From: Ruditapes philippinarum
Lineage: Eukaryota
DNA length: 64,000 nt
Assembly (NCBI RefSeq): GCF_026571515.1
Contig: NW_026854407.1
Coordinates: 124,001 to 188,000, forward strand
Reading direction: 5' to 3'
Shown: one piece after another, positions 1-64,000 of the stretch
Layout of the letters: each line of letters starts with the position of its first letter
Numbering within the stretch: the first letter of the stretch is position 1
Made by a program: the position numbers and the translations under genes
The notes under the pieces: model-generated
What the model saw: only the letters and a program-made list of their open reading frames with translations
What the model was told of the DNA's origin: nothing
The model's database searches: none

Positions 1-1
1 G

Positions 2-133
2 GATTTTTCATTTGTGCCTATAGAAATTATAGATAACAACATGGACCGGTTATGTAAAGAATAGTTTTGGATCTATAAATTAAATATTATGATTCCAAAT
101 AGACAAAATAATAAAGTATTGTTTGATTTATAA
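2..133 (+). pseudogene. Penelope-like retroelement, decayed C-terminus of GIY-YIG endonuclease domain
   Basis: Frame from nt 2 reads DFSFVPIEIIDNNMDRLCKE*FWIYKLNIMIPNRQNNKVLFDL*. This matches the PLE GIY-YIG terminal motif R...E..WI..L.T..P.GLN, with one in-frame stop. A PLE-type hammerhead follows ~200 nt downstream. Confidence 0.75.
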
Positions 134-338
134 TGTGTTACATGAATATTAATATGTTTGTCTATTATTTTATTTTTATTAACACTGTCTAATAGACATC
201 TGTATCACTATTGATCCATTTTAATTTATGTACCAGCTTTATTTAAAACATAAATTTTTGCCGCTAAACGCTATAACGTTTTTCGCGCGTTTAACGCGTG
301 TTCCGTTATGACGTCGCTTCCGGTAATTTTATTTTGTT

Positions 339-375
339 TTGCACTGATGAAGGCATATAGCCGAAACGTATGCAA
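339..375 (+). ncRNA. Minimal type I hammerhead ribozyme (Penelope-type)
   Basis: Stem I TTGCA(339-343)/TGCAA(371-375); core CTGATGA(344-350); stem II GGC-atata-GCC(352-362); GAAA then palindromic ACGT stem III; GTA cleavage triplet ending at 370. Confidence 0.85.
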
Positions 376-878
376 TAAATAATTACTGAATGTTCGTGTT
401 TGTGTGGCTTGTCTGTTTATTTAATTGTAATTTCACACATTTTACACAAATAATAATACCAAATTAAATTTTCACTTTTTACAAATATAAAAGCAATATC
501 TATTTCTCACTGTCAGTTTCAACTTTCTGTAAAATAGGTTGTGCAATTGTCTAGGAATAAAATATCTTTAATGCGTGTTGCGTCAGACCAGCAAATTAGA
601 ATAACTTTGACAACAATTACCAAGACAGACAAAGACTTAACAGTCGTTGACCTAGTTAGAAATCTTACAGCCGACATTTACAGTAATTCTTAAAACAAAC
701 AGATTAGCTTTTAATAGCAAAAGCACTGCGATAATATAATAGTTAACATTGTATCTTAACTACAGACAGTATCACAGGAAGTTCCTATTTATCAGTCATT
801 CGAACAATGAGTGTAATCATTAGTGTTAAGATAACAGTTAACAAACATGATATTTAAACATCGTAATTGAAATTTCTT

Positions 879-1055
879 GGAGTGGCGAGGTAGTATTTAA
901 ACTGTGTGGCTCTCAACCAAGTTACCAAGTGTTCTAGTCCTACTGCAGTAACAAGCATGTTTCCTTATTCCATCAATACTTGTTATTTCTAGGAAGCGAA
1001 CTTGAAAAATGTTCAAAAAGGCTCAAGTTCTCTTCGCAGTCCAGCTTTAATACAT
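879..1055 (+). mobile_element. Degenerate tRNA-derived SINE
   Basis: Decayed tRNA-like head (gtggcgaggtag...gtgttctagtcc) and a body resembling mollusc SINEs (ttctaggaagcgaacttga...). Confidence 0.45.
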
Positions 1056-1164
1056 AATGTAAAACATTATTAACGGTTACAAATTACAATTAAGATAATG
1101 ATATATTATGCTGTAATGATTACAAGTTTTGTATATACTTTACAAATGTGTTTCTTTTGCGCGA

Positions 1165-1428
1165 TTTGTTTGGTTTGATGACGCACAAACACAATTTAGG
1201 TCATTGAGCGTCCTAAACAGGAACGATAATTTGGCTATCCTCGGATATTACAAACTTAAAGCAACATCAGGAGTTAAAACCACCTTACCTGCCTGAGCTA
1301 GAAGATGCATAGAGTCAAGTAATTCGAGTCCATTTAGTTATTACCTCTTATGATTACGCAGGGATAAACGGTGGCTGCAATTCTGATGTATCAACTCTTA
1401 CAGCCAACTCCTAAGCCACGAGAGCGTC
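1165..1428 (-). mobile_element. Degenerate SINE
   Basis: tttgtttggttt tail plus gacgcacaaacacaatttaggtcat, homologous to the tail of the SINE at 28598-28871; decayed head (aagccacg) at the right end. Confidence 0.45.
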
Positions 1429-1486
1429 TAAGACTCTCAAGAGTATTTGATCAACAACAGAAGTGGGAACAGTTCAATGGAAAAAA

Positions 1487-1675
1487 ATCGAGAAAATAAG
1501 AATCCCAAAAGTCCAAAACGGCAAAATTGAAAATGTTGCAGGCTCTGTTTGATTGAGTCTGTTCATGGACGGTACTGTTAAGTGCAAACTGCTGTTCATG
1601 TACCCTAGCAGCGGCTTAAATAGATTGCAACATTTAAACATGGTCCCCAAGTAATAGAAAACATGTGCCCAAAAC
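1487..1675 (+). repeat. Multi-hairpin element copy 1 (hairpins 3-4 deleted)
   Basis: Aligns to the reverse complement of 61634-61982; has caggctc/gagtctg and catggacggta/tgctgttcatg stems. Confidence 0.85.
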
Positions 1676-2837
1676 CATCCATTTCGTTACAGGCGTTTGT
1701 AACAAAATAATTAGATACAAAAAATATTTATCGACTAAATTCATGTAATCACAGTCATGCTTCATAAGAATTTTCTAAGTTTCTGTTGAGTTATTTCAGC
1801 AATTAAATATTTAAAAACACTTAAACTATTATATAATAAATTAGGTGTTTGTTAAATTTTCATAGAATAAGTCGAGTTAATAGATCGTGTCTATTCTATC
1901 TATCTTCACAAAGACATGGTTTTCTAATATTTGTACAATGTATTAAAAAGAATATTCAAACGTTTCATTTATCGAAGCCTTAATAAGTAGGTATTATGTA
2001 ACTTTACTTGTTTAAGGGAACCTTTTAAAAAGGTCCCACCGTCCTACTGTTGTAAGTACATTTTGATTGATGAAGTAGATAAGTAATTTTCAGTCCAATT
2101 TCTTCCAAATGAACCTATTCTAGTATACGGAAACTCAAATTAGTAGACAATCTTATAAGGTTTCACAGATAATAAACTTTAAGTACAAAAATAATGGAAG
2201 TGGGTTGAAGCAACTTACTTTTATGTCAGAAACTGAACAAACTACCGACTTTTATCTATTTTTGGTGCTTAATGATTTAGATTGCTCCAATTACTCTCAA
2301 GTCACGAACGAAAAGCATAAATCAGACAAATAGAAAATATATACAATAAGAGTGATGAATAGCGATTTGTAAAACGAATTTTATGCTGTTTAAAAACATT
2401 GCTGATGGATTGATTAAGAAGATGCCTATTGTAACGTACAGTAACATTGTTATACTTGTTTTGAAGAAAGTCTATTAAAAGTAAAGATATTAAGTAAATC
2501 AACATCAAATATCACTATACAAAATGAATTTTATGATAGATTTTGCAATGCATGTTTGGTATTATTTTTTTACAATAAAAGGATCAATTATGACAAAATA
2601 AAAAACACCCCCCAAAAAAAATGAAATTGTTATATTCAATAATTTACTGTATATTGAAAACAACAGGAATTACTGAAAGCAACAAGACTTTTCGATCACG
2701 CTTAGACAGTCTGGTAAGATTATATGCAAGATTGATACTCATTTTGACAAAAAAAAATCAATAATTTCTATAGTCCGTGCATTAAATGAACCTATATTCT
2801 TTCTTACACAAACTGACCGTTAGTCGCCTGGAAAGAT

Positions 2838-3080
2838 AAATGAGCCACGTCATGACAAAACCAACATAATGCGTTTGCGACCAGCATGGATCCAGACCAG
2901 CCTGCGCATACACGCAGTCTGATCAGGATCCATGCTGTTCGCTTACAAACCCTATTACAAGTAGAGAAACTGATAGCGAACAGCATTGATCCTGATCAGA
3001 ATGCGCGGATGCGCAGGCTGGTCTGGATCCATGCTGGTCGCAAACCCATTATGTTGGTTTTGACATGACACGGCTCAAAT
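2838..3080. mobile_element. Palindromic MITE (~240 bp, ~105-bp inverted arms)
   Basis: tgagccacgtcatgacaaaaccaacataatgcgtttgcgaccagcatggatccagaccagcctgcgca... is mirrored by ...tgcgcaggctggtctggatccatgctggtcgcaaacccattatgttggttttgacatgacacggctca. This explains the overlapping ORFs on both strands. Confidence 0.9.
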
Positions 3081-4087
3081 ATTGGCAAACACACGGATGT
3101 CCCGAAAAAATCACTATTCTTTCTTTCCGATAACATGCCATTTTAAATGGAAGTTATATTTTATGAATGCAAAAGTATTGTTATTTTGATCAATGTGTAT
3201 TTGAAAACATATAAATTTTTAGAACGTGTCTGTATATTTTAATAACGTGAGATAAGATTAAATTTTGTCCTGAGGTTTGTTGAATGAATAAGAATTCAAT
3301 CTGTGCAAGTTTACTTGACACGTAATGTTCCAATTCAAATAGTATTCGTATTAACGTGGGCTTCCGGTTTGATACTATACCAGAATATAAAAAAAATAGT
3401 TTTATTAGAAATTAGATATTTTATTAAAAAAACATTAATTCATATTAATACTTACTAGCAGATGATGATTAAAGAAACCATCATCAAATTAATATAAACA
3501 ACTTGTGGTAATGTTTTCCTGTGGCCTTTGCCGAAAATGAAATCTAGCCTTTAATTTGATTACATAAAATTTAAGACGTTGTTGTTATATAAATTAATGT
3601 AATGAATACACGTTTGTGTGTTTTTATGGAAACTGTTTACAACCAGATAAGCATTGACCCGTCTGTAAAATAGTTACATCATTGATATTTGTCTTAAATG
3701 TTGCCAAATCTGAAATAAAAAGTATTTGTTTGATATAGGACACATTAAATGTTGGACATTTTTTATTAAATAATACTAAGTTTTGTCATGAATAAAGATA
3801 TATGAAATAATTCAAAGTCATATTGACGTTAGATGTAGAAACTGACGCAAATAACCAACACACAACACATAGTACAAGATAATTTAATTATCGAAATAAA
3901 TAATAGCATATAACAGCCTTAAATTTTCTGACCTTATCAGGTTCGCTGTTTTTTTTCAAAATTTCCTTATGACAGGTATGAAAGAATTATGGATATGTGG
4001 TTTAAGATGTTAAAACATGAGAGAAGCTACATGTTACCAAACCGGGTTTGTAAGTCACTTACGTAAACAAATCGTCATATTACACAC

Positions 4088-4382
4088 TAGAGAGCAATAG
4101 AATCAATAAAGGAAGCCCAAATGACAAAATGTTGCACGCTCGCTTCGATTGAGCATGTTCATGGACGGTACTGGAAAGTGCAAGATACCATCCACGCCCT
4201 CTAGTACCTGGTTATGCAGTTTTTACAATTTAACATAAAATTGTTTAATTAAGAATTTTTGAACATCCGCAGATGTGTTCATACGGCGGTTATCATGGAA
4301 CCCTCAATGTGACACGTTAGTGCCATTCCATGATCGGCGGCGTATGACCCCCAGGCAAAAGAATGTGTGTACATTTAACGGT
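4088..4382 (+). repeat. Multi-hairpin element copy 2 (near full length)
   Basis: All four hairpins present, including acatc-cgca-gatgt (4263-4276) and catacg..atcatggaa/ttccatgat..cgtatg (4280-4346). Confidence 0.9.
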
Positions 4383-4597
4383 GGAAATACGTTTAATTCC
4401 ATGCTAAATAAATATAATTTGATTCACAATATCAGAGGAAAATTTAGTGTTGGCATGCAAATAGTCAACCGCTACTAGCTTGATATTATAAGATTCTCAT
4501 TTTTATTGTCATTTACGAAGTTTAACATAACATCTTAAGCATATTAGAGCATTAGGCACGATATGGCCAATTATGTGTTTACATGCCATAAAAATCC

Positions 4598-4619
4598 AAA
4601 CAAACAAACAAACAAACAA
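4598..4619 (+). repeat. (AAAC)n microsatellite
   Basis: aaacaaacaaacaaacaaacaa. Confidence 0.85.
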
Positions 4620-7600
4620 GGATTCAAAGAGCATTTTAGGACAATTTAAAACTTGATTTATATTGAGCAGGTAGTATACCATCCAAATAGGATTTTGCTT
4701 AATTTGATCTTATACAGATGGATTGCTTAAATCATTTTCTAACTTTAGCAACCTAACTGTATAATCACATTACTTTCTTTCACTTGAAAAGTTAAACATT
4801 TAATAATTATTTTAATCAGAGGGTACATTTTAATCACTTAATATTTTATTTCAAATGTAATATTTATCTCTTTATTTATAGGTCGGACGATATTATCTAG
4901 CAAATCTACATACACTTGTAGTGAGAAAGAACTAATTATTAACTATTCTGTTCATGTCTGTCTTTTTGTAGGTAAGCTTATTTACATTTCAATGTACAAC
5001 TTTATTACAAATCAGCTAAAAAAAACTCTTGCAAATTCAACAGAGTGCAATAACTACCTTTTGTATCATAGTTTTGGGACCTTTCTGTTTCTGTTGTGTC
5101 AGAGTTAAATCGTATACATATACATGCACATAACATGCGATAACTGGAGTGCAGGTAAAGTCACTCGCACTGCAGAGCATGCCCATTGATTGTCTCATTT
5201 TTGCTGGGATTTACTTCTTGTGACGGCAGAGAAATGGAAAGTGATAAAAATATTCAGATGCTCGTTCATTGGTTACTTTCTTCTTGGGTTTAGTATGTGA
5301 CAAAAGGAAACGTGTTTTTATGTTTGATTATGATACAAAAGAGAAAGAACATCAAAACTCTCGGCAATCTGATTAATACTTGCTGTATACGCCCCCTCGT
5401 ACAAATCAGATAACCACGTGTTTCGATGCGCTTTCTATTACACATGTTTGTCATTTTAAAAATAAAACGATATTTTAAACAAAAGGATAAGATTAATACG
5501 TCATGCAAAGAAAGCTTCTTTTGTAAGTGTTATGTCTACATAATAAGTCTAAATACGTAAAAAGAGGGAAACTCCAATTGAAACTTTGTACCGAAGGAAT
5601 ATTGATAATGGTCAACAACCTTGTATTCAGTAATGAATAGTTACAGTAAGTTAACACACATTTGTAAGATATATTCATGTTAAGATGTTAAGACGTGATT
5701 ATATTAAGACAAATTGATTTAGAACCATTTGTACTGAGTGCGATCAATTAGCAAACAAATGATACCAACATTTACAAGCTTTAAGGTCAACAGCATCGTT
5801 AGGGAAAACATAAGAACCGCGTTGTCTTTTATAACTACAATAACTACAACATTTGTATCTTGATACATTGTATAATTTGTAAGTATAGGTAAAAGAATGA
5901 TTGTGTATAAGATTCATGATGCATGTATTGTATAAGTCAAAGCTCTTAAATAGAGCATTAAATATTTAACAATAAAAACATTGATAATACTATAGAAATT
6001 TATTTACATCAATTGGAATTCTAAAACAAATAATTTTGAAAGAAATCATTTTACATTTCTGATTCCAATTTTTGTTATTTTCTATTTTGTTTTTGTACAA
6101 AAGAACGCAATATATCATCATTTAAAGTTAACTGTAACAAAAATATATAAAATATATTAATTTAAAAGACATTCAAAACCCATTATCAGAATAAAGTTAT
6201 ATATCTTATAATATTATTTTACATATTTGTTTGAAAGGTTTATGTTAATGGAATGGCATGAACATGTACAAGATGTATTACACGTTGCACAACAATAATT
6301 TCTGATTTATGTTACACGTGTTCTAAAGAGAAAATATCTAAATAGTTGATATCTAAATAATACTTGAAAACAAAATCACGTACTGTGTTATACCTTTTCT
6401 TCCTGTATGGTAGTATTCCTAATACAATTCATATTTAAATTCAGTTAAAGCCTAACGTAGTATTACAGACGTAAACTGATTTGATCTATGGATTCGAAAA
6501 TTGACATGACACATAGTTAAATAATAGAAATATCAATATGTAACCATATTTTAAGAATGAAAACAAGTTAATTTTTATACAAAATATAAACATAAGATAT
6601 TGCTCCGCATGACTAAGATGTGTCATATTCGCTAAAGATTTGATTTCTTCTTTTATTTCGATTGTGTCATGATTTATGTCTGTTTAGAACTTTCTCGTTT
6701 TACAATTATAATTCAAAGATGAAAATGTGACATTTATTATATAGATAATAACATTCATGAAAGTACATTTCTTTTCGATTTGATTTTCATAAATTACTTA
6801 AATTAATAGAAAACATCATACATTTTTTTTCAAAATTTAATAAGTACTCGAAGAATAAAATGATCAAAACAAGATTTGCCTTTGTCAATGAGATGACGTT
6901 GTTTGTATTGCTATAATTGTCGGAAAAGTAAGTCCAATAGACTCAGATGTTCAAGAAAACAGATAACTACAAACATCTGAATAAATATTACCACGACCTC
7001 GTGTTGGAAATAATTCAGGAAGCAAACAAATAAATAAATGAAGATATTCTAAGTGTGTAGACAAACCTTTATCCTTGATATACCTGCATTAATAGCCAAT
7101 TTAAACATTATTAAAATATGCAAATAAAACGAATTCCTTTGCTATCATCAAACTTAGTTTGCAGAAAAAAACAACTAATAGAACTTGAATATCTAAATCC
7201 ACAATTACAAAAACACATTGATATCTTGAATTCATTTGTCAATACCTTTTCCATTATTCCAGTATCTCTGCGTCCTTGAATTTTGACAAAATAAAACATA
7301 AAACAGTCTAGGAGACTGTAATAAATATGCTGCAGCTAGTATATATGTTCATATTAAAATTCCTTTATATATATAACCTGCAAATGATATCAGAATAGTT
7401 TGTATTTTAGCAAAATATATCGAAGCGTTTAAGTAAAATATTGATTTCTTGCTATTTTGTAATATTTCTTTTTTATAAAATGGAGAATTACGTTCTTCGA
7501 CTACGCATTGTGATGTATATTTCATTTATACATATTTAAGGCCTCGGTAAATACCAAGGTCATTTGATTAATGTCGACATGTCGACAAATAAAATCTTTG

Positions 7601-7809
7601 TGTGAAGTTTTGAAAACGTTAGGAAGAACGAAAACGCAAGAAACATTTAACAATTTAATGATGCTTCCTTTAACAGTAATATGTTAAGACATGTAGCTGT
7701 ATTTTATTATGTCATGTCATATAAGTATAATGATTTTACAACCCTGTTCATGGGTATAACTTTAGTACCATATTTCTGTTTGTATAAGACAATCGTTTAC
7801 TACCTCCAT

Positions 7810-8045
7810 TTATTCGAATGTAAGGCTAACATTAACCATGTTTGGTCACAACCCAGGGGTCAGTCGACTTTCCTGGAAAACAAGCTATCACTCATTTGCC
7901 CAAAGTGAATTTGTGGAGAGCAGAAATGACCGTTAGACTCAATATCCGACCAGTTGTCACGAGAGAATTTCCTCTCGGCCAAGGATCGACCCAGCTTCCT
8001 CTAGATAATAAATTCGTTGCTTGGTCTACTAAGTTAAGCGGGTGG
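7810..8045 (-). mobile_element. Degenerate SINE, probably Deu/Nin-domain type
   Basis: gtggagagcagaaatgaccgttaga...tcacgagag resembles the Nin/Deu central domain; ggatcgaccc B-box remnant and a decayed tRNA-like head at the right end. Confidence 0.5.
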
Positions 8046-8737
8046 TCTCAACTTATCACGTTTGAGAAAGCCCAAGTGCATATTTGTAACATGTAGTAAA
8101 TAACATAGCCATTAGCATGTGTCGAGAAGTTTTTTCATATCCAGTGACTAGAATTTTAATTACCCTTTTTGTTCTCAAGATATTCACAACATGTTTAAAA
8201 GAATTCTAACGCATATTTGTATTTACTGTTGACAAACTGACGTCTTAAGACGAAACATTTTCTTTATACGAGTATTGATGATGTCATGTTGACTAAACAA
8301 AAAAAGATATTTCTGTTACATGCTTGCGTTTACTTATGAAAAATGACAAAAATTGAATTCAAAATATGTAAATCGTATTCAAATGAATTCCATTATTCAT
8401 TGAAGGTGTCTGTATAACAGAAGACACCGACTTTCTTAGCCTTTACATGGTGGTTGTTCACATCATTCTACTTTCCAATTCAATATCAGGAAATGTATTA
8501 TCATTTCTTATTCAAATATTGAATATAATCCTAACTGGTTATTTCTATTGCCAGAAAACGAGTCATATTTTATTGTCGCAATCATTTGGACAGAATTGTT
8601 TTTTTTAAGTATTTAGGAGAAAACAGAAAGAGACACATATGTTAATTTAATTATGCCTATAATGTGATCAAACATTGTCTATAATTTGTATCACACTCAC
8701 ACTAGGATACTCAGCATTTTCTGATAATATTGAATAA

Positions 8738-9010
8738 CAGAAATAAAAATAAAAAAATCCCTACAGAACGTCCTAAACTGCAAAATTGAAAATATTGCAG
8801 GCTCGGTTTGACTGTAACTGTTCAGAAACGATACTGGAAAATGCAAGCTACCGTACAACCCCCTAGTGGCGACTTATTTAAATTCATCATTTAAAATAGA
8901 AACGGTTAAAATAAGTATTTAATTAAGAAACATCCGGAGGTTATCATGGAACCTTCATTGTGACAAGTCTTTGCCATTCCATAAAAAGAGGCCTATGGTC
9001 CCCAAGTCAA
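8738..9010 (+). repeat. Multi-hairpin element copy 3 (diverged)
   Basis: gcaaaattgaaaatattgcaggctcggtttga...ccccctagtggc...tcatggaaccttcattgtgac...ccattccata...tatggtccccaagt. Confidence 0.85.
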
Positions 9011-9677
9011 GTTTGGACCATTTATTCATAGGACATGATCTTAAACGTGTTATAATAATTATGAAACATTTGATATATTTATCTTGAAAATTCACAGTAC
9101 ATCAACTTAAGTTAAGCTTTGAATAATGCTATTTTCTATATTATCTTAATGATATGACTGATCTGTCTATTTTATATGTAAACTGTAGGGGACTTCAGAA
9201 ATTTATAAAAGGATAAAGAGTACTACAATTTTTTTAAAAGAACATTAATGTGATATATTTGTCTGCAGAATTCTCATTTTCAACAGGAGCAATTTAAGGA
9301 TTTTTACACAGAATGGGATTCAAAATTTACTAGTATTCTACTCAGCTTGAGAATAATATAAGAATAAGAATATATAAGAATACATTTCGTATAAATAATA
9401 TATATAAAACGCAATAATCTAATACAATGAATAAAAGCTATTAAAGATCACATTAGAAATTAGAAAAATCGTGATCTTTTGATCTGATGAGATTAAACAA
9501 TTAAATAATTTGAAGGGGGAACTAAGTAAATTACAGAATGGGGTCATACAGGTCTTATGATATAATCACAAACTATTGATTGTGAAAAAACATTGTAAAA
9601 TGTTTTGTAATTCAAGAAAAGATTTCCATCAATTCTTTTGTACATGAACATATGACAAATATTACGTATTCTTTTTG

Positions 9678-11784
9678 TTTTTAGCTCACCTGTCACAAAG
9701 TGACAGGGTAAGCTTTTGTGATCGCTTTTCGTCCGGCGTCCGTCCGTCGTCCGTCCGTCGTCCGTCGTCCGTAAACTTTTACTTTAAATGACATCTCCTC
9801 ATAAACCACTAGGCCAATTTCATCCAAACTTCACAGGAATGTTCCTTTGGTGGTCACCTTTAAAAATTGTTCAAAGAATTTACTTCCATGCAAAAATCTG
9901 GTTGCCATGGCAACCGAAAGAAAAAACTTTAAATCTTCTTTTAAATAACCCTAAGAGCTAGAGCTTAGATATTTGGCATGAAACATCTTCTAGTAAGTGT
10001 CTACCAAATTTGTTCAAATAAAAGCCCTGGGGTCAAAATTGGCCCCGCCCGAGGGGGTCATTGATTTTCCCTTGATGCATATAGTAAAAACTTAAAAATC
10101 TTCTTTTAAAGAACCCAAAAAGCTAGAGCTAAGATATTTAGCATGAAACATGTTCTAATGAGTGTCTACCAAGTTTGTTCAAATAAAAGCCCTGGGGTCA
10201 AAATTGGCCCGCCCCAGGGGGCCATTGATTTTCCCTTTATGCATATAGTAAAAACTTAAAAAATCTTCTTTTAAAGAACTCAAAGAGCTAGAGCCAAGAT
10301 ATTTAGCATGAAACATGTTCTAATGGGTGTCTACCAAGTTTGTTCAAATAAAAGCCCTGGGGTCAAAATTGGCCCCGCCCCAGTGGGTCATTGACTTTCC
10401 TTATATGTGTATAGCATAAACTTAAAAAATTTTCTTTGAAAAAACCCAAATTATTAAGCATGAAACATCTTCTAGTGAGTGTCTAAATGTTTGTTCAGAT
10501 AAAAGACCTGGGGTCAAAATTGGCCCCGCCCCGGGGGTCATTGATTTTCCTTATATGTGTATAGCAAAAACTTAAGTCTTCTTTGAAAAAACCCAAAAAG
10601 CTAGAGTTTAGATATTAAGCATGAAACATCTTCTAGTAAGTGTCTACAAATATTGTTAAAAAAAAAAGCCCTGGGGTCAAAACTGGCCCCACCCTAGGGG
10701 TGTCATTGTTTTTAACTATATGTGTATAGTAAAAACTTAAAAAAATATTCTTTTAAACAGCCCAATGAGCTAGAGCTTAGATGTTTAGCATGAAACATCT
10801 TCTTATGGGTGTCTACCAAGTTTGTTCAAATAAAAGCCCTGGGGTAAAAATTGGCCCCGCCCCAGGGGGTCATTGATTTTCCCTATATGCATATAGTAAA
10901 AACTTAAAAAATCTTCTTTTAAAGAACTCAAAGAGCTAGAGCTAAGATATTTAGCATCAAACATGTTCTAATAGGTATCCACCAAGATTGTTCAAATAAA
11001 AGCGCTGGGGTCAAAATTGGCCCCGCCCCGGGGGTCATTGATTTTCCTTATATGTGTATAGCAAAAACTTAAAAAATCTTCTTTGAAATAGCCCAAATAG
11101 CTAGAGTTTAGATAGTCAGCATGAAACATCTTCTAGTGAGTATCTACAAAGTTTGTTCAAATAAAAGCACTGGGGTCAAAATTGGCCCCGCCCCGGGGGT
11201 CATTGATTTTCCTTATATGTGTATAGCAAAAACTTAAAATCTTCTTTGAAAAAACCCAAATAGCTAGAGTTTAGATATTAAGCATGAAACATCTTCTAGT
11301 AAGTGTCTACAAAGTTTGCTCAAATAAAAGCCCTGGGGTCAAAACTGGCCCCGCCCCAGGGGTGTCATTGTTTTTTACTATATGTGTATAGTAAAAACTT
11401 TAAAAAATCTTCTTTTAAATAACCCTAAGAGCTAGAGCTTAGATGTTTAGCATCAAACATCTTCTAATGAGTGTCTACCAAGTTTGTTCAAATAAAAGCC
11501 CTGGGGTCAAAATTGGCCCGCCCCAGGGGGTCATTGATTTTCCCTATATGCATATAGTAAAAACTTAAAAAATCTTCTTTTAAAGAACTCAAAGAGCTAG
11601 AGCTAAGATATTTAGCATCAAACATGTTCTAATAGGTGTCTACCAAGTTTGTTCAAATAAAAGCCCTGGGGTCAAAATTGGCCCAATGAGCTAGAGCTTA
11701 GATGTTTAGTATGAAACATCTTCTTAAGGGGGGGGGGGGCTATATACAGGTGAGCGACCTCAGGGCCATCATGGCCCTCTTGTT
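9678..11784 (+). mobile_element. Non-autonomous Helentron-type element (HINE; pearl/DTC84-like) with ~11 internal ~165-bp tandem units
   Basis: 5' subTIR tagctcacctg with gtcac-aaa-gtgac; (CGTC)n-like microsatellite 9731-9772; ~11 units marked by ggggtcaaaattggccc; 3' subTIR caggtgagc (11747-11755); palindrome agggccatcatggccct followed by cttgtt. Confidence 0.9.
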
Positions 11785-11954
11785 TTATTTATACAATCAT
11801 ATGCTATGGTAAGACATATTGTACGATATAGAGTAGGATTTCTTCAACCTACATATACATACCTATTAACGAGGAAATAAATATCATAGATTTTTTTAAA
11901 AATTACTTATGTGTCGGTGGACGGAGACATTAGGGGACTAAGACTTAGGTAGGA

Positions 11955-12060
11955 TTGTGAACAGTAGCTTTTTCAGTACTGTCAATGAACAGATTATTCA
12001 AACCGAGCTTTTCAATTTTGCCGTTTTGGACGTTCTTTAGCAATTCTCTTTCTCTCTATT
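11955..12060 (-). repeat. Multi-hairpin element copy 4 (truncated)
   Basis: cagtactgtcaatgaacag...aaccgagcttttcaattttgccgttttggacgttctttag...tctctat. Confidence 0.75.
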
Positions 12061-13144
12061 TCAACTTCTATAAAAATATAATCAGAAATTGACATTTTTT
12101 TTATATTTGGATGAGTAAGCAAAAGTGGAAAATTAATGATATACACGTATTCAGAGCGGTTCTGGATTGTAATGCACATTTCTTCTTTCAGTATATCAGT
12201 TTTGTAAAATAGTTTTGCAAGAACTGATCGATTTGTTAAAGATATTTCTTGACTTTATTTTAAATTTAGATTGTAGTTAAGAACAAATATCTCAGCATCA
12301 TTTAAGTAGGTCGCTCATCTGTTGTGATATGTTTGTAGTCGTCATGAATACTCTTAGGCAAAATAACTGTCTATTTTGAAAGATTTATTTGTCTACGTTA
12401 GATACTATTTCTTATTTTCTTCGATATCAATTATCATGTTTTGATCGGACAATAAACGACAGAAAAAAAAATCTGTAGAAAGTATGTGATAAGCAGGCTT
12501 CACAATCTCAGATTTGTTCATACATTGTATAACGGTGATATGAAATCTTCAATGCAACACATGCGTATTCTTTCAAGACAATGGGTATCCAGGTCCTAGA
12601 CGAAAATACAATTAGCTAAATCAAACCGAATTTACAAGATTTTCAAATATTAATTTTCTATTTTACCTTTTGAAATATTAATCAGTTTTCTTTCAACAAA
12701 ATAATCTGATGTATGGGTTCCTTTCTGATAACAACGACATAAGCTTAACACTTAATACGACTATTAAAATCTGAAAATACGAGATATTTATTAACATAAA
12801 TGTTTTATGATCCTGCACTTTTACAGATCATAAGGTTTTGAAACAATACATTTGCACGTTCACATATTTTCAAGCGAATGAGCTACAATGTACAAGTTTA
12901 TCAACAAAATGTTTCAAATTTAGAAAATACATGTACCTTTACTATAAAAATGTGATTTTGAATATAATGATTTTTGATTTTTGACTACCATGAATATAAT
13001 CCTTAAGAATGTTAAAATTACAAATATTTGGAACTAACTTATGCTGATAAATTGAACCTTTGTTTACACATTAAAGATTAATAACACTTAGTATATATAA
13101 AAGACAATGTAAAACATAACTGCTAAGTCTGGATATCAAATCAA

Positions 13145-13231
13145 AGGGGGCTCATAAGGTCTCCACTCAACAGTAAAGCCGCCGGTAAGTCGTCGTTTGA
13201 CCATAACAGTGTTGGTGTGACGTTAAACAAA
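13145..13231 (+). mobile_element. SINE 3' tail fragment
   Basis: aggtctccactcaacagtaaagc...gaccataacagtgttggtgtgacgttaaac matches the tail of the SINE at 28598-28871. Confidence 0.55.
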
Positions 13232-15757
13232 TGAGAAACTGATTAAATGATTTCTTATAATATATCTATATTTTCCTAGGTATAGATATACAAGCAGATA
13301 TAGCATGTGTTTTAAAATGTTTAAATTATACTTGTTATAATAAAATGGTATTCTTAAAATTAATCTTCATTTATCTATTATGAAATCTTCTTTTATGTTT
13401 GTAGGATATTAACCACATAATAGCCTAAAGTCAACAACAACAATAACAACAAAAACAAGTATATTTCTAATTGTCATTGTTGTTTTTATTATTTAAAAAT
13501 GCGCGGTATAGCTTTGGGTATGCGATATTATTACTTCTGAGTTATAAAGTATTTACCAATTATTCAATATTCAAATTAAGAAGAAGTCTTACAATATAAA
13601 TTATGTTTATTGCAAGATAAAGCGCCTTTATGTTGCACTTAAAAGAGCGTACGTTAAAGTACATATTTCTTTTAAAACTGAAATACATCGCGAGATAGAA
13701 TGTTGATGCTTTGATCGATGTCAAAGGTTTAACTGAATGATGTAAATTGTAAGAAAAGTTTAACGGATCCATCTGCTAACGTGATGTACTGGTTAAACAA
13801 TCCGAATATATTAGTTTTGTTGTAACATGTCTATGGGAAAAGCGTTCATAAATTTCCCCCTATGGAAACCTCTTCTTTCTTCCCAAATTCCTCTAGTAGA
13901 TAACTTGATATATTGTAACATTTATTTCACTAGAAGTAATAAATCTTTATATGATAAATGTAATAAATGCTGTTAAGTTAACACTAAGTCTATTGAAAAT
14001 GATGAGTATATAAAAGATCTTCATCATCAAGATGTAACTTGTTTATAGTCAGATTGAAGTAATTAATAGAAAAATACGATTATTTGGTAAGACTTACAGG
14101 GTTATAATAATTATCATTATTATAAGTATAATAATAAAATGCATGAAAAAATATATAACTCAAAAGGAAAAGAGATATAATTAAAAGTAAAAATAAATTT
14201 TCTTATATATTTATACATATGGTTTCATACGTGAAAATTTAGCTTAACTTTTTGTTTCATCTACCCAAAGTTCATCTTTAAATCGTCCGTGTACTGAGCA
14301 ACTTCATAAACATACGAATTGAAAATATACAAACGAATTGAAAATATACAAATATACATTGTATTCATTTTAAGTTGTATAGCCGATTCAAAACTTCAAA
14401 ACAATATCACATTCAGAATCTGAAGACTGATATTATGAACTATACAACGTCCCATTAGTTTCCCGTCGTCTTAAGCAGTAATCACTATAAAAATACAAAT
14501 ATTACTACTGATATAAAAAAATGGAGTCGATTTGGTCTTTTAAGCAAATAATCTCTATTTAGCGCAAATGCTTGATAAATAAAAATGCAATTTGCAAGCT
14601 AAACAATGCTTTTCAGGTGGTTACACAATACAGCTGCAGACAATATCCACAAAACTCTGGTAATTTTAAGGATACAAAAGTAATGATAAGAAACGTATTT
14701 ACTAACAAAATAGTTGTACCTTCTAGTATGAACATGTATTAGGCAAATGCAATACAGCAAAATATGTATGTCTCATTTTAACAAAATATTGCGGATTCAG
14801 ATTGTTTCCGTAGCATCTTTCAATGTTTCATTCTTGTGAAAGTAACATTTGATCTGTTTTCAATCACTAACGTTTCTAAAAGAAGGAATATGTACCCATT
14901 AAGCTATAAATTGTTATGTTATGATATACTCGTATGTACATTATAGTGATATATTGCTCATTTTACCATTGTCAAGTTAAGCTGAATATACTATAGATTC
15001 AAAGGACTGACTGTAATTATTGTGATTGACCAATAGTTGATGTTTTTAAAGACACATATTCAGACAGTAACTGTTATTTCTTTTCTGATTTCTGTTGTGA
15101 TGCAAAACTTTAGTTGTGAATATTGAACCGTATACACATTCGAATGCATAATATTTTTTCCTTTGCCGAGAACCTACGCTCATCATAAAGTCAGAGTTTA
15201 ATGAAACTACATGTAGAATTTAGGTATATTTTATCATTAGCTAAATGAAACACATCCTACAAATCATTGCATTATTTCTAAAAAGAAATTGTTGAATTGA
15301 GAAATGGAAACCAAATGTGGGAAAATAAAATGTTAGATTAATTTTGTTCTTTGCGCATTTTATTACATTTTTATATGAAGTTATTTGGATTGGAGTTTTA
15401 AATAATTACGATGAATATCATAATCAGTTAAAGTAAAATTACTTGATTTATTTTTAAATTATACCAAATGACGGATAGAAAGAGAATTAAGTATAGATGC
15501 ATTGTTTTTATATAGATATGATCGCGTCTTAATGCACAGATATTATTGAGCTTACAATATTATTGATGAGTAGTGAGATATGTTAGAGAAGATTATATTT
15601 ATATGCAATTCTAAATTCCCTGCGTTCATCTACAGGTAGTTGTATTCACACTAAAATATGTTGTATTCATTTATTACGAGAACTATAACTCCGGTAAATT
15701 ATAATCTATAGAGTCAGCGGGCTTAAAAAAGAACGGACCAAACCGATGTTGCAATTA

Positions 15758-15975
15758 GGGACATCCGTGGACGAGTCGTTATGCTTGTTGACTTCAAACC
15801 ACCAGTGTTTGAATCCCGTCAGGAACTTTGGTTTATTTTATGCGAGGAAGCCATTCAGCTACCTTATGGAAAGTTGGTGATTCTACTCGTCTACTCAGGT
15901 GCCTGCAAGTGCCTAAAATAATGCATGTGGCCAAATGATCTTAGCGATGTTTGTGCAATAAAACACCAAACCCAA
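15758..15975 (+). mobile_element. tRNA-derived SINE (same family as 28598-28871, internally deleted)
   Basis: gggacatccgtggacgagtcgtt...gttgacttcaaaccac...gtttgaatcccgtcagg...gaggaagccattcagcta. Confidence 0.75.
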
Positions 15976-16858
15976 ATAATTGTAATATTTGATAATTTGC
16001 ATTAATTTTGTAATATGAATTATTGATAGAAATAATTATAAATCCAAACCAATAACTATTAATAAATACAGTGTTCAAATTTGCAACACAAAGCTTCTTT
16101 TACCTATTTGAAAATGATTCACATTCAAATATACTTTAATTAGCTTTTTTCTTTTAATTCAAATTGATTCTGTTTTACAACAATTCGGAATACGAATCGA
16201 AAACATCTGTTAAGCAGTTGTTTGATTTTTATTTGTTCATCCATCAATGCACATGGCATGTTAATTTACACAACGTGTTGCAATGCCAAACAATATCTTG
16301 ATTATTTAAATAAACATAAGGGCAGCTTTATCGTCCTGATATTTTTCATTTTCTTTCATGTTGTGAAAACATCCAACAAGTTAAATATGTACAATGGTAC
16401 CGTGTTACTCCTGAAAACCGTACACATGTTGAACAAGCCAACAAGTTTGGATTATGAAAGTTTCCGGTATTCTGATGTTCGGAATTGTCTGAATCAGTAG
16501 GAACATCAGTTTTTTTAGACATAATAAAATATTTTATATCCTTTTCAATATCCGACTTTTGGAAGTACAATTTAACAGATATTATCGTTCCGAGTTTATA
16601 ATTTAGAAGTTCCGAAATTCATAAGTATGAATAAAATAGAAAACAGAAATCATGAAAACCGATCAAGTGTAACATTGAGCAAAGTAAGCAAATTAAAGAA
16701 CCGATTGAGTTTGACACATTAAGGTATGACCCCCCCCCCGTACTAATGGGCACTGTAAGGAACTGTAAAATTGATAGTAAACCTTAAAGAACACCTGTAT
16801 ACAAACTTTCAAAAAATACATTTGATTTAGAGTTATTGAGATTTTATTTAATATAAAT

Positions 16859-17178
16859 ATAGAAAAGCTGAATCCCTAAAGAAAACCCAACACGGCAAAA
16901 TTGTTCATGGACGGTTTTAGATGGAAAACACAAGTTACTGTCCATGCCCCTAGCACCAGCTTAAGTAGAACTCAACATTTAACGCAAAAATGGTGACATT
17001 TTGAATTTAGAAACATCCGCAGATGTGTCCATACGGCGGTTATCACGGAACCTTCAATGTGTCTCGGTAGTGCCATTCCATGAAAAGCGGCGTATGGTCC
17101 TCAAGTAAAAGAATGCGTGTGCCCTAAACGAGAAAACAATGGACAGAACGTAAATAACATGGAATTTTGAAAGGGGAT
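16859..17178 (+). repeat. Multi-hairpin element copy 5 (hairpin 1 deleted; reaches the distal end aggggat)
   Basis: Colinear with the reverse complement of 61634-61982 up to the shared terminus gaattttgaaaggggat. Confidence 0.9.
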
Positions 17179-19385
17179 ATGGGCCCTTTAAAACTTGACT
17201 ATTAGAAAGGCTCTTTTTTCAGAAATGAGAAACTCTAAATAATCTTTTATATCATCATTTGAAATTAATTTTCCTATTGTATATTGTTAAGAAACAAATC
17301 ACACAAGCAAAATTATTGTTTCTACTCAAAATTTTTGAAATATGTATAAAAATGTTACGCTACCCCACCCATCATTTTCCTCCTTAGAAGGCCTTATTAA
17401 AATGTTCCTAAAATTTAACAAAATGAGGAGCTGTTTTCAAAGTTTGCCTAATTTTATTGTAAAGTATATTGGTTGATCCTTTCAAATATAAAATACTTTT
17501 ACCGTGTAGCTTTTATTTTTATGAGACTTTATTTAGACAATAAATCTAATACCATTGATACATGTAATGTTTTTTTAAAAGAAAACATCAGTAATCGAAA
17601 CAAAGACCAAAGTCTAACTTTAATCCTATATTTAAAGATCTAAAAAATGTATAGTTCTTATCTTTAATCTTTTTAATCAGTTTATCATTAAGGCAGACAA
17701 CAATGGCATTTGAAATGCAAAGTGATAATCAATATTTCAGTAAATTACGTTTGAAGTTGAGTCATTTCGTTAGAAGAGGCAATATGCTTGAGAACTATCA
17801 GGATTCTAAATACACAAAACATGTTGCTTACAATGTTGTATCAATTGTAAAATACAATAAATTATAGACATTATAATGGATACGAAAATAATATTACAAT
17901 GAGTAAATGACATGTTATAATTTGTATGTTTATACCAATTGGCCCTTCCTGCGACAATTTGACGTATAAACGTTTGATCTCTATTTCTGTACTTAAACGG
18001 AAAACAAGTGGAATAAGTGGAATGAAATAACATGTATTTTCTCTTCAGTTCACTTCATGACACATCCCATAACAAATTGTCACGTTCATGCTATTCACCT
18101 GTTAATCATGTATCACTTATAGAATCAGAATAAAAACTATGGTGTTTTGAAAAACGGCAATCTGGGTTAGAAGAATTGCTTCACAGATCCATTTATATGG
18201 TAAATCTTTTAAAATTTCAAGCACAAGATGTTAACTTTTATAACTTTTATAACTTTTACAATATTATGCTTCCTTTGAAACTAAAGCCTCATTGTCGGTT
18301 TGACAGTCAAACAGTTTCTGACGCGCTTTTTCAATTATCACATGTTAAAGTGATGATACAAATCCTTTAACTTTGATAATTATGTAGGTCTTTTTTGTTT
18401 TTCTTTTAGTCTGATTGATTTAACTAAATGCAAATACAAGTTTCAGTAATGATATGTCATAAACAGGTAATAAGCCAAAGTAAAGAGAACCGTTGTCCAA
18501 GCCTATATAGCGTTGTGGTTTACATTGAACGCCGACTTTCCTTGTTGATCTTTTTTATCAAAATTTACATCGAATTTATAATGTCTCGAGTTTTTGTATT
18601 TATTTATTTGTTTTATGAGACTTATTCCAAACATCGAATAACTTTTCATTTGTGCATGTTGTCGCTGCGTCATTTTACTGACCATTCCAAAAAGGTTTGT
18701 TTCTTTCTCTGTGAATGAACTTAAAGAATCATAAAGCAGCGTGACGCATCTGCCAATATCAGAGTTGAGAGAAAAGTTGAAGTCTCGTTACAAATTTTTC
18801 AGTTTTTACATTTTATCCTTAACATTTGTCACTATCGCATACTAGGCGTTAAATATCATAAAATTCAATCTTTTGAAATTATTTAGCTCAAATCGATCAT
18901 AATGTTGAAACTTACAGCTAAATGCACAGTTATTTGGACTCACAATTAACACTGAGATGGACATTGTGCTTCTACGATAAGTAAACACACTTTATTTTGT
19001 CATTGAAAACAGAATATTTGAAACACATGTAGAACACTGTAAAGGAGTTGTATGGATAAAATGATATAAAACATAAATACGTATTATTGTGAAATACTGC
19101 TTTCAATGCTTTTTCTAACAATGTAACAATGTGTATCATTTATTAATCTTAACATTTATTAATTTATCAGTAAAGTTTATTTATATCATATCACGAAACT
19201 TTATGTACCAAGATAATCAAGTTCTCATTATTTCCTAAGAATTGTATGAACGCTTTACTGCCCTTTTGATATGTTTGTAATGATAAAACTGGTTAAATTA
19301 TGGTTATATTAACATCATTTTATATATAAACCTACGATTAAGATAATTATACTTACAATTCAATTAGAAAAGCTAAAGATATTAT

Positions 19386-19408
19386 AAATAAATAAATAAA
19401 TAAATAAA
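19386..19408 (+). repeat. (TAAA)n microsatellite
   Basis: aaataaataaataaataaataaa. Confidence 0.8.
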
Positions 19409-19579
19409 GAACAAATGAAATTCGGGTAATGTATGTAATGCCGCAAATACGTTGAAGTACATTCATATTAACTTAGATTTTGCAGTTATCTTTCAAATCA
19501 AATGGATGTTCAAATGGGAAATTAATAGCCGCATGTTTTGCTTGTTTTTCATCTGTTTGCAACTGTAGAAAATTATTTT

Positions 19580-22230
19580 CACAAATGTTTGTTAAATGTT
19601 GTTAAAATAATCAACATGTTGCTAATGTGTACAAAACATTCTACACGTTCTACCCTCTTATTTGCACATTTTCAGTAAAGTTAATATTTGTCTCGATTTC
19701 GGCAAGGTACATTTAGAAGAAATGTAATGATTGCATTTATATTTTGTGTATGAATTTGTTATATAAGCTCTTTTTGCTAATGACATGACAGTGTTTTACA
19801 CTTAAGCAAGAAATAATAATAAAAATTAACATGAACTTGATTTGAAAAAAAATCGTTTTAAAAGGGTAATCAGCTTTTGTTTCATTATTGTCCGTTGATC
19901 CAATCTTTTTCTATTAGAAATTGCTTTTAACAAATAGATTTTTATAAGGCATGCTTTATAGTATTCTATCAAGGCTAGATTAACCTTGATACACACCTGT
20001 TGCTATTATGTATTGCAAATGTAACATAAATATTCACATCTTACTCTTAGAACTACTAATTCAAACAAAGCATAAACAAGTATGTCCTTCTTGTGACAGT
20101 TTAATTATTATTAATCAGAAACAAGCCATTTTATAATTTCCAAAATCAATTTAGCGATATCAGTTTTGTAATTTTCTGTCAACATACCTTCATAATCCCC
20201 GCGTTAGTTTTGTTTTGAATAAATAAAAAGTAATAAACACAAATCTTTTCCTATTAATAACATATCATTTATATTGACCAATCGTTGTTTTCCCAAAATT
20301 AACTAGATACGTTTATGTAACAATCATATGCATACGGTGCAAGCAAAATATAATCATCTTTCATGTTTCGATGTCATATTTGTGTTGGCTTGCCGTAAAA
20401 CCAAACATAACAAACAAACCAAAGGTAACTTTAAATAGAATTATTTCCACAAGCAAATTTGCCATTTTATATCATAAGATAACAAAAACATAGATACAGC
20501 AAAAGTTATTTTAATTTATATGTCTACATAACAATTTACGCCTGTCTTAAAATCAGAAAAATCCTTAATATTTACACTAGAGTAGCTATAATAATCATTA
20601 AAGTGTATCTTATTTATTATGATATATTATAATGTTCAGCTGTTAAATGTTTTTTTTAATGTTAAACCATATCAAAATATTAGCATCTATCTTATATAAG
20701 CATCAAATGCTTTGTAAAAAGTAGAGCAAAATAAAATCCTTTAGTATTTTACACTATATTTTATAGAAATGTTGCATTGACACCATTACTAACCGATAAA
20801 TGAAATAAAAACGGTAATGATTAACTACAATGTGTATACCGCAATTTCTTTTTTACTGTCAAGTAATGATAAATTATGTCAATTTGAACTCTTTCGAAAT
20901 TGGGTAATTTTAGAAATATGTTTATCATCATAACTATTTAAATGCAAAGTGTTTCTATCTAACCGTGAACGATTTCAGTAAATGTTATGTTTAAATATTT
21001 GTGAATATAATTAAATCAACATAAAGTGATTTAGAACATTTAATTTTATGACCATATGTTTGATAAATACAAGAACCTATATCAAAAGAAAATGACGTCG
21101 GTACTTTTCTTTCACTATTGTAATTTGTTTTAAATGTCTCAACTCCCTATGTGACAAGTACACGAACAGGCTCAATCAAACCTAGCCTGCAACATTTTCA
21201 ATTTTGCCGTGTTGGGCTTTCTTTAGGGATTCTGTTTTTCTCTATTTTATATGACAGACATAATTCGACACATATAAATAGAGAAAATGAAAATTGTGGA
21301 ATAAAAAAGAAATCAAACTTGCAGACAATTATTTTATAACCAAATTAAATCGTAAGAAATAGCCAGCCTTGCTTCCGAAAAGATACGTTTGGATTACTTT
21401 ATTCTTTTTCACAAAAAAAACAAAACAAAACAAATTCAAATAGTATAACTATTTAAATACCTACTTAAAAGGATGATATATCTGATTTACAATTACAATA
21501 AAAAAAACATTTCATGTCCGCAACTGAAGACAGACTTTCGGTCTATCAAACGAATGAAATATTTACAATTGTTCACGTCTTTTATCATATAAATCGGATT
21601 ATTTTCAAGTACCTATACTGATATTTTGGTTAGGAGAAAGAGAATTATAGATGTATGTTTTATCCAATTAACTAAGAGTAGACTGTGTATTTTAGACATT
21701 AAGGTTTACTTAGAAGTAGCTAATGTAAATGTACTATAAATGTGTTATTATTAATGCTGTTTTTGTAACCGAAATAACACGCGTGTTGTGCCTAAATATA
21801 AGGTACAGGTAAAACGTTTAGCACAATACTGTTTCATTTAATTTTTTGCTGCCTGCAACAACATTATTGGATCGGTTGTTTCAGTACACAAAACTTATGT
21901 AGTTAATTGAAAACAACACATTACCATCACACTAACCATTTGGTTGAAGTGTTGGCCATAAATTCTGGAAAATGAGGTGAAAAAATCTTCCTGTGGTACA
22001 TTTACACGTAAAGAACCATCTATTGCATTTTATACAAGGAATATTTGTTTTAATTTTAAACGCGAGACAACGAGTATCTCTTCGAATTTACTGCAGCGTT
22101 AATTTCTTTCAAGAGAGACATAATATGGCACTACAAAAGCAGCTAAACAGCATCCTGACGCCGCAAATAAACTTAAACCGTATTTATATGTATGTTTCCT
22201 TTATAAAATACGTGACATGAAATTATAATA
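19580..22230 (+). repeat. Old, deleted paralog of the 37.4-42.1 kb duplicated block
   Basis: Colinear anchors: gtgacagtttaattattattaatcagaaacaagcc (20093) vs 39061; aaattgggtaatttt (20897) vs 39583; tgaagtgttggccataaattctggaaaatg (21945) vs 42004 and 63600. Confidence 0.65.
21161..21245 (-). repeat. Multi-hairpin element copy 6 (terminal part and hairpin 1 only)
   Basis: gaacaggctcaatcaaacctagcctgcaacattttcaattttgccgtgttgggctttctttagggattctgtttttctctat. Confidence 0.9.
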
Positions 22231-22564
22231 TTTTCCTCTAGAAATATCTGGTAGCTTGTATTAAGACGTAAAATGTTTCCTGTGTTAATGATTTTAAATT
22301 ACTAGTAAGTTAATTGCACAGAGCTTTAAAAAAAATTATTCGGATTATACATTATGAAACTTGCAGAACGACTAGGTTTACATTAAACTAAACAAAATGA
22401 TTAAACGTGACGAAATATAGTATATATCTAACGGCACATCAGTCTTAATGTAAGCACTAATGGAAACATATTTACCTTTTTTGTTTATATCGTAAAATTA
22501 ACACAGTATCAAAATACATTTTGCCTTACCAAAATGTCAGTAGGAATATCTCATTGTGCCTTAC

Positions 22565-22720
22565 AGATAATCAGAATTATATGATAAAAAACGTTCACAA
22601 TTGTAAATTATTTAATTTGTTTGATGTTTGTTTAACAAAGACCGGGTTTCTGGCTTCAAATGCGGAAATGAAATGTCTGTATTGTAACACATAGATCTTG
22701 CAAATGTAAATTAAATACAT
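22565..22720 (-). repeat. Conserved ~150-bp non-coding module, inverted copy
   Basis: Near-exact reverse complement of 61020-61170: gtttctggcttcaaatgcggaaatgaaatgtctgtattgtaacacatagatcttgcaaatgtaaat. Confidence 0.85.
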
Positions 22721-25269
22721 GAGCCGATATAACAGGACTTTGAGTAGTTAAACTATTTTATTATGATTCCCTACTTCTATTATATTGAAATACTTTTTGT
22801 ATATAAAGAATAGATGGATATGTGTTTTTTTTTCAATTAAAATGTTTCACTAATAATCCAAAGTATCCCTTTGTAGAAAAGAAATTGTTCCGATATTACG
22901 ATTGTAGCAAAACTGAATGTGTGCAAAATGAGTCTATGATAAAGAAACACTGTTTTTAAAATGAAAAAGCTAATTAACCTCCAGACAGAAACCCTTCTTT
23001 TTAAACTTGCTTTGGTAGTAGAAAAGATGGTCCATGATACATTTTTTTCTCCATTTGTTTAGCAGCAGCCTAAATGATACATAAATGTTTTGATAAAAGG
23101 TGCAAAATTTGGTGACATTGTTTTTACAATTGAGTTTATACTTTTCGGGTTATAAACTTGGTTAAATGTGCTAATATCAACGTAACGGTTTACTAAATTC
23201 AACAATCATAAGTGTTAGTAAAGAGGTACAGCAAGCAAGAACATTGTAGTATTCTTTAAAAAAAAAAGATTTACGTGTAATTGTGCTCTTATAAAACTAA
23301 TATTGTTTAAAATCCCTTTATATAATTTATGTGCCTGTAGCTTTCGATATTGCTCACTGAAACAACATTTCAGAACTAGCAAAACTACGAGCATATCTGT
23401 TTAAATTACAAGTTTAACTTCGATATGTGCCAAAATTAAGGTATCATTCCTATGAAATATTATGCCCTAAAGATAAGACGCCTTGCGATAAAATGAACGA
23501 GTGATTTATTTTTTGAAATCAAGTTATCCGTCAAAAGCGTTATCACACGTAAATGATCTACGGAAAACAACGCCAACAAAATCAAGTGAAAATGACATTA
23601 ATAAAACCGAAAAATCGCGAACTATCTATAAGTCTCTTGATGTACTATTATTGTCCATCACAATAAGAGTATGTGTATATTACTAAATCCGCTCATCACA
23701 GCAGTTAAACGGGATAATTGCATAACCGCATTCTCAAAAATTGTTTGCACTGATATAACTTGTTTTCCCGAAATTATGCTGATTTTTTCAAGTTTGGTTA
23801 TCTAAAATATGTTATTTTCCATCTAAAATGAATATATTCGATATTTATCATTTAAGCATATCTTATTATATAGATATTAAGAAAATTCTTATTTTTATCT
23901 AAAATTAAGAGCTAGATTCAAGATAATTTAAGAAAACACGTGTACCTGAATACTTTAGATAATTAGCAAATAATCTATAGCATGACATAAAAGATAAACT
24001 TTAACAAATATGGCTAATTCAAAAACTGTGCACGTTAGTTTACAATTTGAATGAATTTTATTGACAAAATAGTGTGACATCGGTTATTAAAGTATCCGTA
24101 AACAGTGACTGTATTTCGGGAGAACTTATTTATTCTGTGATTTAATGCTTTAAATTATCTTTTAGATCTAATAAAAGTAAAGCATTTTATTTTCTTAACC
24201 TCCATGCATTCCATTTGTGGTCTTTTATTTGTAAATGCACAAAGTAGCTTTTATTTTTGTACTGATAAAACGTGTGCACGAAATTATACTAGTCTTATAA
24301 CCTTTTGAATTAACTGTTACTTGGTTTGAGTATCAAGAAAATGTTTTATTACCTCTGAAAGAACAGGTTTGTATATAATGTATGCATATTTTCTGAATTA
24401 GATACAAAAATATGCTTATTGTCTTAGTTTCAACACTTTGGTAATTTAATTTTATTTTTAATTCCTTTAAGCATTGCAAACGCTTTGCACACAAAAAGTA
24501 CATTTTATTAACTCGACGGCAATGTTAACACACACAGACAGTGCATCTCCAACGAGGCTAAGGTAATTTAAAATCAGATGATAGGAATTTTATCAAAGCG
24601 AATTCGTACTTTATTTGTATTGAAGAATACTTCAAAACATTGAAGAATACTTCAAAACGTATTGATATTTTAGAACTTTTGTTTTACATGATACAATATA
24701 TTTTTGATTGTTTTGAAATTTGTATAAGTACAATTTTCCTGTTCTATAGTGTACACAAATATAATCGTGATACATAATATTTTAAAAATAGGAATTCTTG
24801 TCCAGCTGTAACTTGTTTACACATATTAAATCAATATAACATTTAACATGTGAATAATGTTTACAGAATTATTTTTGGATTGGGCAGAAAACTATAAATG
24901 CTTATGAGTGTCCTCTTCCAAAAGAAGCAAAAGTTCGCGTGTAGTGTTATCCTCAACGGTTCCTATATCTTCATTTACATGTCCAGCAGCGTTGTATGTT
25001 CTGTGTCGTGAACGTTAATGAGTTATAGTATAAAATATTAATTCTTCTATATTTCCGCTTTGGATGTTCCTCAGCACAACTGTTATCTGTGACACTCATT
25101 TGCCGTACAAATATATCAATACCAATTATTATATAAGATGGTTGAATTATTCTGAATTATTCATATTCGGAATGCATAACCTCTGATCGTTTCCCAAATA
25201 ATTGCTATTATTTTATTGTTTGTGATCTTGTACTCGTATTTATATAAAGCATTGACTGAAAGAAACACA

Positions 25270-27200
25270 TTATTCACCGCAATATAAGGACACCATTTAT
25301 AAACGTTTCTAAATTCAATGATGAGTTCCGCTTAAGTCGAGGAACTGAGTTTAATTCAAATATAAAATTATATTTTATAAAGCTTATTAAACGACGTCCG
25401 TTTGTTATCATTTAAAATAGATTATTGGCATTTGCATATAAACTTAAAATGATTGTTCAGAGGGTCAATACACTGTATCATTATTATTATCTCATCTTGT
25501 TATGTAATCATTGATTCAACAGTTTAAAGTTATCCGTATTCGTTTTATCCATCGTTATGGCATTGACAATTCAATTTAGACAGTCATATAGTTTACAAAT
25601 GCATTTTGCTATGTTTAGCACTCTAGGTAAAATTAATACACACTAAAATGCGAGTTGATATTGCAAATTTGCAATTACGTCATCCCCCATCATACAGTTT
25701 GAAAATAAATTAAGTTAAGCGGGAATGGCTTGACAACAAGGTTGATCATACGATAACTGCCGTTTGTAATTAAACGTTGTGTTTTTGGTTAATTTGGTCG
25801 TGTTGCAATTTCAGCCTACCTGAATCAGGTATGCGTTGAATATCAAATGGGAATTTGGACAGATGAAAAAACTATGTGACTTAATATAAAATCAGCACGT
25901 GAAACAAATGTTAAAACATTGCTGATAGAAACAGGGGTATTTGTTTGCCGGAATTATCTTCACGTGCCAAGTGTTAAATGTGCTTGTACTATGTGTAAGT
26001 ACCTAAACAAAAACAACACCAGAATAGAATATGTTTCGCCAATCATCTTCAGAGTTAAAATGTGAGCTATATCCAAGCATTTCGCTGAACTCCCTGAACT
26101 TAAATTATCAAACGATCCATCTAAAACAAGATGTCTAAGGCGATATAAGAAAATAATGTGTTTAGAATCCTTTTTAATGATTATGGAATTTAAAATAAGT
26201 ATGTAAATGTTAGTTATGTAAACAAATAAACATTTTTTCCAGGTATTGTATAATTTGGCGTGTTCGTGTAATATTGAAAACAAAGCCAGTTAAGTTCTCA
26301 AACAGGTGTGCCCCTGATGACCTCGTCGGGAAAAAACGTCTCCATGTAACATACGTACTGAAAAAGAATGTATGCACTTGGCTATTTTGAGATTCTGTAT
26401 ACATACAAGGGCAAAGAAGTGACAAATGTTGTAACAAATTTTGCAGAAATGTTTTGACCAGACAATGACTTTATTTGTATTTATTTTTTAATGATTAGAA
26501 GTTTGGGTACGTGTAAATAGCGGTGGGTTGGATTTTGTGTAATTTTGTCATATCGTTATTAAAAGAAACATATTTGACATTTTGTAAGCGCATGATAATT
26601 TTCCGTGATCTCTCGAAAGCCCCAAATACAGCAAATCACATAAGAATTGCATATTCGGTTTGATTGAGTCTGTACATAAGGAATTATAGATAAGTGCAAC
26701 ATCCCCCACGCACTAAGCGGTATAAAAGTTTTAACTCTTAAAAGTACCTACCATTTCAATAAACTTAAAACATTTTTTACAATCCTATAAAAGAAAACCA
26801 CGGCATTTATATAACATAGAGTTTTTATATCATGATTAAATTGTCATAATGCACTGTTAAACGCTAAGTAGAAAGGACAAGTGCTAACTTTAACGGGTGA
26901 TTCAGAATAGGTGGTTCCACGGTTATTTGTGAAATCATCTTAACCAACCCGCTATGTAAAAACACAAACCCCCGGTACACCTTCTTTTAGAAAAATTAAA
27001 ACGCTACATAGTAACTGATCATTATCATTTTAGCTTTGATCTCACTTAATTCATATGGCAGATATCGTTTAAATTGTTAGAAATTTGATTTTTTAGAAAT
27101 ATAATGTTTTTTATTATAGAGATCATTTAAAAATAATATTAACGAAATTTCAAATTATTATAATTACTATTACATCAGTAAATATGGGAAAGCAATGTCC
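25270..27200 (+). repeat. Segmental duplication block E/F (paralogs at ~28480-30100 and ~51230-53900)
   Basis: Shared anchors: acgtcatccccc..gtttgaaaataa (25677/51838); acgataactgccgtttgt (25750/28540); aaagaatgtatgcacttggctattttga (26362/29400); catcagtaaatatgggaaag (27173/53858). Confidence 0.75.
26612..26725 (+). repeat. Multi-hairpin element copy 7 (diverged variant)
   Basis: ttgcatattcggtttgattgagtctgtacat...aagtgcaa; closest to the inverted copies at 35305-35390 and 58058-58125. Confidence 0.6.
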
Positions 27201-28597
27201 CTGTATTTTCCTGGGGAAAAAACTGTTATATTGCACTGTATATTTTTAACTGCAAACTAGAATAAATACCATGCTTTTTATCAACTATCTTATCATGTAT
27301 TGCCTTGTTTTGTTCGATTAAATATGGCAAGTTTCCTTTCTGTATTTAAACGCCAGTGCGGATCTATAAGATATCGGATAAATTAAAATATTAATTATAA
27401 TAATAATGATAGTAAGTAAAATAAGTAAAAAAGGAATTTGCCTACAAAATATTATAACTAATTACATTTTAAGAAATTGCCAGCCTTGCTGCACCAAAGG
27501 GATAATCTTGGATTACTTTTTTCACAGTTACCTTATGATGTGTTTGTCTTACAGTTCATTTAATGTAATAGAAGAGGAAAAATAAATTAAAATAAGTTAG
27601 CCCTTCAAAGACCTGCTTTAATAAATTATATATTTTATTTACATTTGTAAGATCTATGTGATACATTTCATTTCAGCATTTGAAGCTAGAAACTTGGTCT
27701 ATGGTCGGATATACATCCAACCAATTTAATAATATTAAACAATTGTTTACCCATTTTATCATATAAATCAGATCATTGTCAAGACAACAAGAGATATCTA
27801 TTATACTGAAATTTTGTTATTTCGATTAAAAGATTTAAAGATGTTTTATTCAGTGAACTAAAAGTAAACTGTGCATTCTGGATAGCACGATATAAAAAGG
27901 GTGTTGGAAAGTGCGAATGAAAATGTTTGACAAATGTGCTATTATAATAAGTAATGTTTTGTAATTTAAATACCACGTTTATTTTGTCACAAAATGTCAG
28001 AGACATTTAGTTTAAACAATATTTTATTTATAAGTATTACATTTACATGATAATTGACAAATAATAAATACTACGGATTGAGTAGGAAGCTAAGCTTTTT
28101 TAGAAACTCTTTCCGTAAGAGACATTTATTACGTACTATTTCACAATACTGTTACACATGTCCTTCACTATTGGACCGTTTGTTTTAGTACACGAAACGT
28201 ATGTATTAAATTTTAAACAATATATTACCATCACACAAACAATTTAGTTAATGTGTTAGCCATAAATTCTCGAAAATGAGGTGAGAAAAGGGAATACACA
28301 AGGAAAATTTGTTTTAATTTTAAATGCGAGACAAGGAGTATCACTTCGAATTAACTTCTTTCAAGAGAGACATTAAATGGCACTACAAAGGCCGTTAAAC
28401 AGCATCCTGACGCCGCAAATAGACTTAAACGTATTTTTACTTGTATTTGTAAAATACGTAATATGAAATAACAATATTATCCTCAAAAAAATAAGTTAAA
28501 GAGTTAAGAGGGATTCGTTTTGACAAACAAGTTTATTTTACGATAACTGCCGTTTGTCATGCAATGTTTAATTTGTGTTTTGGTAAAGTAAGGACGT

Positions 28598-28871
28598 TTG
28601 TTTGTTTGTTTTGGGTTTTACGTCACATCGACACAGTAAAGGTCATATCGCGACGTTCCAGCTTTACTTTTGGAGGAAGACCTCAAGTGCCCTTCCTTGC
28701 ATTATTTCAGGCACGAACAGCACCTTAGTAGAAACACTGACGTTCCGTAAGCTAGCTGGATAGCTGCCTCACATGAAAGAATCCAAAGTCCCTGTCGGGA
28801 TTCGGACCCACAGCGGTCAGGGACAAGTGGTTTGAAGTCAACGACCTTTACCACTCGGCCACGGACGCCCC
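28598..28871 (-). mobile_element. Full-length tRNA-derived SINE with 12-bp TSD
   Basis: Minus strand begins ggggcgtccgtggccgagtggtaaagg (A box)...gggtccgaatccc (B box) and ends in an (AAAC)n tail. TSD aagtaaggacgt at 28586-28597 and 28872-28883. Absent from the paralog near 25790. Confidence 0.92.
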
Positions 28872-30109
28872 AAGTAAGGACGTGTTCCGATTTCAGTTTT
28901 AAATTACCTGAATCAGGTTAAGTTGACTTTGAAAAGATAAAAGCTTACAGTTTTTACTACGTGACTTAATATGAATCCAGCACTTGAAACAAATATATAT
29001 TTGCTATTGTTAGCTTCATGTGAATAGTTCAATGTGTTTGTATAACGTGTTAGTATCTAAACTAAAAATATACATCAGAATGTTTTCCGCCAATCGCTCT
29101 TTCCAGGTAATTCGCTGAACTCCTTGAACTTTTAAATTATCGAATACACTGTTCTCTTTCAAACGACATGTCTTAGGCGGTATGAGAAAATTATTTATTT
29201 GGAATTGTTGTTATGAATATGGATTTCAAAGTAATTATATAAATATTTGTTATGTAAACAAATAAATAGTTTTTCCAATTATTGTATTTTTTGTGTAATA
29301 TCAATATATTTTAAGAAAAAAAACCAGTTAAGCTCTCAAACAGGTGTGTCCCTAATGACCTCGTCGAGAAAAACTACCCTATGTAACATACATACTACAA
29401 AAGAATGTATGCACTTGGCTATTTTGAAATTCTGTATACATAAAAAGGCAAAACAGTAGCGAATTTTGTAACAATATTTGCAGACATGTATTGACCATAC
29501 ACAGGTAAAGTTTGTATTGAACTTTAGTAATGATCAAAAGTTTGGTTATGTGTAATTACCGGAAGGGTGGAAAGTAAAAGTTGCACAATTGATATTTATT
29601 TTTCTTGTAACGTGACCATAAAACGTATCAGTACTTTTTTAGGCTTTCTCATCGAACGTTTTTGAAACTGCATTGGCCGAGGTAACGCCATGTAGATTTT
29701 CTTTTGAATGATGGTTCATAAAAAATTAGTATCCAAAGGCAAAAACACATGTGCAAATGGCGGAATTTTGCGACTTTTATTTTTCATCCATCGGCTGTTT
29801 ACTAGTTACCAAAGTTCTGAAAATAATCAAATTTAGCTAAATATAAACCATCTTGTAGTAAATATATACAGCAAATTTTGATACAACATATGCTAATTGT
29901 TTATAAAAAATAAGTATACACAATTTTTTAACCAATTGCACATTTTCCTTTGAAAGTCAGTATATGTTGCTTTCTAAAGTTGCGTTACTGTTAAAAATAA
30001 AATGCGCAAGAAATATATTATTTTAATTACAGAGATCACTAAGAAAATATTAACGAAATACCAAATTATTGTAAATTTTCAAACATCAATAAAAAGTAAA
30101 AAAATACAA

Positions 30110-30410
30110 TAACTTGCTCTATTATAAACTCGTCTCGCTTTTGCGACTCCGTAAAAAACGGTACTGCAAGATCGTGCATATATTTTGACGAGACGTCATT
30201 TGCGTTATACAAACTTAGCGTATGCTAGAGTTAAATTATAAACGCTTAAATGAAAAAGCGATAATATGTACCGATTACAGTTCTTAATTTGTATATGTGA
30301 TAAATAGAATATTATATTCTTGTAGATTTATTACTTAATGCATTGAACTCGTTGGATTAAATACATGTAATAGTATGCTCGCCAGGGTCGCATAATGAAA
30401 TGCAATATAA
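30110..30410. mobile_element. Possible degenerate non-autonomous DNA element (Crypton-like)
   Basis: Nested short inverted repeats (tcgtctcg/cgagacg) and aactcgtt...atgctcgccagggtcgcat, resembling mollusc Crypton-type non-autonomous elements. Family call is from resemblance only. Confidence 0.3.
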
Positions 30411-31266
30411 TTTTGTTAGATACCAAATGTGATGCACAGTTTTCTAAAGTTTTTTTTAATAATTCAGAGTCATCAATTTTGCATCTTTAATATTCTAAGA
30501 TTCGTCATGCTTAATTCAGGCAACTGTATTGTTTTCAATATGCGCTTTTGTAAAATCTTATTTCTTCCGGGATTTTTTTCTTGATAACATTTTTCTCTAT
30601 AAAGCTTTTCAATTTAACCAAACTGTCTTCTGGAGGAAATGTATTTGATTAAATTTGATTAACGATTTAATGAAAGATCAATTAGCCATAAAATTCGCCA
30701 AGAAAGCGTTTTATGAATCTGAGTTGCTGTCGTTCAAAATAAAAAACAACAACATTGCATTGAAAGCGAAACTGGATTAAAAGAAAATCATAAGAAAGAA
30801 TAGGAAAGTTATAAGGTAGTTGTTGAATACATGTACCAATAACTCATTTTTCAAATTATCAATAACTACATTAAAGTGTAAAGAAATTGTATACTAATCA
30901 TTTGTTTAAACACAATTCTGACATATAGACTAATGCATGTTATTACTCCCATAAACTTAGATATTTCTATGAATCGAACTGTGCTTGACATTATGCAAAC
31001 TTTAATGACTAACCTTACTAACCGTACCATCATTATATCTTGTTTGTTGATGATTTAATATCGTTTATGTCGGTGATAAGTGGTTAAAATACTTCACACT
31101 TTTAATTATCTCTCAATAACAAGCAAACTGAGAACTGCTAACTCTCCATATTTTATGTATCGTCCTTCATATAACTGTTTCTTATGCTTTTAGTTTTGAA
31201 ATAAGAAACAGTCGTCCTGGATCTTGAAATACGTTGCATGTTTGCTTCCTAACCAGAGCCAGTAAG

Positions 31267-31277
31267 AATAATAATAA

Positions 31278-31308
<31 letters not shown>

Positions 31309-31314
31309 AATAAT
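31267..31314 (+). repeat. (AAT)n microsatellite
   Basis: aataataataataataataaaaataataataataataataataataat. Confidence 0.9.
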
Positions 31315-31587
31315 ACAAAAAACAATTAAAACTTTAAAAAATGTATATAGATAGATAAATATTTCAGTTTATGTACATTTTAATTCTGTTTTGTAATAGT
31401 GACCCTGTCTTTTCGAATAGTCTTATAATTTGTATAACGTTTATAAAAATCGTTTGATTTCAATGTATATGTGATGCTGAATATGATGAAATTGCAATGC
31501 AATCTAAATACAACAATTGCAATTTAATGACACGATATAAACTATTCAAATATGTCAACAAGATGTCAAATAAATCAGACGTATATG

Positions 31588-32640
31588 TACGGAAGCGTCC
31601 TGGTGCCAATTTAACATGTTCTATTAAAAAAAAGATAACTCCTACGTAGGACTTTGTAACTCCTACGTAGGACTTTATAACTCCTACGTAGGAGAAAAAA
31701 AGCCTAATTAGGAGTTTATAACTCCTACGTAGGACTTTGTAAGTCCTACTTAGGACTTTATAACTCCTACGTAGGAGATATAAAAACCTAATTAGGAGTT
31801 TTGAAGTCCTACGTAGGATATACAAACTCCTACGGTGGACTTTATATCTCCTACGCAGGAGTTAAAAAAGCCTTATTAGGAAGTTATAACTGCTACGTAG
31901 AACTTTATAACTCCTACGTAGGAGATATAAAAACCTAATAAGGAGTTTTGAAGTCCTACGTAGGACTTACAAACTCCTACGGTGGACTTTATATCTCCTA
32001 CGCAGGAGTTAAAAAAGCCTAATTAGGAGTTTATAACTCCTATAAGGACTTTATAACTCCTATGTAGGACTTTATAACTCCTACGTAGGATTTTTTAACT
32101 CCTACGTAGGACTTTGTAAGTCCTACGCAGGTGATAAAAAAGCCTTATTAGGAGTTTATAACTCCTACGTAGAGGAACACATATAAAGCCTACGTAGGAC
32201 TTTTAAACTCCTACGTAGGACTTTAAAACTCCTTATTAGGTTTTTTTTTATCTCCCTACGTAGGAGCTATAAAGTCCTACGTAGGACTTAAAAAGTCCTA
32301 CGTAGGAGTTATAAACTCCTACGTAGGACTTATAAAGTCCTACGTAGGAGTTATAAACTCCTAATTAGGCTTTTTTAACTCCTACATAGGAGATATAAAG
32401 TCCTACGTAGGTGTTTGTACGTCCTACGTAGGACTTTATAACTCCTAATTAGGTTTTTATATCCCCTACATAGGATTATAAGCCCTAGTGGACTTTACCC
32501 CTACGGGCTTTAAAACCCTACGTAGGGTTTTTTAAAACCCCTAGTAGGGGAAAAAAACCTATAAGGGTTTTTAAACCCTCGTAGGTGATAAAGGAGTTAA
32601 AAATTTAAATAAGGGGGTTTTAAAGTCTACTAGGAGTTAA
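31588..32640. repeat. Foldback element / minisatellite of a 21-bp unit with a TCCTACGTAGGA palindrome
   Basis: Unit aactcctacgtaggactttat repeated from 31635; polarity largely switches to aaagtcctacgtaggagttat after ~32180; a ~148-bp higher-order repeat occurs twice on the left and inverted on the right; right end garbled. Confidence 0.9.
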
Positions 32641-33924
32641 AAACTTAAACTTCTTTGCATAGAGTTTTTTTTTATTCCAAAAATCTTTAATAGTTTTAGA
32701 AAAATTGTTTTAAAAATTCAAAAAAGTACATTTTTAAAGGAAAAGCCTGAAATCTCAATCCCAGGTGATGTTTCCCAATAAATAAAAAATTTTACAGTTA
32801 AACGAAAAAAGATGTATCAAATGCTATCTAAGCTTATCTATTTAGGATAAATGTAGACGTATCTGTATTATAAGCCCAATCTTTTAAGAGCTAATTCAAT
32901 TATTACTTAGTAATTCACATTTCGTAATTTAAAGAGAACAATAATAAAACGATCTTGCTTCCAGCAAATGAAGCTGATATACACATAAAAATCTAGCTTT
33001 GATGTCTCATAACACATATATCATTTGTAAGCCTTACTAAGATAACAAAGAAAGCATCAACAAATTTTAGATCGTTTTGTTTATTTTCTCTCTCTGATAT
33101 CGTGATGTGATTATGTTCTTCTTTTTTATGAACCATGCAGTTTCTTCGGTATGTTTAATAGTACTAGGTTCAGAATAACAAATAAAAACAAGTCGTTACA
33201 AATTAAAATACTATTTCAATTTTTGTTGAGAAGTATAAATAGTTAAAAAGGGAGCCAACTGCAAATTCTTAAAAAAAAATCCTTTAATATACCAAAGTTT
33301 ATGCCGAACAGCCTTCTTCAGGGTACATAAATTATCACATAGGCCACGACACATGAGTGTTGTAAACCAATTAATAAAAATGACATTACACTAGTGAAAT
33401 AATACTTTGACGTGACATAACAAGATTTGATAAAGTAACATTAAATAAGTATGTAAAAACATTACTTGTTACTTGTCCAAACTATTTAAAAACAATTGAT
33501 AAAGCGACGTCTATTGCATTTTGATACCCTACCTCTTACCAGTTTTAAGAACCTCGTACAGTTTAGTGAACAAAAATATCTTGTATACTCTTAGGTCTTT
33601 TATATGCAATCATAGGTTTATTGACATGTATATGTCTAACACTCGCATGCTCGGAATAAGTGTTGTTTTACTATTTTATCAAAATAAGACAATGGTTGAT
33701 TGTCAGTGTATTTAAAAGGAATGACTTTATTCATATGTTTTACAAGTTAAAAGAGCATTTTGCATGATTAAAGAAGACACCTTTCTAAATGCATCGTTTA
33801 AAGTATTTGCAGGATAATTTTACGGGTTTCAAAATATTCTTAAGAGGGTTGAAATATTTCAAGCTATTTTTTATTGTGAAAATAAAAGGGGATTAGATTA
33901 ATAAAATTAAAATGGTAACACTCT

Positions 33925-34050
33925 CAGTTTGCTGTAGCTTGTCCATGAACGGAAATGGTTAAATCACACCCAGTAGCACAATTTAGACAAGTATAATTAT
34001 GACGCGAAAATGGTGTAATTAAGAATTTTGCAGCATCCGCAGATTTGCCT
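33925..34050 (+). repeat. Multi-hairpin element copy 8 (highly degenerate)
   Basis: gtccatgaacgg...cacacccagtagcac...aattttgcagcatccgcagatt in the expected order. Confidence 0.45.
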
Positions 34051-35304
34051 TTTGGAATGTGATTAGCCACATTACTGACAAAAATATCGCAATGTAATTA
34101 ATACATAAACGACGAAACAGATGATGAAGATGAACATCGAAATGCAAATAATTTTATCCCTGATGTCAATCATGATAGCCAATTCAAAGAGTCATAAAAT
34201 ATATTCGAAAAAAAAACAACGTTTTTTTCTTACCCAAAAGAAAAAATAAAATAATGTAGGTAAATCAAACAAAAAACTAAGTGCCTTTTTGATCCTAAAC
34301 GGGAATTATTTATAAATGTTTACATTAAGTGTGGCTTAACTATAAGTTTCCAATTAATGTTTACCAGCACAAAAACAAGTGTAAAGTAACACAACCATAT
34401 AACATTTAGATAATAAGCAATTGTAATTTTCCTGAAGCTAAATTTATACCACATAATGCATGGTATGGACCACCTATTAATATATTGAATACATCGTAAA
34501 CAAATATCTTCCATAGAATGTAGGGTGTATACCCTTTGTTTTCATATGCATAATCGTAGATAATTTAGAGTGAATGATATTTGAAATTTTAATTTGAATT
34601 TCAATTGAATGTTTTAAGCAGGATGCTTCCATTATTACACTCTAACAAAAACCAACTAAAGTAATCAAATAAAGTATATAAAGCAAGTATAAGAGATATA
34701 TGGCACAAAACTAAAGGAGATAAAATACAGACAAGCTATTGATAGACTGTGTAAAGCTTCAGATAAATCATGTCTAAGGCTATATATTTTATATATCTTA
34801 AACAGATATATTAATTTTTCTGAAGTTTGATTTATAGAATATCAGCTCGCACATTTAATGCAAACATCGAAACATTGATTGAGGCTTATGTAATTCTTAT
34901 GTAATTTTGTTGTGATTAATGCTTCCTAGGGATCATTCTGTATCCAAAGTTTTATAATACACACTGCTAAGTATCTTTTCATCTATGTTTGCTTCAGGTA
35001 AAGTTCTTTTCTAAGCAAACTTTATGACCCCTGGAAGCTGGATTCTCAGAAATTGGCAAGATTTCCTTACATATTCAGTTTGTATAAAAATCACGGGTTG
35101 TTCTGAATGTTTTAACAACTGGGCATAAAAATATGGCATGAATGAAATTAGAAATATATCATCAGAACTGCTGCATGATTTTACTAAGAATTAATGTTTT
35201 TTGTTGTTTTTTTTCCATTGTGGTATACAACTTACAATCTAGAAGTTAACATAAGCTCGCTGTTAGAATATTGTCTAAGAATACTCCTTTGAACATCACA
35301 TATT

Positions 35305-35390
35305 AACTTCCTAATGTACAGACTTAATCGAACCATATCTGCAATTTTAATGTGAATTTGTTGTGATTAATGCTTCCGAAGGATCACCCT
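35305..35390 (-). repeat. Multi-hairpin element copy 9 (diverged variant; paralog at 58058-58125)
   Basis: atgtacagacttaatcgaaccatatctgcaattttaatgtgaatttgttgtg is an inverted homolog of 26612-26700. Confidence 0.55.
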
Positions 35391-35669
35391 TTCTCCAGAA
35401 ATTTCACTGACATTTGAAATTTAACGTCAAACGAAATAGGGAAAAGAGATTAACAGGGAAAAGAGATTAACAAAGACATAAATGAAATAACGATTCTTTT
35501 TATCTTTTTATAAGAACTTTTCGTTTACATTTGAAATTACAGCATTTTTTTTTCTTATTCCATGATATTGATTTAGGATTTTCAATAAATGAAAATGCTT
35601 GCTGGGATAAACACTCAGTCTAGCTTAGTAATAAAATGTTTCTTTGATGATATGTAATAGTTATAGTAT

Positions 35670-35825
35670 ATGAAACGGGTTAGTTACAAAGATAACAAAG
35701 GCTGGGGCGACATCGAGGGATCATTTCTGCTGAATAATGTCGAGGCCGTTATGCCGAAAAGATTTTAATGCAGAAACACCTTAAGATGTCACCGAGCCAG
35801 TAACTAACGAGTTTTTAATATTATA
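35670..35825. mobile_element. Nested imperfect palindrome (~150 bp), possible Crypton-like non-autonomous element
   Basis: gttagttac/gtaactaac, ggctggggcgacatc/gatgtcaccgagcc and tttctgc/gcagaaa arms around a central ggc-cgttat-gcc. Confidence 0.5.
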
Positions 35826-36166
35826 ATTGTTGTATCGCAATTTCATTTTTTTGTAGCAGAAATAAGCAAAAAGTACTATGTTCTGTGTTTTCCACTCTTG
35901 TGCCCTTTCCTTTTCTTTTAAATTTACACCCTAGAACAAATTACCAAATACCAGCTAAGAAATCTACGTTTTTTTGCGACTTGGAATGTGTGATACCCCC
36001 CATTCCAACAGATGTAAAAAAAACTACACTGATACATACAAGGAGCAAAAAATTCTCAACTGTTATATATTAGTTGAATTTTTCCATTATGAATTAATGA
36101 ACTGTTATAAATCAATACAGTTTTCAAATCGTCATTAAACACGTTTACTGGATATAATGGTTTTGG

Positions 36167-36483
36167 CCCATTGTTTTCTCGTTTATGGCACACGCATTCT
36201 TTTACTTGGGAACCATGCGCCGCTTTCCATGGAATGTCACTACTGTGTCACATTGAAAGTTCCATGATATCTGTCGTATGAAAACATCTGCGAATGTTTC
36301 TAAATTCAAAATTTAACCATTGTCGTGTTTAAATGATGAATTCTGCTTAAGCAGGTGCTACGGGGCGTGGACGGTAACTTACACTTTCCAGTACCGTCCA
36401 TGAACAGGCTCAATGAAACCAAGCCTGCAACATTTTCAATTTTGCCATGTTTGACTTTCTATGGGAATTCTGTTTTTCTCTAT
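36167..36483 (-). repeat. Multi-hairpin element copy 10 (near full length)
   Basis: All four hairpins; colinear with 61668-61982. Confidence 0.92.
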
Positions 36484-38454
36484 ATTATTTGTTAGAACAA
36501 TGTAAAAGTTCGAAACCATGCTTTTAGAATATTAAGCATATATGAATCTTGCCTTATGTGAAAAAATATGAAAGAAAAAAGAACTGAATACACACTAGTT
36601 GTATTGTTACACAAAATTGTGCCCCGCCAATAACAAAACAAGCTTATGTACGCAGTATGTATAGTACAATTGATTCAGGATAACGGATATTAGTGTGCAT
36701 GTAAAGGAGCCAGCATATTGGTATTTCCTCAACACATTGACCTCATAGTAAAAACATCTCTCGAATGACAAAATATACTAAGTCTTGTTGATTTTATTAT
36801 TTATAATCATCATTTAATTATCATGAACACTTGTGTTATCTTTATTAGATATAAACCTTCTTTATTGGGTATATGTTTTTTTGTAAATATCCGTTTCCCT
36901 CTCTATGAAAATTGTGAAGTACATGTAGTTAACAAATCTAAAATCAAGTATTAGTTTTTAAAGGTTATTGTTATCCAAACAAATATTGCCTTGGGTATGT
37001 AATATAATTACTAATACGTATTAGATATTTACGAATTCTTAAATATTCAATTCAAGAAATATAACATAAAATGTTTATGGCAGGATAACGCATAATGCAT
37101 TTGTGTGCATTATATAGCACACATTTTAAAGAACGTATTTAGAAATTAAGAAAAAATAGACATACAAAATATACGCATAAAGGTGAAGCATGTTGATGTT
37201 TTGATCAATGCCAGAGACAGAATCCATCTGTTAATGTGATGTACTGGTTAAACAATCCAAAAAACATTATTTATTTTGTAGCATGTTTATGCGAATAGCG
37301 TACATAAATTTCCCCCTAATGGAAACCTCTAGTTTCTACCCGAATTTCAAAATCAAACAACATTTCAAATGAGATATTAATAGCCATATTTTGCTTGATT
37401 TTTATCTGTATTTTTTCAGAAATGTTTGTGAAATGCTGTAGTATTATTGAACCTGTTGTTAATATTTACAAAACAACATAAACTTTCCTATCATTAAACC
37501 AACCATTATCCCTAAATGTTCAAACATTACTTTTGAAGGGTAAATCAAAATCTCTCTTTGCCGTTAATATGACTGTATCATGTTCAATGTTTCTCTAAAC
37601 TCAACTTTAATTGGCACACGAAAGCACTGTAACGTGAAATAGCCAAACATATTGCAGGTCAAATTATAACTTCAATGTTAGATGAACCATTATTTCATTT
37701 ATACTCGAATATGGTTAAGGATCATGGCATATAAACAACTCCGCTTACGGAAACTAATAGGTTACCTTCGAGGAAAATATACTGGGTAGTACAGCCAGGC
37801 CATATGTCCTTCTGTCTGTTCGCAGACAATTGGTATCTGCGGGTTGAAAATGAGTGTCGATTTTATTTTGTTTTACTTAATAACACACGGGTTCAGTTCG
37901 CCGTTCTCTTTATTTAACTCATAATTGATAAAGTCATACCCTTTTATATGCACATTTGCACCTGTTTTCACGGGACACATTTTAAACGAGATTAAATATC
38001 CGTTTTTATGTTTGGTATATTTTAACGTTTATTATTTGACATGTTTATGTCAATTTTCTATGATATTATTTCTTGCCGTAGCAGTATGGCTTTGGACAAC
38101 TATACGAAACTGTGAGGGTAATGTTCACACAAAAAAGTATGTTGTCATGTCATTGTAAAGCAAAATTAAAATTCATATAAGTTAACTTAGATATAGTCGT
38201 TTTTGAAAAATAGTTTTTTATTCAAATTAAAATGATATCAAGTAAATTCAATATGTTTTACTAGTATTACTTAATATGTATTCTTTTGTGACTTACAATT
38301 TTGCTATCATATCTTTTCTTTCAAATCAAAGGAAACATATATGTTTAGTTCCTTTGCAACATGACATATTTACGTCCATGATACTCAGCGTACATTGCCC
38401 CGCCACGGGAAAGGTCTTAATATCCATGGCTTGATGATGTTTGTACTTCTTTTT

Positions 38455-41400
38455 ATAACTCGTGATGTTTTAGTGATTTTCAATCTTAATTGTTTATAAT
38501 TGTGCAAAACATATTTACCAAATGAAGGAAAATTATAAAACAACACTCTTTTTCTTGGGGTTCCTTTCAATTTTATAATGACATTTGGAATGATGTTATT
38601 TGTTTAAATCATTATTAATTGATTAACTTTTAAATGTATCTAAGCATCACAACTGAATGACTGGCCTGACCATAGGCAAAACTTCACGACTATTATCCTT
38701 TTTGCTGCTTAAATGATTTTGTAATCGTGATAATTGCTTTTTCTAGAAAAATTATTCAGTGTTATATATGCTTTGCAACTTAAGATCAAAGCACCGAAAC
38801 AAGAACAAACAAAAAGTGTATTAATTTAAACTTAATTGCAATTCTTATGTTTAAAATAATAATCTTTATTTTTTAATTCTTTCGATCGATATAACTTCCG
38901 TATTAAATGTCAAAGTAAATATTGATGCTAAGGCGATACGATGTGTAGCATGTTAATGTAAAGACAAACGTGTTTATATAAAATAATAAATTCTGACATA
39001 AAACATGTCTTAATTTAAACTGTGTTGATTACTTACATATAACATAACAGTATGAAGCATGTGACAATTGAACTGTTATTCATCAGAAACAAGCCCTTTG
39101 ATTATTATCTAAATAATTGTTTCTATATCATTTTGTTATAATTGTCAACATCGCCCGCTCGATCCTTTATTTTTGTCAGTTTGATTTAAACAAAAACCTA
39201 CTGACTTAAGCACTTTTATTTTGACAAGTTCAATATATAAATATAAGATCGTTTTAAAGATCATTTATGTTCTATCTTGAAAATAGTAGATACTTTTATA
39301 TGAAATATTGTATTTCCATATGCATACGATATATCTTGTTATAATGTTCAGCCGGTTGATGCCTGTTTGATGGTTGTTTTATTTTGTGATCTTTTGTTGT
39401 TTTTATTTATAATTATATAATTATATGTAAGAACCTAATCTTTTAATAGGTTGAGGGAATAACATTTCTTAACTAAAAAATAACCGTTAAATGGAATTAA
39501 AACTGCAATGATACATTAAAAGTTCGAAACCACAACTTGGTATTTACTATAAAGTAATGAACTGTCAATTTAAAGACATAAGAAACTGGGTAAATTTGTC
39601 TGTTAAGTGAAGTTTTTAGATGCAAAGGTATTCTTACCTTGAACGATATGAGAAAATGTTGTTTATTTACATTCCTTAGTGCATGATAAAATCGGCGTTA
39701 AAAGGTTCAACAAATCTTAAGAGTATGTGTGATTTATACAAGTACTTTTATTTAAAAACGATTACAAATACATTCATGTCAATGTTTAAAGAAATATCAT
39801 GTTTTTATTTGACGTTATTTGTGTACCATCAGGTTTCGGTCGGAGTCAATTACTTGTGTGTGCAAATTGTCAGACTATTCCCTCATCCCGTTTTACCAGA
39901 TTCTTCATTTTTATTGTGCAAAAAAGGCCTAAAAATGAAAAGCGTTGCAACTCAAATTAGCCTAATAATCATACAAAATCTATTTTCAATCTAATTTTGA
40001 GCATATTTTGTTCAGTTTCTCTGCAAATTGTCCATTTCAAGTGCTTCTTTTTATCTATTTAAATGTTAGATGCTTTGTTTTCAGCCTTTCTGACCTCAGT
40101 TGGGCTAAGCTGAGTTAGCTTACATGATTCAACTCACAGTATGAAAAGTAAGATTTTACATTAAAAAACAACAACATTATTTGATACATATAGATTAATT
40201 TCAAAAATTATGAAGGAAATAATGAATCGAACTTTCAGAAATCATATTATATTGTAATATAAATCGTAAAAAAAACGTCTTTCCTTACTTTCTCACAGGC
40301 ATTATTTTTATTTTATGATGTGCATTTGATCAAAAAGAATTATAATGTAATGGAAGATGAGAATCAGAATTTAAAAGTTAAACTAATCAAAGACATGCTA
40401 TATGGGATCGTGTAACTGATTTACATTTGAAAGATTTATGTGTTACAATACAGACATTTCATTTCCGCATTTGAAGCCAGAACTCGGTCTATGATTGGAC
40501 ATACATCAAACGAATAAAATAATTTATAATTGTGAACCTCTTTTATCACATAAATCTGATTATTTTCAAGGCAACAAGAGGTATTTATGTGAATATGTGG
40601 CAAGTGTTTTTGTTTGTACTGACATTCACGTTTATCTGTGACTCTGTATAATTTGACAGGTTTAATTAATGTGTATACCTAAATGTTAACCTGATCGTTC
40701 CAGAATTTTTATTGCGAAACATAGTGAAAATCGTGATATTTTACAATATTTACTTAATGATGCTTTCAAGTCATAAACGCTTGGAATATTTCACATCAAA
40801 TATTTACTACTTTGTTGCGCATATAGAAATTTTACACTATTCTAAAGTTAACTTTTTAAAGACTACCTAGACTTGTTTTTGAAATGAAAAATTGAAAATT
40901 AAAGTAATATCCATGCAACAGTAGAGCCACGGAATTAAAAATACAACAAAAAAAACTAGTAAACACATTTGAACTAAGTGAATGAATGACATCTGTACCA
41001 ATTTTGTTCGAATTAGGGTCCCCTTGGTTAAAATTTACCTCGCCAATGAGGGACTTAAAAAATCCCATTTTTCATATTTTCAGTCTCATAGTGTTAACCT
41101 CTAGTGAACACCAGGGTCAAATTGGCCCAATCTTTTGGGATCAATAGGTCAGATATTTAGGATACAAATCTCATATTCTGGCGGATGATAATTTGTCCAG
41201 CGTTACTAATAAGACATGTCGATCTCAAAGGTCAAGTTTTCAAACCATCATAACTTATCATGTTTAGTCATGGCCATCATATGAAAATGGAACTGATATT
41301 TACTTTCAAATGACATGGATAATACAAACCTAAAGGATGCAAAAGACTTATATATGATGTTTTGTTTGACATGCTGAAATATTTACCTTAGGCTCCGCTT

Positions 41401-42625
41401 GACATTCATCATAGGCAAGTAGAACCACATAAATAAACTTCTGTTCTTGCTTTTATTTATGGCTTTACAATTCGTTGGCATGCTTACACAAAAATCCATG
41501 TTTCTCTCTTACAGAACAAGCAAAACTACGTGCTGAAATACTTTAATCATTGGAAGCTTCAAAATAAGAACAATTTAAAAACTGTCATTCCTTAAAATTG
41601 GTTCTGTATCACTTTTATTATTCTATTTAATTTCATGTGAGGTTATTACCTGGATTATAACTAACTACGAATGTAACTTGAAACGGATGTTTGTTACAAA
41701 ATGAGATAACTGAGATCACTGACTTAAAATCTCTTAAGATAGACAAAAGAAATAAATGAACACATTTTCATTAGTGAAATGCTCGTATTCTATTGCTATA
41801 CTATGGTTGTTTCTGAATTCTTGTAAGTTATCAGGTCAATGCAGTGCACTTCATATTGACATTGTTTTTATCTGATGTTGTTTTTTTTTTATAATACAAT
41901 GTTTGGTTTTGTCTCTAAATATAAGACAGCTCTAGCACCAAACTGTTTTACAATTTCCTTAAGTCATTACTGCAAGCAACAACATCAAACTAACTATAAG
42001 GTAGAAGTGTTAACCAATAACCATAAATACTAGAAAATAAAGTGAATAATGTATTTGTGCTCTATGTAGAGAACGATGCATTGCATTTTTTTCAACTAAT
42101 ACTTAATACTTTCCATTCTAACATTCTAAATGAAAGAAAGGTAAATGATATCGAAAGAATTTCCACTATTCTTTTATTTCATACATTTAATAACAGTTAG
42201 ATCAATTAAAAGTAAGCAATTTTATTAAGTTCACATTCAATTTGATTCTTTCTGTCCCTGGTCATTATTAATCAAAGTAAGTTGTTTTTATGTTGAGTCA
42301 CAAGTAACAACTTTTACTTTGGATAAGACAAACTAAAAGTCAATATTCATCACAAAATTCAGAAAGAAATGAAATTCTCTTTATTGAAATTTTCTTTCCT
42401 CTTTTAATTTTTGTCACTTATAATACAAGTGCACGACTCAAACCACGTAGGAGTAAATTTGATATTAAATTCATGGGCAACCCGTTGTTGTTGTCGTTAT
42501 TATTTTGATTTGTTTTAAAAAAATTATTAAAACCCTTTATTTCATTAAAGCTCACATTGAATTGTAAATTGTAAACTAAACCACTTGAGGAAACCTATGT
42601 CTCTCTAATTGAAAACAACTTTAAA
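38455..42625 (+). repeat. Young tandem duplication, copy A
   Basis: Runs from ataactcgtgatgttttagtgattttcaatc to gaggaaacctatgtc..ttgaaaacaacttt; highly similar and colinear with 43736-47678. Confidence 0.95.
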
Positions 42626-43315
42626 TCAAGAACCGGTTGAACCGGGTGATGCTCCCCGAGAAGGTTTTGGACACAGGAAAGTATAAAAAAATGAACAAAG
42701 GGCAAAAACTCCAAAATTAGGCAAAGCGGAGTTATATTTTTTTTGCACTGCACTTCTAATCAATGAGATCTATCTATCTATAAAGTTTCCTGATGATATC
42801 AGAGTTATGTCCCGGGTAAAAGTCAAAGTGTAAAAATGAACAAAGGGCAATAACTCCAAAATTAGACCAGGCTTTGTTTAGGTTCTTTAAGCATTGCAAT
42901 TCTATCCAATTATATCTAGCTACCTACAAAGTTTCATGTTGATATCTCTAATAGTTTTAAAGTATTGTCCAGGACAAAAGTCAAAAAGTAAAAATAAACA
43001 AAGGGCAATTACTTCAAAATAAGGCAAGGCAGAGTAATGATTCTTAAGCACTGCACTTCCACCCAATGAGACCTATCTATCTACAAAGTTTCATGTTGAT
43101 ATCTCTTATAATTTTAGAGTAATGTCCCAGACAAAGTCAAAGTGTCAAAATGAACAAAGGGCAATTACTCCAAAAGTAGGCAAGGCAGAGTTACGGTTCT
43201 TGTGCACTGCACACCTACTCAATGAGATCTATCTACCTACAAAGTTTCATGTTGATACCTCTTATACTTTTAGAGTTATGTCCCGGACAAAGTTCAAAGT
43301 GTAAAATAAACAAAT
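42624..43315 (-). mobile_element. HINE 3' part with ~4 tandem ~157-bp units
   Basis: Minus-strand 3' end with palindrome accggttcaaccggt then tcttgatt; units marked by aacaaagggca at ~42694, 42839, 42997 and 43153. Confidence 0.8.
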
Positions 43316-43317
43316 AA

Positions 43318-43735
43318 ATTTGGCCCACAGTATTCAAACTTCATAGGATGATTGTTCATATTGGGTGGAAGACCGCTATTGATTTTGGGGTCACAAGGTC
43401 AAAGATCAAGGGATTACTATCACCTTTAAACTGGAAACAGTTTTCGCTCAATAACTCAAGTATTAATCGAACTACAGCTGTAAAATTTTATAGGATTAAC
43501 AGCTTTATACCCCTGACGTCTTGGTGGCCATCCGTTGTAGCATTTTTACTTACAAGATAACAACTTGATGGTGGTGCTTTGAAAACAGCAACTGAATATA
43601 TACATGAATGTTCTTCAGCTATAAAGGAGGATTGCTTTTCGAAGGAGGTAATACTGTATTTAATTCCCATGTCTTCCTCACTAAAAGAAAGAGTACTTTC
43701 GGGCATATAATGCTCCGCCTAGCGGTGCTCTTGTT
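43318..43735 (+). mobile_element. 3' part of a second HINE family
   Basis: ctattgattttggggtcacaaggtcaaagatcaag core motif; terminal gggcatat..gctccgcctagcggtgc hairpin followed by tcttgtt. Confidence 0.7.
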
Positions 43736-46700
43736 ATAACTCGTGATGTTTTAGTGATTTTCAATCTTAAATGTTTATAATTGTGCAAAACATATTTGGC
43801 AAATGAAGGAAAACTATAAAACAACACTCTTTTTCTTGGGGTTTCTTCCAATTTTATAATGACATTTGGAATGATGTTATTGTTTAAATCATTATTAATT
43901 GATTAACTTTTAAATGCATCTAAGCATCACAACTGAATGACTGGCCTTACCATAGGCAAAACTTCAAGACTATTATCCTTTTTCCTGCTTAAATGATTTT
44001 GTAATCGTGATAATTGCTTTTTCTAGAAAAATCATTCAGTGTTATATATGCTTTGCAACTTACGATCAAAGCACCGAAACAAGAACAAACAAAAAGTATA
44101 TTTAACTTAATTGCAATTTTTATATATACAATAATAATCTTTATTTTTTAATTCTTTCGATCGATATAACTTCCGTATTAAATGTCAAAGTATTATTCTC
44201 TAAATAAATTGTTCTATATCATTTTGTTATAATTGTCAACATCGCCCGTTTGTCAGTTTGATTTAAACAAAAACCTACTGACTTAAGCACTTTATTTTAA
44301 GAAGTTCAATATATAAATATAAGATCGTTTTATAGATCATTTATGTTCTATCTTGAAAATAGTAGATAGTTTTATATGAAATATTGTATTTCCATATGCA
44401 TACGATATATCTTGTTATAATTTTCATCCGGTTGATGCCTGTTTGATGGTTGTTTTATTTTGTGGTCTCTTGTTATATATCTCTCTCTATATATATAGGT
44501 TCAGGGAATAACATTTCTAAACTAAAAAATAACCGTTAAATGGAATTACAACTTCAATGATACATTAAAAGTTAGATACCACAACTTGGTATTTACTATA
44601 AAGTAATGAACTGTCAATTTAAAGACATAAAAAACTGGGTAAATTTGTCTGTTAAGTGAAGTATTTAGATGCAAAGGTATTCCATCTTACCTTGAACGAT
44701 ATGAGAAAATGTTGTTTATTTACATTCCTTAGTACATGATAAAATCGGCGTTAAAAGGTTAATAAAATCGTAAGAGTATGTGTGATTTATACAAGTACTT
44801 TTATTTAAAAACGATTACAAATACATTCATGTCAATGTTTAAAGAAATATCATGTTTTTATTTGACGTTATTTGTGTACCATTTGATGTCGGTCGGAATC
44901 AATTATTTGTGTGTGCAAATTGTCAGACTATTCCCTCATCCCGTTTTACCAGATTCTTCATTTCTATTGTTCGAAAAGGCCTAATAATGAAAAGCGTTGC
45001 AACTCAAATTAGCCTAAAAATCATACAAAAATCTATTTTCAATCTAATTTTGAGCATATTTTGTTCAGTTTCGCTGCAAAATTTCCATTTCAAGTGCTTC
45101 TTTTTATCTATTTAAATGTAAGATGTTTTGTTTTCAGCCATTCTGACCTCAGTTGAGCTTACATGATTCAACTCATAGTATGAAAAGTAAGATTTTACAT
45201 TAAAAAACAACAATAATATTTGATACATATAGATTAATGTCAAAAATTATGAAGGAAATAATGAATCGAACTTTCAGAAATCATTAAATCATTAAATTGT
45301 AATATAATATAATAAATCGTAAAAAAACCCGTCTTTTCTTACTTTCTCAAAGTCATTATTTTTATTTTATGATGTGCATTTGATCAAAAAGAATTGTAAT
45401 GTAATGGAAGGTGAGAATCAGAATTTAACAGTTAAACTAATCAAAGACCTGCTATATGGGATCATGTAACTGATTTACATTTGAAAGATTTATGTGTTAC
45501 AATACAGACATTTCATTTCCGCATGTGAAGCCAGAAACTCGGTCTATGATCGGACATACATCAAACGAATAAAACAATTTACAGCTGTGAACGTCTTTAA
45601 TCACATAAATCTGATTATTTTCAAGGCAACAAGAGGTATTTATGTGAATATGTGGCAAGTGTTTTTGTTTTTACTGACATTCACGTTTATCTGTGACTCT
45701 GTATAATTTGACAGGTTTAATCAATGTGTATACCTAAATGTTAACCTGATCGTTTCAGAATTTTTATTGCGAAACATAGTGAAAATCGTGATATTTTACA
45801 ATATTTACTTAATAATAATGCTTTATAGTCATAAACATTTGGAATATTTCACAAATATTTACTAATTTGTTGCGCATATAGAAATGTTACACTATTCTTA
45901 AGTTTAACTTTTTAAAGACTACCTCGACTTGTTTGTGAAATGAAAAATTGAAAATTAAAGTAAAATCCAGTAGAGCCACGGAATGAAAAATACGACAAAA
46001 AGGAAACTAGTAAACACATTTGAACTAAGTGAATGAATGACATCTGTACCAATTTTGTTCGAATTATGGTCCCCTTGGTTAAAATTTACCTCGCCAATGG
46101 AGGACTTCAAAAATCCCATTTTTCATATTTTCAGTCTCATAGTGTTAACCTCTAGTGAACACCAGGGTCAAATTGGCCCAATGTTTTGGGATCAATAGGT
46201 CAGATATTGAAGATACAAATCTCATATTCTGGCGGATGATAATTTTTGTCCAGCGTTACTAATTTGACATGTCGATCTCAAAGGTCAAGTTCTCAAACCA
46301 TCATAACTTATCATGTTTAGTTATGGCCATCATATGAAAAAGGAACTGATGTTTATTTTCAATTGACATGGATAATACAAACCTAAAGGATGCAAAGGAT
46401 ATATAATGTTTTGTTTGACATGCTGAAATATTTACCTTAGGCTCCGCTTGACATTCATCATAGGCAAGTAGAATCACATAAATAAACTTCTGTTCTTGCT
46501 TTTATTTATGGCTTTTCAATTCGTTGGCATGTTTACACAAATATCCATATTTCTCTCTCACAGAACAAGCAAAACAAAGGGCTGAAATACTTTAATCATT
46601 GGAAGCTTCAAAATAGGAACAATTTAAAAACTGACATTCGTTAAAATTTGTTCTGTATCACTTTTATTATTCTACTTAATTTCATACTCTATGTGAGGTT

Positions 46701-47678
46701 TATATAAAAACATATACATACAGGTCTGTTTTATAACAAACTACGAATGTAACTTGAAACGGATGTTTGTAACAAAATCAGATAACTGAGATCACTGACT
46801 TTAATTCTCTTAAGATAGACAAAAGAAATAAATGAACACATTTTCATAAGTGAAATGCTCGTATTCTATTGCTATACTATGGTTGTTTCTGAATTCTTGT
46901 AAGTTATCAGGTCAATGCAGTGTACTTCATATTGACATTGTTTTTATCTAATGTTTATGTTTATAATACAATGTTTAGTTTTGTCTCTAAATATAAGACA
47001 GATATAGCACCAAACTGTTTTACAATTTCCTTAAGTCATTACTGCAAGGAACAACATCAAACTAACTATAAGGTAACCGTAAATACTAGAAAATAAAATG
47101 AATAATGTCTTTGTGCTCTATGTAGAGAACGATGTATTGCATTTTTTAACTAATACTAACATTCTAACATTCTCAATGAAAGACAAAGGTAAATGATATC
47201 GACAGAATTTCCACTACTCTGTGATTTCATACATTTAATAACATTTAGATCAATTAAAAGTAAGCACTTTTATTAACTTCACATTCAATTTGATTCTTTC
47301 TGTCCTTGGTCATTATTAATCAAAGTAATTTGTTTTTATGTAGAGTCACAAGTAACAACTTTTACTTTGGACAAGACAAACTAAAAGTCAATATTCATCA
47401 CAAAATTCATAAGGAAATGAAATCCTCTTTATTGAAATTGAACTTTCCTCTTTAAATCTTTGTCACGTATTTTACAAGTGCACGACTCAAACCACGTAGG
47501 AGTAAATTTGATGTTAAATTCATGGGCAACCCGTTGTTGTTGTTGTCGTTATTATTTTGATTTGTTTTAAAATTTTTATTAAAACCCTTTATTTTATTAA
47601 AGCTCACATTGAATCGTAAATTGTGAACTAAACCACTTGAGGAAACCTATGTCGCTCTTGTTGAAAACAACTTTTAAA
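43736..47678 (+). repeat. Young tandem duplication, copy B
   Basis: Colinear with 38455-42625, lacking ~190 bp present in A (~38915-39105). The ORFs at 39683 and 44778 are the same duplicated sequence. Confidence 0.95.
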
Positions 47679-50600
47679 AAATGATAGTAAGCATAGGAAA
47701 AATATTGTTTCGAAATATACATTAAGCAACGGGTACTGGGATCCTACATATTACCGGACAAAATATGATGTTTTTTGCTGTAACGTTTATTTAAATTAAT
47801 AAAAAAGAATGAAATTTTATCGAAATAATTTTGGGTTCTTAATACACGTGAAGATTTCTTTATCAAACATAAAGTTTGTCTTTAAAGTATGGCATTATAA
47901 AAGAAAAAAAATCGTATAGACAACTCAATTTACCGGACATTGTGCTTCAAATTTTTTTGAAGTCGTGAATTGATATTTATCTAAATAATCAGCACGGAAA
48001 CTACGACTATTGAATGGCAAGGTAAAGATATTTGAAAAAACCAGTATGTCACTTAAATAGAAACGGCAGCCATGCTTGGTACGAAGAGGCCACTTTTTTG
48101 GGTGTTATTGAAATTAACACTATTAACTCAATTAACGTATTGATTCTTCATGATCCTTAAACGTATGAAACATTTTGATATTCAAATGGAATTCGTTCTT
48201 TGTCATACAGTTTTCTTTTGCTCATCATGTAGCATTTTACAAAAAACATAAAGTCTATTTTATTTACATTTAATGTAGAGTTTCCTCCCATGGGCGTAAC
48301 CCGTTTCCTTATATGTTTTTTAATTTGCATTTTATTGTGAAAGACAACAACGAGATACTGTTTGGACTAAATTTGAAAATATTTTGTTATCATTAAAATA
48401 TGTTACGATTGTCTGAGAAGAATTAAAAGTAAAACCTATCTAAAAACATTAAGAGCCTCAATATTCGGGCATGCGCAGGACAGATTATTCCCCTGCATGA
48501 CCAGGTCATGAAATAACTAAAAAAAACAAAAGGGCATGTTAATAAATAAAGAACTGAATCATTAATATTTAAAAGTTGTTTTAATGGTATTTACTTTGAA
48601 AAAGAAAGTGTGTGTACGATTCAGACCAGATGATTTTTAATCGAAGCAAAAATAAAAGCTCTATTCCACACGAATAGATTTTGTCCTGTAAACCGGTTGT
48701 CCGGTAAATATGAAGGATCTCAGTAGGTATGAACAGGATTTTTCTACATTGTTTACACGTGGATTTTCTTGTAATTGACATTGATATTACATGAACGGGT
48801 TTATATACATATCGGAACTTTATTAGTTTAAAAATGTTATATTCACTTAATAGCACTTGATACTGTTATCGTTGTTTTCTTTAGATCATTTCCGTGTCGT
48901 ATTTTTTATACCGCCAGATTGTGTTATTTTAAAATATGGATATAATGTTTAATTTATCACAAAATGTCTAATCTATAAGAACTTACATTTATTATTAAAG
49001 AAATACCAAGAGAAGTTCAAACAGATAATATAATTTTAACATATATGCTCGTGCCAATGTATGTTCTAAAAAGTTGTTTTAGTGAACAAAACCACAATTT
49101 AAGAGCACAGAAATTCACAAAAGATTAGTAAAAACATTATCATAAAATTATTTTCGTATGGCACAATTAAACGTTCAGTTTTTGTTTATTAACAAAAAAA
49201 GTAAAACAAAATAATTTTTTGGAAATTTTCCATCTTTATTATTTAAAAAACACTTCACTGAAAGGCGCATATACCAGTTATAAGAGATTCGTTTTATTTT
49301 CGTGTGAGTCGCTACCCTTCAACTTTAATCGGTTTTATGTTCGTAAAGAATACATTGAACAGTTTCTTGACATAAGTTATAGTCTATAAATAAATATTTA
49401 ATGTAATTAATTATATACTAAACGACACAAATATTATGTGTATCGACGTTTGATATAATCAGAATATCATACTTATCTAAGAGGTATTATCTACATGGGA
49501 TCATTATATTAAGTATTTTCACGTTTTTTCAGAAAACATAATGATTATGCGGTACCTACTTAAAATTGAACTAATGTTTTACCATCAATATAAAACACCT
49601 GCATGTAAGTAAAATGGGAATTAGTTGGAAGAAATATATTGTGTTTTCACAAATGAGTTTATATGATATTATATATCATCAGTGCTTTTACATTTCAATT
49701 TAATGATCATTTATCTACATGAACCAGCAAATCAAAATAAAAAACAAAACAAAACAAAGAAACTCGATCGAATGACAATATTAAAAAAAATGAGGAAAGT
49801 ATGAGATAATTTAGTTTGTGTTAACCGTTCACACTTGTTAGAATTCTTCTTTTCATTTATTCAAAAGCACTTCGCCATAGCGCGTATAGAAATTCAATGT
49901 AGGCTTGTAAAAAAATACAACGATTAAGCGTGTATATCTGTCTTTTTTATTTCTATTTACTTATGACTTTTACTCTCTTTTTTATTAGGAGAAGATTTAA
50001 GTAAAAATATATCTGAAGAATTTAAAAGCTTACCACTGAAGAACAGATAAAACGATTTCATAAATTGTGTATGAAATCACTCCGTAACTGCGTTATAAGA
50101 AAATATGACAATCATTGTGAAAATACGTAAAAATAGAATTTTGCGGAGAAAAAAGAAACAAATAAATACCATCCTTATTTAAATAATTATCCGAAAGATG
50201 TTGCTTTTCTTATCCCTTTTCTCGAGTGTCAAATTAATTTAATCAAACTCGTGTGACCTTTTTGTTTAACATCACCATTGTTTGACATTCGAACAGAACT
50301 TTGTTATTTTAAGTACAAAGAGGACCTAATGTGAATTTCAACTCTTGAAAAATTAAAAAGAGGGCCAGATTTAAAAACGATTATGCTTTTATATAATTTA
50401 AAAAAAAATTTTTTTACTCTAAAAAGGGAAAACGAGGCTTACGGGTTGAATATCATTAATATAATATTTTTGACTTTTTTTTTATAAAAATTGGGCCGAA
50501 AAAAAATTAATTTTTGGGCTCCGCGTTCCCAAAGCCAAAAACTCTTGTTTTTGTAGGGGTTTTTCTTTGTAAACATAATAGTTTTTTTGACAACATTTGG

Positions 50601-53600
50601 TCACAGTTAAAATGAAAAATAAACACCGATTTAACACTGATTATTTTTATTTCACCAATAAAATCAAGAAACATTTGTTTTGGAGAAATTTCCTAACTGC
50701 ATATGAACTAAACTTATTCATTTATCATTTATCCATAATGTTTTGGAAGTGAATGGCAGCTGGAGTTTTGCAAAACAATACTGAATAAATAGCTAGGTTT
50801 TATTGTTGATGAACTGTGAATAATGTAACGGCCCCTTCACAATAGTTACAAAAGATGTGTATACTATTTTACCATTGTCAAAACAATGTTTTATTTTAGA
50901 GACAGTTCAAAACATGTTTTTGTACTAAATAATCTAAACACGTAAACCTGATTTCTGATTGCTGATGTGTGTTTTCATTAATGCTATATATAGAAAGATA
51001 TAATTTTAATAGTTGACAGTTGTCTCCTTTAATTACATTGACCTAAACTTTAGCCTGCTGGCGGAATAAAATTCCACCACAGCGACCAATGCAGGTTAAG
51101 ATAAGGCGGCAGTAGTAGAGTAACTATTATGATCATTTATAGGCAAAACATAAAATCTTAACTACCATTCCGTTATAAAAAGGTAAACGGTCAAGGTCAA
51201 AAGCGCGACATGTATAACAATAAACATGTACTTTGTATATAATAATTGGGTAAAATAATGAGAGGTTCTATCGTATGATTTCTATAGCATTAAGTTTATT
51301 TTAAAAAGGTCCCATTCCCTACATGGAAAACAGGCAACACCCTATCCGCCCTAAAAATATGTTTGTTTTTTCATTTATCCCTATTGTCTTGTACTCGCAT
51401 TTATTTATGACCTGGAATATAAGAAACACAGCAGCATGAAGGCGTTCATAAAGTCAATGATGAGTTCTGCATAGGTCAGTTGAGGTTAATTCTATTGTTA
51501 TAATGATGTTTTATATATTTTAATCAGCGATGTGTTATTGTTATAATGTAAGATATAACATTGACATTGCATATTAACTTTAAATTATTTTCATCTAACC
51601 ATTCCATTGTAACATAAATTACATCTCACCATGTTGTCAGCATTGACGTGACAGTTTAAAGTAATCCAAAGTCGTTTTATCCATAACAGATATACCGTAA
51701 TGACTTTGACAGTTTAATTGCGGCATTTTTTTTTTATAAAAGATATCTAGTTTACAAATGTATTTACTATATTAAGCACTCTTCGATAAGCCATACATTT
51801 GCCATCGAAGCACTAAAAACATGTCAATAATGCAATAACGTCATCCCCCGTCATCCGGTTTGAAAATAAGTTAAAAGAGTTATGCAATATGTGTTTTAAC
51901 AAACTAGTTTATTACTTTAAAATAACTGCAGTTTGCAATGCAATATTGACTGTTGTGCTTTGATTAAAAGAGATCGCGCTGTTATTTCAGCTCACCTGAG
52001 AGAGGTTTGCGTTTAATTTCAAAGTCTAAAAAGGATGGGAGAAAATGATTTTGATAATGTTATGATAGGGGATTATCATTGGAAAGAGAACGACAAAACA
52101 CTTATGATCTATAAATAGCTTCTCCTTTAGATGAAAAAAATTCTAACATTTACCCATTGGCTTAATATGAATTCAGTAAATGGAGCTGTGCCGATAGAAA
52201 CAGTGTTATTTCTTCGTTTGAATTATTTTCACGTCAAAGGAGTATTTAATATATCTATAGAATGTGTAGTACCTTAACAAAAACAAAAATCACAGGAATG
52301 TTTTTCGTCAATCCTTATTTCCCTTCGCATAATCGCAATGTAAGCTCTATCAAACCTCTTTGAACTCATAGATAAAATTCACTATTCCCCTTCGTATTAT
52401 ATGTCTTTGGCGGTATCGTAAGATAATTTGTTCAGAATCCTTTATAATGACTATGGATATCAAAGTAATCACGCAAATGTAAGATATGTAAACAAAATAA
52501 ATATTTCTTCTCAGTATTGTATATTTTCTTGCAATATTTATATATTGGATGAAAATACCAGAAAAGCTGTCTAATAAGTGTGTTCCTCATAACCTCGCGA
52601 GCAAAACATCTCCATCTATTATGTAGCTTTCTATACGAGTAATTGTTTGGAATATATCAAATTAAACAACGTGAACTGAGTGTAGCATGAAACTTAATGA
52701 CATTAAAAATCTGTTTAATTATGTTTTTTATATATACCAAGAATACAGAAATTAAAACTGTTTTAAAACATTTCTCTATTTAATCCTGTTATTTCGAAAC
52801 CATTTCAAATCGTTTGTGGTGTTACTGCGTATATCTAAGCAACTTGTTTGTTTGATTTTGAAGAAATGTTTTTTCGAATAACACGGTGCAACATGTATAA
52901 TTCGATAGAAAAACGTACCCCCAAAGTTGATAATATTGCTTCCGAGCGCAAATAATTGTCATGCTCGTTTTTACATGACACTTCATTGTAATATTCATTT
53001 TGACGTTTAAAAAAATCAAAATATATTCAGAATGATAATGACTGCTGCAGCGATGAAATAATATCACGAATGCACTAAAAAGGTGGATGTGTCATTTCTA
53101 GAAATTCTTCAAATAAAAAGGAAAGCAAGGTGTAAAATTCGGACAATTGTGCTTTCTTGTATATTGTAATTACAAAATGTTTTAAACGGAAAATCATAAA
53201 AATAATACATTAATAAATAAGTTGAGTGTACAAAGGTGGATCAGAATGATTGCATATGGTTTATAGTCCTGTGCAAACATATAATTATTGCGATTATAAA
53301 GACACAAAAATCCGTTATTTTAATCTTTTTTTAACGATGTCTGAAAAGCCAAATACAAAAAAATTAATTAATAATAGAAATATATAATCGATATTTTCAC
53401 TTAATCAAACCAAATATCATTTTAAGGTGTTAGATTGCAAGACAAGAAAAAACTTGCCTTGACTTTTTATCTCTGACTAATTATTTAAAAAAAACTAATA
53501 TATAAGGCAAATACGACTTATCTTTCTTGTTCCGTATAAAACATGATATAATGGCAGATCCTTTCTAGATATTACAAATATTAGAACATTTTATATGTTA

Positions 53601-54576
53601 AGCGGTTGTAACTTACATTCTCATTGTAATTTAGGAAAGAACCAAGGGACGCCTTTGTTTAAGAAAGATTAAATGTTACTACGCAACTGATCATTACCTT
53701 TTAGCTTTGATGTCACCTCATTCTCGCGGCAGATATCGTTTTATATTGTAAAAAAAGATATTCATTCAGAACGATGATTCCAGAAATAAAATAGTTTTAA
53801 TTACAGAGATCATTAAGAAAATATTAACGAAATACCGAATTATTGTAATTACTATTACATCAGTAAATATGGGAAAGTAATTCCCCTGTGTAAACCTGAA
53901 ACTTTGAAAATGTTTTATAACGTTAAATTGCACACTAATAAGATAAACTTATTTTCTGAACTTCAAACAAGAATAAGATATAATGCTTTTGATCAACTAG
54001 CTTTTCACGATCACTTTCTTGATCAATATAAAGTGGTAAGTGTCATTTCCAATCTTCTATATTCAAATGTAAGTGCTAATAACCGAGATATCGTTAAAAA
54101 TATGCTTAGCAATTAAATAAATGATACAAAAACTAGGAGTTAATGAGTCTATTCATAAGATATAATATAAATTGTATCATATCTCGCCCAACTATCTGCG
54201 ACTTAAATGGTATTCAGTCATCAAGACTTGAAGTATTGTAGTCTATTATCCGGGTGGCAGAAATCCTTATTGTTTATTTTAGGACAGTCAGACATCAATG
54301 AATATGTGAAAATACAATAAAATGAAAAGTTTAACGGTGATATTGCATTTAAAAGATAAAACAAGCGTGATTTTTAAGAGGTTTGATTCATATTTGTTGG
54401 AAAAGGACCCTCCACCAACACCCGAGCAACCGACGAATCAATTATTACATTATTAGTCGGATATCGAACTTAATACATTAAGATAAAACAAAACATATTC
54501 GTATCATGAAAATATTTTTCCATTATCTTTCTTCAATTTTTCATTTTATATAAGTTCACTTCGGTCTGTTAATTTT

Positions 54577-55029
54577 ATGCAAAATTAAGGTTTGTTTAAA
54601 CTCAATGAAACACAAATTATTGTTGTAAAAATTGAAAATGCTCCAGGTTCGTTTCGATTGTATTTATTCGTGGATGGTAGTGGTTATTGCATGTTCGATA
54701 GCATTGCCTGAAGCTAAACATAGTACATATTGAAATATTGAATGAAGAAATATCAAAACCAGTTAACAAAGGGCAATGAAAATTCTTTTCTATATCGACC
54801 ATAATATATTGTTGTTAGTTAATGAAACAGTAAATGTTATAAGTATTATATGTTTAGTCGAAGCACGATAGAAAATCTCGTGATTTTTGAACAAATACAA
54901 GTAAAATACAGATGTATATACGATGTGAACATCAAAAGGAACTTTAATGACCAGCTCACTTGGAACAAGACACAATACATTTATATGGCTGACCATGTGC
55001 ATTCCCTCAAATTTAATAAATGGGTTTAA
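54577..55029 (+). pseudogene. Possible decayed OTU-like cysteine protease reading frame
   Basis: FVDGSGYCMFDSIA (Cys codon 54688-54690) resembles the OTU motif GDGxCLFxSIA. Downstream ENLVIFEQ...YIYMADHVHSL resembles the His loop. Interrupted by stops and frameshifts. Confidence 0.35.
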
Positions 55030-56305
55030 GATAGATTCATGACTGTTATATGCTTAGAGTATGTCTATCGTTTAGTTTTATATTAAACAGACATTTCCAA
55101 CACGTGCTTATTCACATGAAGTACAGACGAAAATCAATGAAATAAAAAAACGCATTTTTTAAAAAAAAAAAAGATTTTTATTACTTTGTACGGGAAAATT
55201 TTTTTATTTCAAGATTATGAATGATTTTAAAACTTTTTTGTTTTTTACATCTTGGCAAAAAATTTTTTTTCCGGGCAAATTTTATGAGATAATAAAGACT
55301 TTTTTAATAGTAACACAAATCATTGTGATTTAAAAGTTACATACAAGTATAAAAGCTGGCACTTTGACATATTGTTCACTCTTTTCCAATTTTACTTACC
55401 TAAAGATAGAATTAGACGTACATGGATGAAAAAATATATTGATTAAACATTTAATTTTGATATCTTAATAATATGTTTAAATATTTAAGATGCTCAGTTT
55501 TAAATTGAATAAGTTTACAATTGGTACATTTTCCACCCTTATTTCAAATATAGACAAAATCATTAAAAATCATTTGGGTATTCATTCAAAATTTTGTTTG
55601 CTGAAAAAGAAATAATAATAAAAATCTAAGTGATTTAGAATAAACATTTATATGATAAATAACAATATTTTGTTATTTTGATCTAGAACATTTTATTATC
55701 TGCTATATAAATATATATAATATTGTATCATTATTTCACACTTCCCAACAACGTCTTTGTCTAATTATTTCGTGGTTCGTTAGTTGTCTAATACAAATAC
55801 TATCAAAGTGATTATTCATTGTGGTACTGACCTACCATTATAGACCAATTGTCTTTAAAGATAAGATAAGATAAGTCTCATCATCATGTACACTAATAAA
55901 ACAATACAAATATAAAACCTACGACATTGTACATAAATGCCACTCAAAAATGAGTTATAAGAGACTATACATAACTTTACAACAAAATCAAACATACAGG
56001 ACATATCTACAAAATTTCTTAAAAATAAAACCAGGTAATGGTTCTTTTTTAAATTAATGTGAAGTGTTGAGACAACCAGACTGTATTAATTTTAGTTGAA
56101 ATTCTGTGTAGTGTGCGTTTGATATTGCTGGTTGTAAAGAATTTGAAAAAAAATTTGGGTTTACAGCAGTGTACAAGTTTACAGTGTTCCGAGATAAACG
56201 GCCCAGATATATGCAGATTTTAAATGTGTTCACTTCATAATTTTTACCACTGTCAAAATAATATATTTTACCATAAGATAAAATACTGTATGTGACATTC
56301 AAAAA

Positions 56306-56540
56306 GCTGCCTCCGTGGTCGAGGAGTTTTGAGTTTGATGAAATTTTTAATCCCGTTACCTCTAAAGGGGGGTTCCCCAAAACCCCCCGGGGGAAAGCTT
56401 TGGTAGTTTTTGCACGGAGGAAAGGGAGTTCTTGTACTGGTTTTAAAATCTTCAAGGGAAAGAATTTGGGTTTGGTTTAAAACCCGCCTATATGACTGAA
56501 ATACTGTTGGGAAAAGGCGTTAAATGAAACAAAAAAAAAC
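56306..56540 (+). mobile_element. tRNA-derived SINE (noisy sequence)
   Basis: Head gctgcctccgtggtcgag; tail tatgactgaaatactgttg..aaggcgttaaa followed by an A-rich run. Confidence 0.6.
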
Positions 56541-59500
56541 AATCTAAGTAAGATAGCAATTTACGAAGTTTTTAAAATCAAAGAGTTGTAAAATATATTT
56601 AAGAAAAACGTTTTTCCTTTCCGAAAGTAATAAAATCAAATCTGTAAACCAAACGAAAAAATAGTTTAAGTGCAAGTGTCTTTTGGATCCTAAAGATGAA
56701 TCGTTTTTAGTTTTTTAACATTTTGTTTTACTCAACTTTAAAATATGCAGATAAGATTTGAAATGAATGTTTACCAGCACACAAACAAATGTAAAGTAAT
56801 ACAACCATATTACATTTAAAAGCGCCTTATGCCTCAGAAATCAATATTATTTTTTATTCTTTAGAAAGGTCAAATATATGTTTAATAATATTTTAACAAT
56901 GGATTAACTGCATGTTACATGTAAAACAACTTAAGAATGCAGCATTGGTAGCGCAGTAATATGTCGTAAAGGTAGCAAAATATAAACAAAGTAGTATTTT
57001 GACTTCCATAGAAAGTACTGTATCACCTTATTTATATCCATTGCCAAAGCTCAGACGAAGCAAAAGATAGTTCATCTATATTGCCAATGAGTAACATTTT
57101 TGAACTTGTATTAAGTAATAAAAAAAAATGTTTTGAGAAATAAGAATTATAGCAATTCGAGGGCTTAATGGGCCTTTAAATAATAAACAATTGAATTTTC
57201 TTCTGAAACTAAATCTATATAACATAATGCACTGTTTAGACCACCCATTAATACATTATTCATCAACAAAGTACCTTCCAAAGAATGCAGGATTTATACC
57301 ATTTATCTTAATGTGCATAATCTAGAGTAAATGATATTTGAAAAATCAAAATTTTATTCGAATTTAATGCAGTAAGTTTTAAAGCAGGATGTTTCCATAA
57401 TTGCGAAAAAGAACAAAAGACAACTGATACCAAGTAGTATAAACAAATACAGTATGTAAAGCAAGCACAAGACACTTGTGAACTATGGCAAGAAACTAAA
57501 GGAGATAAAATCCAGACAAGCTATTGATAGACGATGTGAAGGTTGAAATGAATCCTGTCTAAGGCTATAGGTTTTAGATATTCTAAAAAGATAATATTAT
57601 ATTATTTTATCTGAAGTTTGATTTATAGAATATCAGCTCGCAAAACATCGAAACATTAAGTGGAGCTTACAGTCCATACTGCTTAAAATCTTGTCATCTA
57701 TGTTTGCTTCAGGTTCTTTTCCAGGCGAAATATAAAACCTCTAGGAGGTTGATTCTCAGTATTTGTCAAGAATTTCTTACATTTTTAGTTTGTATAAAAA
57801 TCACGGGTTGTTCTGAATATTTTGAAAACTGGGCATGAAAATATAACATGAATGAACATAAAATGAAAGCCTAAAAATATATCATCAAAATTCAACTGCT
57901 GCGTGAAAAGACTAAATAAAATATGTAAACAGAATTAAGACACTAATGTTTATTTTTCTTTTTGGTACAACTTTTAAAAAAGAATATATTAGTTAACCTA
58001 AGCTTGCTCCTAGAATATTGTCTTAGAATATGTCTTTGAACATAACAGATGACCTTTCTCATCAAACCGAATCTGCAATTTTAATGTAAATTTGTTGTGA
58101 TAAATGCTTCCGAGGGACCACCTTTTCTCCAAAATATTCATAGACATTTGGTATTTGACGTCATACGAAATCTTACTGTGAAACAAGGTAAAGAGATTAA
58201 AAATACATAAATGAAATAAGGACTGCTTTTATCTTTTATAAAAACTTTTCCTTGACATTTGAGGTAACATAATTTCGTTTTGTTCTTCTTATTCCATAAT
58301 ATTGATTCGGGAATTTCAATCTATATAAATGTTTGCTGGGATACACACTCAGTCTAGCTTGAATCACCGTTTTTGTAATAAAAGATTCCCTTAAATGTTT
58401 CTTTGATGATGTGTAACTTTTATTGGCAAACGAAAGCACTGTAACATGAAGTAGTCAAACATATTGCAGGTCACATTTCGATAATACTTCCATGAAAGTT
58501 CAATCATTATTCTATTTACACTCAAATATGGTAAAAATTCGTGGCATTTAAACAACTCCGTTTCCGGAAAATAATCAGTTACTTTCGAGGAAGACGTTCC
58601 GGTCTGTACAGCCAGAGTATATATCATTCTCTCTGTTCATTCTCTCTGTATGTTGTTTTGGTTACTAAAACACGTGTTTACTTCGCCAAATCATTATTAA
58701 TTTAGTTATACCCCTTTACATGCACATTCGCCCCTGTTTCAACAGGATACAGTTTGAAGGATTTTACTGACCGTATTGATATTAAGTATGTTAAAACGTC
58801 TTAATATTTGACATTTTTATGTCAATTTTCTATGAAACTATTTCATGCCGTAACAGTATGGCTTTCGGACTATTTTAAGAATTGATCAACTATGCGGGTA
58901 ATGTTGACACCTAGGAAAATATCTTGTCATGCAATTGTAAAGCAAATTTGAAATTCATCAGATAACTTTGAAATAGTGTTTTTTAATAATAGATTTTTAT
59001 TTATCAGTAAGGTCAATATGTTTTATTACATATATATTGCTTTGTGATTGTTTAACAAAACTGTTTTAATATTTTTCTTTCAAGTTAAGGCACACATATA
59101 TGTTTAGTACATTTGCAACAACTAGTTTGCTATATTTCTTTAAATAATATTTAAGCATATGGTTCAAAGCATATATTGCCCCGCCTCGGCGTTGGTCTTT
59201 CTGTTCATGGCTCGATGGTGTCTGTTCTCTTTTTTTGTTTTTAACTCGTGATGGTTTTGTGATCTTCTACTCTTTATTGTTTACAACCACTGTGGAAAAT
59301 ATTTCGCAAAATAAGGGTAAACTATAAAAGAAGCTCTTTTTCCCCGGGTGTCCTTGCATGAGTTTTGGAATGATGTTTTTCGTTAAAATCATTATCAACT
59401 GATTAACTTTTGAATCCATTTAAACATCACAAATGAATCACCGGCTTCATGCAGCTTATTAGAATAAATGAGTTTGTAATTGTTATAATTGCTTTTTTCT

Positions 59501-61244
59501 AGGAAACGATTCAGTGTTATATAAAATATGCTATGCAAGTTAAGGTCAAAACATATTAAAATTTATTGTGATTCTACGATCTAAAGGAATATTTCCATCT
59601 GTTTAATGCATTCGATCAATCTAAACTCCATATTAAATGTTAAGGTGAAAGTTAATGCTAGGGCGTTGCGATGTTTATGTGGTGTGTTAATGTACGAACA
59701 CTCCTGTTTATATTAAATGATAAAATTCTTACGTAAAAACACATCTTAATTGAAATTTTGATTATTTCTTCCATAAAACATTATAGTACGATGCCGCCTG
59801 TGACAATTTAATCGTTATTTATCAGAAACGAGCCCTTTGATTATTCTCTAAATCAGTCTATCCATATCATTCTGTTATGATAATTGTCTGCAATCCTTTA
59901 ATTTTGTCATTTTGATTTAAACAAAATACTACAAACTTAAGCACAAATATATTAACAATCTCGATCTTTTAATATCATATTATTTTATAAAGCATTTATG
60001 TTTTATTTAAAGGAGGGTTGATACTCTTATGAAATATTTTATTTCCATGTGTATACATCTTGTTTATACGATTTTCATATAAAAACATCAGCATCTTATG
60101 TAAGCACCAAAAGCTTCTAAATATGAACAGGGAATAAGATTCTTAAACTAGAAATAGACCGGTAAACGAAATTAAAACAGCAATGATCCGCTAAAAGTTC
60201 GAAATTTACTGTAAAGTAATGAACTATTAGGTTAAAGACATTAAAAACTGGGTAAATTTGTCTGTTAAGTGTCTTACCTTGAACGATAATAGAAAATATT
60301 TCTTTACATTCTTTAGTACATGATAAAGCGTAGACAGGTTGGTACATTTTTAAAGTATGTATGATTTATACAAGTACTTTACATTAATACCGTAGCTTAA
60401 AGAGATTTCACTGAGTTAATTTTGACTTAACATGACTGGAAATATTATTTCTGATATGTATATAACATTTAATGTAGGTCTATATCAATAACTTGTGTAC
60501 AACTATTCAGATTATTCCCTTATCCTATCTTTTATTTTCATTGTGCAAAATGACACAAAAATGAAAAGCGTTGCACCTCAAAATAGGCCAAGAATCATAT
60601 TGTTAATAGATTTTAAATTTAATACTGAGCATATTTCGTTATGGTTCTATGGAAATATTCCATTTCAAGTGTTTCTATTGCTCTATGTTATATTTCAAAT
60701 TTTATGTCTGTAGGCTTTTGGCCTCAATGGGACTCAGTCGAATTGCCTGACATGATTCAACTTTATTAATGACAAGTAAGAATACATTATTTGACACATA
60801 TAGATGAATGTCGAAAGAAACGAAGGAACTAATGAATCGAATTTACAGAATTTATATCATAACGTAATAAAGCGTAAAAAAAATCTGCCTTTCCTTTCTC
60901 AAAAAGATAATTTTGGATTACTTTATGATATGCTTTAAATAAAAATAATGCATATGTTTTATAAGATAAGAATCAGACTTAACTAGTTAGACTATTCACA
61001 TACCTGCTATATTGGATCATGTAACTGATTTACATTTGCAAGATTTATGTGTTACAATACAGACATTTCATTTCCGCATTTGAAGCCAGAAACTCGGTCT
61101 ATGCTAAACATAGATCAAACGAATTAAATAATTTACAATTGTTTATGTCTTTTATCACATAAATCTGAACATTGTCAAGGCAACAAAAGATATGTATGTG
61201 AATGTATTGCACATATGTGTTATTTGTACTGACACTCACGTTCA

Positions 61245-61345
61245 ACCGTCCATGAACAGGCTCAATCAAACCGAACCTGCAACATTTTTCAATTTTGTCG
61301 TGTTGGGCTTTCTTTAGGCATGTTAGGGATTCTGTATTTCTCTAT
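61245..61345 (-). repeat. Multi-hairpin element copy 12 (truncated within hairpin 2)
   Basis: accgtccatgaacaggctcaatcaaaccgaacctgcaacatttttcaattttg...gggattctgtatttctctat. Confidence 0.9.
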
Positions 61346-61633
61346 TTAATGATCACATCCGTGTTATTTGTGCCGTGTGGCGGCTGTAAAAAGTCTCCCC
61401 GTACATTTAATCAATCATGTTATATTTTTGATCCTTGAAGATCGTTCAGCACGACATAATTGTTGTGTATACATGTTATGTGGGATTTTTGTTTCTTCTA
61501 TTTGACTTTTTCAACTTGGATGGTTCCAGTATTCCTACTTGAATACTGTATAATCACCCTTAGAATATGTTGCCTGCTTTTTAAATTTGTCTTTTGATGT
61601 CATATCTGTGATATGCAGGCTTCATAACCTCAG

Positions 61634-61982
61634 ATCCCCTTTCAAAATTCCATTTTGTTAAGTTCCACCCATTGTTTTCTCGTTTAGGGCACACGCATTT
61701 TTTCACTTAGGGACCTTATGCCGCTTTTCATAGAATGGCACTAACGTGTCATATTGAAGGTTCCATGATGACCGCCATATGAACACATCTGCGGATGTTT
61801 CAAAATTCTAAATTTTACCAGTTCATGTTAAATGTTGAATTCTGCTTAAAACGGTACTAGGGGGCGTGGACGGTAACTTGCACTTTCCAGTACCGTCCAT
61901 GAACAGGCTCAATCAAACCGAGTCTGCAACATTTTCAATTTTGTTGTGTTGGGCTTTCTTTAGTGATTCTGTATTTCTCTAT
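61634..61982 (-). repeat. Multi-hairpin element copy 13 (full length, reference copy)
   Basis: atcccctttcaaaattcc...cgtggacggta(61865-61875)/taccgtccatg(61891-61901), caggctc(61904-61910)/gagtctg(61920-61926)...tctctat. Confidence 0.92.
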
Positions 61983-64000
61983 TTTAGCAATGTATTATTT
62001 GACAGGTGTGAACAATGTGTATATCTAAATGTAATCGTGATCGCTCATATTTTTTTATTACAAAACATAGTGAAAATCGAGATATTATACTATATAAACT
62101 AACTGGTGCTTTCAAGTCATAAACGCTAGGCATATTTCACATCTTAATATTTACTTATTTTTTGCACATATAGAAAATGTAATAGAATCAATCTGCATAA
62201 TTTTTAAAAACCTTTAGACAACCTAGGCTTTTTTTTGAAATGCAAAGTTGAAAATTAAGTCATATCTATCCAAAACTGATATGTGAGGAAAAGTTGAGCT
62301 ACGGAATGCAAAATAAAGACGATAAAAAACAACCAGTAAACAATTTGCATAATGTGAATGAATGAGACCTCTACCAAGTTTGTTCGAATAATGATCCCGT
62401 AATTAAGGTAGAACTGGAAAACAAAACACAAAATAACCATTATGCAGACAAACAAGTCTCGTAGTTTTAAAAAAAAGAAATGAACTATTAGGGAACCCCA
62501 TTGGCTAAAGGATCAAAATGTAAAATTTTTTCAATGCTACCCCCCTCAAATTGGGGGAAAATTTGATTTTTTGCCCCAGTTTTTTAAATTTTCACTTGCC
62601 CCATGTAAATTTCCAAAGGAAAAGGATTTAAAAAATTTAATCAAACCTATTATGATTTTAGTTATTGTCCTTTCATATAAAAATTGGGGGCTGATTTTTT
62701 ACCCTTTTTGTATATGTTTGTTTTTTATTTCCCAAAATTGGGACAAAAGTTCACAGGAACCTTCCCCGAATTTTTAATTTTTTCCCCCAAAAATTTGTCA
62801 TTTGGTTTTTAATTTTTCAAATTTTTTTAAGAATTTCTTTTTTTAAAAAATAAAACCCAACCTTATTTTTGAAAAAGACTTTTAAAAATGTTTGTTTTTT
62901 TTTAAACTTTTTCTAAAATATGTACCTTAAGATCAATTGGGAAAATTGAGTAAAAAATAAAGAAAAAACCCTTTGGCCCCCGCTAATAGTTATTGCTATA
63001 CAATAGTTTGGCATGTTCATAAAAGTATTCTGGCTTCTCTCTCAAAGAAAACGGAGCGGGCAAAATTGATGAAATACTTTAAACATAGGAAGCTACAAAA
63101 TTTGAACAGTTTATTAACTGTCATTTGTTAAAAATTTGTTCTTGATCATATTCTTATTATTCTGTTTTCATATTCCTGCGACTGTTTAAATTTAAAGATT
63201 CAAGTGTACTTAAAACGGATATTGGTTACAAAAAGATATAACTGAGAGGACTGGCTTCGACAAAGGAAAGAAAGAAATGTTAAATAAACAAATTTTCAAA
63301 AATGAAATGCTTGAAAATTCTATACATTCATTATGTTTGTTTCTGAATTCAGTAAGTTATCAGGTCAATACAGTGCACTTCATAGCAATATTTACTTTAA
63401 ATGTTCCATTCTGTTTTGTTATAATAAATGAATGACTATTTTGTCTCTAAATATAAGAGACAGGTAAAGCAACATACTGTGTCATATTTTCTTTAAGTTA
63501 TTGATGCAAGCAACAACATTATTGACCTAGTGGTTTCCGTACGCACAACCTACATTTATAATTGAAAACAATACATTACCATCAAACCAACTATTAGGTT
63601 GAAGTGTTAGCCATAAATACTAGAAAATAAAGTGAAAATTCTTTCCGTGCTCTATGTAAAGAACGATTCATTGCATTTTTATTTCTAGCCATACTTCTTT
63701 ACGTCTTTAATGTAAGACAAGGGTTTTAGATTTCGACAGAATTTTCAATATTCTGTGATATAATACATTTAGATCCATTAAAAGTAACTCTTTCTGTCCG
63801 TTTTGGTCATTATTTATTAAAAGACAATCGTTTTTGTAAGAAGAGTCACGAATAACAACTTTTTACTTTGTCTAAGTCAAACTAAAAATCAATATTCATT
63901 ATGAAAATCAGAAAACGCAATGGTTTGAAAATGACATTCTCTACTCTGCTTCAATTCATTGAAATTGTACTTGACTTATAATTTATTGCCACTTATTTTT

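What the first reader, a model, noticed from the sequence alone, without database searches (positions are those of the whole stretch)
61634..61982. Unclassified ~350-bp four-hairpin element, ~13 copies on both strands across the window
Seen: copies at ~1487(+), 4088(+), 8738(+), 11955(-), 16859(+), 21161(-), 26612(+), 33925(+), 35305(-), 36167(-), 58058(-), 61245(-) and 61634(-). Consensus order is ATAGAGAAA.ACAGAATCCC terminus; HP1 CAGGCTC-N9-GAGCCTG; HP2 ATGGACGGTA-N15-TACCGTCCAC; CTCF-like motif; AT-rich linker; HP3 ACATC-CGCA-GATGT; HP4 CATACG..TCATGGAA-N25-TTCCATGA..CGTATG; distal end AGGGGAT. It has no tRNA head, poly-A tail, clear TIR or TSD, so it is not an ordinary SINE or MITE. The ATAGAG end is kept in most copies while the other end is variably truncated. 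Whole hairpins drop out as modules (HP1 in copy 5, HP3-4 in copy 1). Inference: an arrayed structured ncRNA family, or the terminus of an unclassified non-autonomous (rolling-circle or tyrosine-recombinase) element concentrated at this locus.
Basis: partly seen in the sequence, partly recalled or inferred. Interest (0 to 1): 0.75.

Follow-up and report, generated by a model that had tools for sequence, protein, structure and literature searches.

The report
Non-coding passenger of Naiad retrotransposons
The repeat is the 3' half of a 637-base, protein-free element that sits head-to-tail or as shortened fragments at an estimated thousands of places in this animal genome, and it is likely copied by Naiad (Penelope-like) retrotransposons, because its first 63 bases are about 80% identical to the start of a published clam Naiad.

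Summary
Reads laid on the locus show a 637-bp unit (61350-61986, +), an estimated thousands of copies genome-wide, and at least 1,682 reads joining tail to head. At this locus a 5'-truncated copy plus a full unit is missing from two paralogous sites, without target duplication. A relative from another host carries an inverted, head-to-head truncated copy. These are Penelope-like-element (PLE) signatures. The first 63 nt match the 5' end of the autonomous clam element Naiad_Scon at 51 of 63 positions without gaps (counted by eye; E about 1e-8 or better), and the tail-head junction matches too. No hammerhead, Helitron termini, tRNA, Rfam match or discrete transcript was found. Local hairpins are conserved between two hosts, with a few compensatory changes. 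Verdict: most likely a non-autonomous, hammerhead-free element mobilised by a Naiad PLE (0.8). The partner in this genome was not found, and Repbase and Dfam could not be searched.

The parts
61350..61986 (+). Full 637-bp unit (copy c13); non-coding
   Evidence: Depth high over 61351-61986 in all four runs; joint 61986 to 61351/61353; no Pfam match in the overlapping frame
61245..61349 (+). 5'-truncated copy (c12) directly upstream: pseudo-LTR of a partial tandem
   Evidence: 94.7% identical to c13 over 95 aligned nt, the highest of 13 fragments compared; absent, together with c13, from both paralogous sites
61350..61423 (+). Head homologous to the 5' end of Naiad_Scon; inferred recognition signal downstream of the reverse-transcription start
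   Evidence: 51/63 identical over 61350-61412 and 58/74 to 61423, ungapped, counted by eye against File S5 of PMC8557442
61412..61462 (+).
   Evidence: Local z -2.3 (+) and -2.9 (-); majority letters of reads at 61416, 61429, 61458 restore pairing
61431..61462 (-). Degenerate inverted copy of the unit's own tail
   Evidence: 72% complementary over 32 nt to the c12 tail; best 16-mer 13/16, reached by 5 of 300 shuffles
61715..61781 (+). HP4 with an inner hairpin (61736-61751) and a conserved unpaired stretch
   Evidence: Pairs kept in both hosts; 2 of 6 inner pairs changed on both sides
61785..61798 (+). HP3, kept only within this host
61835..61849 (+). Small extra hairpin
   Evidence: 78% of cells paired; weakest helix
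61866..61900 (+). HP2
   Evidence: 3 of 10 pairs changed on both sides; the sister family has another stem around a similar loop (loose ends)
61897..61929 (+). Most conserved core: HP1 (61904-61926) with AC-rich loop
   Evidence: Nearly identical in L001-L005 and shared with the sister family
61977..61986 (+). Fixed 3' terminus
   Evidence: Depth falls from about 22,000 to under 7 within 30-50 nt in X21; same end in L001, L003, L005
36162..36487 (+). 5'-truncated copy c10
   Evidence: 84% over 324 nt
16855..17183 (-). 5'-truncated copy c5, HP1 deleted
   Evidence: 84% over 327 nt
4084..4398 (-). 5'-truncated copy c2
   Evidence: 79% over 315 nt
8741..9010 (-). 5'-truncated copy c3
   Evidence: 77% over 269 nt
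1484..1686 (-). 5'-truncated copy c1, HP3-4 deleted internally
   Evidence: 73% over 202 nt
11940..12063 (+). 5'-truncated copy c4
   Evidence: 76% over 124 nt
21158..21249 (+). 5'-truncated copy c6
   Evidence: 91% over 92 nt
33900..34055 (-). Old internal fragment c8
   Evidence: 70% over 155 nt
54628..54695 (-).
   Evidence: E=3e-6
26608..26725 (-). Sister-family fragment c7
   Evidence: Flanks of the core resemble the sister-family loose ends
35302..35397 (+). Sister-family fragment c9
58058..58131 (+). Sister-family fragment c11, segmental paralogue of c9
   Evidence: Lies in 34952-35626 / 57667-58360 duplication
40630..40645 (.). Empty paralogous site A
45685..45700 (.). Empty paralogous site B

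Best explanation
The finding is the 3' half of a 637-bp protein-free element that occurs head-to-tail and as 5'-truncated fragments, shares its first 63-74 nt and its tail-head junction with the autonomous clam retrotransposon Naiad_Scon, and is likely copied by the endonuclease and reverse transcriptase of a Naiad-type Penelope-like element. Inferred cycle: a tandem locus is transcribed through the junction. The Naiad protein binds the RNA at the head of the next unit, nicks AT-rich DNA, and starts reverse transcription inside the RNA at the junction. Early stops give 3'-anchored fragments; runs longer than one unit give a truncated copy plus a full copy, as at 61245-61986; the 5' joint forms without target duplication. 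Because the shared signal lies beyond the start point, only tandem loci would be able to act as sources and solo fragments would be dead. Shown: unit length, tandem joints, one-sided truncation, empty sites, inverted copy in a relative, sequence match to Naiad_Scon. Inferred: the RNA intermediate, the partner enzyme in this genome, the role of the head and of the hairpins.
For: (a) Head 51/63 identical, ungapped, to the first bases of Naiad_Scon; the last 12 nt before the junction match its 3' end at 10/12 (by eye; E 2e-10 to 2e-8 over 200 kb). (b) Tail-to-head joints in 987+481+214 X21 reads, in contigs of X1 and X5, and in 3 X23 reads, with four junction variants; the single locus would give about 3. 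(c) Truncated plus full copy absent from two paralogues, no duplication seen; same layout as Pen2_Av (PMC3846280) and as described for Naiads (PMC8557442). (d) 9 of 9 main-family copies keep the same end; breakpoints at the other end are scattered. (e) In L002/L003 (one locus, two assemblies) the last 42 nt recur inverted, head-to-head with a truncated copy (83% to the L001 tail, E=1e-6). (f) No hammerhead core, as in Naiads. (g) In the anole PLE, reverse transcription starts inside the RNA at +111 to +118 and needs RNA to +172 (PMC11167929), which fits a signal lying past the fixed end.
Against: No autonomous partner was found in this genome: none is held and 0 of 136 frames from the window and loci match a transposon domain. 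The Naiad_Scon match was counted by eye on one consensus whose boundary could be wrong; Naiad_Mmer, read in full, shows no such head. The hairpin body has no exact 10-12-mer counterpart at the ends of the published consensi (line breaks can hide matches). The 30-40 nt PLE 'tail' was not demonstrated. The inverted copy was seen at 1 of 4 independent loci of the relatives and at none of the window copies. Folding does not fix the strand: G-U pairs favour + in some helices and - in others. The empty sites are only about 72% identical to the filled site, so a duplication of up to about 6 bp could be hidden.
Confidence: 0.8

Rival explanations
1. The short copies are the 3' ends of an uncatalogued autonomous Naiad, and the 637-bp unit is an internal-deletion derivative of it. 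This keeps the same enzyme and is not exclusive with the best explanation.
For: Craig et al. report that abundant Naiad 3' ends are usually annotated as unknown. Depth rises toward the 3' end, and loose ends show other sequences joining upstream of 61575 and 61603. A 13-nt stretch at 61897 resembles the start-codon region of Naiad_Scon (12/13 in c13, 13/13 in c1; by eye).
Against: The 5' third of the unit itself has about 3,900 times the flank depth, so the short unit amplified on its own. The 3' UTRs of Naiad_Scon and Naiad_Mmer do not show these hairpins (by eye).
Confidence: 0.25
2. A non-autonomous rolling-circle element (Helitron2/HINE type) copied as single-stranded DNA by a RepHel transposase; hairpins are DNA signals and tandems come from rolling circles.
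For: No TSD; tandem joints; the end resembles the ATTTT end of FoHeli1/2, which have a hairpin 38-51 bp upstream; a degenerate inverted repeat links 61431-61462 with the tail.
Against: Longest inverted match between the first 40 and last 100 nt is 5 nt, against 11-18 nt TIRs for HLE2; the internal arm lies 80 nt from the head; no TC start or CTRR end; inverted head-to-head copy and the Naiad match are unexplained.
Confidence: 0.06
3. A SINE-like retroposon copied by a LINE, with secondary tandem amplification as satellite DNA.
For: Fixed 3' end with 5' truncation; the 5' third is far rarer in RNA than in DNA, as expected for silent arrays.
Against: No tRNA or 5S head, no simple-repeat tail, no TSD; the head matches a PLE.
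Confidence: 0.05
4. A dispersed and arrayed family of structured non-coding RNA genes, the truncated copies being pseudogenes.
For: Hairpins kept between two hosts (89.6% of cells paired, 8 of 46 pairs changed on both sides). X21 is labelled RNA-Seq and 155,435 of 12.9 million of its reads hit the unit.
Against: X21 behaves as proximity-ligated DNA (loose ends and opposite-strand joints at GATC, equal strands, even 3-fold cover of the intergenic flank). X23 holds 1,237 of 7.4 million reads, both strands, no pile-up of ends, with a profile that follows DNA depth (rho 0.71 and 0.85). Small RNAs would be lost in these libraries, so this is not a full exclusion.
Confidence: 0.04

Closest known systems
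Naiad Penelope-like elements, above all Naiad_Scon of the razor clam (Craig et al. 2021, PMC8557442)
   Same: 5' end and tail-head junction sequence; 5' truncation; partial tandems; inverted head-to-head copy (in a relative); no canonical hammerhead; very high copy number
   Different: 637 bp against 3.4-4.4 kb; no ORF; hairpin-rich body not found in the published consensi; no SECIS seen
Non-autonomous Chlamys elements such as MRC1 of Chlamydomonas (same paper)
   Same: Protein-free, pseudo-LTRs, multicopy head-to-tail insertions, no hammerhead
   Different: Those resemble their partners at the 3' end; here the long match is the 5' head just past the junction; animal host
Animal non-LTR retrozymes (PMC7229834; bioRxiv 10.64898/2026.07.22.740005)
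   Same: Short tandem non-autonomous units tied to PLEs
   Different: No type I hammerhead; longer than the 350-390 bp mussel units; no sign of an abundant discrete RNA
Helitron2/Helentron derivatives (FoHeli, HINE, DINE-1; PMC5148889, PMC4067079, PMC11417382)
   Same: No TSD, subterminal hairpins, T-rich end
   Different: No terminal inverted repeat; continuous 5' truncation; PLE sequence match

Membership tests
Non-autonomous Penelope-like element (Naiad-dependent) | Partial tandem: full unit preceded by a 5'-truncated copy (pseudo-LTR) | tested here: met
   c12+c13 against two empty sites; at least 1,682 junction reads
Non-autonomous Penelope-like element (Naiad-dependent) | Frequent 5' truncation with a fixed 3' end | tested here: met
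   9 of 9 main-family copies keep the same end
Non-autonomous Penelope-like element (Naiad-dependent) | Terminal sequence shared with an autonomous PLE | tested here: met
   51/63 to the 5' end and 10/12 to the 3' end of Naiad_Scon, by eye; partner is from a published clam genome, not from this one
Non-autonomous Penelope-like element (Naiad-dependent) | Inverted 5'-truncated copy next to the 5' end | tested here: met
   1 of 4 independent loci of relatives (L002/L003); 0 of the window copies
Non-autonomous Penelope-like element (Naiad-dependent) | Optional 30-40 nt tail extension | tested here: inconclusive
   c12 and c13 end at the same place; L001, L003b and L004 share a short extension past the end, not shown to be a tail
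Non-autonomous Penelope-like element (Naiad-dependent) | Autonomous RT/GIY-YIG partner with the same termini in the same genome | not testable with these tools
   No genome held
Autonomous Naiad | ORF with N-terminal GIY-YIG endonuclease and RT, 3.4-4.4 kb | tested here: not met
   No long frame; no Pfam match
Non-LTR retrozyme | Type I hammerhead ribozyme in each unit | tested here: not met
   No core motif on either strand of 61245-61986; no Rfam match. Tested on this copy, not on a family consensus
Non-LTR retrozyme | Abundant monomer-length linear or circular RNA | tested here: inconclusive
   One RNA-like run, low and unstranded; circular RNA could be missed
Helitron1 (HLE1) | 5' TC; 3' hairpin plus CTRR | tested here: not met
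   Read from the sequence; definition
Helitron2/Helentron (HLE2, HINE) | 11-18 nt inverted repeats with one arm at the terminus | tested here: not met
   5 nt longest; degenerate internal repeat is 80 nt from the head
tRNA- or 5S-derived SINE; TRIM (Helenus, Ajax) | Pol III RNA-derived head; TSD or LTR pair | tested here: not met
   definition from the abstract
Catalogued repeat family (Repbase, Dfam) | Match to an existing entry | not testable with these tools

The most novel reading that the evidence does not exclude
The first short non-autonomous partner of Naiad elements in animals: a hammerhead-free counterpart of retrozymes whose recognition signal lies downstream of the reverse-transcription start, so that tandem organisation is obligatory, and whose hairpin set, conserved across hosts and across a sister family, is an undescribed RNA structure, possibly a processing element that stands in for the hammerhead.
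Probability: 0.3. Interest if true: 0.72.

Novelty: new variant of a known kind. Interest (0 to 1): 0.5.

Why it matters
Naiads dominate bivalve genomes, yet how they recognise their RNA without a hammerhead, and why PLEs insert as partial tandems, is open. A 637-nt passenger that shares under 100 nt with the autonomous element points straight at the minimal signal and offers a ready short template for an in vitro test. In practice it also classifies a repeat that makes up at least about 0.7% of this genome and that pipelines would probably leave as unknown. It is still a transposon fragment in a gene-free window, with no sign of a host function.

Tried and rejected
Rfam: nothing at gathering score in the window; only weak miRNA/snoRNA matches far below gathering at E 1.5-6.7; none in L001-L005. 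A hammerhead-like reading of 61420-61450 on the minus strand was dropped: the core is not met and the family letter at 61429 turns it into a plain hairpin. HDV-like and SECIS descriptors: no convincing hit (descriptors recalled or taken). Resemblances to 5S rRNA, pistol ribozyme and Pol III boxes were recalled, not supported by Rfam, and dropped. Pattern scans: 0 hits; the 7 viral hits are chance 17-mers in GC-rich phage DNA. A head-like stretch upstream of L003a (922 of 2000 shuffles as good) and near 26920 (below shuffled maxima) were rejected. No RNA holder was listed for 59000-64000; this is no evidence either way. No genes: six-frame self comparison and Pfam (2 sub-threshold matches in 136 frames). 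A covariance model was not built. Earlier scan findings: none by sequence or place; the 8 by words were prokaryotic repeats of no bearing.

Full report
Setting. The window is 27-37% GC per 2 kb, has no frame over 140 aa among those of 90 aa or more, no Pfam match above cut-off in its 110 longest frames, no tRNA and no Rfam match. It is rich in repeats, including multi-kilobase segmental copies at 37603-42625, 43729-47677 and 58415-63914. No whole genome is held. That the host is a bivalve is my inference from recalled repeat types and from the Naiad match below.

Observation. The repeat is real. BLAST finds 12 of the 13 listed places and two more fragments; the thirteenth appears in a profile search. 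Ten shuffled windows give no hit better than E=2.1. Nine copies belong to the main family; all keep the same end, and their other ends fall at unit positions from 61350 to 61895. Three listed copies (26612, 35305, 58058) belong to a sister family. Reads show it as 12,454 and 12,421 loose ends on either side of 61898-61929 in X21, with 88-89% agreement. The 356-nt stretch as a whole folds no better than shuffles, while HP2+HP1 does (z -3.2 in c13, -5.5 in c10 on +).

True extent. I laid four of the 24 listed runs on 61351-62250 at 80% likeness. Depth is high from the first bin to 61986 and then falls by three to four orders of magnitude in X21, X1 and X5. So the 280 bp between the last two listed copies belong to the element. 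Joints from 61984-61986 back to 61351-61353 occur in 987, 481 and 214 reads of X21, in contigs of X1 and X5, and in 3 reads of X23 (15 of 1,357 joints were shown). The unit is therefore 61350-61986, 637 bp, and is often head-to-tail. X21 is labelled RNA-Seq, but I infer it is proximity-ligated DNA: loose ends and an opposite-strand joint sit at GATC sites, both strands are equal, 76% of laid reads run on into unrelated sequence, and the intergenic flank is covered about 3-fold. Taken as DNA, it gives 2,200 to 12,500 times flank depth by bin and 0.69% of bases. This is rough: restriction-site bias, few flank reads, and diverged copies left out. X23 behaves as RNA: 1,237 of 7.4 million reads, a share 80-fold lower, both strands, no pile-up of ends, and a profile that follows DNA depth. 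That fits passive transcription of scattered fragments; small or circular RNA could have been missed.

Insertion. The two paralogues at about 40638 and 45693 lack 61245-61986. The insert is a 105-nt 5'-truncated copy followed directly by a full unit, with no duplication visible at about 72% flank identity. The truncated copy is 94.7% identical to the full one over 95 nt, the closest of 13 fragments, which fits one event. For eight insertions the longest word shared by both flanks was 4-5 nt against a background mean of 4.7.

Relatives. A degenerate 21-mer found five metagenome contigs of 33-37% GC, which I take to be animal DNA; L002 and L003 are the same locus. One copy is 72% identical to 61605-61953 over 360 nt. 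L001, L003 and L005 end at the same terminus; L004 is looser. On an 11-row alignment (10 distinct) with a structure I drew from c13, 89.6% of cells pair and 8 of 46 pairs change on both sides, above the shuffles (0/500 and 3/500) and the slid controls. This rests on essentially two lineages, and some double changes, such as columns 207/234 and 37/101, can be CpG decay on both strands; changes at 205/236 and 57/72 cannot. HP3 and the CTCF-like motif are not kept in the second host. RNAalifold does not settle the strand. In L002/L003 the last 42 nt recur inverted about 30 nt from the truncated 5' end of a copy.

Identity. Craig et al. 2021 (PMC8557442; passages; section 7) describe Naiad PLEs as 5'-truncated, arranged in partial tandems, often with an inverted truncated copy at the 5' end, lacking canonical hammerheads, and dominant in bivalves; they also describe non-autonomous Chlamys elements with head-to-tail insertions. 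Pen2_Av (PMC3846280; passages) is a truncated plus full tandem without TSD. In their supplement (searched; parts 1 and 23 of 59 read) the hairpin motifs gave no meaningful hit. But the first line of Naiad_Scon aligns without gaps to the head: 51 of 63 identical over 61350-61412, 58 of 74 to 61423, counted by eye. The binomial expectation over 200 kb and both strands is 2e-10 to 2e-8. The last 12 nt before the junction match the 3' end of Naiad_Scon at 10 of 12, with a one-base offset at the join. Of the supplement's sequences, only Naiad_Scon holds both head 9-mers together. A 13-nt stretch at 61897 also resembles its start-codon region; chance is not excluded, and I treat it as a lead.

Mechanism. 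In the anole PLE (PMC11167929; parts 1-2 of 4 read) the protein cuts AT-rich DNA, starts reverse transcription inside the RNA at +111 to +118 in an AC-rich stem-loop, needs RNA up to +172, and does not need hammerhead cleavage. By analogy, the head shared with Naiad_Scon is likely the signal that lies just past the start point in a read-through transcript. This would explain why tandem loci persist and why most copies are 3'-anchored fragments. These steps are inferred. What the hairpins do is not shown; their retention across hosts suggests selection on source copies for RNA folding, protein binding or promoter function.

Rivals. Helitron2-type elements end in ATTTT with a hairpin upstream (PMC5148889; passages), but need short terminal inverted repeats (PMC4067079, PMC11417382; passages), and the longest here is 5 nt. 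A degenerate inverted copy of the tail at 61431-61462 is the best point for that reading, but it is 80 nt from the head and may equally be a relic PLE inversion. Retrozymes need a type I hammerhead (PMC7229834, passages; bioRxiv 10.64898/2026.07.22.740005, part 1 of 5, supplements closed); none is present in this copy. TRIMs need LTRs and TSDs (PMC10886601, abstract). It remains open whether the short copies also derive from an uncatalogued autonomous Naiad with the same 3' region.

Novelty. Searches of the held library listed no description of a non-autonomous Naiad or of this family; I saw most results only as listings, and PMC10294476 as passages. Repbase, Dfam and most subscription journals were out of reach, so an entry may exist. 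Non-autonomous PLE derivatives are a known kind; a hammerhead-free one tied to Naiad by its head would be a new variant. Interest 0.5.

Noticed in passing
window 9729-11730: CGTC microsatellite followed by about 10.7 copies of a 165-bp unit; layout recalls bivalve HINE/Helentron elements (label recalled, not tested).
   Followed up: no
window 2841-3077: 237-bp self-inverted repeat, 86%; looks like a MITE.
   Followed up: no
window 37603-42625, 43729-47677, 58415-63914; also 34181-35626 / 56575-58360 and 25304-27295 / 51443-54007 / 29010-30093: Multi-kilobase non-coding segmental copies at 65-95% identity with no gene found.
   Followed up: partly
window 31635-32497 and 42687-43314: Tandem arrays of 21 bp (41 copies) and 156 bp (3.3 copies).
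   Followed up: no
window 26608-26725, 35302-35397, 58058-58131; loose ends at 61898 and 61929: Abundant sister family that keeps the HP1 core and a similar HP2 loop but has a different HP2 stem and tail. Its full length is unknown.
   Followed up: partly
run X21: Labelled RNA-Seq but behaves as GATC proximity-ligation DNA; would give a false signal of very high expression.
   Followed up: yes
window 61897-61909: 13-nt resemblance to the start-codon region of Naiad_Scon (by eye); the frame from this ATG is open to the element's end in several copies.
   Followed up: partly
L001:1399-1415, L003:3318-3334, L004; L003:2829-2840 and L005:1000-1010: Copies in the relatives share short extensions past the fixed end, in two groups; possibly the PLE tail or a target preference.
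   Followed up: no
window 21302-21781, 22527-22799, 27559-27977, 40331-40585, 45385-45640, 60835-61193: Another dispersed 250-480 bp repeat family, one copy ending close to the flagged insertion site.
   Followed up: no
window 12483-12647: Three weak, differently oriented pieces of the unit close together; perhaps an old rearranged copy.
   Followed up: no
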